Shown one piece after another: positions 1 to 64,000 of a DNA stretch of 64,000 bases. A program made the position numbers and the translations under genes. Numbering within the stretch: position 1 is the stretch's first letter; each line of letters opens with the position of its first letter. A model generated the notes under the pieces. The model had not been told where the DNA came from. It worked only from the letters and a program-made list of their open reading frames with translations, and did not search any database. The DNA comes from Eubacteriales bacterium (GTDB lineage: Bacteria; Bacillota; Clostridia; Oscillospirales; CAG-272). The stretch covers positions 9,498 through 73,497 of the forward strand of contig JAZNND010000014.1 in NCBI GenBank assembly GCA_045580085.1, read 5' to 3'.

Positions 1-2
1 AA

Positions 3-692
3 TGCCCCGACTGTAAAGGCTCGGGTGCCGCAAAAGGCAGTGAAGCGGAGACTTGCTCGCAGTGCCGCGGTACCGGTCAGGTCACAGTCAATCAGCGTAC
101 CATGTTTGGTATGATGCAGTCTACCACTTCCTGTCCCGGATGTCAGGGAAAGGGAAAGATCATTAAGAATCCTTGCTCCAACTGTAACGGAAAGGGATAT
201 GTGCGCGTAGCAAGAGAGTACAGCGTTTCCATTCCTGCCGGTATTGCCGACGGTCAACGCATTGCCATTCGCGGTAAAGGTGACTGCGGCAGAAACGGCG
301 GTGTTGCCGGGGATCTTGTGATAGAAGTTTCCGTAAGACCGCATCCTCTCTTTGAGCGCGAAGGCAACCATATTTACTGTGAGGTTCCCATCACCTTCAC
401 CGAGGCAACGCTCGGTGCCGAAATCGATGTGCCGACCTTGGACGGTACGCAAAAATACAGCATTCCCGAGGGAACCCAATACGGAACTTCCTTTACGCTT
501 CGCGGCAAAGGTATGCCGGACGTCAATTCGGGTAGACGCGGGGATTTGATTTTTACGGTAACGGTTGAAGTTCCCAAGAATCTTTCCTCTAAACAAAAAG
601 AACTTCTCACAGCTTTCTCCACCTCGCTCGGCGAAAGCAACAACAGCAAAAAAAGCGGTTTTATCAAAAAATTCTTCAAGAAAAAGGGATAA
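3..692 (+). CDS. dnaJ: Chaperone DnaJ, 3' portion (5' end outside window)
   Basis: Frame is open from position 3. Four CxxCxGxG zinc-finger repeats (CPDCKGSG, CSQCRGTG, CPGCQGKG, CSNCNGKG) precede a DnaJ C-terminal domain (GDLVIEVSVRPHPLFEREGNHI). Confidence 0.97.
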   Translation, partial: CPDCKGSGAAKGSEAETCSQCRGTGQVTVNQRTMFGMMQSTTSCPGCQGKGKIIKNPCSNCNGKGYVRVAREYSVSIPAGIADGQRIAIRGKGDCGRNGGVAGDLVIEVSVRPHPLFEREGNHIYCEVPITFTEATLGAEIDVPTLDGTQKYSIPEGTQYGTSFTLRGKGMPDVNSGRRGDLIFTVTVEVPKNLSSKQKELLTAFSTSLGESNNSKKSGFIKKFFKKKG

Positions 693-789
693 AACAATAG
701 CAATTTTTGCAAGAAATGTAAATATGTGTTTGCATAATCGATATAAAACAAGAAGTTTATAGAAAAAGAAACATTTTGTTTTCACTTTT

Positions 790-818
790 GGAAGCCGTCT
801 CCGCGGCTTCCTTTTTTT
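790..818 (+). terminator. Rho-independent terminator after dnaJ
   Basis: GGAAGCCG-6 nt-CGGCTTCC followed by T7. Confidence 0.8.
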
Positions 819-951
819 ATGGGTTGCCGATCCTTTTTTGCTATGATACAATGTTTTTGTAAGTGTCTTTCGGAACGCGAAAGAAAACTGCTGCCGCACG
901 TCCGTCTTCCTCCGAGTGCGTGCGGCAATCTATTTTACAGAAAGGAAAGAT

Positions 952-1851
952 ATGCAGAAAAGAAACAAGATCACAAAAAGATTGGCTTTGTGCCTTGCCT
1001 GTTTGATGATGGTGGGCGTGCTTATGCCGAGTGCTTCGGCGAGTACGGTATCCATAAGACCGCCATCGGTGTCCTATACGAATGTTTCCTCGTATGGCAG
1101 AGTACCGATCTATCTTCCAAGCGGAAAACGGTTGGAGATGGACGGTCGGCTTATTTCCTCTACGACCTATGTGCCGCTTCGCGCCTTTGTTTTGGCATTT
1201 TTGCCCGATGTTTCGGTTACATACCAATCGAAAACACGCACGGCATCCGTGCAAGGTTCGGGGCTTTGGTTGGAAGCGAGCGATGCGTCTCATATCGTAT
1301 ATGCCAACGAAAGATGTCTTTACAGCGATATGCCGGTTCGTATACTGTCGGACGGAACGATGTATGTACCCATCCGTGTTTTGGCGAAGGCACTTTCGCT
1401 GGATGTCGTTTGGAATGCGGCATCGCGGTCTGTCTCTTTGAAGGGAAGCGGTGTGCCGCTGATGTCGGGTTCTCGTTTTTATGACGCAGACACGGTTTAT
1501 TGGCTAGCGCGTATCATTTCAGCAGAGGCGCGCGGTGAACCTTTTATCGGTCAGGTGGCGGTGGGCAATGTCGTTCTTAACCGCGTTCGGCATCCCGAAT
1601 TTCCGAATACCGTATGGGGCGTCATTTTTGACCGCAGAGATGGGGTGGTGCAATTCTCCCCCGTAGACGACGGATCGATCTGGCAAAAACCGTACCATAC
1701 CTCCGTTGTCGCGGCAAAGGTATGCTTGGAAGGATATACCGTATCGGATCGTATCCTCTTTTTCTATGCGCCGAGTATGGTTTCGCATACTTGGATTTCT
1801 CAAAACCGCCCGTATGCTTTTACCATTGCAGGACACAGATTTTATAATTGA
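952..1851 (+). CDS. Secreted cell-wall hydrolase (SleB/CwlJ Hydrolase_2 domain) with N-terminal copper-amine-oxidase-like stalk domains
   Basis: RBS AAAGGAAAG before ATG at 952. Signal peptide, two 'T(M)YVP(L/I)R' repeats, and 'LARIISAEARGEPFIGQVAVGNVVLNRV...QFSPV...IAGHRFY'. Confidence 0.9.
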   Translation: MQKRNKITKRLALCLACLMMVGVLMPSASASTVSIRPPSVSYTNVSSYGRVPIYLPSGKRLEMDGRLISSTTYVPLRAFVLAFLPDVSVTYQSKTRTASVQGSGLWLEASDASHIVYANERCLYSDMPVRILSDGTMYVPIRVLAKALSLDVVWNAASRSVSLKGSGVPLMSGSRFYDADTVYWLARIISAEARGEPFIGQVAVGNVVLNRVRHPEFPNTVWGVIFDRRDGVVQFSPVDDGSIWQKPYHTSVVAAKVCLEGYTVSDRILFFYAPSMVSHTWISQNRPYAFTIAGHRFYN

Positions 1852-1852
1852 C

Positions 1853-1881
1853 TTGATTTTTGTAAAAAAAAGGTGTATAAT
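1853..1881 (+). promoter_or_regulatory. Sigma-A promoter
   Basis: TTGATT-17 bp-TATAAT. Confidence 0.7.
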
Positions 1882-1915
1882 ATTCGTGTAAATACTTGAG
1901 AAGAGGAAACACGCT

Positions 1916-2470
1916 ATGGTATACACAACTGAAATTGCGGGACTTAAAAGAGATCTGCCGCTTTGCCCTTTGAATGAGAAGCTTTGTATCGGTGCGTTTG
2001 TCATGTTCGGTGACGTTGAATTGACCGAAAATTGTGCCAAGGAACTTTTGAAGCTTGCTCCGGCACACGATGTGATCATTACAGCGGAAAGCAAAGGGAT
2101 TCCCCTCGCTTACGAGATGGCAAAGCAATCGGGCAACAATCATTATGCCCTTGCGCGCAAAGGTAAAAAACTTTACATGAGCAATGTTTTGGAATGCCAT
2201 GTGCATTCTATCACCACCGAAGGCGAGCAAACACTTTATTTGGATGGCAAGGACGCTGCCGCCATGAAGGGCAAAAGGGTGCTGATTGTGGATGACGTTA
2301 TTTCCACGGGCGAATCGCTTTATGCGTTGGAGGAGCTTGTTCGCAAGGCAGGAGGAGAGATCGTCGGAAAAATGGCGGTGCTTGCCGAAGGGGATGCTAT
2401 TACGCGTAAGGATATTATCTATCTTGCTCCCTTGCCGCTTTTTGACAGCAAGGGAAAGGCTTTGGCGTAA
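1916..2470 (+). CDS. Type I phosphoribosyltransferase, adenine phosphoribosyltransferase-like
   Basis: PRPP-binding motif 'VLIVDDVISTGES'; also 'AESKGIPLA' and 'ARKGKK'. Confidence 0.85.
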   Translation: MVYTTEIAGLKRDLPLCPLNEKLCIGAFVMFGDVELTENCAKELLKLAPAHDVIITAESKGIPLAYEMAKQSGNNHYALARKGKKLYMSNVLECHVHSITTEGEQTLYLDGKDAAAMKGKRVLIVDDVISTGESLYALEELVRKAGGEIVGKMAVLAEGDAITRKDIIYLAPLPLFDSKGKALA

Positions 2471-2560
2471 AAGCCGTACTCGGCAGATCTGCCGTTTTAA
2501 GCATTTTCATCAGGGCTGTCTTTAGCGAGGCAGCCCGTTTGTCTTTCTCGCGCTTTTCGC

Positions 2561-2589
2561 TTGACGAAACGAGACAAGTCGTGTATAAT
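2561..2589 (+). promoter_or_regulatory. Sigma-A promoter
   Basis: TTGACG-17 bp-TATAAT. Confidence 0.75.
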
Positions 2590-2619
2590 AGAGACAGTAC
2601 GGATATTGGTTGAGGTTAT

Positions 2620-4524
2620 ATGAGAAAACTTTTGCGTTATACCGCTTTTTTGGCGATTTTTATCATGCTTTTTTTATGCGTTACCGCTTGCACATCTTTT
2701 CGCACGGTGCCAAGCTATCATACCTTTTCTTTTGATGACATTCCGCTTTCCGTTTCTTACAGCAAAAACGGCGAAACATGGGTGCCTTTGAGTGCCGATA
2801 CGCTTCTTTTTCAAAAGCGTATTTATTCGGAAGGATACGGTGAGACGGTCTACCTTTCGGTGAAAAACGATGCCGAAGAAGCAGTAAGAATATGGCTCGG
2901 CGTGGGGGCGGGCGGAATTGCGCCGCCGGTCGGGCTTTTATACGGATATGCCGAAAGCGGCGAGGATATTGTTAATTATTACGCGCTCGGGAAAGAGGGA
3001 GAAAACACCTTTGTTCTGCCTCCGAGGGGAGAGGCTCGTTTGGTTCTTTCCGTCAAGACGGATGCCGAGACTTTGGGGGCTGTGGCACCGATCCTCGGTG
3101 TGACCTTTTATGCCGAAAAAATGAATTTCGCCTTTGATATCACGGACAAGGCAAGTTTTGTGATGCAAAAAGGCAAGGACGTTTCCGCAAAGTTGCCGAA
3201 GCATATCAAGCAAATTGTTTTTTCCGACCGTGCCGAACCGAGGAATGCAAGTCTTACGGATTTTTCACTGGCGCAAAACGGTGCGGTGGTCGGCTGGGAA
3301 GAGAATGGTGCTTATATCATCTCCACGCGCGTAAAGGGACAAAAAGTTATAGCAAACGAGTATGCTTCTTTTCTTTTGGCGGATTTGAAGCAGTTAAAAA
3401 AAGCGGATCTTTCTATGTTAGATACCTCGCTTACCAGAGATTTCATGCGTTTCTTTGCGGGGTGCACCTCTTTGGAAGAAGTTTCGCTTGCTTGCCTTGA
3501 TACCTCTTCCGCTGTGCGCATGCGTTCTATGTTCAACGGCTGTGAAAGTTTAAGCGCGGTTGATATCGCAGATTGGAATACCTCTTCTCTGGTTGATGCG
3601 TCTTATATGTTTGCCGACACCTTTTCTCTCTCGGTCTTAGACTTGTCGGCTTGGGATCTTTCGCACGCTGTTCGGACAACTGCTATGTTTCAGTCATCGG
3701 GGATTTCGCAGGTCTTTTTGCCCGATTCGCTCGCTTCGGTAGGAAGCCTTTTCTTTAATCACGTAGACGGTTACGACTTTACCACATGGACGCTTCCGTC
3801 CTCGCTTTTGAGTGTCGGTAAAGCGCATTGCTTTTACAATTTCGGCAGTGATGTCTTTTCTGCATTTCTTGTGGAACAAGAGGATCACGTAGCGAAATCC
3901 CTTGACGGTGTTTTGTATTCCGCGGACGGTACGGTGCTTTTAGCACTTCCCAAAGGGAAAACCTTCGATGACGGTATTTTTGAGATCGCCGAAGGGGTAA
4001 CTTTACTCGGAGAGCTTTCTTTTTCCCGCAATCCCCATGTGAAAACAGTGCTTTTGCCCAATTCTTATCAAGTGAAGATCTACAAAGAAAAGCATCATGC
4101 GGATTTTGCGGATGAAAACGGTACCGGAAACCTCAACGTGGGAAACAGTTTGAATCTTGCCATTTACATTTATACCGCGGTAGAGGCGTATGCCGTAAAG
4201 GAAGATCATCCCCATTATGTCGCGGTGGATGGCGTGCTTTATACCAAGGGAACGGATGAAAGCGCACAGGCACTCGTTGCCGTTCCCGTGCATCTTAAAG
4301 GCGATATCATTATTCCGGAAGGTGTCAAGCGAATCGAGGAAGAGGCTTTTTGGGAGGATAAGGATGTGCCTTTCCGAGGGGTGAGCAGCATCCATATCCC
4401 GGCGAGCCTTACCGAGATAGCGGAAAACCAGCTTGCCAAAATCAATAGCCTTGCCGCCACACTGTCTGTGGCGGAGGAAAATCCGATCTATACAGTACAA
4501 GACGGAAAAATTGTCTTAAAGTAA
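2620..4524 (+). CDS. Surface lipoprotein with BspA/DUF285-type leucine-rich repeats
   Basis: Lipobox VTAC. Repeats 'LDTSSAVRMRSMFNGCESLSAVDIADWNTSS' and 'IPEGVKRIEEEAF...IHIPASLTEI', plus 'SLDGVLYSADGTVL'. Confidence 0.8.
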   Translation: MRKLLRYTAFLAIFIMLFLCVTACTSFRTVPSYHTFSFDDIPLSVSYSKNGETWVPLSADTLLFQKRIYSEGYGETVYLSVKNDAEEAVRIWLGVGAGGIAPPVGLLYGYAESGEDIVNYYALGKEGENTFVLPPRGEARLVLSVKTDAETLGAVAPILGVTFYAEKMNFAFDITDKASFVMQKGKDVSAKLPKHIKQIVFSDRAEPRNASLTDFSLAQNGAVVGWEENGAYIISTRVKGQKVIANEYASFLLADLKQLKKADLSMLDTSLTRDFMRFFAGCTSLEEVSLACLDTSSAVRMRSMFNGCESLSAVDIADWNTSSLVDASYMFADTFSLSVLDLSAWDLSHAVRTTAMFQSSGISQVFLPDSLASVGSLFFNHVDGYDFTTWTLPSSLLSVGKAHCFYNFGSDVFSAFLVEQEDHVAKSLDGVLYSADGTVLLALPKGKTFDDGIFEIAEGVTLLGELSFSRNPHVKTVLLPNSYQVKIYKEKHHADFADENGTGNLNVGNSLNLAIYIYTAVEAYAVKEDHPHYVAVDGVLYTKGTDESAQALVAVPVHLKGDIIIPEGVKRIEEEAFWEDKDVPFRGVSSIHIPASLTEIAENQLAKINSLAATLSVAEENPIYTVQDGKIVLK

Positions 4525-4645
4525 AGTGGGTAAAGCAGTTGGTTTTCTGCCCCCATTGGTTGCATTTTGCAAAAACGCAACAAAATCTGCCAATTTTCTG
4601 CAAAAAAATCGGCAATTTGCGCCGCCTATGGCACAAATTGCCGCG

Positions 4646-4673
4646 GGGCTGAGTGAATGACTCAGCCCCTTTT
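4646..4673. terminator. Terminator hairpin between convergent genes
   Basis: GGGGCTGAGT-GAATG-ACTCAGCCCC followed by T5, with a second hairpin just upstream at about 4610-4644. Confidence 0.7.
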
Positions 4674-4752
4674 CCTATTGGTAGGTGTTATATTTTGCAT
4701 TCAAAAACCGTCTTTAAAAGTACAGCTTATACTGCTTCGCCTTGGTATTTGA

Positions 4753-5538
4753 TTAGAGGTCTGTCATCTCGCGCAGTTTTTTCGCGCCTTCGGAAGCGCG
4801 CGCGAAAAAGTCGTGTATCGAGAAGGAAGCGTAAAAATCGTTTTTGCCCGTTACTTCAAGCATCAAAGGCCCTTCAAATCCGCTTTGGCGAATTTGGCGT
4901 GTAACACGGGCATAGTCCAATGTGCCGTCGAAGGGAAGACGGTGCAAGTCCTCATTAAAAACACCGTTGTTGTCATGGATGTGGGTGCAAACGAGCTTTT
5001 TACCGAAAAGCGGCATGTATTCTCTGCCGGGGGTGAAACAACCTTCGTGCCCGCAGTCATAGCAAAAGCCAACGTGTGCGGAATCCTTGAATTCTTCAAA
5101 TGCCCAACCGATGTTACCTAACATGCGTTGGTTTTCAAAGGCGATCGTGATGCCCTTTTTTTCGGCGTGCTCCACCAAGCGGATATAACGTGCGCGGCCT
5201 GCGTCGGTCGGCGGTGGCGGGGTGAGACCGGATGAAAGATGCACCACGCAAATGGGAGAGCCTGCTTCTTTGCAAATATCAATGGAATACGTCAGGCGTT
5301 TCAGCGTGGTGTCTCCCTCCTCCCCTTCACGCCACATGCTGTTGATGTGACTCCAAGGCGCGTGCAAGGAATCAAAATTGATACCGTATTTTGCCAACAC
5401 TTCTGCGTTTTTCACGGTTTTTTCCATATCCGTGGGAATTTCAAAAGTGGTTTCGAAGCCGTATTCTTTTAATAGTGAAGCGTATTCTTCGATGGAAAGT
5501 CCGTCGATCGCCCAAAGGCACATGCCGATTTTTCTCAT
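4753..5538 (-). CDS. Sugar phosphate isomerase/epimerase (AP_endonuc_2 TIM barrel)
   Basis: Metal-ligand motifs 'AFENQ', 'CYDCGH', 'THIHDN...DLHRLPFDG', 'LMLEV'. Confidence 0.88.
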   Translation of the reverse strand: MRKIGMCLWAIDGLSIEEYASLLKEYGFETTFEIPTDMEKTVKNAEVLAKYGINFDSLHAPWSHINSMWREGEEGDTTLKRLTYSIDICKEAGSPICVVHLSSGLTPPPPTDAGRARYIRLVEHAEKKGITIAFENQRMLGNIGWAFEEFKDSAHVGFCYDCGHEGCFTPGREYMPLFGKKLVCTHIHDNNGVFNEDLHRLPFDGTLDYARVTRQIRQSGFEGPLMLEVTGKNDFYASFSIHDFFARASEGAKKLREMTDL

Positions 5539-6785
5539 ACTGTAGGTTCCTCCTTGTCTTCATGAATGAATTTCGTGTATCTTTTTAAGTGAAGCGCGGT
5601 CAAAAGCACGCCCGCGCATGCAACGATAAGCCATAAGAGAAATACCGGTGTCCAATCTCCGCCCTCACCGAGCGCACCTGCGAGAGGGGCGGCGACGGCA
5701 CTGCCGATATAGGGGAAACAGTTGATGATGCCCGTCACGGTGGAAACGCGGTTGTATTTGGCAAAGTAGGGTGAGATGCGTCCGGTCAAAAGATGGTTGA
5801 TGCCGTGCATACTGCCGTTGACGAAAGCCATGGCGACGATGGCAACCAGTGCGGTGTCACTGTTGCGGAACAGGAAGAGAACCACAGCACCGACAGCCGA
5901 TGCGCCCCATAAGAAGAAGGCGGCAAGCTGCTCGTTTTGGAGCTTTTTGTAGATCGTGATGGTAATAAAGACACAGATAATGCTGAATGCAGGCAAAATA
6001 GCGGCGGTCATGACGGCACTGTCATCCGCTAAATGATAAGTATCTTGAATTAAGCTTGGCATCCATTCTTGTACACCATCGCGCAGAATGCCTTGCAAAA
6101 GAACACAAATTAAAACAAACGGCATGCCCGCACGGAAGAAAGCGCGGAGAAATCCGCTTTGGGCTTCGAGGGCGGGAAGCTTTTGTGCTTCGGAAGATGC
6201 GGAGCTGTTTTTTGAAAGGCGGGGTAAAAGAATAAACCACAAAAGTCCCATCAGCGCCGTTAAAACGGCGGGGATGATAAACGCCATGCGCCATGTGGCG
6301 AAGTTTAAGCACAAGGGCACAAGACATAAGTAAACGATAAAGGTGGATATGTTGCAAGCATAGCTGACGGCGGGAGCCGCAATCATATACGCGCGGCGGG
6401 AGAGCTGTTCTGTCATAACGCGCACGAGCGCGGGCCAGATCATGGCTTGCACGATACCGTTGATTGCCCAAAGCACCCAAATGGCGGGCACGGCGGAAAC
6501 AAGACCGATGATAAAGTTGCAAAGAGCCGAGCCGACAAGTCCGATGGATATAAAATAGCGCGGGGAGATTTTATCTCCGAGAATACCGCAAATTGCTTGA
6601 CCGGCACCGTAGGTGATGGCGTTGCCCGTTAAGGCAATGCTGATGAGCGTTTGCGTGGTGCCGAGACCGTCTACCATAGAGGCAAGACAAGCAGCGAAAT
6701 TGTAGCGGCAGAAGTAATTAAAAAAATAGACCAGCGAGCAAAGCACGATGAGAATTCCCTCGCGGCGTTCGACTTTTTGCGGCAT
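5535..6785 (-). CDS. MFS transporter (sugar/sugar-phosphate-like)
   Basis: About 12 hydrophobic segments and motif A-like 'GILGDKISPR'. Start reassigned to MPQKV, which has RBS AAGGAG. Confidence 0.88.
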   Translation of the reverse strand: MPQKVERREGILIVLCSLVYFFNYFCRYNFAACLASMVDGLGTTQTLISIALTGNAITYGAGQAICGILGDKISPRYFISIGLVGSALCNFIIGLVSAVPAIWVLWAINGIVQAMIWPALVRVMTEQLSRRAYMIAAPAVSYACNISTFIVYLCLVPLCLNFATWRMAFIIPAVLTALMGLLWFILLPRLSKNSSASSEAQKLPALEAQSGFLRAFFRAGMPFVLICVLLQGILRDGVQEWMPSLIQDTYHLADDSAVMTAAILPAFSIICVFITITIYKKLQNEQLAAFFLWGASAVGAVVLFLFRNSDTALVAIVAMAFVNGSMHGINHLLTGRISPYFAKYNRVSTVTGIINCFPYIGSAVAAPLAGALGEGGDWTPVFLLWLIVACAGVLLTALHLKRYTKFIHEDKEEPTV

Positions 6786-6959
6786 AATAAGTCTCCTTTT
6801 CAAGCGTAACATAAACATTGTACAACCTTCTTGTTGAAAAGTCAAGGGAAGGAGATATTTCTTTTTGAAAAAATGATTTTTTTGAATAGATACGGTAGAC
6901 AAAAGTTTAAGAATATGCTATAATGTAAAAATCATAAGGTGCTGAAAGGATTTTCAAAA

Positions 6960-8588
6960 ATGAGTAAAAAAGTAATCCGTCTTTCTGATTTTCATCCCCG
7001 TGCCAATGGAAAAGATAATGATTTTGACGCGTTCCTTTCTGCTTTTTCCGAAGCGGGCGAAGAAAGCGTGCTTTTGATAGAGCCCGGCGACTATTTGATT
7101 GACAGCGCGCAATCCGTTCCGCTGAAAAGCGGCATGTCGGTATATGCAAAGGACGCGCACTTTTATTTCCCGCATTCTTTGGCGGATGCGCCTCACCGTA
7201 TTATGTTTTACGGAGAAAACGTTTCGAATTTTTCGTGGGAGGGCGGTACTTTTCACGGATATGTATATAATCCTTTACATGCGGAGGGACGTTGGGAGCC
7301 CAATGCTTCGACCAAGGGTATCTTTTTGCAGAGAACGGAGCAAGGCGAATCTCAAAACCTGCGTTTCGAACGTATTGAGAGTGAGAGCGTAGCGGGGGCG
7401 GTTGTTAATGTGTACGGCAAGGCAAATGCGCTTGGGCAAAACCGTTTTCCCGTGTACAATGTTGATGTGCATGCCTGCCATTTTCGAAATTCCGGTAAGT
7501 TTATGTGGGACTATGGGTATTTGTGGCAACGCATCGTGTTCCCCGAGCACCACAGTGAAGAAGAAATCCGAAATGCCTATCGCTACATGTCCGAAGAGCT
7601 TTTGTCGGGCTATGTGCTCTTTTCAAAAAAAGGCGAGATTTGTGTAGAGAATATGCCGCAGGGGATTGAAGGCGAGGAGGACACCGTTTGCTTTTACGGT
7701 GACGTGCCGAAGCCTCTTGTGCGCGGCGTTTGCTATTATTTGAACTCGATCCGCACGGAAGGAAACGTCAGCTATATCACCGTGTCGGAAAAACGCGGCG
7801 GCGCGGTAATTGATACCTTTGCCGAGACGGCGGGCAAATGCCGTCTTTTCCGCAATCTTTTTACCGTGCACCATAATCTTTATGCTCCCAAGGGTGCCGG
7901 CACGGGCAAAGGTCCGCTTGATATTTCGGTGGCAAACAATGTCAAGGTCAGCGATTGCCGTATGTATGCCTCGGGTGACTCTATGCACATCCATATGTCT
8001 CATAATGTTATTTACAGCGGAAATCAAATCACGGGTTCTCGCATGGGCGCGTTCTTTATTGCACAGTTTTGCAAGAACGTTACCGTAACGGGCAATACCG
8101 TTCTCGGTACCAACGGTTCACGCGTTATGAGCGTTGAAAAATCCACCGAGGATATCACCATCGTCGGCAATACCTTCTCGGGCGGCGGCAGGGGCACGTG
8201 GATCAACCAGCCGTATAATATCATTCTTGCCGAGAATATTTTCACGCGCAACACCCTGAAATGCACTCCCTCCCCTGCGGTTGGCAGACTGACTCCTTCT
8301 TCGGGTAAATACGAATCTTATCCCGAGATTTATTTTACTACATGGGAAAAGGACGCAAGCTATGGTGCTGTGATTATGCGCTCCAATATCATTACTGCCG
8401 ACGCAAACGCCAAAGCCGCGGTTGCGTTTCATAACGGGGGGAAGGATATTGTCTTTGAAGGCAATATTCTCAAGGGCGAAACACGAAGCGTTTTTGTGGG
8501 TGAGAAATGTGAGATGCCCGTCATGTCGGGTAACATCGGCATGGGACAGATCTTAAACGAACTCGAAGAGGAAAAATTTGACCAGTGA
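6960..8588 (+). CDS. Right-handed parallel beta-helix (pectin lyase-like) protein
   Basis: N-terminal 'ANGKDNDFDAFLSAF...LLIEPGDY' and repeated 'NVTVTGNT', 'DITIVGNTF', 'NIILAENIF' strands. No signal peptide. Confidence 0.75.
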   Translation: MSKKVIRLSDFHPRANGKDNDFDAFLSAFSEAGEESVLLIEPGDYLIDSAQSVPLKSGMSVYAKDAHFYFPHSLADAPHRIMFYGENVSNFSWEGGTFHGYVYNPLHAEGRWEPNASTKGIFLQRTEQGESQNLRFERIESESVAGAVVNVYGKANALGQNRFPVYNVDVHACHFRNSGKFMWDYGYLWQRIVFPEHHSEEEIRNAYRYMSEELLSGYVLFSKKGEICVENMPQGIEGEEDTVCFYGDVPKPLVRGVCYYLNSIRTEGNVSYITVSEKRGGAVIDTFAETAGKCRLFRNLFTVHHNLYAPKGAGTGKGPLDISVANNVKVSDCRMYASGDSMHIHMSHNVIYSGNQITGSRMGAFFIAQFCKNVTVTGNTVLGTNGSRVMSVEKSTEDITIVGNTFSGGGRGTWINQPYNIILAENIFTRNTLKCTPSPAVGRLTPSSGKYESYPEIYFTTWEKDASYGAVIMRSNIITADANAKAAVAFHNGGKDIVFEGNILKGETRSVFVGEKCEMPVMSGNIGMGQILNELEEEKFDQ

Positions 8589-8675
8589 ACACCGTATTTT
8601 CACATTGATATCATAGTTTTTCCATGATGGAAGTGTAGAATGAAATAAATTATAGTAGAGAAGAGGAAAAAGAAC

Positions 8676-11600
8676 TTGCTTGAGCTCTTAAACATCAAAA
8701 AGGATTATCCCACCGGAAATGAAACGGTGCATGCCTTGAAAGGCGTCAGTATCCGTTTTCGCAAGTCGGAATTTGTTTCTATACTCGGTCCTTCCGGCTG
8801 CGGAAAAACGACCATGCTCAACATCATCGGCGGTCTCGACGGTTATACCGAAGGAGATCTTGTCATCAACGGAAAATCCACCAAGGAATATAAGGACAGA
8901 GATTGGGATACCTATCGCAACCATTCTGTAGGCTTTGTGTTCCAAAGCTATAACCTGATTCCTCACCAAACGGTGCTTGGAAATGTTGAGCTTGCTTTGA
9001 CGCTTTCGGGTGTTTCCAAAGCGGAGCGCAGAGAGCGCGCGGCAAAAGCACTTGCCGCTGTGGGACTTGGCGACCAGCTCAAAAAGAAGCCGAGCGAAAT
9101 GTCGGGCGGACAGATGCAACGCGTTGCTATCGCACGCGCATTGGTCAACAACCCCGATATCATTCTTGCCGATGAGCCTACGGGTGCCTTGGATACCGAA
9201 ACGAGCGTTCAGGTGATGGAGATTCTTAAAGAAGTCTCTAAGGACCGCCTTGTCGTTATGGTTACGCACAACCCCGAGCTTGCCGAGCAGTATTCCTCCC
9301 GTATTATTCGTATGGTGGACGGTCTTCTGCTTTCCGACAGCAATCCGCTTTCGGAGGAGGAGTACCGAGAAGAGACAGAGGCGGCTCTTGCCGCTGAGAA
9401 TCAAGAGCTTCTTGCGGCAGAGGGAAAGAAATCCCGAAAGCCCAAAAAGCAAAAAAAGCCGTCCATGTCCTTTTTCACGGCATTTATGCTTTCTTTGAAG
9501 AATCTGATTACCAAAAAAGGAAGAACGACGCTCACCGCTTTTGCGGGCAGTATCGGTATCATCGGTATCGCGTTGATTCTTTCGGTTTCGCAAGGCATGA
9601 GTGCTTATATCGCGCATGTGCAAGAGACGACGCTCTCTTCCTATCCGTTGACACTCGAAGAAACCAATGTGAATATCTCAGCCCTTATGGAAAGCTTTAT
9701 GGGCGTGGGAGAAGATCGAGTGGAGCATCCGAACGATGCGGTTTATAAGGATCCCATCATTGCCGAACTTGTGGAAGCACTCAGTAAAATGGAGGTCAAT
9801 CAAAACGACCTTGCCGCTTTTAAAACGTATTTGGAAGCCGAAATGGCAAAAGAGGACTCTCCCTTGAAGGGTGCCATCAACGGTATTCAATACACATATG
9901 CGCTAAACTTAGCGATCTACACCAAAAACTTGGAAGGTCAGATCATTAAATCCGATGTGAATGAGCTTATGATGGAGATGATCGGTGACTATATGATGGC
10001 AGTCGGCGCTTCGGGCGGCGGTATGTCCGCGGCGTCCGGCGATTCTTCCCAGTCCTCCGGTATGGGCGGCGGCATGTTCTCCATGATGGGCGGTGTCAAT
10101 ATGTGGCAAGAGCTTTTGCCCGGACTTGAGGTGGGCGATGCCATCAATGACACCATCGAAGAGCAGTACGAGCTGGTGCACGGCACATGGCCCAACGAGA
10201 AGGATGAGATCGTTTTGATCCTCAACGAAAACAATGAGATCGACGATTTAACGCTTTACGCGCTTGGACTTCTCAGCAAAGCGGATATCGATGCCATCAT
10301 CAATGCGGCGGCAAGCGGTACAACCCTTCCTCCCGATGATAAGCACTGGTCGTATGATGAGATCTGCAATATGACCTTCAGAACCATCTTCCCCTATGAT
10401 TTCTATACCGAAATTGGCGGTGTTTGGGTGGATGCGAGTGAAAGCGAAAACATTCTTAAAATGCTGTATAACGATGCCATGGAGCTGCGTGTGGTCGGTA
10501 TCATCCGCCCCGATCCCGATGCGGAGAACGCCATGCTGAGAGGCACCATCGGCTATACGCATATGCTGACAGAGCACATCATTCTTTCGGCGGCGAACAG
10601 CGACGTTGTGAAAGCACAGCTCGCAAACCCCGATATTGATGTTCTGACAGGGCTCCCCTTTGAGTCTACCACGGGCAATCTTTCGTTAGAAGAAAAAGCG
10701 GAAGCCTTCCGTCTTTATGTCGCAAGTCTTCCCGAAAAAGACAGAGCGCGTGTGTATTTTGACATTCAGTGTCTGATTGCACAACGCACGGATAATGCGC
10801 TTGAGAATGGTGTGAACGGTATTTTGGCTACCATGACCGACAAGGACGCGATCGTGGAACAGCTGACTGCCGTGCTTGCCGGTGAAATGGGAGGCGGTGC
10901 GGACAAAATCCGTGTATATCTTGCCGCTATGTCGCTTGAAGAGCTGCAAGAAATGATGCGTCCCGGTGTAGAAGAGCAGGTAAAGGCCCATATCGCCATG
11001 CAAGTGGAAATGGCGATGGGCAATATGGGGCTTGCGGACGATGCTTCGCGTGCCTCAGCACTTGAGCTTTTCATGTCAAGTGCCGATGAGGAAAGCCTTG
11101 CGCTCTACTATGATGAGATCACGGAATTTTCCGAAAACACCTATGAAGAGACCATGAAAAAACTCGGAAACTTGGATCTTTCTTCGCCCTCCGGCATCAA
11201 TTTGTATGCGACGAGCTTTGAAAATAAGGATGTTATTGTTGCCGCAATTGATCGGTATAACGCGGGTGTTGCCGAGGAACAAAGAATTTCTTATACCGAT
11301 TATCTCGGTATTATGATGTCCTCCATCACCACCATCATCAATGCCATTACCTATGTTTTGGTGGCGTTTGTGGCGATCTCTCTTGTGGTGTCCTCCATTA
11401 TGATCGGTGTTATCACCTTGATCTCGGTGCAAGAGCGAACCAAAGAGATTGGTATTTTGCGTGCCATCGGTGCTTCCAAACGCAACGTTTCGAGCATGTT
11501 CAATGCAGAGACTGTGATCGTCGGTTTGGCAGCGGGGCTTCTTGGCGTTTTGGTCACGTATCTTTTGTGCATCCCCATCAATTTGATTTTGTATTCCTTG

Positions 11601-11750
11601 ACGGGGCTTGCTAACCTGAAAGCCGTTCTTCCCATTGGTGCGGCAGTGATTCTTGTTGCCATCAGCGTGCTTTTGACGCTCATCTCGGGTATTATTCCTT
11701 CGAGAAGTGCGGCAAAGAAGGACCCTGTTGTGGCACTTCGAACGGAATAA
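8676..11750 (+). CDS. Fused ABC ATPase/FtsX-type permease (MacB-like)
   Basis: Walker A GPSGCGKT, signature MSGGQ, '[11 protein letters not shown]'. C-terminal '[21 protein letters not shown]' and 'DPVVALRTE'. Confidence 0.93.
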
Positions 11751-11772
11751 ACCTCAAAAATCAATTTTAAAA

Positions 11773-11810
11773 ACGGGCTGTTTCTTGCGAGACAGTCCGT
11801 TCTGTTTTTT
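11773..11810. terminator. Bidirectional terminator, GGGCTGTCT-family hairpin
   Basis: ACGGGCTGTTTC-TTGC-GAGACAGTCCGT with A- and T-rich flanks. Confidence 0.7.
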
Positions 11811-11847
11811 CAGTGTTTTAAGTGAATAAGCTCTTTAAGCGTAATGG

Positions 11848-12597
11848 CTAGGAAAGATGCATGGTTTGCGAGGGCGACATCCCGTAATACCGTTTGTAGG
11901 CGCGGCTGAACTGATAAATATCGGAATAACCCACGCGGACAGCCACTTCGCGGATCGGGCGTTTTTCATCAAGCAAGAGCCGCGCCATTTTCATGCGAAC
12001 ATCGGTGATCGTGCGGAAAGGGGTTGCATGTACATGCTTTTCAAACAATTTTCTCAAATAGATCTCGCTGATAAAGCAGTGCTCGGCGATCTCTTTTACC
12101 GTAAGGGCGGGATCGTGATACCGCGTTTTGATATAATCCAAGGCGGCATCTACGGTGCGGTCAGTGGCACGCTTTTCTTCTTTTCCGAAAAGACGCGCGG
12201 CGAGTGCGTAAAGATCTTCCATTAAAAGAAAAGATGCGCACAATGAAGAGGAGCTTACATGGGATAGAATTCTTTGTTGGTATTCCTTTGCCGTTTCTGC
12301 GGAGACGGCGCACAGAGAGCAGGGCGCACCGCCGCTATGCTGGGTATAGAAATTAAAAACATAGCTTTCCGCGTTTTCCAAGCACTCGTTGCGGTAGGTA
12401 AGCCCTTGCGGCAAATAAACGGCATGCTCGGGATCTGCCGTTACCTCGCCTTTTTCGGAGCTAAAACGGATTCTACCTTTCAGCGTGAGAATAAAACACG
12501 CCGATTTGCGATCCTTATAATCCTTGATTTTTCCTTTTTCGTCTTGGACGGAAAAAGCCGCGGCGAAGCCTGTGATGATGAAACCTTCGCTTTTCAT
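11848..12597 (-). CDS. AraC family transcriptional regulator
   Basis: C-terminal 'IREVAVRVGYSDIYQFSRAYKRYYGMSP'. Confidence 0.92.
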   Translation of the reverse strand: MKSEGFIITGFAAAFSVQDEKGKIKDYKDRKSACFILTLKGRIRFSSEKGEVTADPEHAVYLPQGLTYRNECLENAESYVFNFYTQHSGGAPCSLCAVSAETAKEYQQRILSHVSSSSLCASFLLMEDLYALAARLFGKEEKRATDRTVDAALDYIKTRYHDPALTVKEIAEHCFISEIYLRKLFEKHVHATPFRTITDVRMKMARLLLDEKRPIREVAVRVGYSDIYQFSRAYKRYYGMSPSQTMHLS

Positions 12598-12792
12598 AGC
12601 GGTGCCCCCTCTTTTTTATTCGATACGGATATTTTAGCATAAAGTGTAGAAAGAGTCAAGAAAACTTGGAAATATATCTGAAATAAGTATTGTTTCAGCT
12701 AAAAATTGTATCGATACAGACATGGCTTTTTTCTTTCCTTCAAAGTATAATGGAATGGGGGAAACCCTAAAAAGAAAAAAGAGGATATAAAG

Positions 12793-13530
12793 ATGAATTT
12801 TAAAGGTAAAACGGCATGTGTCACGGGTGCAGCAGTGGGAATCGGAAGGGCTGTTGCATTAGAACTCGCCAAACTTGGTGCGGCTGTGGTTCTTTGGGAC
12901 GTGGATCAAAAAAATCTGGAGCTGCTTCAAGAAGAGCTACGAGAAATCGGTGCGGAAGTTCTTTCTTCTGTTTGCGACGTCAGTGACGAAAAAAGTGTGG
13001 CCGAAGCGGCAGAAAAGGCCATTGCCCATTTTGGTAAAGTGGATATCTTGGTGAACAACGCGGCTCTTTGGCGAGAATGGAGTTCTTTTACGGAAATTTC
13101 CACCGAACAATGGAAAAGATATTTTGATATCAATGTCATGGGAACGGTATACGCCACGCGCGCGTTTTTGCCCGGTATGATAGAAAGAGAATACGGCAGA
13201 GTGATCAATGTGGCGTCTGTTGCAGGTGTGTACGGAAACGCCAAGATGGTGTGCTATTCGGCAACCAAGGGTGCGATCATTTCCATGACCAAGGCTTTGG
13301 CAAAAGAAGTGGCGGATAAGGGCGTGCTTGTCAACGCCGTTTCGCCGGGAAGCGTTTCGCCCTCGAACGAGCGCGATATTGATTTTACCAAGCCCTCCGA
13401 GCTTTCTTTTATGGGCAGGACGGGCTCGGACAGAGAGAATGCGAATTTGATCGTCTTTTTGGCGTCGGATGAGGCAAGTTACATCTCCGCGCAGAACATT
13501 CAAATTGACGGCTGCAGAAAAAAGCAATGA
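12793..13530 (+). CDS. Short-chain dehydrogenase/reductase (SDR)
   Basis: TGAAVGIG, NNAA, catalytic YSATK. Confidence 0.93.
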   Translation: MNFKGKTACVTGAAVGIGRAVALELAKLGAAVVLWDVDQKNLELLQEELREIGAEVLSSVCDVSDEKSVAEAAEKAIAHFGKVDILVNNAALWREWSSFTEISTEQWKRYFDINVMGTVYATRAFLPGMIEREYGRVINVASVAGVYGNAKMVCYSATKGAIISMTKALAKEVADKGVLVNAVSPGSVSPSNERDIDFTKPSELSFMGRTGSDRENANLIVFLASDEASYISAQNIQIDGCRKKQ

Positions 13531-13621
13531 TAGGAAGGTTTTCGGCGAGAATTTGAGCTTGTATTGACAAAACGGAAAAAAAGGGGTAAAATAAGCAAAA
13601 AGAAGTAGGGAGAATCGGTAT

Positions 13622-16225
13622 ATGGAAAAAAGACTTCACGATTGTCTTACCGATCGGTATGAAAGCCGACAGTTTCCGTTTTTGTGGCTCCACGGAGATG
13701 AAAGTCATGAACGCATCAAAGAGGAGATCTTGGCGATCAAAAATTGCGGCTTTCGAGCTTTTTGTGTAGAAAGCCGACCTTATGAAAAATTCTGTGAAGA
13801 GCCTTGGTGGCGGGATATGGGTTTTATTCTCGAAACGGCACGTACACACGGTATGAAGGTGTGGTTGCTCGATGATAAGCATTTTCCCACAGGTTACGCT
13901 TCGGGCTTTTTTGAAAAAGAAGAAAACGCGTATTTGCGCAAAAAAATGATCCGCGAGGTGCAAGCCGAAGCGGTAGGCCCGATCCGCCGATGCAAGGTCG
14001 ATGTGGCTGGGTGGATCGATCCTTCCCGCGAGAAGATCATTTCGGTGATCGCGTATCCTCATTTGGAGGGCGGAGAGCGCTTGGACGCATCGGGTGCTTT
14101 GGATTTGACACCCACACTCTCGGCGGACGGAACGGTTTATTTTGATTTGCCTCAAGGCGTCTATCGTGTTTGTACCTTGATCGAAACAGACGGCGCGGGA
14201 GATCACGTATGCGCCGCCTCTTATATCGATATGCTCAACCGTGCATCTTGTGAAGCAATGCTTAAAGCGGTTTATATTCCGCATTATGAACATTTTTCGT
14301 CGTATTTCGGCGAAACCTTTGTAGGCTTTTTCTCGGATGAACCGGGCTTTCTTAACCGCACGGGCACCTATCACAATACCCTCGGTATCTTTGGGGAAAA
14401 ATATCCTTGGCGCAGTGACTTATCGCGCTTGATCGCACAAAGCGCAGGTGTTACGGAAGAAAAAGTGCGGCTTTTGCTTCCTGCGCTTTGGGAGAATGTG
14501 GGAGAAGAAACTTCGCTTATTCGGATGCATTATATGGAGGTCGTTTCGAAGCTTTACCGCGAAAACTTCAGTTTCTTGCTGGGAGACTTTTGCCGTGAGC
14601 ACGGAGTGATGTATGTCGGTCATGTCATCGAGGATCAAGATGCACACATGCGTCTCGGTTACGGAAGCGGCCATTATTTCCGCGCGCTTGACGGGCAGGA
14701 TATGGCAGGAATTGATATCGTTTTGACGCAGGATATTCCGGGGCTTGGTGACCGTGTGCATCGAGGACCTGCTTGCGATGAGGGGCGTTTTGACGGATCC
14801 TTCTTCCGCTATACCCTCCCGAAGCTTGCTGCCTCTCACGCGCACATTGATCCTTTGAAAAAGGGCCGTGCCATGTGTGAGATTTTCGGCGCATTCGGAT
14901 GGGCAGAAGGACTTTCTTATATGAGAGGGCTTGCCGATATTATGATCGCGTCGGGCGTGCACTATTTTGTGCCGCATGCTTTTTCCGCTAAGGCGGAAGA
15001 TCCCGACTGCCCACCGCATTTTTATAACGGCGGCAACTATGTGCATTACGGTCTTTTTCCGCGCCTTGTCGCTTATATGGATCGCCTTTCGCATCTTTTT
15101 GCTGACAGCGTGCATAAAGCGGATGTGGCAGTATTTTACAATGCTGAAGGCGAGTGGACGGGCAAAAAGAATCAACCTTTCCGCACGGTTTGCACCTGCT
15201 TGACGCAAAACTTAATTGATTTTGACATTTTGCCGTTTGACGTGCTTGTAAATGCCAAAGTGAAGGACTGTCGCCTGATTGTGGGAGAAGAGAGCTATGG
15301 CGCGCTGATCATTTCCGAGAGCGCATGTTTGCCTTATGACCGCTTGGCGGTGTTTGCCCGTTTGGCAGACGAGGGGCTTCCCATCCTCTTCACCGAAAGC
15401 TTGCCGCACAGCTCTGCCGAAGGCAAGGATATTACAGAACTTTTGCCTCGGTATACTGTTTCAAAGACCTTGACACTGGCATCTCTTTTGAGGAAAAAGG
15501 GACTTGCGGCACTGAAGGGAGACACCCCTTCGCCTTTCCGTTTTTACCGCGCGGAACGGGGCAAGACGCATCTTTATCTTTTCTCTAACGAGCATGTTAC
15601 GGAAAACGCGCCCCTGTCGCTTTCCTTGCCCGAAACGGACGGTGCATGTTTGATTTACGACGCTTGGGATAATAAGCTTTATCAAACGGAACTGAAAAAA
15701 GGCAAAATTTCCTTACTGATCGAAAAAGGCAATACCTTGGTGCTTATCTTCGGAGAAGAGATTCCCGAGGGCACCCCTGTGTTTACCGAGGAGAAAGCGC
15801 GTGTGCCGCTTGCTTTGCGCTACGATATTGCCTTGATGCAAGAAGGTGAGACGGATTTCACCGATTACGCTTTGCAAAGCGATCTGATCGATATCACTGC
15901 CCCCGATCGTTTGCCCTCCTTCAGCGGAAAGGTGCGTTATCGCGCACGTTTTTCTTGCGAAGAGGGGTACACCGTTCTCGACCTCGGGCAGGTCGGAGAG
16001 ACTGCCGAGGTTTGGCTTAATGGGGTATACCTTGGCGTAAGGATTAACGCGCCCTATAAATTCTCCCTGCTTGAGGGGTTAAAAGACGGCGAAAATGAGC
16101 TTGAGGTTGTTGTGAGTGGCAATGCGGCGCACAAAAGGAGAGACTATTTTTCACGGTTTATCTTTATGCCTCCTACGGGCATCATGGGGGATGTCGCACT
16201 TTGTAAATACGGAAAAAGTAAATAA
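13622..16225 (+). CDS. Glycoside hydrolase, GH106-like (alpha-L-rhamnosidase-like), with C-terminal GH2-type sugar-binding domain
   Basis: 'GMKVWLLDDKHFPTG', 'FFSDEP', 'MCEIFGAFGW', and C-terminal 'LDLGQVGETAEVWLNG...APYKF...GENELEVVV'. Confidence 0.75.
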   Translation: MEKRLHDCLTDRYESRQFPFLWLHGDESHERIKEEILAIKNCGFRAFCVESRPYEKFCEEPWWRDMGFILETARTHGMKVWLLDDKHFPTGYASGFFEKEENAYLRKKMIREVQAEAVGPIRRCKVDVAGWIDPSREKIISVIAYPHLEGGERLDASGALDLTPTLSADGTVYFDLPQGVYRVCTLIETDGAGDHVCAASYIDMLNRASCEAMLKAVYIPHYEHFSSYFGETFVGFFSDEPGFLNRTGTYHNTLGIFGEKYPWRSDLSRLIAQSAGVTEEKVRLLLPALWENVGEETSLIRMHYMEVVSKLYRENFSFLLGDFCREHGVMYVGHVIEDQDAHMRLGYGSGHYFRALDGQDMAGIDIVLTQDIPGLGDRVHRGPACDEGRFDGSFFRYTLPKLAASHAHIDPLKKGRAMCEIFGAFGWAEGLSYMRGLADIMIASGVHYFVPHAFSAKAEDPDCPPHFYNGGNYVHYGLFPRLVAYMDRLSHLFADSVHKADVAVFYNAEGEWTGKKNQPFRTVCTCLTQNLIDFDILPFDVLVNAKVKDCRLIVGEESYGALIISESACLPYDRLAVFARLADEGLPILFTESLPHSSAEGKDITELLPRYTVSKTLTLASLLRKKGLAALKGDTPSPFRFYRAERGKTHLYLFSNEHVTENAPLSLSLPETDGACLIYDAWDNKLYQTELKKGKISLLIEKGNTLVLIFGEEIPEGTPVFTEEKARVPLALRYDIALMQEGETDFTDYALQSDLIDITAPDRLPSFSGKVRYRARFSCEEGYTVLDLGQVGETAEVWLNGVYLGVRINAPYKFSLLEGLKDGENELEVVVSGNAAHKRRDYFSRFIFMPPTGIMGDVALCKYGKSK

Positions 16226-16280
16226 ATGTTTGCAAAAAGGTTGCCCGCGTGGGCAACCCGAAAAGGCATGGAATGATGCT

Positions 16281-17018
16281 CTATATTCCTCTGTTTTTTC
16301 GATAATCACGGGGCGCGACACCCGCTTTCGATTTAAACACGTTGCTGAAATAGTAGGGATTTTCATAACCGCATCGGGCGGCGATGTGTGTAACGGAAAA
16401 GTCTGTTGTGCTTAAAAGCGTTTGCGCTTTGGCAAACCGCATGTCCTCTAAATACGCCATGGGCGTTTTTCCCGTGTGCTTTTTGAAATGATGGATGAGC
16501 CCCGAAGGGGATAAACAAACCTTTTGGGCAAGCGCATCGAGTGATATTTTTTTGTGTAAGTGCTTTTCAAAATAGGTACGGACGGTGCGAACGGTTTTGT
16601 CCGAAGTATGCACAAGCTTTAGCAAATGCTCCGCTTCCGCTTGCGCGAAAAGATCGGCAAGAACGGTGTTCTTTAATTCCGTATGCCCTTCAAGCTGATC
16701 TAAATTTAAAAGCATATGGGCTGTGGCGGTCATACGGTTTTGATCTTCTATTTCGATTTTCCCGACGGGTAACGGATGCCCGTCGGGATTTTTATAACGA
16801 AAATAGTAAAATTCCGCGTGAGTAACGATCTTTCTCTCAAAGGTGACATCATTTGGGAAGCTTAGGAGCATCCCTTTACTTGCGCGCTCTTTGTGACCGT
16901 TGATCTGAAAATCAATTTCGCCTTCCGTAATGAAAAAAACGGAGTGCTCACTGTTGCGCCCCTTTTCCAGCCGAAAGCGGTTTATGGACATGTAGCGGCA
17001 ATCGATCAATTCTTTCAT
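16281..17018 (-). CDS. AraC family transcriptional regulator
   Basis: 'SVTHIAARCGYENPYYFSNVFKSKAGVAPRDYR'. Confidence 0.92.
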   Translation of the reverse strand: MKELIDCRYMSINRFRLEKGRNSEHSVFFITEGEIDFQINGHKERASKGMLLSFPNDVTFERKIVTHAEFYYFRYKNPDGHPLPVGKIEIEDQNRMTATAHMLLNLDQLEGHTELKNTVLADLFAQAEAEHLLKLVHTSDKTVRTVRTYFEKHLHKKISLDALAQKVCLSPSGLIHHFKKHTGKTPMAYLEDMRFAKAQTLLSTTDFSVTHIAARCGYENPYYFSNVFKSKAGVAPRDYRKNRGI

Positions 17019-17182
17019 ATCTTTGTGTATTCCTTTTATAAAAATAGGTATGTTCTTTTTTAAAATTAAAATATTTTATATTTATATTCTAATATATTCC
17101 ATTTACAATGTCAATATTTTATAGTAAAATAAAAATGGAATTCTATTAAAAATGAGCTTTCGGGCGGAAAGGAACATTTACG

Positions 17183-18544
17183 ATGTATCAAACCGGAGAA
17201 CAGTATGATCTTTGTGTCGTCGGAGGAGGCCCTGCGGGGGTATGCGCGGCGATCTGTGCGGCAAGGCTTGGCGTCCGCGTGCTTCTTATCGAGCAGTGCG
17301 GTTTTGCGGGAGGTATGGCAACGGCGGGACTTGTCGGTCCTTTTATGACCTCATATGATGCGAAAGGCGAGCGTATGATCATACGCGGCATTTTTGAAGA
17401 GATTGTTTTGCGCATGGTTGAGCGCGGCTTTGCCATTCATCCGAAGGAGGTGCTTGGCGGCACGGCATTCACGTCTTGGATTAAGATCGGTCACGATCAT
17501 GTTACGCCTTTTGAGGCGGAGGGATTGAAGCTGATCCTTGATGAAATGCTCGAAGAGGCGGGCGTGGATATTCTTTATCACACCTCATTCCTTTCCCCTT
17601 TGATGGAGAAAAATCGAATTGTGGGTGTTCGTGTGGCATCCAAAGCGGGTGAAGAGAATATTTCGGCTCGCATGGTGATCGATGCCACGGGAGACGGCGA
17701 CGTTGCCGCCCGTGCGGGTGTTCCGTATGAAATGGGCAACGAAGAGCTTGGACTCATACAGCCCGCGACGATGTTCTTCCAGCTCTCAAATGTTGACAGC
17801 GATGCCGTTGAAAGAGATATTGAAGCCAACAAAGATAATTTCTATCGCAAGGATGGGGTGAACTACCGTTCGCTTCATTGGCGCGTCAGCGAAGCGAGAG
17901 AGGCGGGAGATTTTACCTTTGACCGTGTGAGCATCGGACTTTTCCGTATGCCCAAAAAGGACGAATGGAGCATCAACACCTCTCGCATTATGAAAGTAGA
18001 CAGCACCGATAATAAGAGCTTGACGAATGCCGAGATTGTGGGCAGAAAACAGGCAGATGAGCTTTTGCGTTTCTTCCGCAAATACGTGCCCGGATGTGAA
18101 AACGCGAGAATCAAAGCCACAGCTTCTCATGTCGGTATTCGTGAGAGCCGTCACATCAAGGGGGACTACCGTCTTACCGCCAAGGATCTTTTGACGTGTA
18201 AAGTGCCCGAGGACAGTGTTTTTGTCGCCGCAAACTCGGTGGATGTGCACGGCAGATTCGGCCCTAAGAGCAATGAATACGTTCCGATTGAGGGCGACTT
18301 TTACGGTGTTCCGTACCGTTCTCTCGTGCCTTTCGGCGTAGAGGGACTTCTTCTTGCCGGCAGATGCCTCAGTGCCGACTCTACCGCCGCAGGTGCCATC
18401 CGCGTGATGCCTCCTTGCATGGCGATGGGCCAAGCGGCAGGAACCGCCGCCGCACTTTGCGTGAAAAACGAGGTTTCGGTCAGAGAGCTTGACATCTCTC
18501 TTTTGAGAAAAACGCTTGCCGATAACGGCGTGGTGTTAGGATAA
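17183..18544 (+). CDS. FAD-dependent oxidoreductase (FAD_oxidored family)
   Basis: 'VVGGGPAG', 'IDATGDGD', 'GIRESRHIKG', 'GVPYRSLVP...AGRCLS...RVMPPCMAMGQAAG'. Confidence 0.9.
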   Translation: MYQTGEQYDLCVVGGGPAGVCAAICAARLGVRVLLIEQCGFAGGMATAGLVGPFMTSYDAKGERMIIRGIFEEIVLRMVERGFAIHPKEVLGGTAFTSWIKIGHDHVTPFEAEGLKLILDEMLEEAGVDILYHTSFLSPLMEKNRIVGVRVASKAGEENISARMVIDATGDGDVAARAGVPYEMGNEELGLIQPATMFFQLSNVDSDAVERDIEANKDNFYRKDGVNYRSLHWRVSEAREAGDFTFDRVSIGLFRMPKKDEWSINTSRIMKVDSTDNKSLTNAEIVGRKQADELLRFFRKYVPGCENARIKATASHVGIRESRHIKGDYRLTAKDLLTCKVPEDSVFVAANSVDVHGRFGPKSNEYVPIEGDFYGVPYRSLVPFGVEGLLLAGRCLSADSTAAGAIRVMPPCMAMGQAAGTAAALCVKNEVSVRELDISLLRKTLADNGVVLG

Positions 18545-18563
18545 AGAGAAAAGGAGAATAGAT

Positions 18564-20363
18564 GTGCTTGAACATTTTCAAAAAATAGAACATGTTTGCG
18601 ATCTTTGTGTTGTCGGCGGAGGGCTTTCGGGTACCATTGCCGCAATTTCGGCGGCGCGCCACGGCGCACGCGTGGTGCTCATACAGGATAGACCGATGCT
18701 CGGCGGAAACGCATCCTCCGAGATCCGCATGTGGGTAAGAGGCGCCAAGGGAATCTATAACCGCGAGGGCGGTGTTTTGGCTGAACTGGAGGAAGAAAAC
18801 ATCTATCGCAATCCCACCCTTGCACCGACCGTATTTGACAGCGTTCTTTACGGTGCCGTCAAGGCGGAAAAGAATATCACGCTTCTTTTGAACGCATCTT
18901 GCTTGGATGCCGAAACCGAAGGGGAGCGTGTCAAGAGTGTCACTGCGTGGCAGTTGACGACCTATACTTCACATCATGTAAGCGCAAAGTATTTTGCCGA
19001 TTGCTCGGGCGACAGCATCTTGGCACCTCTCACGGGCGCGAAGCATCGCATCGGCAGAGAGGCAAGAGACGAATATAACGAAACCATCGGCCCCAAAGTT
19101 GCGGATGGCAAAACGATGGGTATGAGCTTGCTTTTGCAGGCGAAAGAGACCGATCATCCCGTACCCTTCACGCCTCCCGCTTGGGCAAACGTATATGAAA
19201 AGGATGAAGATTTTGCGCTGATTCCTTATATTGAGAGCCAGCATTCTACCTTCCGCGATCACAAGATCGGCACCAGCGGTTGCAATCTTTGGTGGATGGA
19301 ACTTGGCGGCGAGGGACCTGCTATTGTAAATACCGAAGAAACGCGTGACGAGCTTTTGAAGGTTGCCTTCGGTATTTGGGATCACCTTAAAAACCGTGAA
19401 GATCACGGCTATGCCAACTGGGAGCTTGAATGGGTTGGCTTTTTGCCCGGCAAACGGGAATCCGTTCGCTATGAGGGCGCACATGTGCTGACCGAGCACG
19501 ACATTCTTGCCGGCGGTATGTTTGAGGATACGGTAGCCTATGGCGGATGGCCCATGGACGACCATAATCCCAAAGGGATGCTCGCCAAGCCGCCGCATGA
19601 CGAGCCCTCCGTTCTTCACCCCGCACCGTCTCCCTACGGTATTCCTTATCGGTGCTTATATTCCAAAAACATAGAAAATCTCTTTTTTGCAGGGCGTAAC
19701 ATCAGTGCCACCCATGCCGCCATCAGTTCCACGCGTGTGATGGCGACCTGCTCTTTGCTTGGGCAGGCAATGGGTACTGCCGCCGCACTTTGCGCAAGAG
19801 ACGGTATTTTGCCGCGTGAGCTTGCGGGAGAGAGAGTCAAGGAGCTGCAACAAGCTCTTCTTTATGACGGTGTGTTCCTTCCGGGCGTTAAGCGAGAGCC
19901 TTCTTTGCTGACGCAAAAAGCCAAGCTCAATCTTTCGGATGCCGATCGGGAAATTCTTTTGAACGGCACAGACCGCCCGCGCAGTGAAAACGAGCAAAAC
20001 CGTGTTTCTTTCGAAAAGGGTGGGGAACTTGCGTTCGCCTTCGACGAGTCCCAAGAAATTAAGGCAATCCGCCTTTGGCTTGATCCCGATTATTCGAGAG
20101 AATCGGTTTCTCCCAACAAAAAAATGCGCTGGTTCGCGCAGAAGCTTCATACGGGGCTTGATTTTGTTCCCATGACCGTTGCCGCCACGCTTGCCAAGAG
20201 AGTTGCGGTTTATGCCGATGGAGAGATGCTTTGTGCGATGGAAAACATCTATCATTCGCCTTTAACCATTCCCGTAGAAAAGACGGCGAGAGAGATCAAA
20301 ATCGTATTCTGTGAAAACCACGGTGCCGATGATATTGGTATTTTCGGCGTAGATCTTGCTTAA
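18564..20363 (+). CDS. FAD-dependent oxidoreductase (FAD_oxidored family) with C-terminal beta-sandwich extension
   Basis: 'VVGGGLSG', 'LGGNASSEIR', 'DCSGDS', 'GKRESVR', 'AGRNISATHAAISSTRVMATC'. Confidence 0.9.
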   Translation: MLEHFQKIEHVCDLCVVGGGLSGTIAAISAARHGARVVLIQDRPMLGGNASSEIRMWVRGAKGIYNREGGVLAELEEENIYRNPTLAPTVFDSVLYGAVKAEKNITLLLNASCLDAETEGERVKSVTAWQLTTYTSHHVSAKYFADCSGDSILAPLTGAKHRIGREARDEYNETIGPKVADGKTMGMSLLLQAKETDHPVPFTPPAWANVYEKDEDFALIPYIESQHSTFRDHKIGTSGCNLWWMELGGEGPAIVNTEETRDELLKVAFGIWDHLKNREDHGYANWELEWVGFLPGKRESVRYEGAHVLTEHDILAGGMFEDTVAYGGWPMDDHNPKGMLAKPPHDEPSVLHPAPSPYGIPYRCLYSKNIENLFFAGRNISATHAAISSTRVMATCSLLGQAMGTAAALCARDGILPRELAGERVKELQQALLYDGVFLPGVKREPSLLTQKAKLNLSDADREILLNGTDRPRSENEQNRVSFEKGGELAFAFDESQEIKAIRLWLDPDYSRESVSPNKKMRWFAQKLHTGLDFVPMTVAATLAKRVAVYADGEMLCAMENIYHSPLTIPVEKTAREIKIVFCENHGADDIGIFGVDLA

Positions 20364-20384
20364 ATGTAAACATAAAATTGCAAA

Positions 20385-20420
20385 ACGGGCTGTCTTTCGT
20401 GAGACAGCCCGTCCTGTTTT
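20385..20420. terminator. Bidirectional terminator, GGGCTGTCT-family hairpin
   Basis: ACGGGCTGTCT-TTCGTG-AGACAGCCCGT. Confidence 0.75.
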
Positions 20421-20437
20421 ATGGTCAAAAAGGAAGA

Positions 20438-21850
20438 TCAAGTAACATTATTTGCAAAATCCTTTTCAAGATCAATGTCCATGTCCGTAACAAATTCCAA
20501 GATGTATAATGTGTTTTCGTCTGCTACCGGCAAATGCAAAGGTTCATTCCAATCGGTGATTTTTTCCGTGATGTCTTCACCGTTTAATAAAACGCGGTCG
20601 CATTCTTCCGGTGTGACGGTAAGTTCGGTGATGACTTGATGGTTTATGAAATCTTCTCTATTTCGGCTTGCACCGAAGACGATTGTATAGGCATCGGGGA
20701 GATAAGTCATTGTTTTCACGCGCTTGATCACCAAAAGGGAACCGGTACTGAGCAAGGCGTTGCTGTTGGTGTAAAGAGCTTTCAAAGATTCCCATTCTTG
20801 CACGGTTGCACTTCCGGGATAAAACCGTTCGGTGCAAGCGGCGTCTTTATACCATGCGGAAGCTAAGAGACCTCCTTGATCGTAGAAGTCGGCTTCGATG
20901 ATCTGGCAAGCAATTTCACCCTTTTGTCCCCAAGTGATGACGCGAGCGAAAGCGGTTCCGTTTTCATAAACCAAATCAAAGTCCAGTTCATAATCCTGCG
21001 AGGAGGGAATTTCATTCATATCGCTCGGAACAGAGACTTCAATGCTGTCAAAAAGCTCTTTGCCTGTGTTATATGTGATGGAGCAACCGCATTCTTCTTT
21101 TGCATCTATTCCATCGAAGTTGCCGGAAAGGGAAAACAAAACGCTTGTGATTTTGCCGTCAGTCGCTTCTACGGTGCTTTTGACAGTCGTCAAAGTGCCG
21201 TCCATTTCCAGTTGAACCGTTATACATAAGGTGTGTTTTCCGTCGGCGGTGGTAGCGGATACAGAGGTCTCTTCCGCATTACGCCCCTCTGCGGTCCAAA
21301 CCGTAGCGTATGCATTCTTGAGCTGCTCCAAGGATTCTGCCGCGAACGGCTGACCGGGAATGGTATGCTGTGCCATAGAAAGAAGATTTCCGACGTTTTT
21401 CTCTTGGAGATTCTCTCGTGTGGCTTTTTGCAGTGGCATATATCCGTCGGCAGAGTAAATCAATGCCTGCCCATTTAAGTAAAAGCATTTTTCTTCGCTG
21501 TTTTCATACTTTTCACCGTTTTTGTAACATACGGAAGCGGATTCGCCGGTTGCGGTGTTGATATACTCTTTGGTAGAAAAGAGCTCGCTTTCGTTGCCCC
21601 AGACCTCTTTTTCCAAGAATTCGATGAGATATTCTCCTTCAAAGGCGCAGGAGTTTTGATACGCGGTCTTGACTGTTTGAAAAATTTCTTCTTCATTCGC
21701 GGATGCAGAGTCATCCCCGGGGGTTGTCGGCGGTGTGTCGGTATCGGGCGAGCAGCCTGAACAGTCCGAGCAGGCGGTAAGTCCCAAGGAGAGCATCAAA
21801 ATCAGGGCAAGCGAAAGGGTAAAAATACGCAAAAAGGTTGTTTTCTTCAT
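20438..21850 (-). CDS. Acidic lipoprotein of unknown function, copy A
   Basis: RBS AGGAGG and lipobox LTAC. First ~66 aa are nearly identical to 22436..23947. Contains 'WYKDAACTERF'. Confidence 0.85.
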   Translation of the reverse strand: MKKTTFLRIFTLSLALILMLSLGLTACSDCSGCSPDTDTPPTTPGDDSASANEEEIFQTVKTAYQNSCAFEGEYLIEFLEKEVWGNESELFSTKEYINTATGESASVCYKNGEKYENSEEKCFYLNGQALIYSADGYMPLQKATRENLQEKNVGNLLSMAQHTIPGQPFAAESLEQLKNAYATVWTAEGRNAEETSVSATTADGKHTLCITVQLEMDGTLTTVKSTVEATDGKITSVLFSLSGNFDGIDAKEECGCSITYNTGKELFDSIEVSVPSDMNEIPSSQDYELDFDLVYENGTAFARVITWGQKGEIACQIIEADFYDQGGLLASAWYKDAACTERFYPGSATVQEWESLKALYTNSNALLSTGSLLVIKRVKTMTYLPDAYTIVFGASRNREDFINHQVITELTVTPEECDRVLLNGEDITEKITDWNEPLHLPVADENTLYILEFVTDMDIDLEKDFANNVT

Positions 21851-22222
21851 AAGTTAGTCCTCCTAATGTTGATATAATTCACCTACCGTCAATTATATAT
21901 ACATACATATATATATATTGAACAAATGATGAATTTTTGAGAAACGGACGATTGATTGCTTATTTTTTTACATGCTTTTTGCGGTACTCGCGCGGGGAAA
22001 GTCCCGTTTGTTTTTGAAGGTACGAGAAAAGAGAAGAGCGTCCTCATATCCCACCGAGTGCGTAATGCTGAGAACACTGAGCTTTTCATCCGAAAGGAGC
22101 TCTTTGGCTTTGCTCATTCGTACCCAGAGCAAAAAGGCTTGCGGACTCATATGGGTGTGCTCCTTGAAGATGGCAGCAAAATAAGAACGGTGGATGCCAA
22201 GATGTTTGGCGATACCGTTGAC
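21655..22222. repeat. Direct repeat of ~23752-24320 (lipoprotein 5' end, its upstream region, and the AraC 3' end)
   Basis: Near-identical sequence at offset 2097-2098. Confidence 0.95.
21960..22222 (-). pseudogene. Truncated, frameshifted 3' fragment of the AraC gene at 24057-24875
   Basis: 'GIAKHLGIHRSYFAAIFKEHTHMSPQAFLLWVRM' is identical to the intact copy. T5 versus T6 near 22011 shifts the frame, and the 5' part is missing. Confidence 0.9.
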
Positions 22223-22388
22223 AGTAAGATGGTTTATAGTACGGAGAGCAACTACCATTCGTTTTTAAGTCTTCCCACAGAAAAGACGGCGAGAGAGATC
22301 AAAATCGTATTCTGTGAAAACCATGCCGATGATATTGGTATTTTCGGCGTAGATCTTGCTTAAATGTAAACATAAAATTGCAAAACGG
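22220..22388 (+). pseudogene. 3' fragment of the FAD oxidoreductase at 18564-20363, plus its 3' UTR
   Basis: 'EKTAREIKIVFCENH-ADDIGIFGVDLA*' and downstream TAAATGTAAACATAAAATTGCAAAACGG match 20276-20388 apart from a 3-bp deletion. Confidence 0.9.
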
Positions 22389-22435
22389 AGGGCTGCCGCA
22401 TAAGCGACAACCCTCCGCATGTTTTTGTAAATTTA

Positions 22436-23947
22436 TTACCAAGGATCATAGTCTTCCACGGAAAAATCATCATCGGTGATTTCGGTGACATATGTAAGGG
22501 TAGACATGGAATCTTCCGGAATAGGGAAGGGCCAAATCGCCATATTGGGATCCCAACCGTCGGGAATAACAACAGCGGTGCCATCTAACAAAACGCAAGA
22601 ATAATCGTCAAGCCAGATGTTCGAATCGCCCAACAAATTAAATCCGACAGAGGGAAGAAAGGAAACGGCAACGAAGCATGTGACGTCTTCATACTCGCGA
22701 GGAGTGCCGAACACAATGCGATAGGCATCGGAAATGTTGGAAACTCTTTTTTCTTGCAGGGAGACCAAAAAGATATTTTCCGCGTGGGGGGATGTGAGGG
22801 CTTCCGCGTTCGTGTAAAGCGTGGAAACGGATGCCCATACTTCGTCCGAAGACATGATATCAAAAGGTTGGGTGCAGGCTTCGTCGGTGTACCAAGTGCT
22901 TACATAGCTATAAGCAAGTTTACCGCTGAATTGCTGCGAAAAACTTTTATCGGAGTAGTAATCGGATACAAAGTAGCCCCAAAGAGTTCCGTCGCTAAAG
23001 CGGAGAGCAACAGAAATTCCGTTGTTCTCGGCGTAATTTGCCCAAATCGTTTCGTGCTTGGGAATGGTATTCATATCGTCCGGCAGAGGTACGGATACGC
23101 TGTTATAAAAATCTTTTCCCGTTTGGTAGCTGATGCGGATGGTTATGCTCGCATTATAAGTTTCCCCATCTTCTTCCATGGAACCCTGACAGCCGACTTC
23201 CACAAGCTTACCGTCTGCGACAGCCACTTTTTGCGTTAGGTGCATGGGCGTGTCATCATCAAAGGCAGGGACTTCAATCAAAAGGATGTATTTGCCGTCT
23301 TCGATTTTGACGGTTATGGCGGTGTCTTCGTCACTATAACCGTCCTTTGCCCAAACGGTGGCATAGGCACTTCTTAACTCCGCAAGGCTGTTTGCCGAAA
23401 AGGGTTCGCCGTACAGATCGTTAAAAATCGAAAATCTTTCATTACTGATGCGCTTAGTGAGATATTCTTGGGGAATTTCTTTGATCGGTGCTTGAATGAA
23501 ATCAGAACCGATGCCTTCTTCTGCACCGCCGTCGGGGGAAAGACTGCCATCACCGTAGAAACCGTCGGTATACTTGTAATATTTTCCATCTGCAGAGAAA
23601 AGTTTATCGGTGCAACCTGTATCATCGGTGGCGAGGTATTCGCCCGTTGCGAGATTGAGGTAAGATTTTGTTGTATCGGTCCAAGATTCATCGCCGTAAC
23701 TTTCCGCGCCGGTGGCTTCGATGTACATCTCGCCACTATAGGAATCGAAGTTTTGATATGCGGTTTTGATCGCTTGAAAAATTTCTTCTTCATTCGCGGT
23801 TGCAGAGTCATCCCCGGGGGTTGTCGGCGGTGCGTCGGTATCGGGCGAGCAGCCTGAACAGTCCGAGCAGGCGGTAAGCCCCAAAGAGAGCATCAAAATC
23901 AGGGCAAGCGAAAGGGTAAAAATACGCAAAAAGGTTGTTTTCTTCAT
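22436..23947 (-). CDS. Acidic lipoprotein of unknown function, copy B
   Basis: Same leader and lipobox as copy A with a strongly diverged body. Contains 'WYTDEACTQPF'. Confidence 0.85.
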   Translation of the reverse strand: MKKTTFLRIFTLSLALILMLSLGLTACSDCSGCSPDTDAPPTTPGDDSATANEEEIFQAIKTAYQNFDSYSGEMYIEATGAESYGDESWTDTTKSYLNLATGEYLATDDTGCTDKLFSADGKYYKYTDGFYGDGSLSPDGGAEEGIGSDFIQAPIKEIPQEYLTKRISNERFSIFNDLYGEPFSANSLAELRSAYATVWAKDGYSDEDTAITVKIEDGKYILLIEVPAFDDDTPMHLTQKVAVADGKLVEVGCQGSMEEDGETYNASITIRISYQTGKDFYNSVSVPLPDDMNTIPKHETIWANYAENNGISVALRFSDGTLWGYFVSDYYSDKSFSQQFSGKLAYSYVSTWYTDEACTQPFDIMSSDEVWASVSTLYTNAEALTSPHAENIFLVSLQEKRVSNISDAYRIVFGTPREYEDVTCFVAVSFLPSVGFNLLGDSNIWLDDYSCVLLDGTAVVIPDGWDPNMAIWPFPIPEDSMSTLTYVTEITDDDFSVEDYDPW

Positions 23948-24056
23948 AAGTTAGTCCTCCTAATGTTGATATAATTCACCTACCGTTAATTATATATACA
24001 TACATATATATATATTGAACAAATGATGAATTTTTGAGAAACGGACGATTGATTGC

Positions 24057-24875
24057 TTATTTTTTTACATGCTTTTTGCGGTACTCGCGCGGGGAAAGTC
24101 CCGTTTGTTTTTTGAAGGTACGGGAAAAGAGAAGAGCGTCCTCATATCCCACCGAGTGCGCAATGCTGAGAACACTGAGCTTTTCATCCGAAAGGAGCTC
24201 TTTGGCTTTGTTCATTCGTACCCAAAGCAAAAAGGCTTGCGGACTCATATGGGTGTGCTCCTTGAAGATGGCGGCAAAATAAGAACGGTGGATGCCAAGA
24301 TGTTTGGCGATACCGCTGACGGATGTTTTCAAGGCATAGTTTTGCTGGATATAGTGAATGGCGTGCTCTACATAATCCTCTTTGATGCCGAGCCCCGAGG
24401 AAGGTGTGGAGGGGGAGATTTGCGGAACGATCTCGGCAAGGAGCATAAAAAGATTTCCGACCAATCTCAACTGACCGTCCGCGCGGGTTTCATCCGCCTG
24501 TTCCATGGCGGAAAAGATGCGTAAAAGCGCGTGAGGATCGCTAAAGGTGAAAACAGGGCTTTCTACCGAGAGACCAAGCTCTTCCATCAGCTTTGCGCCG
24601 CCTGAGAAGCCGATCCATGAATAGCACCAAGGTTTTTTTTCATCCGCTTCGTAATAGGCGACCTCGCCCGGAAAAATGAGAAATCCTTCGCCCGCCTTCA
24701 CGGTATACTCTCTGCCGCCCGACACGAAAACGCCGTATCCCGAGGTGACGAAGTGTAAAAGAAAATGGTCTCTGACGGCAGGGCCGAAGCTGTGATGCGC
24801 TTCGCATTCTTCCATGCCGTATTGGCAGACGCTCGGTTCTGCGTGGCGCAGCGGTGTAACCCAGATATGCTCCAA
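24057..24875 (-). CDS. AraC family regulator (MsmR-like ligand-binding domain); start codon uncertain
   Basis: 'HSFGPAVRDHFLLHFVTSGYG', 'PWCYSWIGFSG', 'SVGYEDALLFSRTFKKQTGLSP'. TTG at 24875 follows AAGGAAAGGAAGG; ATGs at 24926 and 24947 are alternatives. Confidence 0.88.
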   Translation of the reverse strand: MEHIWVTPLRHAEPSVCQYGMEECEAHHSFGPAVRDHFLLHFVTSGYGVFVSGGREYTVKAGEGFLIFPGEVAYYEADEKKPWCYSWIGFSGGAKLMEELGLSVESPVFTFSDPHALLRIFSAMEQADETRADGQLRLVGNLFMLLAEIVPQISPSTPSSGLGIKEDYVEHAIHYIQQNYALKTSVSGIAKHLGIHRSYFAAIFKEHTHMSPQAFLLWVRMNKAKELLSDEKLSVLSIAHSVGYEDALLFSRTFKKQTGLSPREYRKKHVKK

Positions 24876-25020
24876 AATAATTGCCTTCCTTTCCTTCTCA
24901 TTTAAATTATACTCTATATATGACATTTTACCATATTTATCTGACATAAAGCCATTTACTTTTTGCAAATAAGTTATAAACTTAAATTGAACTCTAAAAA
25001 TAAAAAAACGGAGGCGCAAA

Positions 25021-26565
25021 ATGAAATACGTAATGATTTTCCACGCGAATCTCAACTACGCTTATCTGCATCCCGATAAGTATGAGTTTGTTATTCGCAA
25101 CAGCTATGAGCTTCTTTTCGATACCATGGCTGAGAATTTCCCCAACACTAAATTCGTTTTCGAGGCATCGGGCTACACCATCGAGCAGATGGCAAAGCTG
25201 ACTCCCGACGTTCTTGAAAAGCTGAAAGCGGCAGTCGCTCGCGGCGCTTGCGAATTCATGGGCAGCCCTTACGCACATCCCATGCTCCCCAACTTCCCCG
25301 AGGAGGACGGTACTTATTCCATTAAGTTCGCTATGGATGTTTTTGAAAAGTACCTCGGCTTTAAGCCCAAGTCTCTTTGGAACCCCGAGTGCGGTTGGAG
25401 AAGCTATGTTCCCCGCGAGGCAGTTGCCAACGGAGCGAAGAACCTCATTGGTGACTTTGAGGCATACAGCCGTTCCAAGGGTGTAGACGGTAAACCCCTT
25501 CGCCCTGAGATCTATGAGAAGGAGCATTCCGACGATCCTTCCTTCTACAGCTTTGATTTCAAGTATGATCTTGAAGGCTCCGAGCGTGCTATTCACCGCC
25601 CCTTCCAGCACATCGAAGGCATCGAGGACGGCAAGCTCCGCATGTTCCTCAGAACCGACCGTATCGCACAGTTCGCAGTTCGTTACTTCATGGGTATGGA
25701 AGGCTATACCTTTGAGAAGTACATGGATCTCGTTAAGAAGTATTCCGAAGAGAAGCCCGGCGATCCCGAAGGCGCACTCATCATCTTCGCGGATGACGCT
25801 GAGTACATCGGTACCAACGGTTGGTTCCGTTTGAAGTATCAGAACAAGCCCGATAACGTATTTGAGGTAACTCCCGATTCCCGTGAGAAGCTCATCAAGG
25901 TTGTAACCGAGGTGCAAGAGAAGTATGGCGAGTTCATTACTTATGATGAAGCTTGCAATACCATCGAGCCTCTTGATGACGTTCTTAACGTAGACGACGA
26001 TGCCGCATGGCACGGTGCTCGCGCATCCACTTGGGCATCCACTCCTCTCGCGCAGACGCTCCGCCCCTGGCAGGATCTCGTTCGCGAGAAGCTTCATGCC
26101 GTCAAGGATACGTTAGATGAGGCAACTGTCGAGAAGGTTTGGTATCACTTGACCAACTCCTTCAACTCCGACGGTCAGTGGCCCCCCACGCTTCCCAACG
26201 CTCCTCACATCATTTTCCCCTTCAACTATGAGTACTGCTTCGAGAACCTGCTTGCGGCTGAAATGCTCGTTGGCGGCGTTGACAGAAGCCGTTTGACCTC
26301 TTCTTCCGTTGAGACCATCAAGAAGATCCTCACCATGCAACAGGATCTCGTTCTTGACAAGGCAAATACCCTTCTCGCTAACGGCACCGACGAGGAAAAG
26401 AAGAACGCGAAGAACGCGATCAACCTCATCATGGCTTCGAGAAATCTCGATTCCTTGAAGGCTGCATCCGAGACGCTTCTCTATCCTTCCGAGTATACCG
26501 TTCGCGCCAATGCTCTGATCGAAGCTCGCCGTCTGGTTGGCGGTGTCGTTCTTGAAAAGAACTAA
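25021..26565 (+). CDS. Glycoside hydrolase family 57
   Basis: GH57 conserved regions 'FHANLNY', 'EFMGSPYAHPML', 'WNPECGW' (catalytic Glu), 'ADDAEYIG' (catalytic Asp), 'NSDGQW'. Confidence 0.82.
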   Translation: MKYVMIFHANLNYAYLHPDKYEFVIRNSYELLFDTMAENFPNTKFVFEASGYTIEQMAKLTPDVLEKLKAAVARGACEFMGSPYAHPMLPNFPEEDGTYSIKFAMDVFEKYLGFKPKSLWNPECGWRSYVPREAVANGAKNLIGDFEAYSRSKGVDGKPLRPEIYEKEHSDDPSFYSFDFKYDLEGSERAIHRPFQHIEGIEDGKLRMFLRTDRIAQFAVRYFMGMEGYTFEKYMDLVKKYSEEKPGDPEGALIIFADDAEYIGTNGWFRLKYQNKPDNVFEVTPDSREKLIKVVTEVQEKYGEFITYDEACNTIEPLDDVLNVDDDAAWHGARASTWASTPLAQTLRPWQDLVREKLHAVKDTLDEATVEKVWYHLTNSFNSDGQWPPTLPNAPHIIFPFNYEYCFENLLAAEMLVGGVDRSRLTSSSVETIKKILTMQQDLVLDKANTLLANGTDEEKKNAKNAINLIMASRNLDSLKAASETLLYPSEYTVRANALIEARRLVGGVVLEKN

Positions 26566-26578
26566 TTGAAAAAGCCAA

Positions 26579-26606
26579 GCGGGCTGTCTCCAAGGAGACA
26601 GCCCGC
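26579..26606. terminator. GGGCTGTCT-family hairpin between convergent genes
   Basis: GCGGGCTGTCTCC-AA-GGAGACAGCCCGC. Confidence 0.7.
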
Positions 26607-26647
26607 AACATTTTGTGCCACAAAATGTGCAAAATGCTCAAATTTTG

Positions 26648-27064
26648 TTAGCTTAGCTTTGCATTGATACGCTTTTCGATAGCTTTGACTGTGAAATAGA
26701 CCGAGAGCCAAACGGCGAGAAAAGTAAGCAAAAAGACGGCGGTGAAAATGAGAAGGAACATGGGTTCAAAGGGAATCCAAGCATTCACCAGATACGCGAG
26801 CACATAAACGAGGTAGAGCAGAGAAAGATGTATGGCGAATACTTTAACGGTTGACCAGTGCTCAATTCCTTTCAATGCCGTCGCGCCGGCTTGCATGAAA
26901 GCGAGAATGTAGGTGGAGAGAATGCCGAGCAAAACTTCCGAGCCCGAAAGCGAAAAATCGGTCAGCGTTTTTTGGAGTACCGCGTAAACAATGCCCAATA
27001 CGATGGGGCCGAAGCCTCCGAACATAATACCGCGGAGTAAAAAGTTTTTGACGTGTCGGTTCAT
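26648..27064 (-). CDS. DUF3021-like four-TM membrane protein (partner of the LytTR regulator)
   Basis: 'GFGPIVLGIVY', 'IEHWS', 'YLVNAWIP', 'KRINAKL'. Overlaps the LytTR stop codon by 4 bp. Confidence 0.78.
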   Translation of the reverse strand: MNRHVKNFLLRGIMFGGFGPIVLGIVYAVLQKTLTDFSLSGSEVLLGILSTYILAFMQAGATALKGIEHWSTVKVFAIHLSLLYLVYVLAYLVNAWIPFEPMFLLIFTAVFLLTFLAVWLSVYFTVKAIEKRINAKLS

Positions 27065-27498
27065 TTTTTAAGTCCCATCCTTTCTTTGACTTCCTTGAGC
27101 TGACGGCGCGATATGATATCGCGAAAGCCGTCCTTGCAGATCACGGCGAGTGATCCGCCCACGGTGGCGGAAAAACGTTCGATCCTCTTTTTGTTGATGA
27201 GGCAGGATTGGTTGATCTTGATAAAATCGGGCGTGAGCCGTTCTTCCAAGGTGTAAAGCCTTTCGCTTATGCGAAGCCTTTCCCCCCGTCTCACGGCAAA
27301 CACTTTGCCGTTTTCTACGGTAAAAGCCGTGATCTCTTGGGGCTCAAAGGGGAAAAGATCAGCACCCGTACTTCCAACAAAAGTCTGTTCCTCCTTTTGG
27401 CAAAGTGCTTCTATGTCACAAACGAGAGGGGTGCGTGTTTTGGCATAAACGATGCATTCTTCCGGGCGGTCTTTATCGATGACGGTTGTGCATTTCAT
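27061..27498 (-). CDS. Stand-alone LytTR DNA-binding domain regulator
   Basis: 'RLYTLEERLTPDFIKINQSCLINKKRI' and 'ISRRQLKEVKERMG'; no receiver domain. Confidence 0.88.
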   Translation of the reverse strand: MKCTTVIDKDRPEECIVYAKTRTPLVCDIEALCQKEEQTFVGSTGADLFPFEPQEITAFTVENGKVFAVRRGERLRISERLYTLEERLTPDFIKINQSCLINKKRIERFSATVGGSLAVICKDGFRDIISRRQLKEVKERMGLKK

Positions 27499-27537
27499 GG
27501 TGATTTCCTTTCCAAGGAGATTATCTCCTTTGCTCTT

Positions 27538-27606
27538 ATTGTAACCCGACGGCGTGGAAAAAGCAAGCACTTTGCCTTTTTCGGTCGTTTTACGGAATTA
27601 AACGGT
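27538..27606 (-). promoter_or_regulatory. Promoter with a candidate LytTR direct-repeat binding site
   Basis: Minus strand: ACCGTTTAA-12 bp-ACCGAAAAA, then TTGCTT-17 bp-TACAAT. Confidence 0.6.
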
Positions 27607-27648
27607 AAAAGCTGCCTCAAATACATTTTGCACTCGAGGCAGCTTTTG

Positions 27649-28476
27649 TTATTGTTTCCCCTTTTTTCTTTTCCGAATATGTAAAACGCAGAACGCGCTT
27701 CCAACGCCTAAGGCGAGACCGCTGACGGCGGACAGAATGATATAGGGTATGCGATATGTGTATATGTGCGTGGGGACTTGCGGAGTATCTATATCAAGGG
27801 ATAAGCTTTGCACCGTTTTTATATAGTAACTAAAATAAAAAATGGCATTTGTTTCATCTAAAAACCGTACAAACCCTTGCATGAGTGTCAAAAAGTCTTC
27901 TTGTGTCAGAACAATCGGATCAGAACCTCGGTTGCGAACCGAGATAAAAGTGCCGTCAGGCGTTACATAATAGACAAAGAAGCAGTCCGTATCTTCGGTG
28001 TAAAACGCGTACAGATCCAAAATGTTTTCTTCTTGATATATTCTTTCACCGTAGCGAAGGGGAAGGTGCTTTTGAGAAATATATTGTGAAATATCATAAA
28101 AAAAATTATTTTTTACATTAGACACGACGGCAGAGGGCTCGCTTTCCGTTCTGGGCGTGATACGGAGAATATAAGTATTTACAAGATAATCGCTATATTC
28201 CGTCGCCCTTTCGCAGTGATCGAGCAGTTTGGGAAGGGGCATACTTGAAAGACTTTCCTCGTCTGTTTTATAAAATCGGATCATCGGATGCCCGCTTATG
28301 TTGAGGGGAGGCGATATCGATGAGTCATAAAACTCGGGGTTTTGCAAAATGACAATCTCATTTTCGCTTATGTTTTGACTGCGCAAGTGGGGCTGCCTCG
28401 CGAGTTCTTCCCCGTAGCACGGAAGCGTGAGCGAGAAAATCAAAAGCAAAATTAAAAAAGGAAGCAATTTTTTCAT
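27649..28476 (-). CDS. Secreted, C-terminally membrane-anchored hypothetical protein (paralog of 28473-29342)
   Basis: Signal peptide and C-terminal TM with a basic tail. Shares 'SQNISE', 'ILDxYxF', 'YYxTxxGxF' and 'QEDFLT' with its neighbour. Confidence 0.7.
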   Translation of the reverse strand: MKKLLPFLILLLIFSLTLPCYGEELARQPHLRSQNISENEIVILQNPEFYDSSISPPLNISGHPMIRFYKTDEESLSSMPLPKLLDHCERATEYSDYLVNTYILRITPRTESEPSAVVSNVKNNFFYDISQYISQKHLPLRYGERIYQEENILDLYAFYTEDTDCFFVYYVTPDGTFISVRNRGSDPIVLTQEDFLTLMQGFVRFLDETNAIFYFSYYIKTVQSLSLDIDTPQVPTHIYTYRIPYIILSAVSGLALGVGSAFCVLHIRKRKKGKQ

Positions 28477-29342
28477 ACGGCACCGCCTTCTTCCTCAAAC
28501 GTGGTATTCGGTTGCGTGCGCTTTTTCTTTATGCGTTTATGTAAAAAAGAAATGCCGAATACGGTGGCAGTACCGAGTGCACAAGCTCCTACGGCACTGA
28601 TTATAGAATAGAAAACGGTGCGGTCTTGGAGCAAAAACGCGCCTTTATCCCAGTTTGTTCCGAAAATGTACCACATATACATCATAAAATCCGGAGGGGA
28701 TTCCAAAAGCCCTTCCGTTTGCTTCAAGTGTATCCCATAGCTGTGCCGGATCGTTAGAAAATCTTCTTGTGCATACGTTTTAGAACGGTCATCCCACCCA
28801 TCATCGCCGATAAAGTATTCTAAAAACACACCGTGGTCTGTGATGTAATAAACAGCTGCGCCTTCGCAGTGATAGTTGTTCGGCAAAAAAACGTAAGCAT
28901 CCAAGATGTTGTAGTCTGCCGTAAGATTCGGCTTATCGGAAAGACTTGCATACGAAAGAAAGTATGGGCTGCAGCTGTGCTCACAGAGGCTGACAGTTGG
29001 CATTTTGTTTTCGTTATAATGGAGTGAAATGAGTTCTTTGCCTGCCATATAATATTCGGTTCTCGGAAAGATATCGCTTTTGTCGTGAAGCTTTGTTAGT
29101 TGGTCGAGGGGGTAATCGAGCGCATCGTCAAGAAAAAACCAATAGGCACGAATCAAAAATTTGTTTGAAATATCGACTTTCGCCATGCTCTCGTCATAAT
29201 AATCGCGATTCAAAAGAATTGCTTTTGTGTCTTCGGATATATTTTGACTTTGAAAAGGTGCGGTCATCTTTCCTTCCGATGCATGGGTGGGGAGTGAAAG
29301 AAAAATGCAAATAGAAAGAGCAATAGAAAGAAATTTTTTCAT
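28473..29342 (-). CDS. Secreted, C-terminally membrane-anchored hypothetical protein
   Basis: Signal peptide, C-terminal TM followed by 'HKRIKKKR', and the paralog motifs noted above. Confidence 0.7.
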   Translation of the reverse strand: MKKFLSIALSICIFLSLPTHASEGKMTAPFQSQNISEDTKAILLNRDYYDESMAKVDISNKFLIRAYWFFLDDALDYPLDQLTKLHDKSDIFPRTEYYMAGKELISLHYNENKMPTVSLCEHSCSPYFLSYASLSDKPNLTADYNILDAYVFLPNNYHCEGAAVYYITDHGVFLEYFIGDDGWDDRSKTYAQEDFLTIRHSYGIHLKQTEGLLESPPDFMMYMWYIFGTNWDKGAFLLQDRTVFYSIISAVGACALGTATVFGISFLHKRIKKKRTQPNTTFEEEGGAV

Positions 29343-29353
29343 ATAAAACTCCT

Positions 29354-32300
29354 TTATATTATGGGAATTGTATTTTCATAATTGCCGACTTTGAAGACTA
29401 AAACACCTTGCCAAATGTATGCAACCTTAGTGCATTCGGTTTCCGTGCACTCAGTGACTACTATCCCTGTGCAAAGCTCTTGATAGGATGCTTGGGTTAT
29501 TTTGTCGTCAACATTGGCAGGATCGTGTATTTTAAATTTGTTTGTATCAGAATCGTATCCATATATAACAACGAAGTGACCGCCTGAGTTTTTGCCACGA
29601 GCTACGGTTTCGGTTCTCCTTAAATAGGCTACTACCGGGGTAGAACCAAGGATATTGATTAAATCTTGTTCGCTATAAATTCTGTTGTCTGCGAAATAAG
29701 TATTATCATCAGATGTTAAAATATATTCTATTGCCTGTGATATATCTTGCAATGTACCGGTGACATTATTGTTGTCGGATGAAGATATAGATTTAACAAC
29801 TGTGACAGCATCTTCTTGTGAAATATGCGAGTCTATATAAAAAGAGCACATCATTCTAGCACAAGCTACCCAACACCACTTGCTTTTCTCTTGATTTTCA
29901 AGTTTCACCGAATTAGATTTAGCGGCCAAGAACCACTCATCGTCATCATTATCATCTGCCACGTAAACAAGTTGTGTGACAGCGGATACGGTTCCTTGCA
30001 TGTGCCCTTTTGCACATAAGTTTTGAGATATTCCCGATTTAGGTCGAATGATGTATGTTCCTTGTTCAGTAAGGGTTATTTTCCAAAGTTGGTTGTCGGC
30101 CTTTTGATCAGAAAGTTGAATCAGAAATTTGCCGGGAGTGCCGGCAGAAGACGAGGCGATAGACAAAGCTAAACCGCTTTTGACGGAAATAATACTATAG
30201 CAACCGTTTGCGTTGTATTCTAAGCGCCACTGTTGCTTTTCCTCGTTAAAAGGCTTTAGTTTCATTTCAGCTTTGGCCATAGAGTATTTGAAGGGTTCCG
30301 CTTGCAGATATTGATCATACGCTCCGTTCCTAATATAATATATGCCATCTAATTTGTTTCCAATGTTGAAATTTAAGTAGGTTGAATAGCCAATATCATC
30401 GCTGGGGTTTTTTATTATAAACCATATTCTGCCTTCTCCGTGGTGCCATTCTATGGTCGCTTGGCGTGCGTTTATATCCCAATAAAGATCGATATCTCCC
30501 GGCTCCGTTACCAAATAGGGATGATTTTCATATAAATAAGTTTCATCATTCACTATTTCCAAAGTGTTGTAGTTTATTTTGGTGGAAGAGACACGGATGA
30601 TGTCGATGATACTTGTGTTTCCGATGCACATCATATTGGGGGTTATTGGGGTTCGCTCGATAACTCCTCTGTCGTAACTAGTGTATTTGGTAAGAATATA
30701 GGTATCGCCTTCCTCGTCTGAGTTTCCCCTAAGTTCCATACTGTTCGTAGAAGAGTTATAGCAAAGAAGATAATTGGTTTTGCAATGTATCAGCTCGAAG
30801 CCGTCGTGGTGCCATGATAAGTAAAATGTATCGTCTTTGGAAACATCCGCATCTGCGGGAGGAATTTCCTTTAAAATAACGGAATTGTTAGAAATGCCGA
30901 ATGTTAAACAGTTGTCTCTCATTAAGCGAATGATGTATCTTGATGTGGTGCCGACTTGAGAAATTTTAAATGTAAGATTGTATTTAAAACCGGAAATATG
31001 GGCAGGATTTGTTGAAGAGGAAACACCTTGAACAGTGCCTAAAGCATCAGCGGATTCCACCCATCCTAAGTAGATATCTTCTTCGCAAGTATCTTCTTCG
31101 AAAACAACGCGCATGGAATATACGCCGTCCGGAACAGAATGTTGATAATTGATTTCAAGAAAAGAGACATAGGCACCGTCTTCTTCTGCGGCGATGTTTA
31201 CGACAGGGCAAGTGCCGCCGTTGCGTTTTAATGCAACGCCGTGGTTAAGTGTGCTGCTATACCACAGTGTGCCAAGCTCGGTGATGTCAAACGTAAAGTA
31301 ATCAGCATCCTCTCTTGTAAAACTTTCATCTACAGTCAGTGTAACGGAATCGACCGGTGTCGTGGCAAGCCCCATGTTTGCATTGTCAGATGCGCAATTC
31401 CACGTTAATGTGTCTTCATTCCATGGCGACAAGATTTGGTATGCATCTAAAGATATGTTTCCCACTGCGTTTGCACAATAATAGGTTACATAAAGATAAA
31501 CCCAACCGATATTGGTAGTGCCATCCGGAAGGGTAGGATGGGGAACGTAAATATAAGCAATATCAGTGTCGCTGACACGCATAGCAACATTTTGACCGTA
31601 GTTTTCTGTCGGTGAGGTGGCACTTATGTACGTGTCATAGCATTCTCCTACATACGATACAGTGGGATCAATTGTAACAGGAAACGCGCGACAGGTGTCA
31701 TTTATCCACTCTCTGTCGGCGGTTACCGTTAATGTGTACGTAGTGCCAAGATTAGATGTTAAAGTGTAATATACATCATATGAGCGTATACCGTTTGCAT
31801 CATCCATATAGGGGGCTGGGATTATATAAACATTCTCGTTTGTGTTGATGTCGGAAAGAAGAATATTTCCGTTTTGATCCAGTGCGGCGGTAAGTCCGTT
31901 CAAAACAAGATCGAAAGAATAGCTGTAGGTATCGCGGCGAGATTTTACGATGATATTTTCTTTAATATCATTTCCAATCAATAGGTATTCAATATTGATG
32001 TCCGATTGAACGTTTTCGTAAACGACAGAGCTTCTGTTGGATACCGTCCGAGCTTCTTGTATAGAAGAAAAGGAATTGATATTGGAACGTTCAGGCGAGT
32101 TGCTGATTTTCAGATGTGAAGCACTTAATTCCATGGAATTGCTTTTTAAGGACATGGAAATAGAATAACTGTTTTCTTGCAAAGTAAATGCCGGCGTTGT
32201 GGAAGAGAAGGATGTTCGTTCATCAACAGTCGTATAAAGAGAAACGTTTTTGACTGAAGAAAGTTGTAAGTTGTTATTAATATCTTGCCAGTTTCCATTT

Positions 32301-32587
32301 TTATCTTTTCTATGTATGGCGGAGCTGTAGCTGATGGCTTTGTATGTGCCGTCAGTCATTGCAAAATGCTTGGTGTTTTTTTCGCGTAGCTCAAGAATTT
32401 CCGTAATGCCGGAGCACAACTCATTGGAGATTAACTCTTGTGCGATAGGATTGGTGGTTGCTTCGGTTTGGTCTACGGAAGACAATGTTGTTTGCGGCTC
32501 CGTGGCGTAGATTTTACCCGGAAGAGCTGAAATAAGTATGGCGATGACAGAGAATAAAGCAAGAGCTTTTTTGAGAGAGTTTTTCAT
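29354..32587 (-). CDS. Large secreted multidomain protein: WapA/Rhs-type N-terminal region, DNRLRE-like domain, ricin-type beta-trefoil(s), and C-terminal papain-fold (C39-like) cysteine peptidase
   Basis: 'ELREKNTKHF...DGTYKA...NWQDINNNL', 'FPVTIDPT', 'DTYISATSPTENYG', QQW/QLW repeats, 'QEKSKWCWVACARM...GHFVVIYGYD...IHDP'. Confidence 0.75.
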   Translation of the reverse strand: MKNSLKKALALFSVIAILISALPGKIYATEPQTTLSSVDQTEATTNPIAQELISNELCSGITEILELREKNTKHFAMTDGTYKAISYSSAIHRKDKNGNWQDINNNLQLSSVKNVSLYTTVDERTSFSSTTPAFTLQENSYSISMSLKSNSMELSASHLKISNSPERSNINSFSSIQEARTVSNRSSVVYENVQSDINIEYLLIGNDIKENIIVKSRRDTYSYSFDLVLNGLTAALDQNGNILLSDINTNENVYIIPAPYMDDANGIRSYDVYYTLTSNLGTTYTLTVTADREWINDTCRAFPVTIDPTVSYVGECYDTYISATSPTENYGQNVAMRVSDTDIAYIYVPHPTLPDGTTNIGWVYLYVTYYCANAVGNISLDAYQILSPWNEDTLTWNCASDNANMGLATTPVDSVTLTVDESFTREDADYFTFDITELGTLWYSSTLNHGVALKRNGGTCPVVNIAAEEDGAYVSFLEINYQHSVPDGVYSMRVVFEEDTCEEDIYLGWVESADALGTVQGVSSSTNPAHISGFKYNLTFKISQVGTTSRYIIRLMRDNCLTFGISNNSVILKEIPPADADVSKDDTFYLSWHHDGFELIHCKTNYLLCYNSSTNSMELRGNSDEEGDTYILTKYTSYDRGVIERTPITPNMMCIGNTSIIDIIRVSSTKINYNTLEIVNDETYLYENHPYLVTEPGDIDLYWDINARQATIEWHHGEGRIWFIIKNPSDDIGYSTYLNFNIGNKLDGIYYIRNGAYDQYLQAEPFKYSMAKAEMKLKPFNEEKQQWRLEYNANGCYSIISVKSGLALSIASSSAGTPGKFLIQLSDQKADNQLWKITLTEQGTYIIRPKSGISQNLCAKGHMQGTVSAVTQLVYVADDNDDDEWFLAAKSNSVKLENQEKSKWCWVACARMMCSFYIDSHISQEDAVTVVKSISSSDNNNVTGTLQDISQAIEYILTSDDNTYFADNRIYSEQDLINILGSTPVVAYLRRTETVARGKNSGGHFVVIYGYDSDTNKFKIHDPANVDDKITQASYQELCTGIVVTECTETECTKVAYIWQGVLVFKVGNYENTIPII

Positions 32588-32643
32588 TTTTCAGTTCCTT
32601 TCCAAAGTTGGCTTTGAAAAAGAAAACAGCCGAACCGAAAAAA

Positions 32644-33093
32644 TCAATAGGTATATTCGAGCGTTCGCTCGATTTCTTCGAATTTCCCGGAAGTTCCGAA
32701 AATTTTAAGAGTAAATATAGCACGGTACCTTCCGCTGTCAGCGATGCGGAAGGAGTTAGAGAAAGTGTGGGAGGCATTGCTAGCGGTAGCGATCCATTCC
32801 TCTCCGAAGTTGCCAAGTTCTACCGTAGTCCAAATGTCGGCAAAAGTATTTCGTTCGATTTTGACGATCAAAACCGCGCTGGAGAAGAGGCTGGGGTTTG
32901 TATTATAGGATAGACTTACTATGGCCTTGCCACCGGAGATGCTAAAGTCGGGTGAAGCTGAGAGACATATCTCAGCACGGGGTGTAACTTCATTGGTTAG
33001 ATCGAAATTGGCTGCATGGATAGCGGGGGGAATGATAGCGGAAAAAGAGCATAGAAGCGCAAGGAACATTGCAATAAAAGATGTTTTTTTCAT
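32644..33093 (-). CDS. Small secreted hypothetical protein
   Basis: RBS AAGGAG, signal peptide, 'EVTPR' motif and a beta-rich body. Confidence 0.7.
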   Translation of the reverse strand: MKKTSFIAMFLALLCSFSAIIPPAIHAANFDLTNEVTPRAEICLSASPDFSISGGKAIVSLSYNTNPSLFSSAVLIVKIERNTFADIWTTVELGNFGEEWIATASNASHTFSNSFRIADSGRYRAIFTLKIFGTSGKFEEIERTLEYTY

Positions 33094-33208
33094 TCTTTTT
33101 TCTCCTTTTGAAGGGTATTGGAAAAGACAAGTCGGTTCGGCCCGTTTTCTTTAACTGTATATAATACCGATCACTTTGCATTTTTTCTTCAAAAGGAGAA
33201 AGAAGAAT
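33092..33208. repeat. 22-bp inverted repeat (1 mismatch) around a 73-bp promoter-like spacer
   Basis: 33092-33113 ATTCTTTTTTCTCCTTTTGAAG versus the reverse complement of 33187-33208, ATTCTTCTTTCTCCTTTTGAAG. Confidence 0.85.
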
Positions 33209-33210
33209 AA

Positions 33211-34341
33211 TTATTTTTCTTTAGGACTCATACCATTCAGGATTTTAACGAGCTCTTCCTGCTGAATAGCAACTGTCGAAAACAAGAAGAGCTCATATTT
33301 CCCGTCGGTCCAGATATAAAAATTTGCTTTATCTGCACAATAATGATATATTTCATAAGTATCAATGTTGAAAATTTTGATTTCGCCCTTTTCATTATCC
33401 ACAATAATACCGGCTTTTGAGATGGGGGACTGATTAAATTCTAAAATTTCCCCTTTCGTGTTTGTATAACGTAAAAAATGAAGCAAAGGATTTCTTGTTG
33501 CTGATGTGAAGGAAAATCCTTCCGGGATATAAGAGAGAGTGTACGGTTGTTCAACCATGATGGGGTATTCTGTGGTTGGGGTTTGGTCAAGGGCGACACC
33601 GGAGATAATCCTTGAGAGTTCTTGCGAAGCAATGCTTTGCGGTGATAAAAGGCGCAACTCATATTTTCCGTCGTTCCAAGTGTATACATGCTGTTCGTCA
33701 ACGCAATAACGCACTTCATAGCCGGCGGCTGACAGTATCAAGCTTTTCGGATGGGTACAGCTCGAGAAAGGTCCCTCTTGCGGGATCGGTGTTTGCTCAA
33801 AGGTGAGGATATCACCTTTTTTGTTTTGATATTGCCAAATGAGAAGGGATGTATATTTTTCATAGGCCATTAAAGAGTATCCTTTGGGATCGCGAGACAA
33901 AAAGTAGGGTTCTTCGATGGTTGAAGGTCTTGCACCGGTTTGATCGGTTTTGTTTTCGTTTGTATTCGTTTGCGTACCATCGGGGTGGAAAAGCACAACG
34001 TCATATTCCTCACCGCGTTCTACCGTAAATGTATTAAAATTCATGAACCTATGATCGAAAGAAAACAAGTCGAGCTCTTTCAGTTCTTCGTAATGATGGT
34101 AGATTGTGCAACCGAACAAGAGAAGGGCGGCGGCGATGATGGCGGCAATGAGCCCAAACGAGCGTATGCGGTGGTTCTTATGTCTGTTTACGATGGATTC
34201 CATGCGCTTTAGGTGTTCGGGAGAGCATCCGTCAAAATCAGGGGCATCGGCGAGAACCTTTTCAAAACGGCGCGCGAGGCCTTCTTCTATGGCTTGTGCC
34301 AGCAGCTCTTTGTTCGTTTTTGCCATGTTCTTTATCACCAT
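33211..34341 (-). CDS. Putative anti-sigma factor with two DUF4367-like extracytoplasmic repeats
   Basis: N-terminal 'SPEHLKRME' and a single TM. Tandem 'PYxLSxxPxGx...YxNxKGxILxFxQ...WxDGKYEL' repeats. Lies directly downstream of an ECF sigma. Confidence 0.75.
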   Translation of the reverse strand: MVIKNMAKTNKELLAQAIEEGLARRFEKVLADAPDFDGCSPEHLKRMESIVNRHKNHRIRSFGLIAAIIAAALLLFGCTIYHHYEELKELDLFSFDHRFMNFNTFTVERGEEYDVVLFHPDGTQTNTNENKTDQTGARPSTIEEPYFLSRDPKGYSLMAYEKYTSLLIWQYQNKKGDILTFEQTPIPQEGPFSSCTHPKSLILSAAGYEVRYCVDEQHVYTWNDGKYELRLLSPQSIASQELSRIISGVALDQTPTTEYPIMVEQPYTLSYIPEGFSFTSATRNPLLHFLRYTNTKGEILEFNQSPISKAGIIVDNEKGEIKIFNIDTYEIYHYCADKANFYIWTDGKYELFLFSTVAIQQEELVKILNGMSPKEK

Positions 34342-34362
34342 CCTTTTTATAGTATATTGCGC

Positions 34363-34911
34363 TTATTCATCTTTGCAAAGTGCGAGCAATAGTTTTTTTC
34401 CGCGTTCCAAACGGGTATAGACGGTTTTGATGTTGATGCCTAAAAGCTGTGAGATTTCCTTTGGTTTCATTTCGTGACAGTAATGAAAGAGCAATACGGT
34501 GCTGTATCGCTCATCCATTTCTTCGATCAAACGGACGACTTCTCGATAGCGTTCTTGAATGATGAGGTGTTCTAAGAATGCGTCTTCCGAGGAGGAAGAA
34601 AAGAAGTTATCTATCGATAACGTTTTTTTGACATCTTTTAAAACATTGATGCATTCGTTGTGTACGACGGAAAAGACGTAGTTTTTTAAGGCGCGTTCGT
34701 CTTGATTGAAATCTATTTTATCCAAGTATTTGATCAACTTTACAAAGGCGTCTTGTACGACATCTTCGGCAAGAAATTTTACATTCTTGTCGATGTGGCT
34801 GCTCAAACGGCTGAGCGCGAAGCGCAACATGTCTTTATGAAAATGCCGGTACAAATATTCGACTTTGTTACGATCGTTGTCTTCGGCTATGGAAAGCAGA
34901 TAAGCGAGCAT
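34363..34911 (-). CDS. ECF RNA polymerase sigma factor
   Basis: Region 2 'AEDVVQDAFVKL' and region 4 'KEISQLLGINIKTVYTRLERGKKLL'. Confidence 0.92.
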   Translation of the reverse strand: MLAYLLSIAEDNDRNKVEYLYRHFHKDMLRFALSRLSSHIDKNVKFLAEDVVQDAFVKLIKYLDKIDFNQDERALKNYVFSVVHNECINVLKDVKKTLSIDNFFSSSSEDAFLEHLIIQERYREVVRLIEEMDERYSTVLLFHYCHEMKPKEISQLLGINIKTVYTRLERGKKLLLALCKDE

Positions 34912-35111
34912 GCGAATGTCCTTTCAATTGTGTTGAACGTCTTTTTTCGTTTTCAGTATAATAAAAATTGCCGCAAAATTTTTGATTTTGAGAGAGAAAC
35001 GCTGTTTCTCTTTCGCCCGTAATGCGGGCGCGGCAAGTTTCCGTTGGTATCCACATGCGCGTTTCACGCGCAAGAGCGCACGTGCGGTTCGGGGGGGGGC
35101 CACCTGCGGAT

Positions 35112-35140
35112 ATTATAACATAGAGAAAAAAAGAAGTCAA
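35112..35140 (-). promoter_or_regulatory. Sigma-A promoter facing the ECF sigma gene
   Basis: Minus strand TTGACT-17 bp-(TGn)TATAAT. Confidence 0.75.
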
Positions 35141-35163
35141 CACGAGAAAATTCTTTCACTTGC

Positions 35164-35192
35164 TTGACTTTGGGCGCGTTTTGGTTTATACT
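35164..35192 (+). promoter_or_regulatory. Sigma-A promoter for the hypothetical-GH38 unit
   Basis: TTGACT-17 bp-TATACT. Confidence 0.7.
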
Positions 35193-35255
35193 GTAAAAAA
35201 TGTCTTTATAAATGAAGATAACGGCAACCGCATATAGAAAGGAATGTTTATCTGC

Positions 35256-35861
35256 ATGATTTACCGTTTTATGTATACCGCGTATTGCGATGGCTCGCCC
35301 AACGTAACCGATTTGAGAAATCCCGCTGTTACCCATCTTTGTGTGACGGCGTATGAAAATCAGATTTTTCTTTATATTGAGGCGACGTGCGAAGAGGTTG
35401 ATCCTTCGAAGATTATCGCCGCTAGGCTCAAGCCCTATCCCGACGGTTCCTACTTTTTCCGCATGACGGAGGTTTTTCACTATTCGAAGCCTTTTTCGGA
35501 AGAGCATTGGAAGCGTAAGGATCCCACCAAGAAGCCTTGGGTGCGTATCAATTATCTAAAGCCCGAAAAGACATCGAGTTATTTCTTTTATCATTATCAA
35601 TTCCAAGAGGAAAATCCAGGTATGGTAGACAAATACGGCATACTGTTCCTTTACGGTAATATGCTCGTTTTGTACCACGAGACACCTTTTGAGGAGGAGA
35701 CACTTTCTTATAAAGGCAGTCTTGATACCCATAACACTCCCGTTGGCAAAGAGGCGTGGGATGATATGATCGAACGTCATTTCATTCCGTGGGAGGATGA
35801 CCGTATCAACAACGATCCCGACGGACCTTGGCTGGCGTTGACGGTTTTGATCTATAAATAA
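35256..35861 (+). CDS. Hypothetical cytoplasmic protein (alternative start at 35244)
   Basis: Open frame lying between a promoter and the GH38 gene; no motif recognised. Confidence 0.65.
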   Translation: MIYRFMYTAYCDGSPNVTDLRNPAVTHLCVTAYENQIFLYIEATCEEVDPSKIIAARLKPYPDGSYFFRMTEVFHYSKPFSEEHWKRKDPTKKPWVRINYLKPEKTSSYFFYHYQFQEENPGMVDKYGILFLYGNMLVLYHETPFEEETLSYKGSLDTHNTPVGKEAWDDMIERHFIPWEDDRINNDPDGPWLALTVLIYK

Positions 35862-35881
35862 CGGAAAAGGGAGTTTGCGAT

Positions 35882-38239
35882 ATGAAAAAGCAGATACATA
35901 TGATTGGAAACACCCATTTCGATCCTGTTTGGCTTTGGCGTTGGGATGAGGCGTTGGCTTCGATCCGCGCGACCTTTCACGCGGCTCTTGAGCGCATGAA
36001 GGAGGACGAGGATTTTGTGTATTCCTTTTCGGCACCTGCTGTTTTGCGCATGATCGAAGAGGTCGAGCCCGAGCTGTTTGCCGAGATCAAGGCAAGAGTC
36101 AAGGAGGGCAGATGGGAGCTCGGCGAGGGGCTTTGGCTTCAACCCGATTGTGAGAGTGGCGGCGGAGAGATCTACGTCAGAGAGGGGCTTTATGCCCAAA
36201 GGTATTTTCTTGAAAAATTCGGCATGACGAGCGAGACCGCCTTTAATATCGATTCCTTTGGCCATCCTGCAACCTTCCCTCAGATTCTTGCGGGATGCGG
36301 CATGAAAAATTATGCTTTCGTTCGACCGGGTGAGCAGGCATTTCACCTGCCGTCTCCCTATTTTATTTGGCGCGGCATTGACGGCACCGAGCTTGTTGCT
36401 GCCCGTGCCGAAAACGCGTATCCTCCGAAGCTCGAAGAGCAAACGCTTCTTCCGATGCTTCAAGATGAACAAAGACCGGAGCACAGCTTTATCGTTTACG
36501 GTGTAACCGACCACGGCGGAGCTCCCACCAAGGCGGATATGGCAACCATTCGCCGCTATCGGGATGAGGGGGTATATTATTCGCGCTGTGACAGCTTTTT
36601 TGATGCTTTGCGCAATACCGATCTTCCTACGGTGGAGGGGCATTTGCCCGTCAACTTCATCGGTCCTTCGGTCAACCATACCGAGGTTAAACAGAATAGC
36701 CGTATGGCGGAAGAAAAGCTTTTGCGAGCAGAGGCGGCGGCGACCATGGCGTGGAATCTTTGCGGTAAGAGTTACCCGAGAGAAAAGCTTTACGAGGCGT
36801 GGGCGGATGCCATGTTCAACACCTTTCACGATATCGTGGGCGGATGCTGCATTCCCTCCGCGTATCTCGACGCACGCAATCTTCATGGCAGAGCCATGCA
36901 AACAGCCGATGAAATTGCACACTATTCTTTGCAAACCATTGCTTCGAATATTAAAATGCCGGGTAAAAATCCCGATAACGCATGGAATTTGGTGCTGTTC
37001 AACACCAACGGCGTAGACGGCAGAACCGTCGTTGAGGCAGAGGCACAATGGGCATGGGAATTTGACTGGTACCGCGACGGACTCTGTTTGAAGACCGAAA
37101 ACGGCGAAGAGATTCCCGTACAAATCATTCGTGAGGAAAGCGTGATTCCGGGCTTCCGTTCCCGTATGGTTTTCGAGGTGGATATGCCGGCTTACGGCTA
37201 CCGCACCTTCGCGCTTTGCCAAAAAGGTGGCAGACCGCAGCTTTGCGAGTCCAACGACCGCAAGGAGGTTTCGATCGGTGCTTACACCGTTCGCGCCGAA
37301 AAGAACGGCGGTGTGACGCTCAAATGCGGTAAGCGCACTTATAAAGGACTTTTCCGCCCTTATCTGCGCCGCGATATTTGCGACACATGGGGGTTCAATA
37401 AGACCACGTACGAAAGAAAAAAGGAATTCTGCCGTTTGCTTTCAACCTCTGTCATCGAGGAGGGAAGCGAGAGAGTCGCGCTTAAGACGGTGTGTTTGTT
37501 CCATCATTCCAAGATTGAACAGACCTTCCTTTTGTATGCCGACGGCATGCTTGAATGCCGTTACCGCGTTCTTTTCTCGGAAGAGGGGTACGGCTTGAAA
37601 CTTGCACTCGGCGCAAAAGAAAAGACGGCAACCGTGACTGCCGCCGAGCCCTATGGGTACACGGCGCGCCCTGCCTCTTTCTATGAGAAGCCTGTGAGTG
37701 GCTTTCTCTCCTTTGGCGAGGTAGGTGTTGTTTCGGGCGATATTTTTGCTTATGATTTTGACGGTGATGCGGTTGGGCTTTCGATCTTGCGCTCTCCCAT
37801 TTACGGCGATTTACGTAATGAACCGCTTGCGCCTCGAGACGATTACATGTATATGGGGCAGGGGGAAACGCACGGCACGCTTCGCGCCTTCTTTGACGCC
37901 CCCACGCCCGCCCGCTTGGCACGGGAATCGGCAAAGCTTTTGCGCCCCGTTACGGTAATTGATGAGGCGTGCCATGACGGCGTATTGCCTGCCGAAGGCA
38001 TTTGTGTGCACAGCGACGGCGAAGATGTCATCGTTACCTCTTTGAAGCTTGCCGAGGACGGCGACCGTCCCACCTTCCGCGCTGTGGATTACAGCGGCAC
38101 GGACAGCCGTGTTTCTGTTACTGTTTTTGACCGTACGCGCCGTTATTCTTTCCGTGCGCACGAGATCAAAACGGCGGTTAATATGGAAGAAACCGATCTT
38201 TTGGAACGCCGTGGAGACGATGAATCGCTCAAGGTGTGA
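35882..38239 (+). CDS. Glycoside hydrolase family 38 (alpha-mannosidase-like)
   Basis: 'IGNTHFDPVWLWRW', 'IDSFGHP', 'YGVTDHGGAPT', 'FHDIVGG'. Confidence 0.9.
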   Translation: MKKQIHMIGNTHFDPVWLWRWDEALASIRATFHAALERMKEDEDFVYSFSAPAVLRMIEEVEPELFAEIKARVKEGRWELGEGLWLQPDCESGGGEIYVREGLYAQRYFLEKFGMTSETAFNIDSFGHPATFPQILAGCGMKNYAFVRPGEQAFHLPSPYFIWRGIDGTELVAARAENAYPPKLEEQTLLPMLQDEQRPEHSFIVYGVTDHGGAPTKADMATIRRYRDEGVYYSRCDSFFDALRNTDLPTVEGHLPVNFIGPSVNHTEVKQNSRMAEEKLLRAEAAATMAWNLCGKSYPREKLYEAWADAMFNTFHDIVGGCCIPSAYLDARNLHGRAMQTADEIAHYSLQTIASNIKMPGKNPDNAWNLVLFNTNGVDGRTVVEAEAQWAWEFDWYRDGLCLKTENGEEIPVQIIREESVIPGFRSRMVFEVDMPAYGYRTFALCQKGGRPQLCESNDRKEVSIGAYTVRAEKNGGVTLKCGKRTYKGLFRPYLRRDICDTWGFNKTTYERKKEFCRLLSTSVIEEGSERVALKTVCLFHHSKIEQTFLLYADGMLECRYRVLFSEEGYGLKLALGAKEKTATVTAAEPYGYTARPASFYEKPVSGFLSFGEVGVVSGDIFAYDFDGDAVGLSILRSPIYGDLRNEPLAPRDDYMYMGQGETHGTLRAFFDAPTPARLARESAKLLRPVTVIDEACHDGVLPAEGICVHSDGEDVIVTSLKLAEDGDRPTFRAVDYSGTDSRVSVTVFDRTRRYSFRAHEIKTAVNMEETDLLERRGDDESLKV

Positions 38240-38267
38240 ACAATTTGTTAAAACGAAAGCGTAGTTC

Positions 38268-38297
38268 TTGACAAGCGGAAAGGGATTATGCTATACT
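38268..38297 (+). promoter_or_regulatory. Sigma-A promoter of the leuA-like/ACS1 operon
   Basis: TTGACA-18 bp-(TGn)TATACT. Confidence 0.75.
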
Positions 38298-38325
38298 CAT
38301 TGCATCAAAAAAAGGAGATACCGAT

Positions 38326-38418
38326 ATGGCACGCGCAATTGCAATGGCACTCGAGCTATCCGCTGTGATCCTAACGAAGTCTGTTCGTATGGGTGACAGT
38401 GTTGTTTGTCGTGCATGA
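38326..38418 (+). CDS. Putative 30-aa attenuation leader peptide MARAIAMALELSAVILTKSVRMGDSVVCRA
   Basis: Strong RBS AAAGGAG. Leu codons are CTC, CTA, CTA. Sits between the promoter and a terminator. Not in the ORF track. Confidence 0.65.
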   Translation: MARAIAMALELSAVILTKSVRMGDSVVCRA

Positions 38419-38463
38419 ATTGGCGTATCGGCAGCGGTATTTACCAAAGCTATAAGTGAATCC

Positions 38464-38505
38464 AATTCCCACGCGCTTCGCTGCGCCGTGGGAATTTTTA
38501 TTTTT
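38464..38505 (+). terminator. Attenuator terminator in the leader
   Basis: AATTCCCACG...CGTGGGAATT followed by TTTATTTTT. GAATTGG (38417-38423) can pair instead with CCAATTC (38462-38468). Confidence 0.7.
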
Positions 38506-38535
38506 AAATCGGCATGAGCCGAAAGGAGAAAAACT

Positions 38536-39936
38536 ATGCAGAACATTCATATCACAGATACCACGCTTCCCAAGAGAGAAGAGAGTGGAAACGCCGCCTA
38601 CAGCTTCCGCGAGAAGATTGAAATCGCGAAAACGCTTGACCGTATCGGTGTTTCGGTTATTGAAATGCCCCCCTTTACGGGCAGCCGTGCCGACATCCTT
38701 CTTTTGCACACGGTGCTTCCTGTGGTAAAAAACGCTGTTCTTTCCTGCCGTCCCGCTTTGAATGAAAGCTCTGTTGCCGCTGTGTGCGATGCCATGAAGG
38801 GCTATAAGAACGCTCGCGTTCATATCGCGGTGCCGACCTCTCCCGTACAGATGGAATATCATTGCCATAAGAAGCCCAAGCCCTTGATGGAGCTTGTGGA
38901 AAAGCTGATCCAAACCGCTATGTCTGCCGGTTTTGAGGTAGAGTTTTCGGCACTCGATGCTACCCGCGCCGAAAAGGAATTTCTCTACGAAGTGCTCTCG
39001 CTTGCCGTCAAGGCGGGCGTGAAATACATCACCCTTTGCGATAGCGAGGGAATCATGCTCCCCGATGAATTTGCCGCTTTTGTTTCCGATGTGAAGAAAA
39101 ACGTGGCACTCGCTGATTGCGAGATCGGCGTGGAATGCTCCGATTTTCTGCATATGGGCTGTGCGCTCGCCGTTGCCGCCATCGGCGCGGGGGCTGTGAC
39201 GGTGAAGACCGCTGTCGGTGTGGATGGAACTACCCCCCTGCCTGCGTTTGCTTCCGTTTTGAAGATGAGAGGGGATTCTCTTGGCATCACCTCGTCGCTG
39301 AACGGTGCAAGCCTTGGCAAAACCGCCGCCAAGATCACTGCCATGACCAACGCTTCGCAAGCTGGAAAAGCGGCGATCGGCGAAAATGACGCCGCAAGCC
39401 TCGTGCTTCGCAACACCGATGATGAAAAGACGGTTGCTTCCGCGGTAGCCGCCCTCGGATACGATCTTTCCGAGGAGGATATGCACAAGGTTTACGAGAG
39501 CTTCAAACGTCTGTCCGAAAAGAAAACCATAAGCGGTGCCGAGCTTGATGTTATCGTAGCCAGCAGCGCGCTTGAGGTTGCTCCTACTTTTGTCTTGAAG
39601 AGCTATTCCGTGACGTCGAGCAACGTTATTTCCGCATCGGCTCATATCGAGCTTGAAAAAGACGGCGCGCTCCTTCGCGGTATCAGCCTTGGTGACGGCC
39701 CCGTTGACGCCGCCTTCCGTGCGATTGAACAAATCGTGGGCCACCGTTTTGAGCTTGACGATTTCGGCATTCGTGCATTGACCGAAGGGCAAGAGGCTGT
39801 CAGTGAGACGGTTGTCCGTCTGCGTGCGGGCGGCAAGATCTATTCCGGCAGAGGCGTTTCCACCGACATCATCGGTTCGAGTGTCCGCGCCTATATCAGT
39901 GCCCTCAATAAGATCTGCTTTGAAGAAATGCTTTGA
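38536..39936 (+). CDS. LeuA (2-isopropylmalate synthase)-like protein with a degenerate active site and retained C-terminal regulatory domain
   Basis: DTTLPKREE replaces DTTLRDGEQ, ECSD replaces HCHND, and GERAGN is absent. 'GDGPVDAAFRAI...GRGVSTDIIGSSVRAYISALNK' is intact. Confidence 0.85.
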   Translation: MQNIHITDTTLPKREESGNAAYSFREKIEIAKTLDRIGVSVIEMPPFTGSRADILLLHTVLPVVKNAVLSCRPALNESSVAAVCDAMKGYKNARVHIAVPTSPVQMEYHCHKKPKPLMELVEKLIQTAMSAGFEVEFSALDATRAEKEFLYEVLSLAVKAGVKYITLCDSEGIMLPDEFAAFVSDVKKNVALADCEIGVECSDFLHMGCALAVAAIGAGAVTVKTAVGVDGTTPLPAFASVLKMRGDSLGITSSLNGASLGKTAAKITAMTNASQAGKAAIGENDAASLVLRNTDDEKTVASAVAALGYDLSEEDMHKVYESFKRLSEKKTISGAELDVIVASSALEVAPTFVLKSYSVTSSNVISASAHIELEKDGALLRGISLGDGPVDAAFRAIEQIVGHRFELDDFGIRALTEGQEAVSETVVRLRAGGKIYSGRGVSTDIIGSSVRAYISALNKICFEEML

Positions 39937-39962
39937 TCGTAAAGCAGAAAAGGAGAAACAGC

Positions 39963-42440
39963 ATGAAATTATCATTTTCCACCAACCGTTGGAAGGACAC
40001 CACCATGTCGGAATTCTTCGCCATGGCGAAGGAATACCGTTTTTCCGGCGTTGAAATTCACAGCATAGAGGACTTTGGAGAAAAGGAATGCTCCGCCTTG
40101 TATCATGAGGCGATGGCACTGAACCTTTCCATTGCCTGCCTTGATATGGGTGCCGATATCGGTGCCGCCGATGATACCGCCGCGAAGGAAGAGCTTTCGG
40201 CTTGCATTGCCGCCGCGCACAGATTGCATACCCCATACCTTCGTTTGCGTGCAGGCAAGGGCGAAGGCGCAGTAGAGAACAGCGAAAAATTCCTCACATA
40301 CGCCTTGGAAGAGGCACACAAAGCCGATCTTGTGCTTCTTATTGAGACGGTTGGCGCGTATGCCGATACGGGCGTTCTTGCGAATACGCTTCGCCGTTTT
40401 GCGGATGACTCTTTGGGTGCGCTTTGGGATGTTTACTATCCCTATACCGAAGCGGGTGAGAGTGCCGAAAAAACCATCCAGAACCTCGGTGCTGCCGTGA
40501 AGCACGTTCATATGAAGGATGCGGACGGCATGGATGAATTCCGCCCCGTGGGGGAAGGAAAGATGCCCCTTGCGGATTTTATGAACGCATTACGCTCTGT
40601 CAATTACGACGGATTTATTTCCGCCGAGTGGGATCCCGATTGGATGGAGGAGCTTGCGGATGCTTCTATCATCTTCCCTCATTTTGTAACCTACATGTCG
40701 CGGTATAAGGATCCTTCTCGCAATGTTGTGTCGCTGTATGAAAACAAGGCGAAAACGGGTAAGTTCGTTTGGAAAAAAGAAACGCTGATCGAAAAGACCT
40801 TCGGTCAGGTGCTTGATACCATGGTGGAGCTTTTTCCCGATCAATACGCTATCAAGTATACGACGCTTGACTACACGCGTACCTATGCCGAGTTCCGCGA
40901 CGACGTCGATACCTTCGCGCGCGCCCTTGTTTCACTCGGTGTGCGTGCGGGTAGCCATGTTGCACTTTGGGCAACCAACCTTCCCGAGTGGTACATTGCC
41001 TTTTGGGCGACCACCAAGATCGGTGCGGTTCTGGTTACCGTCAATACCGCTTACAAGATTCATGAAGTGGAATATCTTTTGCGTCAATCGGATACCCATA
41101 CGCTGATTCTCGAACAGGGATACCGTGATTCTCATTACGATGAGATTATCGCCGAGCTTTGCCCGGAGTTGGAAAATACCAAGCCGGGCGAACCGCTTCG
41201 TTCGCGCCGCTTGCCTTTCCTTCGCAATGTCATTACCATCGGCTATAAGCAAAAAGGGTGCCTTTCCTTTGATGAGACGGTTGCCCGCGCCGACCGTGTG
41301 CCTCAAGAAGAAGTCAATCGCATGGCGGCTGCGGTGGATATCCACGACGTTTGCAACATGCAATACACCTCCGGCACCACAGGTTTCCCCAAGGGCGTTA
41401 TGCTGACGCATTACAATGTTGTCAACAACGGCAAGTGCATCGGCGACCGTATGGATCTTTCTACCGCCGATCGGCTTATGATTCAAGTGCCTATGTTCCA
41501 CTGCTTCGGCATGGTGCTTGCCATGACCGCCTCCATGACACACGGCGTTACCATCTATCCCTTACCTTACTTCTCTCCGAAGCCTGCGCTCGCTTGCATT
41601 CATAACGAGCACATCACTGCTTTCCACGGTGTTCCTACCATGTTTATTGCTCTCTTGGAACATCCCGATTTCCCCAAGACCGATTTCTCGTATATGCGTA
41701 CGGGTATCATGGCGGGCTCACCTTGCCCTATTTCGGTTATGGAGGACGTTGTCAACAAGATGCACATGTCCGAGATTACCATCGTTTACGGGCAGACCGA
41801 GGCATCTCCCGGATGCACCATGAGTTCGACCGACGATCCGCTTGAGGTGCGTGTCGGTACCGTCGGCAGAAATCTGCCCGAGATCGAGTGCCGCATTGTA
41901 GATCCCGAGACGGGTGAAGAGCTCCCCGACAATGTAACGGGTGAGTTTGTAGCGCGCGGTTATAACATCATGAAGGGATATTATAAGATGCCCGAAGCAA
42001 CCTCTAAGGCAATCGATGCCGAAGGTTGGCTCCACACGGGCGACTTGGCTTGCCGCACCCCCGAAGGCAATTACCGTATTACGGGCCGCTTGAAGGATAT
42101 GATCATCCGCGGCGGCGAGAACATTTATCCCAAGGAGATCGAGGAATTTATTTATACCCATCCGAAGGTCAGCGATGTACAAGTCATCGGTGTGCCCGAC
42201 GAGCAATACGGCGAGGAAATCATGGCTTGCATCATTTTGAAAGAGGGCGAGAGCATGACCGAACAGGAAATGAAGGACTATGTGCTTGCGCATATGGCAA
42301 AGCATAAGGTGCCGAAATATATCGATTTTGTCGATGCCTTCCCGATGAATGCCGCAGGTAAGATTCTTAAGTATAAGATGCGTGAGGATGCCGTAGAAAA
42401 GCTTGGTTTGCATAAAGCTGCCAAGATCGTTACCGCGTAA
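39963..42440 (+). CDS. Acyl-CoA synthetase (ACS1, AMP-binding) with fused N-terminal AP_endonuc_2-type TIM barrel
   Basis: N-terminal 'LLIET', 'LWDVYYP', 'HVHMKD', 'SAEW'. C-terminal 'YTSGTTGFPKG', 'YGQTE', 'WLHTGDLA', 'RLKDMIIRGGENIYP', 'AAGKI'. Confidence 0.9.
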   Translation: MKLSFSTNRWKDTTMSEFFAMAKEYRFSGVEIHSIEDFGEKECSALYHEAMALNLSIACLDMGADIGAADDTAAKEELSACIAAAHRLHTPYLRLRAGKGEGAVENSEKFLTYALEEAHKADLVLLIETVGAYADTGVLANTLRRFADDSLGALWDVYYPYTEAGESAEKTIQNLGAAVKHVHMKDADGMDEFRPVGEGKMPLADFMNALRSVNYDGFISAEWDPDWMEELADASIIFPHFVTYMSRYKDPSRNVVSLYENKAKTGKFVWKKETLIEKTFGQVLDTMVELFPDQYAIKYTTLDYTRTYAEFRDDVDTFARALVSLGVRAGSHVALWATNLPEWYIAFWATTKIGAVLVTVNTAYKIHEVEYLLRQSDTHTLILEQGYRDSHYDEIIAELCPELENTKPGEPLRSRRLPFLRNVITIGYKQKGCLSFDETVARADRVPQEEVNRMAAAVDIHDVCNMQYTSGTTGFPKGVMLTHYNVVNNGKCIGDRMDLSTADRLMIQVPMFHCFGMVLAMTASMTHGVTIYPLPYFSPKPALACIHNEHITAFHGVPTMFIALLEHPDFPKTDFSYMRTGIMAGSPCPISVMEDVVNKMHMSEITIVYGQTEASPGCTMSSTDDPLEVRVGTVGRNLPEIECRIVDPETGEELPDNVTGEFVARGYNIMKGYYKMPEATSKAIDAEGWLHTGDLACRTPEGNYRITGRLKDMIIRGGENIYPKEIEEFIYTHPKVSDVQVIGVPDEQYGEEIMACIILKEGESMTEQEMKDYVLAHMAKHKVPKYIDFVDAFPMNAAGKILKYKMREDAVEKLGLHKAAKIVTA

Positions 42441-42520
42441 ATCCGCGCCCTCCCTTCCGCAAGGAAGGGGGGGAACTCGGTGTACAATTATCCTAAAAAC
42501 AGAAACGAAGAATATAAATT

Positions 42521-43306
42521 ATGATTATCGACGCACATTGCCACATATATCCCGATGCCATTGCTTCGCGCGCCGTGGCGGGGATCGGCAATTTTTATAA
42601 CATGCCGTTGCTTTACGACGGCACATTGGCGACGCTGAACGCCGCCCATGCGGCAAACGGCATCACGCATGCTGTCATTTTTTCGGTGGCGACAAAACCT
42701 TCTCAAACAGCGGGTATCAATCGCTTTATTGCCGAAAACGTGTCGGCTTCGAACGGCCGTTTTGTCGGACTTGGTACACTCCATCCGGACAGTGAAGACA
42801 TTAAGGGAGACATAGAGCACATTTTGGAGCTTGGATTGCGCGGTGTTAAATTGCATCCCGATATTCAACGCTTCAAGATCGATGACTACAGGTGCCTTAA
42901 AATCTATGAGCTCTGCGAGGGGAGACTTCCCGTTCTTTTGCATTGCGGCGACCACCGTTTTGATTTTTCCAATCCCAATCGCTTACGCCCTATCTTGGAG
43001 ATCTTTACCGAACTTCAAGTGATCGGCGCACATTTCGGCGGTTGGTCGGTTTGGAATGAGGCGGAAGATATGCTCAGCGGATTTTCCAATTTTTCGGTGG
43101 ATACCTCTTCTTCCTTCTATGCGCTCACACCCGAAAAAGCAACCGAAATTGTCCGCAAATTCGGTGCGGACCGCGTGATGTTTGCTACCGATTATCCCAT
43201 GTGGGATATCGGGGAAGAACTGGGGAGATTTTATAAGCTTTCTTTAACGGAGGACGAGAGGGAAGCGGTTCTTTGGCGCAACGCTGCCCGCATTTTTGGA
43301 TTTTAA
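42521..43306 (+). CDS. Amidohydrolase family protein (Amidohydro_2)
   Basis: 'IIDAHCH', 'GVKLHP', 'LHCG', 'AHFGG', 'FATDYP'. Confidence 0.88.
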   Translation: MIIDAHCHIYPDAIASRAVAGIGNFYNMPLLYDGTLATLNAAHAANGITHAVIFSVATKPSQTAGINRFIAENVSASNGRFVGLGTLHPDSEDIKGDIEHILELGLRGVKLHPDIQRFKIDDYRCLKIYELCEGRLPVLLHCGDHRFDFSNPNRLRPILEIFTELQVIGAHFGGWSVWNEAEDMLSGFSNFSVDTSSSFYALTPEKATEIVRKFGADRVMFATDYPMWDIGEELGRFYKLSLTEDEREAVLWRNAARIFGF

Positions 43307-43424
43307 AAAGCAAAAATGGAAAGGATTGTTTGCTTTTTTACTCGTGTTTCTCTATGAAACCGTTTGCTTTGCTTTTCGTTTGACCGTAGGGATTATTTCC
43401 TTGCAAAAAAATATTAAAAAACTC

Positions 43425-43453
43425 TTGACAAACGGTTTTTCGAGTGCTATAAT
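43425..43453 (+). promoter_or_regulatory. Consensus sigma-A promoter
   Basis: TTGACA-17 bp-(TGn)TATAAT. Confidence 0.9.
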
Positions 43454-43467
43454 CATGACATAATTGA

Positions 43468-43722
43468 AAAAGGCTATGACGAAGACGGACGAAGACGAGT
43501 GCTTCCAGAGAGTCGGTGGCGGTGTGAATCCGACAGTTACCCCCTTCAGTTCCCATCCCTTCTGAGCCGAAGTCCCCAACGCATCTGCAAGTAGGGCCTT
43601 CCGTATGGCTGCGTAAAAGCACGGAGCTTGTTTGAGCTCGCAGAGAGGCACCTTTGGTGCAATTTGAGTGGTACCGCGGATAATTTATTACCCGTCTCAA
43701 AGAAATTTGAGACGGTTTTTTT
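43468..43722 (+). ncRNA. T-box riboswitch, predicted Ile specifier (AUC at 43555-43557)
   Basis: Stem I K-turn GGCTATGACGAAG...CTTCTGAGCC, CAGAGA and GGTGTGA distal motifs, T-box AATTTGAGTGGTACCGCG (43661-43678), terminator CCGTCTCAAA/TTTGAGACGG followed by T7. Confidence 0.9.
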
Positions 43723-43751
43723 ATTTAAGATTAAGAAAAGGAGAACGCATC

Positions 43752-46016
43752 ATGAAAAACACGGTAAATTCTTTGGCGGAGGTTGCGGCACGTATCCGCG
43801 AGATGCGTGAGATTTTAGGCTTCAGTACCGCAGAAATGGCAGAAAAGACGGAAGTCGAAAAAGAGCTTTACGAGGAATACGAAAAGGGTGAGACCGATCT
43901 TCCTTTTTCCTTTATTCATAAATGCACGTTGGCATTCGGCGTAGACATTGCGGACCTTTTGGAAGGTAACAGCGCAAAGCTTTCTTCCTATACCGTTACG
44001 CGCAAAGGAAAAGGTCAGTTGACAGCCAAGGAAAACGGCATTGAGATTTCCAATATGGCGCCCCGTTTCCGCAACAAGCTTGCCGAACCTTATTGGGTTC
44101 GTTATGAATATTCAGAGGAACTTCAAAACCGCCCCATTCATACCACCACCCACGGCGGTCAGGAGTTTGACCTCGTGATCAGCGGTTCTTTGAAGGTGCA
44201 GATCGGTGAGCATACTGTTGTTTTGGAGGAGGGGGACAGCATTTACTATGAAAGCGGTACTCCCCACGGCATGATCGCTGTCGGCGGCAAGGACTGCGTG
44301 TTCTGCGCTGTCGTTCTTCCCGACGAGGATGTGTCCGATGAAAAAGAGATCGAAAAGTCCATCGTTACTGCAGGGGCTAAGCGTGAGCTTTTGATCAACA
44401 AGTTCATCAAGTGCAAAGAAAACGAAGAGGGTGTTTTGACCGAGATTTCTTTCACGGATGACGATAAATACAATTTCGCCTTTGATACCGTTGACGCTAT
44501 CGCGGATAAATATCCCGATAAGCTTGCGATGCTCCACGTTGCCAACGATAAGTCCGAACGCCGCTTCACATACCGTGACATCAAGCGCGAGTCCAACCGT
44601 TGCGCCAATTATTTAAAGTCTCTCGGCATCGGCAAGGGAGACCGCGTGGTCGTTGTTCTGAAAAGACATTATGAGTTCTGGTTTGCGATTCTCGCGCTTC
44701 ATAAGCTCGGTGCTGTTGCCATCCCCGCAACCAACCAGCTTAAGGCGCATGACTTTGTTTACCGCTTTAAGTCCGCAGGCGTTAAAGCCATCCTTTGCAC
44801 CGCCACCGATAAGACTGCGGAAGAGGTCGATATCGCAGCTGCCGAATGCCCGACGCTTACGGCGAAGATCCTTGTGAACGGCGACCGTGAGGGCTGGCAT
44901 AATTTCGGCGAAGAGTATAAGCTTTACAGTACGCATTTCGAACGCACCGCCGACGCGGCATGCGGAAACGATCCTATGATCATGTTCTTTACCTCGGGTA
45001 CGACCGGTTATCCGAAAATCGCCATGCACAGCTATAAGTATGCCCTCGGTCATTTTCCGACGGCACGCTATTGGCATGACATCCGCCCCGAGGATTTACA
45101 CTTGACCATTTCGGAAACCGGTTGGGGCAAAGCCCTTTGGGGCAAGCTTTACGGACAGTGGATGTGTGAAGGTGCGGTTTTTGTCTACGACTTTGACCGC
45201 TTCAATGCTTCCGATATCCTTCCGATGTTCTCGAAATATCATATCACCACCTTCTGTGCGCCTCCCACCATGTACCGTATGCTCATCAAAGACGATCTTT
45301 CGGGATACGATCTTTCGAGCATTCGCCACGCAACCACCGCGGGCGAGGCACTCAATCCCGAGGTGTTCTATCAGTTTAAAAAGGCGACCGGGTTGACTAT
45401 CATGGAGGGCTTCGGACAGACAGAAACCACCCTCACCATCGGCAATTTGGTCGGCACCACGCCCAAGCCCGGCTCTATGGGTAAAGCGATGCCGCTTTAC
45501 GATATCGATATCGTGGATACCGACGGTAATCCCGTCGGCACGGGTGAAAACGGTGAGATCGTTGTTCGCACCGACAAGCGTGTTCCCCCCGGACTCTTCC
45601 TCGGTTATTACAACGATGAGGAGAAAACGCATGACGCATGGCACGACGGTATGTATCATACGGGCGACGTTGCTTGGAGAGACGAGGACGGCTTCTTCTG
45701 GTATGTCAGCCGCATCGATGACGTCATCAAGTCCTCCGGTTACCGCATCGGTCCGTTTGAGATCGAGAACGTCATCATGGAGCTGCCTTATGTGCTTGAA
45801 TGCGGTGTTTGCGCCGCGCCCGATGAGGTCAGAGGGCAAGTAGTCAAGGCTTGCATTGTGTTGACCAAGGGCACCGAAGGCACCGATGCACTCAAAAAAG
45901 AAATTCAAGAGTATGTAAAAACGCATACGGCACCGTATAAATATCCCCGTATCGTTGAATTCCGTACCGAGCTTCCCAAAACCATCAGCGGTAAAATCCA
46001 ACGCAATAAGCTCTAA
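43752..46016 (+). CDS. XRE-HTH/cupin/medium-chain acyl-CoA synthetase fusion (ACS2)
   Basis: N-terminal 'RIREMRE...EMAEKT', cupin 'THGGQEF...GDSIYY...PHGM', then 'FTSGTTGYPK', 'GFGQTE', 'YHTGD', 'KSSGYRIGPFEIE', 'SGKIQR'. Confidence 0.92.
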   Translation: MKNTVNSLAEVAARIREMREILGFSTAEMAEKTEVEKELYEEYEKGETDLPFSFIHKCTLAFGVDIADLLEGNSAKLSSYTVTRKGKGQLTAKENGIEISNMAPRFRNKLAEPYWVRYEYSEELQNRPIHTTTHGGQEFDLVISGSLKVQIGEHTVVLEEGDSIYYESGTPHGMIAVGGKDCVFCAVVLPDEDVSDEKEIEKSIVTAGAKRELLINKFIKCKENEEGVLTEISFTDDDKYNFAFDTVDAIADKYPDKLAMLHVANDKSERRFTYRDIKRESNRCANYLKSLGIGKGDRVVVVLKRHYEFWFAILALHKLGAVAIPATNQLKAHDFVYRFKSAGVKAILCTATDKTAEEVDIAAAECPTLTAKILVNGDREGWHNFGEEYKLYSTHFERTADAACGNDPMIMFFTSGTTGYPKIAMHSYKYALGHFPTARYWHDIRPEDLHLTISETGWGKALWGKLYGQWMCEGAVFVYDFDRFNASDILPMFSKYHITTFCAPPTMYRMLIKDDLSGYDLSSIRHATTAGEALNPEVFYQFKKATGLTIMEGFGQTETTLTIGNLVGTTPKPGSMGKAMPLYDIDIVDTDGNPVGTGENGEIVVRTDKRVPPGLFLGYYNDEEKTHDAWHDGMYHTGDVAWRDEDGFFWYVSRIDDVIKSSGYRIGPFEIENVIMELPYVLECGVCAAPDEVRGQVVKACIVLTKGTEGTDALKKEIQEYVKTHTAPYKYPRIVEFRTELPKTISGKIQRNKL

Positions 46017-46052
46017 AAAACAAAAAAAGTGTTGTTTTTTTGCGGATTTCTC

Positions 46053-46081
46053 TTGACAAATAAAAAAGATACTGCTATACT
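46053..46081 (+). promoter_or_regulatory. Sigma-A promoter
   Basis: TTGACA-17 bp-(TGn)TATACT. Confidence 0.85.
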
Positions 46082-46101
46082 ATCCATATAAAAGAATAAT
46101 C

Positions 46102-46368
46102 AAAGGCATTGACGAAGAGGATGCTTGGCACAGCTTACAGAGAACCGGCGGTTGGTGTGAGTCGGGAGTGGGTGTCTTGCGGTCGGTAGCTTCCGAGCCG
46201 ATGGGAAGAAAGCGTTTCGCCGTAGAACCCATCCGTGATTGCTGCGTTAAGGCATAGGGCTTAATGGAGTCCGAGAGTGGCACCTATGGTGCAATTTGAG
46301 TGGTACCGCGGGATAAGTTTCTTATACCCGTCTCAAAGTCGTCAGTATCTTTGAGACGGGTTTTCTTG
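46102..46368 (+). ncRNA. T-box riboswitch, predicted Val specifier (GUA at 46186-46188)
   Basis: GGCATTGACGAAG...CTTCCGAGCC, CAGAGA and GGTGTGA motifs, T-box AATTTGAGTGGTACCGCG (46293-46310), terminator CCCGTCTCAAAG/CTTTGAGACGGG followed by T4. Confidence 0.9.
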
Positions 46369-46418
46369 TTCTTTTCCGTCCCGAAGAAACCATCAAAAGC
46401 AGAAAAGGAAAATCTATC

Positions 46419-48716
46419 ATGGAACAACAGATCACAGGTCTTGATCTCAAGATCAGGGAAATGGCATCCCGTATCCGCGCTTTGCGTGAGATCGAGGCAC
46501 TTTCCGTTGCTGACATGGCGAAAAAGACCAATGTCAGTGAGGCGGAATACTTAGCTTGTGAAAACGGCGAGAGCGATTTGAACTTTGCTTTCATCTACCG
46601 TTGCGCACTTGCGTTCAATGTGGACGTTACCGATATTATTGAAGGTACGAGCCCCAAGCTCGGTGCTTTCACTGTGACGAGAAGCGGAGAAGGGCAGCGC
46701 ATTGAGCAGGCGCATGGCATGGTTTATTATAACCTGGCACCTTCTTTCCGTAACCGTATTGCCGAGCCTCTTCTTGTACGCGCCGCATACAGCACTGATG
46801 CCGAGCATGCCGATATTGAGCTAACCACCCATGACGGGCAGGAGTGCGATATTGTTCTTAAAGGTTCTCTTAAGGTGCAGGTCGGTGAACATAAGGTCGT
46901 TCTTCACGAAGGTGACAGCATTTATTACGATTCGTCTACGCCGCACGGTATGATCGCCGCGGAGGGAGAGGACTGTCTCTTCTACGCCTTTGTGCTCAAT
47001 CCCTCGGGCGAACCTATTCCCGAGCTTGAGACTTCGACCAAGGCTTCCGTTGTGGATAAGCCTCGCAAGAAAGAGAGTAAAGAGCCTCGCGTATACGATA
47101 AATGGGTGGATGCCGAGGAGGATGAGAACGGTGTTCTCAAAAAGATCTCCTTCCGTAACGCCGAAAAATTCAATTTTGCTTTCGATATTGTTGATGTTCT
47201 TGCGAAAGAAAAGCCGGATAAGCTCGCCATGCTTCATCTTGACAGAGATAAGACCGAGCGCCGCTTTACCTTCCGTGATATCAAACGCGCTTCCAACCAG
47301 TGCGCGAACTATTTCAAGTCTCTCGGCATCAAAAAAGGCGACCGCGTCATGCTGGTGCTCAAACGTCACTATCAGTTCTGGTTTGCCATGCTTGGACTTA
47401 ACAAGCTTGGTGCCATTGTTATTCCCGCCACCAATCAGCTGAAATCTCATGACTTCAGCTACCGCTTCGGTGCCGCCGGTATCAGTGCCATTCTTTGCAC
47501 CTCGGATGCCGAAACGGTGAGCGAAGCTGAGATTGCGCTTGCCGAGTCTCCTTCCGTTGTTCACCGTATCATTGTCGGAGAAGCACGTGAGGGTTGGCGC
47601 AACTTTGACGATGAGTATACGCTTTACAGCACTCATTTCCACCGCACCGCAGAAAGTCCTTGCGGCGACGACTTGATGCTCATGTTCTTTACCTCGGGCA
47701 CCACGGGTTATCCCAAGATTGCCGCACACAATTATAAGTACGCGCTTGGGCATTTCTTAACCGCTAAGTATTGGCACGGTGTAAACCCCGAAGGGCTTCA
47801 CTTCACCATCTCGGATACCGGATGGGCAAAGGCAATGTGGGGTAAGCTTTACGGTCAGTGGATGGCAGAGGGCGCAACCTTTGTATATGACTTTGTCCGC
47901 TTCAGCGCGGCGGATATTCTTCCCTTGTTTGCTAAATATCATATCACTACTTTCTGTGCGCCTCCTACTATGTACCGTATGATGATCAAGCAAGATCTGA
48001 CGAAATACGATATGACTTCCGTAGAGCGCGCGACCACCGCGGGCGAGGCACTCAACCCCGAGGTATTCCGTCAGCTTGAAAAGCTCATGGGGCTTAAGAT
48101 CATGGAAGGCTTCGGTCAGTCCGAGTGCACGCTCATGATCGGTAATTTGCTCGGTGATTCGCATAAACTCGGCTCGATGGGTAAACCTGTTCCGCTTTAC
48201 GATGTGGATATCGTGGATCCCGACGGTAAGAGCGTCGGTGTCGGTGAAACGGGTGAGATCGTTGTACATACCGAAAACGGCGCACCTTGCGGTCTGTTCA
48301 CGGGCTACTATCTGGACGAAGAAAAAACGCGTGACGCATGGCACGACGGTCTTTATCACACGGGCGATACCGCGTGGAGAGACGAGGACGGATTCTATTG
48401 GTATGTCGGCCGTGTGGATGATGTCATCAAGTCCTCCGGTTACCGCATCGGTCCGTTTGAGATCGAGAATGTTATCATGGAGTTGCCTTATGTTCTTGAG
48501 TGCGGCATTTCCGCGGCTCCCGATCCTGTCAGAGGTCAGGTTGTCAAGGCAAGCATTGTTTTGACCAAGGGAACGGAAGGCACGGAAGAGCTGAAAAAAG
48601 AAATCCAAGAGTACGTCAAGCAAAAGACAGCACCTTACAAATATCCCAGAATCGTTGTATTCCGTGATGAATTGCCCAAGACCACCAGCGGCAAGATCAT
48701 CCGCAACAAGCTTTGA
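46419..48716 (+). CDS. XRE-HTH/cupin/medium-chain acyl-CoA synthetase fusion (ACS3), paralog of ACS2
   Basis: Same domain order and motifs as 43752-46016. Confidence 0.92.
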   Translation: MEQQITGLDLKIREMASRIRALREIEALSVADMAKKTNVSEAEYLACENGESDLNFAFIYRCALAFNVDVTDIIEGTSPKLGAFTVTRSGEGQRIEQAHGMVYYNLAPSFRNRIAEPLLVRAAYSTDAEHADIELTTHDGQECDIVLKGSLKVQVGEHKVVLHEGDSIYYDSSTPHGMIAAEGEDCLFYAFVLNPSGEPIPELETSTKASVVDKPRKKESKEPRVYDKWVDAEEDENGVLKKISFRNAEKFNFAFDIVDVLAKEKPDKLAMLHLDRDKTERRFTFRDIKRASNQCANYFKSLGIKKGDRVMLVLKRHYQFWFAMLGLNKLGAIVIPATNQLKSHDFSYRFGAAGISAILCTSDAETVSEAEIALAESPSVVHRIIVGEAREGWRNFDDEYTLYSTHFHRTAESPCGDDLMLMFFTSGTTGYPKIAAHNYKYALGHFLTAKYWHGVNPEGLHFTISDTGWAKAMWGKLYGQWMAEGATFVYDFVRFSAADILPLFAKYHITTFCAPPTMYRMMIKQDLTKYDMTSVERATTAGEALNPEVFRQLEKLMGLKIMEGFGQSECTLMIGNLLGDSHKLGSMGKPVPLYDVDIVDPDGKSVGVGETGEIVVHTENGAPCGLFTGYYLDEEKTRDAWHDGLYHTGDTAWRDEDGFYWYVGRVDDVIKSSGYRIGPFEIENVIMELPYVLECGISAAPDPVRGQVVKASIVLTKGTEGTEELKKEIQEYVKQKTAPYKYPRIVVFRDELPKTTSGKIIRNKL

Positions 48717-49378
48717 TGAATATGAAATACGAACCTAAACGAATTACACTTTTTGCAGGGCATTACGGCAGTGGAAAAACCAACATCGCCGTAAACTATG
48801 CTTTGCAATTGGCGAAAAACGGCATGCCCGTAACCATCGCCGACCTTGATATCGTCAATCCTTATTTCCGCACCAAAGACAGTGCCGCAGAACTTGAGGC
48901 GGCAGGTGTTCGCCTCATTTCCTCTGCCTATGCAAACTCCAATGTCGATTTGCCCGCCTTGCCGGCTGAGCTGTATGCTTTGACGGAGGACAAAAGCCGT
49001 TACGCCGTGTTTGACGTTGGCGGCGACGACAGAGGCGCACTGGCACTTGGCAGATACGCACCCGCCATCAAGGAGGAAGGGAAGTACGAAATGATTTTCG
49101 TTGCCAACTTCTATCGCCCCTTGACGCGAAACGCCGAAGAGGCACTTGAGGTGATGCGTGAGATTGAGGCGGCGGGCGGTATCCCCTTTACGGGAATCGT
49201 TCATAACTCTAACGTCGGTCCCGAAACGACTCCCGATGATATTCGCGCCAAAAGCGCGGAAGCGGAAAAACTATCCGCGATGGCGGCTTTGCCCATTCTC
49301 TTCACCGCGGCGGAAAGCACGGTGGCAAAGGGCATGGACAACACGTTGCCGCTTGATTTGCAAAAGAAAATTTTTTAA
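48716..49378 (+). CDS. P-loop ATP-binding protein (MinD/ParA/CobQ-like) at the head of the oxidoreductase genes
   Basis: 'GHYGSGKTN', 'DLDIVNPYFR', 'DVGGD'. TGATG stop/start overlap with ACS3. Confidence 0.8.
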   Translation: MNMKYEPKRITLFAGHYGSGKTNIAVNYALQLAKNGMPVTIADLDIVNPYFRTKDSAAELEAAGVRLISSAYANSNVDLPALPAELYALTEDKSRYAVFDVGGDDRGALALGRYAPAIKEEGKYEMIFVANFYRPLTRNAEEALEVMREIEAAGGIPFTGIVHNSNVGPETTPDDIRAKSAEAEKLSAMAALPILFTAAESTVAKGMDNTLPLDLQKKIF

Positions 49379-49397
49379 ATAAAGGACGGAATGAAAA

Positions 49398-49604
49398 ATG
49401 GCAAAAGTGACATTTAATACCGACCTTTGCAAGGGCTGCGGGCTTTGCGTCGATGCTTGCCCGAAGAAACTGCTCGTGATTGCGAAGGATAAGATCAACA
49501 AGAAAGGGCATTCTCCTGCCGAAATGACCGATATGAGTAAGTGCATCGGTTGCGCCTTCTGTGCGACCATGTGCCCCGATTGCGTCATTCGTGTTGAGAA
49601 ATAA
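49398..49604 (+). CDS. 2[4Fe-4S] ferredoxin-like delta subunit of 2-oxoacid:ferredoxin oxidoreductase
   Basis: CKGCGLCVDACP and CIGCAFCATMCP. Confidence 0.93.
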   Translation: MAKVTFNTDLCKGCGLCVDACPKKLLVIAKDKINKKGHSPAEMTDMSKCIGCAFCATMCPDCVIRVEK

Positions 49605-49617
49605 GGAGGAAAAAGAA

Positions 49618-50679
49618 ATGTCTGAGAAAGTACTTATGAAGGGCAACGAGGCGATTGCGGAGGCTGCTATTTTGGCAGGTTGCCGCCATTACTTCGGCTA
49701 CCCCATCACCCCTCAAACCGAGATTGCCGCTTATATGGCAAAACGCATGCCCAAGATCGGCGGCGTATTTCTCCAAGCGGAGAGTGAGATCTCCGCGATC
49801 AATATGGTTTACGGTGTTGCAGGCGCGGGACTTCGCGTAATGACCTCCTCCTCCAGCCCCGGAATTTCGCTCAAGAGCGAAGGCCTTTCCTATCTTGCGG
49901 GCAGTGATCTTCCCGCACTGATCGTCAATGTCCAGAGAGGCGGCCCCGGTCTCGGCGGTATTCAGCCCTCCCAGTCCGACTATTTCCAAGCCACTCGCGG
50001 CGGCGGCCACGGTGACTATCATATGCTGGTATATGCGCCTGCTTCCGTTCAGGAAATGGCTGATTTGACCGTTCTTGGTTTTGAGAAGGCAGACGAATAC
50101 CGTATGACTGCCATGATCCTTGCTGACGGTACGATGGGCCAAATGATGGAGCCTGTTGCGCTTCCCAAGGGCGAGAGCCGTACCTTCCCGAAGCCTTGGG
50201 CTTTGACGGGTACCGGTTGCGAGCGTAAGCACAATATCGTCAACTCCCTTTTCCTCAAGCCCGAAACGCTTGAGAAGGAGAATTTCGCGCGTTATGAGCG
50301 TTACCGTAAGATCGAAGAGACAGAAGCTATGTATGAGTCCTTCATGATGGAAGATGCAGAATACTGCGTTGTTGCCTTCGGTATCGCCGCGCGCGTATCC
50401 AAAAACGCCATCGTAGAAGCACGCAAAGCGGGCGTTAAGGTCGGTATGATCCGTCCTATCACCGTTTGGCCCTTCCCGAAGGCACCCCTTGCCGAGGCTG
50501 CAAAGCAAGTCAAGGCATTCCTTTCCGTAGAGCTTTCCATGGGGCAGATGATCGAAGACATCGAGCTGGCTACCCGTTGCGCACGTCCTGTGCTTCTTTG
50601 CAACCGTGCGGGCGGCATGATCCCCTCGCCCGAGGAAGTTTACGCGAAAATCATGGATATGGCAAAGGAGGTAAAATAA
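49618..50679 (+). CDS. vorB: 2-oxoisovalerate (3-methyl-2-oxobutanoate):ferredoxin oxidoreductase alpha-type subunit
   Basis: 'GNEAIAEAAI', 'YPITPQTE', 'SSSSPGISLK', 'RGGPGLGGIQPSQSDYFQ', 'VELSMGQM'. ATG at 49618 follows GGAGG. Confidence 0.85.
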   Translation: MSEKVLMKGNEAIAEAAILAGCRHYFGYPITPQTEIAAYMAKRMPKIGGVFLQAESEISAINMVYGVAGAGLRVMTSSSSPGISLKSEGLSYLAGSDLPALIVNVQRGGPGLGGIQPSQSDYFQATRGGGHGDYHMLVYAPASVQEMADLTVLGFEKADEYRMTAMILADGTMGQMMEPVALPKGESRTFPKPWALTGTGCERKHNIVNSLFLKPETLEKENFARYERYRKIEETEAMYESFMMEDAEYCVVAFGIAARVSKNAIVEARKAGVKVGMIRPITVWPFPKAPLAEAAKQVKAFLSVELSMGQMIEDIELATRCARPVLLCNRAGGMIPSPEEVYAKIMDMAKEVK

Positions 50680-50680
50680 G

Positions 50681-51433
50681 ATGAGCATCGTATTTGATAA
50701 GCCCAAGTCTTTGGCGGATGTTCCCTTCCATTACTGCCCCGGATGCACCCACGGTATCATTCACCGTTTGGTGGCTGAGGCGATTGATGAGCTTGGTATT
50801 GAGGGTAAGGCTATCGGCGTAGCCCCTGTAGGCTGTGCTGTTATGGCGTATGACTATTTTACCTGCGATATGATCGAGGCGGCACACGGCCGCGCACCCG
50901 CCGTTGCGACGGGTATCAAGAGAGGCAGACCTGACAATATTGTATTCACCTATCAGGGTGACGGCGACCTTGCCTCCATCGGTATGGCAGAGACCGTACA
51001 CGCCGCCGCAAGAAACGAAAACATCACCATCATCTTCGTTAACAATGCCATTTACGGTATGACGGGCGGTCAGATGGCCCCCACCTCGCTTCCCGGTCAG
51101 GTTACGCAGACCTCGCCTTACGGCAGAGACGTTAAGGTGCAAGGCTATCCTGTTAAGGTTGCGGAGCTTCTTTCGGCACTTGACGGACCTACCTATATCG
51201 AGCGTGTTGCCGTAAACAATGTTAAAAACGTAAAGAATGCGAAGAAGGCGATCCTCAAAGCATTCCGCAATCAGGTAGAGGGCAAGGGCTTCTCTCTTGT
51301 TGAAGTCGTTTCTTCCTGCCCCACCAACTGGGGTATGACGCCCTCGAAGGCACTGCAATGGGTGGATGAAAAGATGATCCCCTACTATCCTCTCGGCGTA
51401 TACCGCGACAAGACTGCCGACGAAGGCAAATAA
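50681..51433 (+). CDS. 2-oxoacid:ferredoxin oxidoreductase beta (ThDP-binding) subunit
   Basis: 'HYCPGCTHG', 'AHGRAPA', 'YQGDGDLASIG...NNAIYGMTGGQ', 'CPTNW'. Confidence 0.92.
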   Translation: MSIVFDKPKSLADVPFHYCPGCTHGIIHRLVAEAIDELGIEGKAIGVAPVGCAVMAYDYFTCDMIEAAHGRAPAVATGIKRGRPDNIVFTYQGDGDLASIGMAETVHAAARNENITIIFVNNAIYGMTGGQMAPTSLPGQVTQTSPYGRDVKVQGYPVKVAELLSALDGPTYIERVAVNNVKNVKNAKKAILKAFRNQVEGKGFSLVEVVSSCPTNWGMTPSKALQWVDEKMIPYYPLGVYRDKTADEGK

Positions 51434-51453
51434 GAGAAAGGAAGGATACAGTT

Positions 51454-51993
51454 ATGAATACCACGAATCTTCTTATTGCAGGCTTCGGCGGACAGGGTGT
51501 TCTGTTTGCGGGCAAGTTTATCGCTTATAAAGGGCTCCTTGAAGGCAGACAGCTGAGCTGGCTCCCCTCTTACGGTCCCGAGATGCGCGGCGGCACCGCA
51601 AACTGCAGTGTAATCCTCAGTGACGATCCCGTCGGCTCTCCCATCGTTTCGAATCCCGATGTTCTGATGGTTATGAATCTCCCTTCTCTTGATAAATATG
51701 AGGATGCGGCAGTCAAGGGCGCAAAGATCTTTATTGACTCCACACTCATCGAGAGAAAGGTGCGCCGCACCGATGTCTCCGCTTACTACATCCCCGCGAC
51801 TCAGCTTGCCAAGGATGCCGGCTTCCCCACGCTTGCCAACATGATTATGGTTGGTAAAATGATTCGTGAAAGCGGCCTTATTTCCTATGACGGTTTGCGC
51901 GAGGCACTCGGTAAAGTTGTTTCCGCAAAGCATGCCGACCTTCTTGAGGTTAACCTCAAGGCGATCGAAACAGGCTATAATTACGAAGGCTGA
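51454..51993 (+). CDS. 2-oxoacid:ferredoxin oxidoreductase gamma subunit
   Basis: 'AGFGGQGVL', 'PSYGPEMRGGTANC'. Confidence 0.92.
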   Translation: MNTTNLLIAGFGGQGVLFAGKFIAYKGLLEGRQLSWLPSYGPEMRGGTANCSVILSDDPVGSPIVSNPDVLMVMNLPSLDKYEDAAVKGAKIFIDSTLIERKVRRTDVSAYYIPATQLAKDAGFPTLANMIMVGKMIRESGLISYDGLREALGKVVSAKHADLLEVNLKAIETGYNYEG

Positions 51994-52019
51994 TTTTCGA
52001 TAAAGAAAGGGTAAAAACA

Positions 52020-53087
52020 ATGTTGAATATCAAGATTGAAAAAACCACGGCTCCCAAAGTGAAGCCTCAAAAAGGTGAAAAGCTTGGTTTCGGCCACATC
52101 TTCACCGATCATATGTTTGTGATGAATTATACCGAGGGCAAGGGTTGGCACGATGCCCGTATTGTGCCTTACGGTCCGATTTCTCTTGATCCTTCCGCTA
52201 TGGTGTTCCATTACGGTCAGGAAATGTTTGAGGGCTTGAAGGCATATAAAGGTGCTGACGGCAAGGCGTACCTTTTCCGTCCTGATATGAACGCTAAGCG
52301 TGCCAATAAGTCCAATGACCGCCTTTGCATTCCTCACATTCCCGAAGAGGATTTTGTAGAGGCTGTCAGAGCCGTTGTAGAGGTGGATAAGGATTGGATT
52401 CCCGAAGAGGAGGGTACTTCTCTTTACATTCGTCCTTTTGTGATCGCAACCGATGAATTCCTCGGTGTTGCTCCCTCCAAGACCTATCTTTTCATGGTTA
52501 TCCTTTCTCCCAGCGGAGCTTATTATGCCAGCGGACTTGCACCTGTAGGCATTTGGATTGAGGACGAATATGTTCGTGCCGTCAAAGGCGGTATGGGCTT
52601 TGCTAAGACCGGCGGTAACTACGCCGCATCCTTGATCGCGCAGGTTAAGGCTCATGACGATGGCTATAGCCAGGTGCTCTGGCTCGACGGTGTGGAAAGA
52701 AAGTACATCGAAGAGGTCGGTGCCATGAATATCTTCTTCAAGATCGATGGCAAGGTTGTGACTCCTATGCTCAACGGCAGCATTCTCCCCGGTGTCACCC
52801 GTGATTCGGTTCTCCGTCTCTGCCGCGAATGGGGCTATGAGGTTGAGGAAAGAAGAATCTCCGTAGAAGAGCTCGTTGCAGCTGCCAAGTGCGGCAAGCT
52901 GGAAGAGGTTTGGGGTACGGGTACGGCGGCTGTTGTTTCCCCTGTTGGCAAGCTTCGCTATTGCGATGATGTCATGCAGATCGGCGGCGGCGAGATCGGA
53001 GAGCTGACACAAAAGCTTTACGATGAGATCACCGGTATCCAATGGGGCAAACGCCCTGATCCGTTTGGCTGGAGAAAAGAGGTTTAA
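52020..53087 (+). CDS. ilvE: Branched-chain amino acid aminotransferase
   Basis: 'FHYGQEMFEGLKAY', 'AKTGGNYA', 'EEVGAMNIF', 'ILPGVTR', 'GTAAVVSP'. Confidence 0.95.
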   Translation: MLNIKIEKTTAPKVKPQKGEKLGFGHIFTDHMFVMNYTEGKGWHDARIVPYGPISLDPSAMVFHYGQEMFEGLKAYKGADGKAYLFRPDMNAKRANKSNDRLCIPHIPEEDFVEAVRAVVEVDKDWIPEEEGTSLYIRPFVIATDEFLGVAPSKTYLFMVILSPSGAYYASGLAPVGIWIEDEYVRAVKGGMGFAKTGGNYAASLIAQVKAHDDGYSQVLWLDGVERKYIEEVGAMNIFFKIDGKVVTPMLNGSILPGVTRDSVLRLCREWGYEVEERRISVEELVAAAKCGKLEEVWGTGTAAVVSPVGKLRYCDDVMQIGGGEIGELTQKLYDEITGIQWGKRPDPFGWRKEV

Positions 53088-53095
53088 TCCTTTGT

Positions 53096-53130
53096 GGGCT
53101 GTCATATTCGACAGCCCCTTTCTCCTCTTT
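53096..53130 (+). terminator. Terminator after ilvE (GGGCTGTC-family hairpin)
   Basis: GGGCTGTC-ATATTC-GACAGCCC followed by CTTT. Confidence 0.65.
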
Positions 53131-53224
53131 TAACATTACATTTCACTCTTCAAAAATCATCTAACTGTTTGCAATTATTGCATTTAATGTAAATAAATGT
53201 ATACATTTAAGAAAGTGTGTTTGC

Positions 53225-54508
53225 ATGAAAGAACTTAGAATTGAAACCAAATGCGTGCAAGGCGGCTACACGCCCGGCAACGGCGAGCCCCGTCAAGTAC
53301 CGATCATTCAGAGCACGACCTTTAAATATGAGACCAGTGCCGATATGGGCAAGCTTTTTGATCTCGAAGCATCGGGCTACTTCTATTCCCGTTTGCAAAA
53401 TCCCACTTGCGACACGGTTGCGGCAAAGATCTGCGCCTTGGAAGGCGGAAGTGCCGCTATGCTGACTTCTTCCGGTCAGGCGGCAAACTTTTATGCCGTT
53501 TTCAATATCGCAAACTGTGGGGATCACGTTGTGGCATCTTCTGCGATCTATGGCGGTACCTTCAATCTTTTTGCCGTCACCATGAAGAAAATGGGCATCG
53601 AATTCACCTTTGTGAAGCCCGACTGTTCCGATGAAGAGCTGGAAGCGGCATTCCGCCCGAATACCAAGGCGGTATTCGGTGAAACTATTGCCAACCCCGC
53701 CCTTTCCGTACTGGACATTGAGCGTTTTGCCAATGCCGCGCATGCGCACGGTGTTCCGCTGATCATCGATAATACTTTTGCAACACCCGTCCATTGCCGT
53801 CCCATTGAGTGGGGTGCGGACATTGTGACGCACTCTACTACGAAATATATGGACGGTCACGGTGCGGCTGTCGGCGGATGTATCGTAGACAGCGGTAAGT
53901 TTGACTGGATGGCTCACGCCGAGAAGTTCCCCGGTCTTTGCACGCCCGATGACAGCTATCACGGTATCACGTATGCCGAAAAGTTCGGCTTGGGCGGCGC
54001 ATTTATTACCAAAGCGACGGCACAGCTTATGCGTGATTTCGGTTCTACACCCGCACCGCAAAGTGCGTTTATCCTCAATCTCGGTCTTGAGAGCTTGCAT
54101 GTTCGCATGGCACGCCATTTTGAAAACGCGCTTGCTGTTGCCGAATTTTTGGAGAAGCATGAAAAGATCGCTTGGGTGCGTTTCCCCGCACTCCCCTCCG
54201 ATCCCGATTATCCTCTTGTTCAAAAATATATGCCGAAGGGCACGTGCGGAGTCGTCAGCTTCGGTGTCAAGGGCGGCAGAGCCGCGGCAGAGAAGTTTAT
54301 GGGTGCTCTGAAGATCGCAGCGATCGAAACCCATGTTGCCGACGCGCGCAGCTGTTGCTTGCACCCCGCAAGCGCGACGCACCGTCAGATGAGTGACGCG
54401 GAGCTTGAAGCGGCAGGCGTTTCTCCCGATCTTGTTCGTCTTTCTTGCGGTATTGAGAACAAGGAAGATCTTATTGAGGACATCGCGGCGGCACTTGCAA
54501 CCGTCTGA
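53225..54508 (+). CDS. metY: O-acetylhomoserine sulfhydrylase (aminocarboxypropyltransferase)
   Basis: 'YSRLQNPT', 'ETIANP', 'DNTFATP', PLP lysine in '[11 protein letters not shown]', 'HPASATHRQ'. Confidence 0.88.
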
Positions 54509-54531
54509 TTACAGAAAGGAAGGACATACCG

Positions 54532-55449
54532 TTGCCGATTCGTATTCCCAATGAATTGCCCGCTACCCATATTCTGACCGAAGAGAATATCTTCGTTATG
54601 ACCGAAACGCGTGCGCAAACGCAGGACATCCGTCCGCTTGAGATCCTTCTTCTCAATCTCATGCCCACCAAAATCGTGACCGAGACACAGCTTTCGCGCT
54701 TACTTGGTAACACCCCTCTTCAAGTGGAGCTGACACTTCTTCATACCAAGACGCATCAGTCCAAAAACACTTCCGAACAGCATCTTTTGACCTTTTATAA
54801 GACGTTTGATGAGATCAAAAATCGCAATTTTGACGGTCTCGTGATCACGGGCGCACCTGTCGAAACACTGCCTTTTGAGGAAGTGGATTATTGGGAAGAG
54901 CTTTGCGAGATTATGGAATGGAGCAAAACCCACGTGCATTCGACCTTCCATATCTGTTGGGGGGCGCAAGCGGCTTTGTATTACCATTACGGTATTCCGA
55001 AATATCCCTTGGATGCTAAGATGTTCGGTGTGTTTGAACATACGCTCGCACATAGAAAATCCATGCTGTTCCGCGGTTTTGACGATTCTTTCTTCGTTCC
55101 TCACTCCCGTCATACCGAGGTGAGGGAAGAGGATATCGCCAAGTGTGACGAGCTCGAGATTCTTTCCGTTTCTCCCAAAGCCGGTGTTTATGCCGTGGTC
55201 TCCAAGGATCGGAAACAGGTGTTTATCACCGGTCACTCTGAGTACGATCCCGAAACGCTTGCTAAGGAGTATTTTCGCGACATCTCTCAAGGAAAAGAAA
55301 TCGCTGTCCCCGAGAATTATTTTCCGAACAATAACCCGGAAATGCCACCCCATGTTCGTTGGCGCGCACATGCCAACCTGCTTTATTCCAACTGGTTGAA
55401 TTACTATGTATACCAGACGACACCCTATGATTTAACCGATCTCGGATGA
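54532..55449 (+). CDS. metA: Homoserine O-acyltransferase MetA family, probably acetyl-CoA-specific
   Basis: 'LNLMPTK', 'ICWGAQA', 'GHSEYD'. The Glu in 'TGAPVE' is the acetyl-specific residue in this family, consistent with the adjacent metY. Confidence 0.92.
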
Positions 55450-55472
55450 GAAAAAATACATCATTTCGTAAC

Positions 55473-55502
55473 AAAAACCGCTGTCTCTGACGGCGGTTTT
55501 TT
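55473..55502 (+). terminator. Terminator after metA
   Basis: AAAAACCGCTGTC-TCT-GACGGCGGTTTTTT. Confidence 0.8.
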
Positions 55503-55731
55503 AATTTTTTGTAAATTTTCAGAACACAAGAAAAGGAAAAAACAGGGCAGAAAGCCGTAAAATGTGTGGCAAAAAGCACAATAACTGTCCATATTTTTGA
55601 ACATTTCGACAAAAATGCTTAATAATTTCAAAAAAAGGTTGATTTTCTAAATAGAATGATTATAATATATATTAGATATTTCTCCCCTAATGACATTTTG
55701 ACATAAGAATATGAAAGGATATTACATAACT

Positions 55732-58700
55732 ATGAAATTTGGCAAAAGACTTTTGTCTTTGTTGCTTTGCTTGGTTTGCCTTGCTTCCACGCTGCTTGTC
55801 GCTTTGCCCGCGGAGGCAGCCGAGGAACCTCTTTCCGCTTCGCAAACAAGCACGCAAGGCTATACCAAGAAAAAAGTGGTATCGGTGCTTTACGATACGT
55901 CAGGTTCCATGCAGGCTGAGCAACGTGCGGAATACGCTCGCTACGCCTCTCAGACCTTGATGGCGATGCTCGGCTCCGAGGATAAGCTTTTCTTCATGCC
56001 GATGCACCAAAGAAGGAATGTCGGTTCCGCTGTTGCCATCGACCAGTCCAACTATAACAAAGCAGGCGTTTACGAAGAAGTCGTTTTGACCGATCCGAAC
56101 GGCCGCGAGGCGGCAATCTCCGATGCCTTGAACAATATTATGTTCTCGCCGATGCCGAACGGCGGCGATACGCCCGTGAGCAGTATCGAGTGGGCATTAC
56201 AGCATTTGCTTGACGCCGGAATGAAAAAGACTGACGAGATCAAAGCCGGCGAAGAGGGCGATACCGAATATTTCCTTGTGATTTTGACGGACGGTGCCTT
56301 TGAAGATGAAACCAATCCGGACCGAGTCGCTTCCATGGTTTCGCGCTATGTAAAGCCTGCCGATTATGACTCGTACCGTTGCATCTATCTCGGGTTCAGT
56401 TCCGGTGCCGTTGATTTGACCGGAACCGATTTTGATACCGAAAACGGCAATGTAACAACGCGAAAAGCGGAAACGCCTGCGGACGTTATCAAGAGTATGC
56501 AAGACGTTGCCAACCTTATTTCCGGCAGATATTCCATCGAATCCGCACGTTTCAGCCGTTCGGGCAACACGGTTACGGTAGATCTTGACGGCGTGGGCTA
56601 CGGCTTGCGCTCGGTTTCCATGTTGCTGCAAAACAGCGATGCCAAGCTCTTGCGCTCCTATTACGGCGGTGAAGAGCTCACCGTCACCCAGCGTGCCTCT
56701 TTCTCGGCGGACGGATTGCCGACCATGAAGGGCGGATCCTCTGCCGTTCTCAAAAGACGGGATGCCGATATGAATTTCTCCCAAGGCACTTTGACGCTTG
56801 AGTTCGACGCTTTGACGGATAAGGATTTGGAGGGGCTTTCCATCCTGCTTGAACCCGCGCTTTCTTTGCGCGCGTACGCAACGCACAAAGGCGAAATCGT
56901 CGATGCCGCCGCGATCACGAAACTAAAAGCGGGCGATGAGCTGGTGATCGGATATGAACTTTTGGAAGAGGGAAGCAATGAGGGAGTTACCATCCCGGGA
57001 ACACCTTTGGCGGAAATCACCTATAACAACGAAAAGTACGAGGTGGGAAAACCCATTCCGCTGGTAGAGGGAAAGCTGGCGATTTCGTTGACCGTCAGCA
57101 TTTTGAACGGCTCTTATACGCTGTATACCTCGCTGTTCTGTAATGTACGAGCCAATCCCGACAGCTTCCGCATAGAAGCCGAAAAACCGGTTTTGGAGCC
57201 CAACGCGTCGCATAAAAGCAAAACGCTGTTTACCATCACTGACGGTGAGAAGATCACGACCAATCTCGCGCTTTCGACCTATGATTACGATGTTGCCGTG
57301 ACGATGGCGGACGGTACACCTCTTCCGTCCTCCGTTTATTCGGTTGCTCCCGAGAACGGTAAGATCGCGGTTTCTTTGAACTTAGATCCCGAGGAATATG
57401 AGTACGGTGTCTTTTCCATCTACGTGTTGGTGTATAAGGACGGAGCACCTCGCGATTGCACTGCGAGCGTGCCTTACTATCCAGCCGACGTGTTGCTTTC
57501 TCCCGTAGGGGACAATAGTCTTTCCATGACGCTTTACGGACTTTCGCAAAACGCACAAATCGGGAAAAAACTGATCTTCGCGCTCTCCGCCGAGGGGCGG
57601 CCGCTTCCGTTCGGTGAGGAGGTTTTGAAATACAAGGTCACCTTGAACGGCGCGGATGTCACCGCCGCATGCTTGGTGGAAGGAAATAACTTAAGCTTCT
57701 TGCCGACGGCGGAAACGCTCGGAAGCTTCGGCACGGCAACGGGCGAAGGTAAGCTTCAGATCAAGGTTTACTCAGATATCGCCACCTACATCAATGCTTC
57801 GGCAGAGGCGAGCATCACCTTGACCGAAACTGTTTTCGAGGTTGTTCCCGTCAGCAAAGACAAAGATCCCATTGACCGTTTTGCGCTTGGAAAAAACCAA
57901 TCGTCGGTTCGCTTTGCGATCTACAGAGACGGCGCACCCTTAAGCGAGGAAGAGTTAAAATACGCTTTGGATAACGGACTCTTCACGGTAGACGAGTCTG
58001 CTTACGGCGCAAACGGATTTACCCGTTTTATCACCCCGATCGGCGGTGAGACTACGGTGGAGACGGTGGACGGTGTTCCCGTGATCCGCATCCGTATCGT
58101 TCCCGATCAGTGGGGTATCTTCCGTTTCTTCACCTCCATGTTCATCCGTGGCGGGGATAAAACGGTGAATGTAAAGTATCAGTCCGATTCGGGTGAAAAG
58201 CTCGGTCAGGACATCTACACCATCGCACCCGCGGGTGCTTTCGGGTATATTCTTCGCATTGCCATTTTGATCGCGATCATTTATTTGATCATCTTTGCTA
58301 TCGAGAGCTTGCGTTGCATTCGCTTTGAAAAGGGAAGCTTCGTGAAAATGAAGATCGAAACGCAAGGCAAGAGCAAGGGTAAAGTCGCACGTGTGCAAAG
58401 CATCAAACACGTGGGCGGATTCCCGAAAAATTTGATGCTCGGACGCTTGGTGCCGATCATCGGTTTGAAGAGACGCACGCAAGAAACCTCCTTTGAAGGC
58501 AATCGCGTGGATGCTGAAAAATACGCAATGACGCTTCCCGCAAGCGTAAAGATGCAGATCCGTCCGCAGTCGGATGAAAAAACCGTCAGCTGCATGAATG
58601 AGATCAGAACCAAGGTGCGCGAGGCGCATCGCACGGGCAGTGTCAGCATTGCCAAGATTTCCGAAGCGCATGCTCAGCTCTTCTGGGAAAGCGAGTCTCT

Positions 58701-58809
58701 TGATATTAAGACCATCAAGACCGCGCAACTGAAATCCGGTATCTTCATCGTCTCGAAGGAATCCGACGATTTCATTGAAGTTATTTTCTACGTGCCCTTT
58801 GGCAGATAA
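55732..58809 (+). CDS. Large membrane-anchored vWA-domain protein
   Basis: Signal peptide and MIDAS motif 'YDTSGSM...GDTP...ILTDG'. Beta-rich stalk, TM 'ILRIAILIAIIYLIIFAI', then a ~165-aa cytoplasmic tail. Confidence 0.85.
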   Translation: MKFGKRLLSLLLCLVCLASTLLVALPAEAAEEPLSASQTSTQGYTKKKVVSVLYDTSGSMQAEQRAEYARYASQTLMAMLGSEDKLFFMPMHQRRNVGSAVAIDQSNYNKAGVYEEVVLTDPNGREAAISDALNNIMFSPMPNGGDTPVSSIEWALQHLLDAGMKKTDEIKAGEEGDTEYFLVILTDGAFEDETNPDRVASMVSRYVKPADYDSYRCIYLGFSSGAVDLTGTDFDTENGNVTTRKAETPADVIKSMQDVANLISGRYSIESARFSRSGNTVTVDLDGVGYGLRSVSMLLQNSDAKLLRSYYGGEELTVTQRASFSADGLPTMKGGSSAVLKRRDADMNFSQGTLTLEFDALTDKDLEGLSILLEPALSLRAYATHKGEIVDAAAITKLKAGDELVIGYELLEEGSNEGVTIPGTPLAEITYNNEKYEVGKPIPLVEGKLAISLTVSILNGSYTLYTSLFCNVRANPDSFRIEAEKPVLEPNASHKSKTLFTITDGEKITTNLALSTYDYDVAVTMADGTPLPSSVYSVAPENGKIAVSLNLDPEEYEYGVFSIYVLVYKDGAPRDCTASVPYYPADVLLSPVGDNSLSMTLYGLSQNAQIGKKLIFALSAEGRPLPFGEEVLKYKVTLNGADVTAACLVEGNNLSFLPTAETLGSFGTATGEGKLQIKVYSDIATYINASAEASITLTETVFEVVPVSKDKDPIDRFALGKNQSSVRFAIYRDGAPLSEEELKYALDNGLFTVDESAYGANGFTRFITPIGGETTVETVDGVPVIRIRIVPDQWGIFRFFTSMFIRGGDKTVNVKYQSDSGEKLGQDIYTIAPAGAFGYILRIAILIAIIYLIIFAIESLRCIRFEKGSFVKMKIETQGKSKGKVARVQSIKHVGGFPKNLMLGRLVPIIGLKRRTQETSFEGNRVDAEKYAMTLPASVKMQIRPQSDEKTVSCMNEIRTKVREAHRTGSVSIAKISEAHAQLFWESESLDIKTIKTAQLKSGIFIVSKESDDFIEVIFYVPFGR

Positions 58810-58873
58810 AAAACGGTAGTGCTGCCGCGCCTTGCGGCGGCTCTGCCCTCCATTCTCCGAAAGGAAAAATATT

Positions 58874-61800
58874 ATGAAAAGCATACTTTTGATCGGTGTC
58901 GGCGGAACCGGCAGTGCCGCCGTCGATATCCTCTATCAAAAAATCAAAGAATTCGGCAATCAGACCGATAACCACATTTCCGCCGTTGTGTTCGATACCG
59001 ATGTCGGCAGTGTGACGACCATTCGCTCCGCTGAGGCTGTCAGCATGGCGGATCCCGCTTCGGTCGGAACCATTTGCGACCGTATCGGCAAAGAATTTTT
59101 GCGCGAGTGGTTCCCTTGCGATAAAACGGCGGTCCGTTCGCAAGAGATGGTGCGCGGTGCCTCCCAATGGCGTAAAAAGTCCTTCCTTGCCTTTCTCAAT
59201 CTCATGAATAAGCAGGAAGCGCGTACCGCCTTCCACCGTGCCCTTGATTCCGTGGCAATTGCGGAACCCGGTGCGGCATGCGAGATCTATGTCATCGCAT
59301 CCATTGCGGGCGGCACGGGCTCGGGATCCTTTATTCCGATCTCGCTTTATGCGCGCCGCTATATCCGCGAGTTGGGCAAAGAGCCCATCGTCAGCGCGAT
59401 GATCGCGTGCCCCGATATTTATGCCGAAAGTCAAACTCCCGAAAACCGCATCAAGATCTATGCCAACGCATATGCTATCTTAAGAGAGCTGAATGCCATC
59501 AACTTAGTCACCAATAACGACTATAACCGCGTATGCCTTGACAATTATCTTGAGAAAAAAGCACCCGTCCGTTTCCGCATCGGTCACCCCGATGAACCCA
59601 ATGTCGGCGTCCTTTTCGATGCCTCGGACGAGCGTTTCTGGACGCCCGATGCCGCCCCCTTCTCGCAGGTCTTTATCCTCGATAAGATTCCGGGCGTGCA
59701 TTCGGTACATGCGCATGAAATCGTGCTTGCCAACTCTCTTTATACCATTCTTTGCACCGATATCGGTGCGGCGATGGACAGTGAAGCATCCAACCACGTG
59801 GTTCTTCACTCCCAAAACAACGGCGGCAACGCGATCTATGCAGGCATTTCCACCGCCCAGCTTTGCTTCCCCGCGGACAGTATTTTGAACTATTTGGCAC
59901 ACAAAAAAGCCATTGCCGCGTGTGAGGGCGAATGGCTGACGCTCCATAACGCGACCGAGGAGCGTGTGCATGAAGAAGAGCTCCGCGCAAAGGAAATGCG
60001 CCGTCAGTTCTTTATGAAGGATGGCGATTACGCGAAGTTTTTCCTTGCCGCCTTGAAGGCGGAAGAGGGCAATGCCACCAGCAGTGTTGCCTCTTTGGTG
60101 GAAAGATGTACCTATCGCACCGATAGTGAAGGCAATAAATTCAGCCTTATCGAAGAATATTTCGAGTCCATGATGGAAGAGCTTGCCGCGCGCATTGAAC
60201 CGTACGACAAGCAGAAAGATGAAATCGAAAGCCTGTCTGTGGTGGAGAAGCCCGGTCTTTTCGGCGCAAACGAAGCTAAGACAAAAGTGCTTAATATGGC
60301 GGATGAGATCAATTACGAACTTCGCTCCTATTTTGCAACTTGCGTGCGTTCGGTTTGCGATTCCGCTACCGGTCTTGCCGAGGCTATGCTGACCTTTGAC
60401 GAGCGCAAGGATAAACGCGCCAACCGCAAGCTTTCCATTGTGGAAAACGTCTTGATGCGCGACGGTAAATACATTCACCCCGTTGCCGCAGAGACACAGC
60501 TTTGCCGTTTGAAGCTTTTGCTTCACGAGTTCCTTGAAGTGAACAGATCCTCTCTTTGGAAGGAACTTAAGACGGGCGAGGCGGGTGCTGTGCCGACTTC
60601 TTTGCTTTCTATGCGTGAGACTCCTTCGATTGAGGACAAGAGCGTTAACGAGAGAAAGAGCGCGTATTGCAAGATGGCGGATGGCCGCCTTTCGGGCATT
60701 CTTTTGCAAAGAGAAGATTATATGAAACAGCGTACCTGTCCGCACAGTGACAGCGTATATCTCCGCGCCGACGGCGTTTCCGCCTTGAACCGTATCCGTT
60801 CCGCCGCGGAAAAGCAAATTCAAACCAAGGTCCTTGAGGAGATCGATAAGAGACTCAATGATCTTATCGCGCAATACCGCGCCTTCTTTACGCGCTTTGC
60901 CGCCGCCAAGACCGATTTTGAAGAAGCCGTCAAAACCGCGCACAGACGTGACGCAGGCAGAGCAGACAGCGTGCTCAACATTTATTCCACCGCGGCAGAT
61001 AAAGATGCCATCATGAAACAAGTTTTGGGCGATTCGGGTGCCGATAGCTTGGAAGATGTTTTGGAAGCGGATCATATCGCCGGTGAAAGCATTTTCGAGA
61101 CCGCGTATATTTCCGCCGCTATGGAACGCAACAACGAAGGCAGACCTTCCCTCGGCAATGTGTACCGTAATCTCTTTGAGAATATGGTTGCTTCCTATCG
61201 CAAGACCATCGCCAAATCAACGGCATATCAGTCCATCGGAAGCTGTAACGTCATCGATGCCATTATTCGCTCCGCGGGTAAACAGGCGGAGACAAACGAT
61301 GTCAAAGCGACCGTACGCGCTATGTTCGCCGCCGCCATGGAGATCGCGAAGCCTGCTTTGCAGGTGGATATGACCGAAAAGGGCAGTGACGTAATCAAGC
61401 CTTCGGACGTTACCGTTGTGATGATGTCTTATGAGACAGCCAAGTACATAAAATCCCGTGCCGATCTCTTCGGTATCAAAGTGACCGACGGTGTCAGTGA
61501 GGAAAAGATCGTTAAGAGCTGTGCCGAAGAATTCGTGCATATTTATTCGGGCAACTACCAAGCAAGAATCGCTCTTGTCCGCGGTATTCCCGATCAGATC
61601 CTTTACATCACGGGCGAAAAGATGGATATCACGCCCTTGCGCATTCCCAAGTTTGACGAGATGAGCGCGAATCCTCTGTATTTCAAGAACTATCAAAAGG
61701 CACTTTCCAATCTGCGCCGTTTTGATACCGATATGTGGAATCCTCATCTCGGCAACGATCTTTACAAGCGCGGTTTCCTTCCTTATATGAATGCCGACAT

Positions 61801-62656
61801 GGAAAAGATCTGCGATGAAAAGCTCGTCAAAGCCATGCTTTACGGTATCGTGAAGAAAAAGATTATTCTTAAAAAAGGAAAGAGCGCGTCTTATACTGCC
61901 TTCCGCTATTTGAATGAGGTAGGCAATGAGAGCATCATTTTGACCGCAAACGGCGACCACGTCAATATGAAAAACGTAGCCGAGCTCTTTACTTGGTTGC
62001 GCAATGAAGATATCCTGATTGAAAAATGGAGCGAAGCGTTTGACGGTGAAATTACCGTGGCAAAGGGCAACCTTTCCAACATCGTCAGCGAAAGCGACGT
62101 CGGACGCGTCAGCGGCGAGATCACCCGTTCCTCCTTTATCAAGACCTTGCGTTCCGGCTTGTTTGCCGGCAATATGGCAAAGGATTCGAAGGGCATCGGT
62201 ATCATTGAGTTTGCATATGCGGTCAAGGCGAGCGAAGAGGCTGCACGAGACTGTGATGATGCGGACAGAATGCTTAAGATCACAAGCGATCTCTTCAAAG
62301 AAATCTGCCGCCATAAGACCACCAATCCCGAGCACTATGTGGTGATCTATAAGGCACAGCTTGATGCGCTCTATGAAGCGTATGCTTCTTCCTATGCCGT
62401 GCAAAAGGAAAAATCCAGCAAAGAACCTTACTTCAACCGTGTTGTTGAGTGGGTGAACAGCATTGGTGCATATTGCCAAGTGCAAGAAGTGCGCGGCATC
62501 AATCCCGACGGCAGTATCAACTATACCGCTTATGAAGCATCTGCCGACGTGCTCAAGCTCTTGAAATACGATCCCGCAACCGCATCGGATCTTGGTGCGG
62601 AAGAGGCAAGCGGCGACGGCGAACTTTACGACGACGACACGACCGATACCGAATAA
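58874..62656 (+). CDS. Tubulin/FtsZ-like GTPase (Tubulin_2-type) with a long helical C-terminal region
   Basis: T1 loop 'LIGVGGTG', 'FDTD', tubulin signature 'SIAGGTGSG', 'ANAYAILREL'. Confidence 0.88.
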   Translation: MKSILLIGVGGTGSAAVDILYQKIKEFGNQTDNHISAVVFDTDVGSVTTIRSAEAVSMADPASVGTICDRIGKEFLREWFPCDKTAVRSQEMVRGASQWRKKSFLAFLNLMNKQEARTAFHRALDSVAIAEPGAACEIYVIASIAGGTGSGSFIPISLYARRYIRELGKEPIVSAMIACPDIYAESQTPENRIKIYANAYAILRELNAINLVTNNDYNRVCLDNYLEKKAPVRFRIGHPDEPNVGVLFDASDERFWTPDAAPFSQVFILDKIPGVHSVHAHEIVLANSLYTILCTDIGAAMDSEASNHVVLHSQNNGGNAIYAGISTAQLCFPADSILNYLAHKKAIAACEGEWLTLHNATEERVHEEELRAKEMRRQFFMKDGDYAKFFLAALKAEEGNATSSVASLVERCTYRTDSEGNKFSLIEEYFESMMEELAARIEPYDKQKDEIESLSVVEKPGLFGANEAKTKVLNMADEINYELRSYFATCVRSVCDSATGLAEAMLTFDERKDKRANRKLSIVENVLMRDGKYIHPVAAETQLCRLKLLLHEFLEVNRSSLWKELKTGEAGAVPTSLLSMRETPSIEDKSVNERKSAYCKMADGRLSGILLQREDYMKQRTCPHSDSVYLRADGVSALNRIRSAAEKQIQTKVLEEIDKRLNDLIAQYRAFFTRFAAAKTDFEEAVKTAHRRDAGRADSVLNIYSTAADKDAIMKQVLGDSGADSLEDVLEADHIAGESIFETAYISAAMERNNEGRPSLGNVYRNLFENMVASYRKTIAKSTAYQSIGSCNVIDAIIRSAGKQAETNDVKATVRAMFAAAMEIAKPALQVDMTEKGSDVIKPSDVTVVMMSYETAKYIKSRADLFGIKVTDGVSEEKIVKSCAEEFVHIYSGNYQARIALVRGIPDQILYITGEKMDITPLRIPKFDEMSANPLYFKNYQKALSNLRRFDTDMWNPHLGNDLYKRGFLPYMNADMEKICDEKLVKAMLYGIVKKKIILKKGKSASYTAFRYLNEVGNESIILTANGDHVNMKNVAELFTWLRNEDILIEKWSEAFDGEITVAKGNLSNIVSESDVGRVSGEITRSSFIKTLRSGLFAGNMAKDSKGIGIIEFAYAVKASEEAARDCDDADRMLKITSDLFKEICRHKTTNPEHYVVIYKAQLDALYEAYASSYAVQKEKSSKEPYFNRVVEWVNSIGAYCQVQEVRGINPDGSINYTAYEASADVLKLLKYDPATASDLGAEEASGDGELYDDDTTDTE

Positions 62657-62677
62657 TATAATAAGGAGAGTTTTCTT

Positions 62678-64000
62678 GTGAAAAGAGTACTCGTCATCGG
62701 TGTCGGCGGTATGGGGGTTCGCGCGCTTGAGCTGTTTAAGCAGTTATGTATGCGTGATCCGCCAAGCGAGGCGTCTTGCGTGGAAACGTTGGTGCTTGAT
62801 GGCGATCCTACCGATTTGGAACGGGTTCGCCATGCCACCGTTTTGCCGCTTTCCGCTTCCCAAAATCTCGGTGAAGCTTGCGACGCGCTCGGACAAGAGA
62901 TGTTAGAAGGATGGTTTCCTTACCGTGAACCTTCTCTTCGCGCTTGCGACTTACGCCGTTCTTTTGGGCTATGGCGAAAAAAAGCATTGTTTGATTTTCT
63001 CTTTGCCATGCAAAACGGCGCAAACCGTGCGCAAGTTGATGCCGTGTTAGATCGCCTTTGCGAGGGCGATGCGGACGGCAAGGCAAGATATGAGATTTGT
63101 ACCGTAGCTTCTTTGGCGGGCGGTACGGGCTCGGGAGCTTTTCTTCCCGTGACGCTTTATGTAAAAAAATGTCTTGCGCAAAGGGGCAAAAAAGACGTTC
63201 ATGCTTATGCGGCACTCGCGCTCCCGGAGATTTATGCGGAATATGCGCTTGGTAGTATGCAAAATCAGTTTTACGCCAACGCTTACGCCGCTTTGACCGA
63301 GCTTAACATCATGACACGGACCGCGCATGGTGAAAAAACGCCCGCGTTTCGTTTGGGAAAAAGCAAAGATCCGTTTGTCGGTTTGCTGTTCGACAGTGAG
63401 GATGCTTCGTTTCGAACACCCTCCGCCGCCCCTTTCTCTTGTGTGTTTTTGTTAGACAAAGCAGCCTCTCGCGCCATTGATCTTCACGCGAGAAGCTTAA
63501 GTAATTTTCTCTATTCCTTCTTTTGTACTCCCATATTCCACTCCTTTGAGAGTGAGCTTTCCAACCGTTCTTCGCGCTTTGCGCGCCGTATTCCGTTTGT
63601 AAAAATCGCTGCGGCGATTGCATATGATCCGGCGGACGGTCTTATGGAAAAACTTTCCCATGTGATTGCGGGCGAAGAGCTTGAAAGCGTGTTCTCTCAA
63701 GAGGATGGGATGGCGGGGGAGAAATGTGAATCTCTTTTGCGCGAATACTTCGGTGACTTTGCCAAGAAAGCGGAAAAGATTCTCCCCGATTTGAGCGCGG
63801 TGAGGGATAAGCTTTGTGCCTTGCCCGTTTGCCGTGCGTACCGCTTATTTGATTCCCACCGCGCAAAAGCCGAAAAAAATGAGCAGGTGGCGGATCGGTA
63901 TCGGGAATGCGTGGATACCGTAGACAGGTATTACCGCATATTTACCGAGCTTCTGTCCGAACATGCGCGAGTACTTGTAAAAGAAATGCTCCCGCATGAT
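62678..64000 (+). CDS. Second tubulin/FtsZ-like protein, divergent paralog; 3' end outside window
   Basis: RBS AAGGAG and GTG at 62678. Frame open for 441 codons to the window end: 'VIGVGGMG', 'GWFPY', 'SLAGGTGSG', 'ANAYAALTEL'. Absent from the ORF track because it has no stop codon in the window. Confidence 0.85.
   Translation, partial: MKRVLVIGVGGMGVRALELFKQLCMRDPPSEASCVETLVLDGDPTDLERVRHATVLPLSASQNLGEACDALGQEMLEGWFPYREPSLRACDLRRSFGLWRKKALFDFLFAMQNGANRAQVDAVLDRLCEGDADGKARYEICTVASLAGGTGSGAFLPVTLYVKKCLAQRGKKDVHAYAALALPEIYAEYALGSMQNQFYANAYAALTELNIMTRTAHGEKTPAFRLGKSKDPFVGLLFDSEDASFRTPSAAPFSCVFLLDKAASRAIDLHARSLSNFLYSFFCTPIFHSFESELSNRSSRFARRIPFVKIAAAIAYDPADGLMEKLSHVIAGEELESVFSQEDGMAGEKCESLLREYFGDFAKKAEKILPDLSAVRDKLCALPVCRAYRLFDSHRAKAEKNEQVADRYRECVDTVDRYYRIFTELLSEHARVLVKEMLPHD

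Follow-up and report, generated by a model that had tools for sequence, protein, structure and literature searches.

Two adjacent units in the genome of an Eubacteriales gut bacterium each consist of a promoter, a T-box leader and a gene for an HTH-cupin-fused acyl-CoA synthetase, the first with an isoleucine specifier (AUC) and the second with a valine specifier (GUA). Together with the oxidoreductase and aminotransferase genes that follow them, they probably form a T-box-gated salvage route from 2-methylbutyrate and isobutyrate to Ile and Val. Which way the flux runs, which acids are used and what catalytic residue 459 does are inferred; the observed basis comprises the leaders, their specifiers and alternative helices, the gene content and a specifier-to-paralog pairing that is conserved in relatives. 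No paper describing the system was found in the literature searched.

As the first-pass annotation of this DNA had claimed, the two units share promoter layout, T-box and protein architecture. A promoter scan placed the promoter of unit 1 at 43425..43453 on the + strand (TTGACA-17-TATAAT with an extended -10 TG, 12/12 consensus positions) and that of unit 2 at 46053..46081 (+; TTGACA-17-TATACT, also with the TG, 11/12). The region held 8 promoter-like sites versus a mean of 2.8 in shuffles, and the upstream DNA of the two units aligns with a mean column identity of 78%. Leader 1 (43467..43702, +) and leader 2 (46100..46338, +) match the Rfam model RF00230 over its full length (model 1-219), with 76.0 bits (E 6.7e-16) and 84.7 bits (E 3.9e-18), respectively. 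R1, a covariance model of the family's Stem I, gave 76.9 bits for leader 1 and 74.4 bits for leader 2. These are the only T-boxes at E <= 0.01 in the window, the whole 64 kb stretch of DNA analysed; neither RF00230 nor the Stem I model found a third one there, including before the LeuA-like/ACS1 genes upstream. Both leaders score under the Rfam 15 gathering score of 93 bits, a database threshold and not a biological feature, and a default Rfam scan therefore lists neither. Elsewhere in the host genome the T-box leaders of ileS, a trpB-like gene and valS scored 64.2, 74.8 and 117.1 bits; since the first two also fall below 93, the threshold is strict for this lineage.

Stem I (43470-43568 in leader 1, 46103-46199 in leader 2) has a K-turn base and the distal motifs AGAGA and GGUG, and its specifier loop presents the codon immediately 5' to the basal helix. 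The codon is AUC at 43555-43557, followed by C, in leader 1 and GUA at 46186-46188, followed by G, in leader 2. The basal-helix 3' strand is CUUC in both (43559-43562 and 46190-46193), giving the contexts c-AUC-c-CUUC and g-GUA-g-CUUC. The same two specifiers had been read in the first pass, which named covariance-model alignment as the check on them, and that alignment upheld the reading. The genome's own synthetase leaders read AUC-C (ileS) and GUC-G (valS). The T-box bulge is UGGU in both leaders (43669-43672 and 46301-46304), and it had been held compatible with the discriminator A73 of tRNA-Ile and tRNA-Val. For Val this stands: 3/3 tRNA-Val genes in the genome, tRNA-Val(UAC) among them, end in ACCA, which makes A73 their discriminator. 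For Ile, a genome tRNA search found no tRNA-Ile gene in the assembly.

Each leader ends in a strong intrinsic terminator. That of leader 1 (43692..43722, +) has a 10-bp stem (43692-43715) followed by a U-run and folds at -25.7 kcal/mol (z -3.3). In that of leader 2 (46326..46366, +) the stem is 13 bp (46326-46361), the loop 10 nt and the tail UUUUCUU, and the fold reaches -35.8 kcal/mol (z -3.5); a simple terminator scanner, limited to loops of 8 nt, passed over it. The 5' strand of the leader 1 terminator is also an antiterminator strand, with CCCGUCUCA paired in the antiterminator of the Rfam alignment, and in both leaders the strand CCCGUCUCAAAG serves both helices. Antiterminator and terminator are mutually exclusive in each leader.

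Known class I T-boxes of Firmicutes include the leaders of ileS and valS as well as the one that reads Leu ahead of ilv-leu in Bacillus subtilis. The present leaders resemble the class (RF00230) in the K-turn, specifier loop and distal motifs of Stem I, in a UGGN bulge that fits A73, in the mutually exclusive helices, and in a specifier for the very amino acid whose supply the downstream genes would serve. They differ in scoring under the gathering score and in their targets, which are genes for acyl-CoA synthetases, for a 2-oxoacid:ferredoxin oxidoreductase (VOR) and for a branched-chain amino acid aminotransferase (BCAT) rather than an aminoacyl-tRNA synthetase, ilv/leu genes or a transporter. 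The specifier loop is also not canonical: the S-turn (AGUA/GAA) is replaced by a covarying helix, the 3' loop strand has the form N-codon-N, and the base after the codon can be A, C or G and is not always a purine, as leader 1 with its C illustrates. A purine there is usual and not defining, so both leaders are still filed as T-boxes. On sequence grounds both are class I (transcription-terminating) T-box riboswitches, with predicted tRNA-dependent antitermination.

The pairing of specifier with gene was followed through 80 related genome loci. The family Stem I model gave 162 matches in 87 sources, and the best 150 of the 162 were aligned for specifier reading. Among these, leaders before a first or single ACS copy read AUC (81/81), those before a second ACS copy with its own leader read GUA or GUC (24/24), and those before the LeuA-like/ACS1 operon read CUC or CUG (43/43). 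Of the 81 Ile leaders, 44 have A after the codon, 30 have C and 7 have G. The helices framing the codon covary, with 95.2% of cells paired versus 73.0% in shuffles, and a one-column slide lowers the pairing to about 51%. In the Stem I basal helix every cell is paired (100%), and 4/4 of its pairs show double-sided changes. Synteny of the cluster extends over the 80 loci. In the window the LeuA-like, ACS1 (TIM barrel plus AMP-binding) and Amidohydro_2 genes, assigned by Pfam domains and locus comparison, lie upstream at 38536..43306 (+). By the specifiers of the relatives, the unit belongs to a Leu/Ile/Val triad of which the LeuA-like/ACS1 operon is, in those relatives, the Leu-T-box arm.

The first synthetase gene, ACS2 (43752..46016, +), encodes 754 residues of the Ile type with Gly459 and Thr562. 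The second, ACS3 (46419..48716, +), encodes 765 residues of the Val type with Ala470 and Met573 at the aligned positions. They are identical at 492/754 positions (65%), and both have the Pfam architecture HTH_19, Cupin_2, AMP-binding and AMP-binding_C (AMP-binding and AMP-binding_C, E 1.8e-68 and 1.8e-63). Among solved structures the catalytic half is closest to MacsMa (PDB 3ETC), which ACS2 matches over residues 234-752 with E 5.6e-187. The best NCBIfam model for both is MbcS (NF047394), with 449.5 bits for ACS2 and 438.3 bits for ACS3; both fall well short of the 850 bits set as equivalog cutoff, and the proteins are therefore MbcS-like, not MbcS. G555 aligns with the gatekeeper W414 of E. 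coli Acs and is Gly in 99/99 proteins. W441, which is Trp in 99/99, corresponds in the alignment to a Trp of 3ETC (SEQRES position 260) that may be the Trp259 of the MacsMa paper, off by one in numbering. MacsMa is described as having a preference for 2-methylbutyrate and a Gly in place of the gatekeeper Trp of Acs (PMC10455477). MacsMa thus shares with these proteins the Gly for Trp exchange and the alternate Trp, and with the Ile type also the Gly and Thr at positions 459 and 562; it differs in being archaeal, in lacking the HTH-cupin module and a T-box, and, from the Val type, at residue 459, which is Ala there. MbcS of Staphylococcus aureus is described as selective for 2-methylbutyrate and isobutyrate, with isovalerate a poor substrate (PMC10026030). 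That enzyme stands alone, accepts either acid and supplies lipid synthesis. The present paralogs are fused proteins, each linked to a single amino acid and to VOR and BCAT. Judged by these relatives, ACS2 and ACS3 are probably MacsMa/MbcS-like short branched-chain acyl-CoA synthetases.

The comparison of the acyl pockets of the Ile and Val paralogs is new. The segments that had been proposed to differ are present, SETGWGKALW and QTETTLTIG at ACS2 454-463 and 556-564, and SDTGWAKAMW and QSECTLMIG at the aligned ACS3 residues. Of the exchanges within them, one is diagnostic. In a comparison of 99 genome-derived proteins (70 Ile-type, 29 Val-type), residue 459 is Gly in 70/70 of the Ile type and Ala in 29/29 of the Val type (22/22 plus 7/7). 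It is the only site without overlap between the types in the 521-residue catalytic half (residues 234-754). No other catalytic site both reaches 90% fixation in each type and differs between the two. Residue 459 aligns with Val310 of E. coli Acs, which presumably lines the acyl pocket. The exchange T562/M573 follows the specifier only partly, and E455/D, L462/M, T557/S and T559/C do not separate the paralog types. Half of the full-length Ile-type genes (35/70) lie in single-ACS loci.

The rule was replicated in metagenomes, where 89 genes with at least 420 nt upstream included 55 with Ala and GUA or GUC and 23 with Gly and AUC. Two genes depart from it: L162 has Ala and L168 has Met at residue 459, both with Ile-type N-termini and AUC leaders. 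The Met of L168 is bulkier than Ala and does not fit a simple size rule at 459. With these two genes, and with 7 Val-type copies in the genome set that have no leader of their own, the coupling of specifier and residue is not absolute. Nor was the duplication a local tandem event. The two paralogous units are adjacent, as annotated in the first pass, but in the MAG lineages sampled, which span several families of Clostridia from gut and rumen, a split of support 1.0 parts the types, pointing to an ancient duplication. A tree of the catalytic half alone did not separate the types cleanly, and the association of specifier and paralog therefore rests on one ancient event and its conservation.

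Most of the diagnostic sites lie elsewhere in the protein. The N-terminal HTH-cupin module (residues 1-233), which the first-pass annotation did not mention, holds 20/21 of the zero-overlap sites. Its identity is 0.456 between types versus 0.65 within, as against 0.69 versus 0.75 for the catalytic half. The cupin core residues H134, G136, Q137, E138, D140, P171, H172 and G173 are invariant in 99/99 proteins, and the diagnostic sites H130/E and F139/C fall inside this core. The earlier proposal that regulation and pocket co-diverged is thus borne out at residue 459 and qualified by the exceptions and by the many diagnostic sites outside the pocket.

These figures open a possible, if rather doubtful, alternative, that the synthetases overlap broadly in substrates and diverged in the HTH-cupin module, for example in sensing Ile versus Val or the keto acids, with G459/Ala a minor tuning. 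It would agree with L162 and L168, which keep the Ile-type N-terminus and AUC leader with a residue other than Gly at 459. MbcS accepts both acids (PMC10026030), so two specialised enzymes would not strictly be needed, and the 35/70 Ile-type genes in single-ACS loci weigh in the same direction. Against this stands G459/Ala itself: its perfect conservation over the 99 genome-derived proteins, as the sole catalytic difference at least 90% fixed, argues for selection on residue 459. Furthermore MacsMa, described as preferring 2-methylbutyrate, has Gly at this position.

The genes downstream of ACS3 supply the remaining steps of the salvage route. ORFx (48713..49378, +), a conserved P-loop protein between the synthetase and VOR genes, has weak CbiA/ParA matches below cutoff and matched no NCBIfam family; almost all loci long enough to reach its position have it. 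A VOR delta subunit follows (49398..49604, +), a 68-residue ferredoxin with two [4Fe-4S] motifs (two CxxCxxCxxxCP; Pfam Fer4, E 1e-13). The alpha subunit (49618..50679, +), its start set at an internal ATG (MSEKVLMKG...) past the delta gene, passes the VorB model NF005507 with 526.7 bits (cutoff 399). The TPP-binding beta subunit (50681..51433, +; Pfam TPP_enzyme_C) and the gamma subunit (51454..51993, +; Pfam POR domain) match their NCBIfam models only below the equivalog cutoffs. All four subunits of a VOR of the 2-ketoisovalerate type are therefore present, with alpha of the VorB type. The BCAT (IlvE) gene (52020..53087, +) passes the equivalog models NF009897 (505.6 bits, cutoff 307) and TIGR01123 (419.9 bits, cutoff 250), and a genome-wide search turned up no class IV aminotransferase besides its product (1 Aminotran_4 match). 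IlvC and IlvD (KARI_C, ILVD_EDD_N) were not found in this 96.5%-complete genome, whereas 14/14 control genomes were positive, and from its gene content the organism seems to lack a de novo Ile/Val route. Of 38 family genomes sampled, 12 have KARI alongside the fused ACS, and the cluster therefore does not simply replace de novo synthesis.

In the proposed salvage, leader 1 would sense uncharged tRNA-Ile through AUC and leader 2 uncharged tRNA-Val through GUA. The acceptor end (A73-CCA) would pair with the UGGU bulge and stabilise the antiterminator at the expense of the strong terminator. Each leader would thereby gate one of the two ancient HTH-cupin-fused paralogs. The Ile-gated ACS2 (Gly459) would most likely activate 2-methylbutyrate, and the Val-gated ACS3, with Ala and, opposite residue 562 in the alignment, a bulkier residue, isobutyrate. 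The acyl-CoAs would be reductively carboxylated by the co-transcribed VOR, and its products transaminated by the adjacent BCAT to Ile and Val. In the window VOR and the only BCAT sit behind the Val leader; Ile limitation alone would thus induce ACS2 and not the rest, which speaks against the scheme.

Because MbcS is the best-scoring curated family for both paralogs, and is described as making branched-chain fatty acid primers from exogenous 2-methylbutyrate and isobutyrate (PMC10026030), the acyl-CoAs could instead mainly prime lipid synthesis, the T-boxes tying primer salvage to shortage of the precursor amino acids. This is improbable. The synthetases are co-linear with the VorB-type oxidoreductase and the only BCAT in the loci that extend that far, and these two enzymes connect acyl-CoA to amino acid. 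The other genes that carry T-box leaders are, to our knowledge, ones for the supply of amino acids. In addition, with IlvC and IlvD not found, another source of Val and Ile is needed. Lipid priming and amino-acid salvage could coexist. VOR and BCAT can each run in either direction and are most familiar from the breakdown of amino acids by anaerobes, but an oxidative operon, running from amino acid through keto acid and acyl-CoA to the acid in fermentation, is very improbable here. A catabolic operon would need the reverse of induction by uncharged tRNA, which signals that the amino acid is short; AMP-forming synthetases consume ATP rather than conserve it; and the de novo route was not found.

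Reductive carboxylation of isoacids to branched-chain amino acids by rumen and gut anaerobes was reportedly established by labelling work in the 1960s, and in the literature searched the route is described only physiologically. In the rumen, Leu is described as arising from isovalerate by carboxylation and then amination (PMC7356843). The present gene set covers activation, ferredoxin-dependent carboxylation and transamination, that is every step needed; it differs from the physiological route in being a candidate set of genes with amino-acid-specific RNA control. If the T-box-gated salvage is correct, the locus names the genes and control logic of this route in gut and rumen anaerobes. It would also bring enzymes of acid activation and of ferredoxin-dependent carboxylation into the T-box regulon. 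The same isoacids reportedly serve as feed supplements for ruminants.

The paralogs offer a natural experiment, with a single fully diagnostic catalytic residue and a switched specifier codon. A more speculative extension, itself rather unlikely, is that amino-acid identity co-diverged at three layers: the specifier would sense charging, the cupin would sense the free amino or keto acid and gate the enzyme allosterically, and residue 459 would set the acid. If true, the pair would be a matched set for the joint retargeting of riboswitch, sensor domain and active site after duplication. The cupin layer of that reading comprises the invariant H-x-GQE-x-D...PHG core and 20 paralog-diagnostic residues.

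Each of the two synthetase genes stands behind its own promoter and T-box leader, and all elements described in the first-pass annotation (promoters, T-boxes and paired synthetase genes) were found in the window sequence. The promoters are near-consensus sigma-70 sites with an extended -10, showing 12/12 matches in unit 1 (43425-43453, + strand) and 11/12 in unit 2 (46053-46081, + strand). Leader 1 (43467-43702, + strand) aligns to the whole Rfam T-box model with 76.0 bits (E 6.7e-16) and leader 2 (46100-46338, + strand) with 84.7 bits (E 3.9e-18). Because both scores are below the Rfam 15 gathering score for the T-box, which is 93, a default scan comes out blank, and the leaders were recovered by an E-value threshold instead. 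At E <= 0.01 the 64 kb gave no further T-box. In the Rfam alignment the 3' strand of each antiterminator is also the 5' strand of the terminator, and both terminators are strong: that of unit 1 has 10 bp and U7, that of unit 2 has 13 bp and a U-run. Structurally both leaders are T-box riboswitches, except that the specifier loop is non-canonical and the base after the codon variable. On the 5' side of Stem I, leader 1 also contains the 10-mer GACGAAGACG twice in perfect tandem (43478-43497); it thus has two GAAG strands, each of which could pair with either CUUC strand of the 3' side.

Leader 1 has the specifier AUC with C as the next base, leader 2 has GUA with G next, and the Rfam alignment sets each codon with its next base immediately 5' of CUUC, a strand of the basal helix. 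The assignment of AUC and GUA proposed from inspection is therefore upheld by the covariance-model alignment. The aaRS leaders of the same genome (G000) served as internal controls for this reading. The ileS leader has AUC-C, with the same unusual C as leader 1, and the valS, aspS/gat and trpB-like leaders have GUC-G, AAC-A and UGG-A. A tRNA-Val(UAC) gene is present in the genome, and all three of its tRNA-Val genes end in ACCA, matching the UGGU bulge. The discriminator of bacterial tRNA-Ile is A73; no tRNA-Ile gene was found in the 67-contig assembly.

The same arrangement was found in many relatives. A scan of one genome per species gave at least 604 pattern-matched stretches, at least 421 of them encoding relatives of the synthetases, and the best 80 loci were kept. 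By their titles nearly all of these are from gut or rumen Clostridia MAGs, e.g. Acutalibacteraceae, Faecousia, Oscillospiraceae and Christensenellaceae. Their gene order, determined by tblastn with the window proteins, is conserved: a LeuA-like gene, the separate synthetase gene ACS1, in some loci an Amidohydro_2 gene, either a single HTH-cupin ACS gene or two, ORFx, the alpha, beta and gamma genes of a 2-oxoacid:ferredoxin oxidoreductase (VOR), and a branched-chain aminotransferase gene (BCAT). Of the 117 ACS matches, 105, including the two in the window, have the T-box core motif upstream, and the 12 that lack it are all in second or third position with a short gap to the preceding gene.

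A Stem I covariance model was built from 29 seed leaders, the specifier being taken as the three bases before N and the basal helix. With this model 87 sources gave 162 matches at E < 0.01, of which the best 150 were aligned and read. Among these best 150 of 162, all 81 leaders before a first or single ACS gene carry AUC, all 24 before a second ACS gene carry GUA (20) or GUC (4), and all 43 before the LeuA-like/ACS1 operon carry CUC (18) or CUG (25). The remaining two are a GUA leader in locus L031, whose gene is cut off at the locus end, and the ileS leader of G000. The tandem duplication with a specifier switch, which the first-pass annotation had presented as a feature of this DNA, is present in the window, but it is one case of a Leu/Ile/Val triad that is conserved.

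The pairing counts lean towards structure because the alignment was fitted to the model; with that reservation, 95.2% of cells pair in the specifier register versus 73.0% in shuffles, a level reached by 0/500 shuffles, and in the basal helix 100% of cells pair with double-sided changes at 4/4 pairs, the pairing being about 51% when the 3' partners are slid by one column. The same helices were recovered independently by RNAalifold from a MAFFT alignment of the seeds.

Scans with the Rfam T-box and Stem I models found no third (Leu) leader upstream of the LeuA-like gene of the window. The region before this gene (38266-38535) has a promoter of the same type, TTGACA ... TGCTATACT, and no T-box, versus the 43 related loci with a Leu T-box. 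A 30-codon ORF (38326-38418), which has a Shine-Dalgarno sequence of its own, encodes a peptide that is not Leu-rich, and a strong terminator-like hairpin with a U-run (about 38464-38496) lies between it and the LeuA-like gene.

ACS2 (43752-46016, + strand) encodes a 754-aa protein consisting of HTH_19, Cupin_2, AMP-binding and AMP-binding_C domains. ACS3 (46419-48716, + strand) encodes 765 aa with the same architecture and 65% identity to ACS2. The window and the 80 loci have 116 ACS genes in all; these were translated, and 17 translations shorter than 700 aa were left out, all from genes cut at contig ends except one in which the estimated start led directly into a stop codon. The 99 aligned proteins consist of 70 with AUC leaders (Ile-type), 22 with GUA or GUC leaders (Val-type) and 7 leaderless second copies. 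With the leaderless copies included in the Val-type, 21 sites (ACS2 numbering) have no residue in common between the types, 20 of them in residues 1-233 and one in residues 234-754. The single catalytic site is G459, which is Gly in 70/70 Ile-type proteins and Ala in 22/22 Val-type proteins with their own leader and 7/7 leaderless copies. No other catalytic site is fixed to at least 90% within each type and yet different between them.

The claim that several pocket residues had diverged together with the specifiers holds for this site, where Gly and Ala separate the types fully, only partly for T562, and not for T557, L462, E455 and T559; at these five positions the residue sets overlap. In the Ile-type, own-leader Val-type and leaderless proteins respectively, position 562 is G29 T27 S7 V3 I2 A2, I9 M4 A4 V4 L1 and I7; position 557 is T70, S16 T6 and S7; position 462 is L63 M7, M11 A5 L3 S3 and M4 L2 S1; position 455 is D37 E33, D22 and D7; and position 559 is T39 M29 L2, T9 S9 G3 C1 and S7. 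The original observation is confirmed and its interpretation is partly supported. Judged from the alignments, the interpretation sharpens to a single diagnostic residue in the probable pocket together with a strongly diverged module that appears sensor-like.

Alignment to E. coli K-12 Acs places G459, K460, A530 and G555 at Val310, Thr311, Val386 and Trp414, which we take to be the acetate pocket of that enzyme. The nearest solved structure is PDB 3ETC (E 5.6e-187). It is MacsMa, which, according to PMC10455477, prefers 2-methylbutyrate and uses an alternate Trp259. At the MacsMa positions of G459 and T562 there are Gly and Thr, the Ile-type states. Of the four Acs positions, the Trp414-to-Gly gatekeeper is the one supported by PMC10455477 and PMC6122825; the pocket residues named in PMC10906504 are those of human ACSS2. 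The top-scoring curated bacterial family is MbcS, although the scores are far under its equivalog cutoff; that MbcS selectively activates 2-methylbutyrate as well as isobutyrate is described in PMC10026030. The synthetases here resemble both MacsMa and MbcS but carry a fused HTH-cupin module. Specialisation after duplication was considered and rejected, the pocket-adjacent Ile-type sites being alike in 35 single-ACS and 35 first-of-two loci.

The HTH-cupin module, with its 20/21 share of the fully discriminating residues, occupies 43752-44450 in ACS2 and 46419-47120 in ACS3. The cupin core is invariant in 99/99 proteins (H134, G136, Q137, E138, D140, G161, D162, P171, H172 and G173), and the diagnostic sites H130/E and F139/C fall inside this invariant motif. 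An invariant core with changed sites fits a ligand site that would be retained and retuned between the paralogs. The cupin pattern is the basis of the main rival reading, and of the reading of co-divergence in three layers.

The full-length alignment splits exactly into 29 Val-type and 70 Ile-type proteins with support 1.0, and residues 1-233 also split the types exactly with support 1.0. For residues 234-754, 9 Ile-type proteins are included even in the smallest split to contain all Val-type proteins (support 0.47). The signal of the full-length split derives from the N-terminal module. In the N-terminal part identity is 0.456 between the types and 0.65 within them; for the catalytic part the values are 0.69 between and 0.75 and 0.74 within. 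Concerted evolution of the catalytic halves has left a weak trace at most: paralogs are 0.712 identical within and 0.692 across genomes, the former being higher in 24/29 loci, and the N-terminal part has no such excess (15/29 loci). The association between specifier and residue traces to one ancient duplication and thus amounts to one evolutionary event. A functional argument would lie in the fact that Gly or Ala is strictly kept although the rest of this domain hardly tells the paralogs apart.

A metagenome scan with ACS3 gave 649 pattern-matched stretches, 631 of them encoding relatives, and 80 loci were kept. In this set, which is enriched for Ala because the diagnostic Ala forms part of one of the six search patterns, 89 ACS genes have 420 nt or more of sequence upstream; they are distributed as Ala459 with GUA (43 genes), Ala459 with GUC (12), Gly459 with AUC (23), Ala459 with no leader found (6), Gly459 with no leader found (2), and three exceptions. 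The first exception, L149, has the Ile-type residue at 21/21 diagnostic sites and keeps AUC, with a codon-to-helix spacing of 3 bases, not 1, which shifted the automatic reading of its specifier. The first copy of L168 (439-2691) is Ile-type at 19/20 N-terminal sites and has an AUC leader and Met at 459. The third, L162 (3195-5447), is Ile-type at 20/20 N-terminal sites with an AUC leader and has Ala at 459, its pocket segments being exactly Val-type (SDTGWAKAMW, S557, M562). L162, L168 and L044 are on the Val side in a tree built from residues 431-600. The pattern of L162 and L168 could be due to recombination or convergence. In view of the exceptions, the rule linking specifier to residue is strong yet not absolute, and the Met of L168 is at odds with the simple size argument of the first-pass annotation, that bulkier residues in the Val-controlled copy fit the smaller isobutyrate.

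Downstream of ACS3, ORFx (48713-49378) encodes a P-loop protein (GHYGSGKT) of 221 aa that stays below all family cutoffs. It lies between the synthetase and VOR genes in nearly every locus extending that far, and may serve VOR as an accessory or maturation NTPase. A 68-aa ferredoxin with two [4Fe-4S] motifs is encoded at 49398-49604. VOR alpha passes the VorB cutoff (526.7 bits versus 399), and its gene is followed by the beta and gamma genes; the genome has three POR-type enzymes. BCAT passes its equivalog cutoff (505.6 bits versus 307) and is the only Aminotran_4 gene in the genome. In this window VOR and the single BCAT have only the Val leader in front of them, so a shortage of Ile alone would induce ACS2 and not the later steps. 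Leaky termination, or a joint shortage of Ile and Val, would have to supply these steps under Ile limitation. BCAT is followed by an O-acetylhomoserine sulfhydrylase gene (53225-54508; TIGR01326, 569.9 bits, cutoff 495.1), and such a gene also follows the cluster in L055, L058, L061 and L083.

Neither KARI_C (IlvC) nor ILVD_EDD_N (IlvD) was found in the 96.5%-complete G000, and both are present in 14/14 control genomes. The genome has one Iso_dh gene and one aconitase gene, which makes a canonical LeuBCD set doubtful. Replacement of de novo synthesis by salvage was rejected because there is no strict complementarity: in 61 sampled family genomes, which are related and not independent, KARI_C occurs in 12/38 with a fused ACS versus 12/23 without. 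The cluster often coexists with de novo synthesis. No title found in the literature searches concerned T-box control of such genes or a gene-level description of the route; T-box comparative genomics in subscription journals lay outside this search.

A second T-box-gated operon resembling acid salvage is present in G000, on contig C49 (46158-53900; loci L001, L094 and L175), with a T-box of 120.2 bits. The T-box is followed by genes for a sodium:solute symporter, a 545-aa AMP-binding CoA ligase, IorA (728.6 bits, cutoff 650.9), IorB (288.4 bits, cutoff 230), a PaaK-like phenylacetate-CoA ligase (537.7 bits, below the cutoff of 646.3) and a 141-aa ORF. Its specifier can be read in two ways, as ACC (Thr) with the spacing rule or as UAC (Tyr) with a basal helix one A-U pair longer. 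The operon looks like an arylacetate-to-aromatic-amino-acid counterpart.

Follow-up and report, generated by a model that had tools for sequence, protein, structure and literature searches.

Judged from its sequence, the operon at the downstream end of the window (the whole 64,000-nucleotide stretch of DNA analysed here) is a Clostridia-family-specific version of the FtsZl1/Tubulin_2-vWA systems, which are known but have never been characterised (Makarova and Koonin 2010). Its six genes form one predicted, intact transcription unit and would together specify a membrane-bound FtsZl1/Tubulin_2-vWA machine. By analogy with other systems, we infer tentatively, with a probability of roughly 0.4, that this machine signals from the outside in: the vWA ectodomain would control the GTP-dependent assembly of tubulin-like (TubL) GTPases at the membrane and a transglutaminase-like thiol enzyme would constitute the output.

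Organisation and boundaries of the operon

The genes and signals that define the operon are as follows.

Upstream of the operon: metA-like gene (Pfam HTS, E 1.5e-145)
55473..55501, + strand: terminator-like hairpin, 13-bp stem and T run, 3' of the metA-like gene
55639..55666, + strand: sigma-70-like promoter candidate, TTGATT, 16 nt spacer, TATAAT; 10/12 consensus match only
55711..58809, + strand: vWA membrane protein, 1032 aa; 1025 aa if ATG 55732 is the start
58832..62656, + strand: TubL-A, 1274 aa from TTG; 1260 aa from the likely ATG at 58874; Pfam PF13809
62678..64000 in the window, ending at L005:9749, + strand: TubL-B, 857 aa in full, the first 441 codons in the window
L005:9809-13669, + strand: TubL-C, 1286 aa, beyond the window
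L005:13803-15872, + strand: TM-hairpin protein, 689 aa
L007:76-5751, + strand: giant TM/zinc-ribbon/transglutaminase-like protein, 1891 aa
Contig C14 72175-86550, + strand: remaining operon beyond the window

All six genes are co-directional on the + strand, in the order vWA protein, TubL-A, TubL-B, TubL-C, 689-aa TM-hairpin protein and 1891-aa multi-TM protein, with intergenic gaps of 4-134 nt (the downstream gaps read in the contig). The window holds the full vWA and TubL-A genes and the start of TubL-B. An earlier note on this DNA had described an apparent operon with two tandem giant GTPases; the co-direction and the tandem paralogs stand, but the operon was incomplete as described and the GTPases number three. 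Inspection of the downstream genes, which that note had proposed, brought to light TubL-C and the 689-aa and 1891-aa TM proteins on the same strand.

The hairpin 3' of the metA-like gene probably delimits the operon on its upstream side. The promoter candidate sits in an AT-rich gap 5' of the vWA gene (GC 0.43 for 55000-55999), and promoter-like sites show no enrichment over shuffles (4 observed against a shuffle mean of 3.2). The ATG at 55732 is the second in the vWA frame (M8), and the signal peptide begins there.

The vWA surface protein

The vWA protein opens with a hydrophobic, signal-like N-terminus and continues through a vWA domain (~55-215), a beta-rich stalk reaching to ~843 and a TM segment (~844-868) into a basic cytoplasmic tail of 164 aa. 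The secreted MIDAS-vWA protein with stalk, TM and tail that had been described earlier is thus present. Its MIDAS, DTSGS, occupies residues 62-66, and the MIDAS residues D62, S64, S66, T154 and D194 do not vary across 24 aligned relatives. Pfam VWA scores the window's own protein below the cut-off of 23.8 (17 bits, E 0.007); orthologues pass Pfam cut-offs, with 24.7 bits for VWA in G123 and 27.6 bits for VWA_2 in G004.

The TubL GTPases

TubL-A, recognised earlier as a ~1260-aa protein with tubulin motifs, carries GVGGTG and GGTGSG and matches Pfam Tubulin_2 (PF13809) at E 1.8e-36. It comprises an FtsZ-like core (1-~350), a variable helix-rich linker (~360-660), a conserved C-terminal region (~660-1170) and an acidic tail. 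TubL-B, the divergent second paralog anticipated from the window, is shorter (28% identity to TubL-A over 679 columns; Tubulin_2 E 7e-21) and retains T1 as GVGGMG and T4 as GGTGSG. Disruption of its frame beyond the window, envisaged as a possibility, did not materialise in the contig, where all 857 codons are intact. TubL-C is 41% identical to TubL-A over 1243 columns and also matches PF00091 (34.8 bits, cut-off 33). Against a PF13809 cut-off of 27, the three TubL score 126.6, 75.2 and 114.3 bits. Across 48 TubL sequences T1 (GGTGS), T4 (AGGTGSG) and N198 are invariant, and across 55 of all types so are G8, G10, G13, R100, G149, G151, P180, N198, E205, P262 and P333.

Alignment of TubL with FtsZ by hhalign reached a probability of 15% and is reliable only as far as T4. 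An AlphaFold2 model of TubL-A 1-420 (pLDDT 86.1, pTM 0.75) carries the comparison further. Foldseek returned 343 matches at E<=0.001, with only FtsZ/CetZ among the matches listed; the best are FtsZ/CetZ structures (5mn8, 2r6r, 4b45, 4b46) at E 5e-7 to 1e-5 and probability 1.00, the lowest value being 5.1e-7. The top alignments span 299-322 columns on targets of 296-334 residues, at modest TM-scores (0.33-0.47 overall; 0.41-0.47 when scored on the target) and 10-20% sequence identity. The model aligns along nearly whole FtsZ chains, whereas the alignment described in PMC2875224 stopped at helix H5. As modelled for TubL-A 1-420, then, the first ~350 TubL residues form a two-domain core of the FtsZ/CetZ type whose T1 and T4 GTP loops are intact, and the Foldseek check of a tubulin fold suggested in the earlier note came out in its favour for this predicted region. 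The nucleotide loops T1 and T4 are shared with FtsZ and CetZ; the large T1-T4 inserts and the ~900-residue extension set TubL apart from them. No T7-type catalytic loop is assignable in TubL; in the model, a near-invariant LFDASD (D249, D252) lies where a strand ends. Since a canonical FtsZ is encoded elsewhere in the genome, TubL is not the divisome.

The two downstream membrane proteins

The 1891-aa protein combines an N-terminal bundle of ~5 TM helices, a four-Cys ribbon (C1181, C1184, C1203 and C1206) and a C-terminal transglutaminase-like module. The ribbon cysteines and a Cys-His-Asp triad (C1691, H1717, D1732) are invariant in 29 sequences. Profile positions 1457-1797 match a solved transglutaminase-like protein (9crn_A, E 2.4e-30), and Pfam Transglut_core is below its cut-off in the window operon's own protein. 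Besides the GTPases, this module is the sole predicted enzyme of the operon. A hydropathy and positive-inside heuristic (K/R-rich loops) predicts a cytoplasmic location for the 1600-aa portion of the giant protein and for the two soluble regions of the 689-aa protein. Neither the 689-aa protein nor the 1100-residue middle of the giant one contains a recognised domain; the true output could therefore lie there.

Distribution and TubL copy number

A cassette of four families (vWA, 1-3 TubL, TM protein and giant protein), its order kept, recurs in 8 further genomes within this Clostridia family (G017, G063, G002, G003, G004, G123, G585 and G614), with flanks that differ between genomes. TubL matches occur in 7/150 other genomes of the family and 2/60 others of the genus. 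Such sparse occurrence suggests an accessory response system, for envelope or invader surveillance, and not a housekeeping cytoskeleton. The patchiness may nonetheless reflect loss and not mobility, because the G585 cassette adjoins the same sbcC/sbcD/AI-2E genes that flank the operon here and the two cassettes diverge (33-49%) much as their flanks do (39-51%). Distant partial matches only were found in plasmid records (2/72,556) and phage records (1/50,697). One scaffold labelled 'UNVERIFIED Bacteriophage sp.' carries a fragment of a related cassette.

TubL copy number varies from one to three, and half of the related cassettes (4/8) have a single TubL. In G585 the two TubL are mutual closest relatives (support 100/100), and one B-type copy in G017 has neither T1 nor T4. 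Judged from these sequences, TubL duplication is lineage-specific and optional. In alpha/beta tubulin and BtubA/B, tandem paralogs occur of which one is possibly catalytically degenerate. The TubL genes here resemble them in being tandem paralogs with one potentially degenerate member, and differ in the lineage-specific, optional nature of the duplication. The single-copy cassettes and the G017 copy weaken the case for a heteropolymer as a requirement, an analogy that the earlier note had drawn.

Proposed mechanism

The outside-in device would operate as follows. The vWA ectodomain would bind a ligand through its metal site, and the TM helix and tail would relay the signal to the cytoplasmic side of the membrane, where TubL would assemble in a GTP-dependent manner. 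TubL of the conservative A/C type might serve as the core subunit, modulated by the fast-evolving B type, and the 689-aa and giant proteins would tether the assembly to the membrane. The assembly could then position or activate the thiol enzyme, which would cleave, cross-link or deamidate a membrane-proximal protein target.

This logic would be that proposed for the MoxR-vWA-YebA(TGL) operon, read as a membrane-proximal processing system in PMC3495828 (Zhang and Aravind 2012), except that a tubulin-like GTPase replaces the MoxR AAA+ ATPase. According to the sections of that paper drawn on here, both combine a vWA protein, an NTPase and a multi-TM protein with a cytoplasmic transglutaminase-like thiol-enzyme domain (predicted here). 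Unlike in the MoxR operon, the vWA domain is exported, and the TGL module is C-terminal, after ~5 TM helices and 1300 residues, whereas in YebA it occupies a loop between TM7 and TM8.

Relation to known systems and alternative functions

The placement of the GTPases in an FtsZl/Tubulin_2 family found in operons with vWA genes, made in the earlier note, agrees with the PF13809 matches and with the arrangement in PMC2875224, which links FtsZl1 (Pfam Tubulin_2) GTPases to vWA genes in predicted operons. As that paper presents them, those operons share with the present one PF13809 GTPases far above the cut-off, a secreted or membrane vWA protein with intact MIDAS, lineage-specific TM proteins and a canonical FtsZ encoded elsewhere. 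They differ in that the operon here has three tandem TubL paralogs, lacks an OmpA-like protein, a Ser/Thr kinase and a divergent GTPase, and has as fixed partners a TM-hairpin protein of 689 aa and a TM protein of 1.7-1.9 kaa that bears a transglutaminase-like module; the word 'transglutaminase' occurs 0 times in PMC2875224. The same paper proposes a membrane-remodelling or vesicle-forming role. Applied here, TubL filaments would shape the membrane constitutively, anchored by the vWA and TM proteins and stabilised by transglutaminase-like cross-linking. Family membership, the modelled FtsZ-like two-domain core, partners that are all membrane proteins and a separate divisome FtsZ fit such a cytoskeleton, but it seems unlikely: a basic cell-biological function would be expected in more congeners and family members, the published partners are absent, and internal remodelling needs no exported, stalked MIDAS ligand-binding domain.

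An anti-phage or conflict system would have the vWA protein detect an invader, TubL set a threshold and the thiol peptidase act as effector, by abortive infection or target cleavage. In its logic it would be akin to the GAP1-N2 GTPase-centric conflict systems of Firmicutes with tubulin and vWA genes (PMC7159879; Kaur et al. 2020, with Burroughs, Iyer and Aravind). As portrayed there, those firmicute clusters likewise hold two tubulin-domain proteins with helical C-terminal extensions and an extracellular vWA on a TM protein; they too are patchily distributed and are predicted to assemble close to the membrane. Patchiness, the fast evolution of B-type paralogs (branches of length 2.6-5.2, compared with about 0.2 in the A type) and the phage-labelled scaffold are in keeping with such a role. 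Against it, no Walker A motif occurs in any of the six proteins, and hence no GAP1/DO-type P-loop GTPase; Pfam finds no FNIII-repeat protein; there is one vWA gene instead of two, with no YtkA fusion, and a transglutaminase-like giant protein instead. PADLOC has no match for the six proteins, and the flanks, here and around the relatives' cassettes, are housekeeping, with no defence-island, defence-gene or mobile-element context and with synteny kept in G585. A conflict role looks improbable, and 'integrin-like sensor' and 'conflict system', as the earlier note labelled the operon, remain interpretations.

Very unlikely is a surface adhesion or anchoring organelle, in which the vWA/Ig-like stalk would bind host or matrix ligands as an adhesin, clustered and anchored by the cytoplasmic proteins and attached or processed by the transglutaminase-like enzyme: the topology heuristic predicts that domain to be cytoplasmic, the wrong side for such a role, an adhesin gives no reason for up to three giant GTPases, and neither a sortase motif nor a cell-wall anchor is seen in the vWA protein sequence, even though the MIDAS is intact, the relatives' ectodomains include Big_13 (3/24) and Invasin_D3 (1/24), and PMC13622651 proposes, for an Actinomyces system, that a transglutaminase attaches a filament protein of the cell surface to the envelope, its loss having released that protein.

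Organization of the operon

Six genes follow one another on the + strand of the contig and extend past the end of the window, which covers G000:C14:9498-73497. The earlier note had described an apparent operon of a vWA gene and GTPase genes, and the ORF listing and translation bear out three genes on one strand. While both of the tandem GTPases it claimed are present (TubL-A and TubL-B), the pair is incomplete, as the contig carries a third paralog, TubL-C, downstream. Further, the second GTPase ORF, TubL-B, runs undisrupted past the window end to a length of 857 aa. Beyond TubL-C, the downstream genes encode a 689-aa TM-hairpin protein and a 1891-aa giant protein, followed by sbcC-/sbcD-like genes on the opposite strand. 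The six genes are:

55711-58809, + strand: vWA protein, 1032 aa
to 62656, + strand: TubL-A, 1274 aa from a TTG start or 1260 aa from an alternative ATG at 58874
62678 to past the window end, + strand: TubL-B
contig, beyond the window, + strand: TubL-C, 1286 aa
contig, beyond the window, + strand: 689-aa TM-hairpin protein
contig, beyond the window, + strand: 1891-aa giant protein with a transglutaminase-like (TGL) module

Intergenic gaps across the operon are, in order, 22, 21, 59, 133 and 3 nt. Upstream of the vWA gene lie metA-like, Cys/Met-PLP, aminotransferase and pyruvate:ferredoxin oxidoreductase genes, with a hairpin and T run 3' of the metA-like gene. A promoter-like site ahead of the vWA gene matches the consensus at 10 of 12 positions, and such sites are no commoner there than in shuffled sequence. 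The GC content of the operon equals that of its flanks, except for an AT-rich gap.

Family membership and fold of the TubL proteins

To our knowledge, no branch of the tubulin superfamily diverges further than FtsZl1/Tubulin_2, and no function has been demonstrated for any of its proteins. The literature searched covers the family only through a 2010 description (PMC2875224) and passing mentions. All three TubL proteins exceed the Pfam cut-off of 27 bits for PF13809 (TubL-A 126.6, TubL-B 75.2 and TubL-C 114.3 bits), and TubL-C is additionally above the PF00091 cut-off. TubL-A and TubL-C share 41% identity over their full length, and the shorter TubL-B is 28% identical to TubL-A over 679 columns. 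At E<=1e-5 a database search returned 312 homologues; among them, the 120 that were listed measure 1235-1320 aa and all contain PF13809, the few named ones being 'hypothetical protein' entries from Clostridia/Ruminococcaceae metagenome bins. A canonical FtsZ is encoded elsewhere in the same genome.

Both nucleotide loops, T1 and T4, are present. T1 reads GVGGTGS in TubL-A and TubL-C, with G8, G10, G11, T12, G13 and S14 invariant in 48 aligned sequences, and GVGGMGV in TubL-B; G8, G10 and G13 are retained in all 55 sequences of every TubL type. The T4 motif AGGTGSG is found in all three paralogs and, like N198, is invariant in the 48 sequences. A candidate T7, LFDASD, stands at a strand end in the structural model and keeps D249 and D252 in at least 90% of the 48, in a region past T4 where the hhalign alignment to FtsZ is unreliable. 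Conservation is high over residues 1-360, low over 360-660 and high again over 660-1170, and the C-terminal third holds an invariant MWNPH (954-958) together with E1121, E1122, D1126, C1127 and D1128 across the same 48 sequences. The variable 360-660 segment is rich in helix-forming residues, and the length of the protein and the N-terminal position of the core fit the FtsZl1 architecture of an FtsZ-like domain at the N-terminus, a long coiled coil and a largely helical C-terminal domain, as outlined in PMC2875224. Acidic low-complexity tails close TubL-A and TubL-C and are lacking in TubL-B. The second TubL of a related genome, G017 (a TubL-B-like, or B-type, copy at L020:10612-13857), has degenerate loops (T1 GLGKDGS, T4 ASCT-DYGSG) and has therefore probably lost the ability to bind GTP.

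Sequence searches of TubL against the PDB gave nothing significant, FtsZ and CetZ rows appearing in one run only, at E 0.29-9. Similarly, hhalign of TubL to FtsZ reached a probability of 3% in single-sequence and 15% in local mode and was credible only at T1, DTD and T4; a weak match to FtsZ past T4 is likewise described for FtsZl1 in PMC2875224. The question of a tubulin fold was addressed with an AlphaFold2 model of TubL-A residues 1-420, the sole paralog folded, built from an alignment of 55 sequences (mean pLDDT 86.1, pTM 0.75). Foldseek against the PDB returned 343 matches at E<=0.001, and all those listed were FtsZ or CetZ (best E 5.1e-7), in keeping with the tubulin-like nature that the earlier note had assigned. 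The top rows align 299-322 columns to chains of 296-334 residues, with TM-scores on the target of 0.41-0.47. We read the modelled N-terminal part as a complete, insert-rich FtsZ-like two-domain core; coverage of the C-terminal subdomain we infer from the column counts and from four predicted strands after the long helix 189-214. Whether FtsZl1 proteins can form filaments was raised as a question in 2010, and the model, by suggesting a complete two-domain FtsZ core, bears on it.

The vWA protein and the two large membrane proteins

The vWA protein has a signal-like N-terminus and a single TM helix, at about residue 850, after which comes a basic tail. It scores 17 bits against the Pfam VWA cut-off of 23.8, while orthologues in two related genomes pass their cut-offs (G123, VWA, 24.7 bits; G004, VWA_2, 27.6 bits). 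Among 24 relatives, Pfam at E<=0.01 finds VWA_2 in five and VWA in two, and Big_13 matched three and Invasin_D3 one. Across 24 sequences, the MIDAS residues D62, S64, S66, T154 and D194 show no variation; the vWA-protein profile had no match in the PDB. The gene lies directly upstream of TubL, an adjacency kept in eight related cassettes and in one Bacillus record. It is established that the operon belongs to the FtsZl1/Tubulin_2-vWA systems.

The 689-aa protein carries a TM hairpin at about residues 498-552, is unrelated to TubL on comparison, and has no recognisable domain in Pfam and no annotated neighbour in the protein atlas; its family is small, a search of 1.84 billion representatives yielding only 86 members at E<=0.001. 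Cross-comparison of the vWA, TubL, 689-aa and giant families found no domain common to any of them.

In the giant protein, residues 1-292 contain all the TM helices, four of them clear and a fifth a candidate, with K/E-rich loops, and by the positive-inside rule, a heuristic, its large soluble part is predicted to be cytoplasmic. Across 29 giant-protein sequences, a four-Cys ribbon and the TGL triad C1691-H1717-D1732 are invariant. The triad aligns with PDB 9crn_A, a solved 'transglutaminase-like domain-containing protein', which matches the last ~340 profile positions at E 2.4e-30; the literature searched contained no paper describing this entry. Against the PF01841 cut-off of 23 bits, the window protein scores 15.7, its G123 orthologue 32.6 and its G003 orthologue 21.5, and the family is precomputed in 5 of the 78 homologues listed. 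Searches assigned no family to the 1100-residue centre. A language-model search placed this centre near DEAD/Helicase_C/MZB (score 0.89), a helicase lead that sequence tests did not support: Pfam on fragments gave nothing at E<=10, Walker A is absent, and the PF09369 profile matched in 0 of 21 genomes, G000 included.

TGL modules also occur on their own. A stand-alone paralog lies elsewhere in the same genome (G000:C55:36673-37182, - strand), in a 348-aa frame that matches the giant-protein profile at E 4.9e-19, and in the phylum sample such free forms, 346-530 aa in length, are common. Just upstream of the cassette in G614, a genome of the same family, a separate 415-aa TGL ORF (loci L061 and L062, G614:C54, joined 23530-24777, - strand) aligns to giant-protein residues 1555-1811.

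Distribution and evolution

Of 150 other genomes searched within the family, seven have a match to TubL-A, and in six of the seven a vWA gene, TubL, a TM protein of ~640-760 aa and a giant protein follow in identical order; the seventh, G051, has a TubL-like gene in a different context, without the cassette. A match was also seen in two of the 60 other genomes from the genus, both with the full cassette. Four cassettes hold one TubL copy, four hold two, and that of G000 holds three. In a tree of the TubL cores, whose inner forks are mostly unresolved and whose long branches make placements unsafe, single-copy cassettes stand apart from multi-copy ones (support 94/94), a lineage-specific duplication is seen in G585 (100/100), and the short B-type copies sit on very long branches. 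Cassette flanks vary between genomes, the exception being G585, which shares the sbcC/sbcD/AI-2E side with G000. Recent horizontal transfer is unsupported because the G585 cassette occupies this same sbcCD site.

When 400 further genomes from the phylum were searched with the giant protein, relatives were restricted to its TGL module: 50 genomes matched, none of them before profile position 1418. Tubulin_2 was matched in 13 of the 400, nine above the cut-off. A single-protein search of genome contigs for relatives found none. Distant partial matches alone were obtained from 2 of 72,556 plasmid records and 1 of 50,697 phage records. The phage-collection match (MT836542.1 1-9794, locus L063) is a 9.8-kb unannotated scaffold from human faeces labelled 'UNVERIFIED: Bacteriophage sp.', on which a vWA gene accompanies a TubL gene 72% identical to the TubL of the related genome G002, a fragment of a cassette; it may be bacterial DNA. 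In the plasmid collection, Bacillus record NZ_CP093325.1, a 5.5-Mb replicon entered as 'plasmid p1', has an adjoining vWA gene and TubL of the single-copy type (1868637-1888229, locus L064); of the 20 BLAST rows for this locus, the best 14 included none to either of the large membrane proteins.

Relation to known systems

The operon shares with the FtsZl1-vWA operons of PMC2875224 the pairing of a tubulin-like gene with a MIDAS-intact vWA gene, but it lacks the OmpA, kinase and GTPase partners named in that description. The operon partners tabulated in its Additional files 5 and 6 might already include proteins related to the 689-aa and giant proteins. In the literature searched, a combination of tubulin-like, vWA and transglutaminase-like genes was absent outside PMC7159879, in which Kaur et al. 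(2020) describe the GAP1-N2 systems. The TRAFAC P-loop GTPases (GAP1/DO) that define those systems are missing here, the six proteins having no Walker A and no GTPase family match in Pfam/NCBIfam. Neither its FNIII-repeat protein nor its second vWA protein (a YtkA fusion) occurs in the operon, which has a single vWA gene and, by Pfam on the six proteins, no fn3 and no YtkA.

The layout parallels that of the MoxR-vWA-YebA(TGL) operon, which likewise joins a vWA protein with an NTPase and with a TGL protein that has multiple TM helices, and is interpreted in PMC3495828 as a membrane-proximal processing system. However, its MoxR AAA+ ATPase is missing here (no AAA+ match, no Walker A), and while YebA has eight TM helices with TGL in the TM7-TM8 loop, the giant protein has a C-terminal TGL and, in residues 1-292, four clear TM helices plus a candidate fifth. 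PHROGs and NCBIfam searches gave nothing informative.

Proposed function

The parallel with the MoxR-vWA-YebA processing operon leads us to propose, at a probability of roughly 0.4, that the operon would encode an outside-in device for surveillance of the envelope or of invaders, in which GTP-dependent assembly of TubL would gate the TGL thiol enzyme. Should the vWA ectodomain control this assembly, the device would constitute a bacterial analogue of integrin-to-cytoskeleton coupling. With its four conserved components the cassette is compact and has a clear catalytic handle, C1691, and nature provides variants with one, two or three GTPase paralogs, including one whose GTP loops appear dead.

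Alternatively, the proteins might serve in membrane remodelling, a role that we consider unlikely. We are similarly doubtful of a dedicated defence system, against which stands the lack of a significant model match in PADLOC-DB 2.0: five of the six operon proteins hit 0 families, and the giant protein has one low-complexity match at E 0.035. Adhesion is improbable as the main role.

A bolder idea, to which we would give little credence at present, is that a prokaryotic module of the 'tubulin plus tubulin-modifying enzyme' kind is at work here, the membrane-tethered TGL enzyme of the cassette acting on TubL itself. Vasohibins, which are transglutaminase-like peptidases, are linked to the removal of tubulin tags in the eukaryotic tubulin code. 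Transglutaminase-like peptidases have been proposed or shown to strip tags from eukaryotic tubulin, according to PMC3495828. By such a route, the enzyme would trim the acidic disordered tails of TubL-A and TubL-C or cross-link protofilaments, and a GTP-driven polymer would be turned on or off, via covalent modification, when the exported vWA domain binds its ligand. If true, bacteria would possess an equivalent of the eukaryotic tubulin code, as well as a novel kind of outside-in transmembrane signalling that relies on a cytoskeletal polymer.

Other genes in the window

Three AMP-binding (adenylate-forming) enzyme genes with unusual N-terminal fusions lie elsewhere in the window, among LeuA-like, amidohydrolase and GH38 genes; one of the three carries a xylose-isomerase-like TIM barrel and the other two an HTH and cupin. 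The trio and a nearby ORF are:

39933-42440, + strand: AMP-binding enzyme gene
43668-46016, + strand: AMP-binding enzyme gene
46419-48716, + strand: AMP-binding enzyme gene
48713-49378, + strand: 221-aa CbiA/ParA-like P-loop ORF, lying after the last AMP-binding gene and before the pyruvate:ferredoxin oxidoreductase genes
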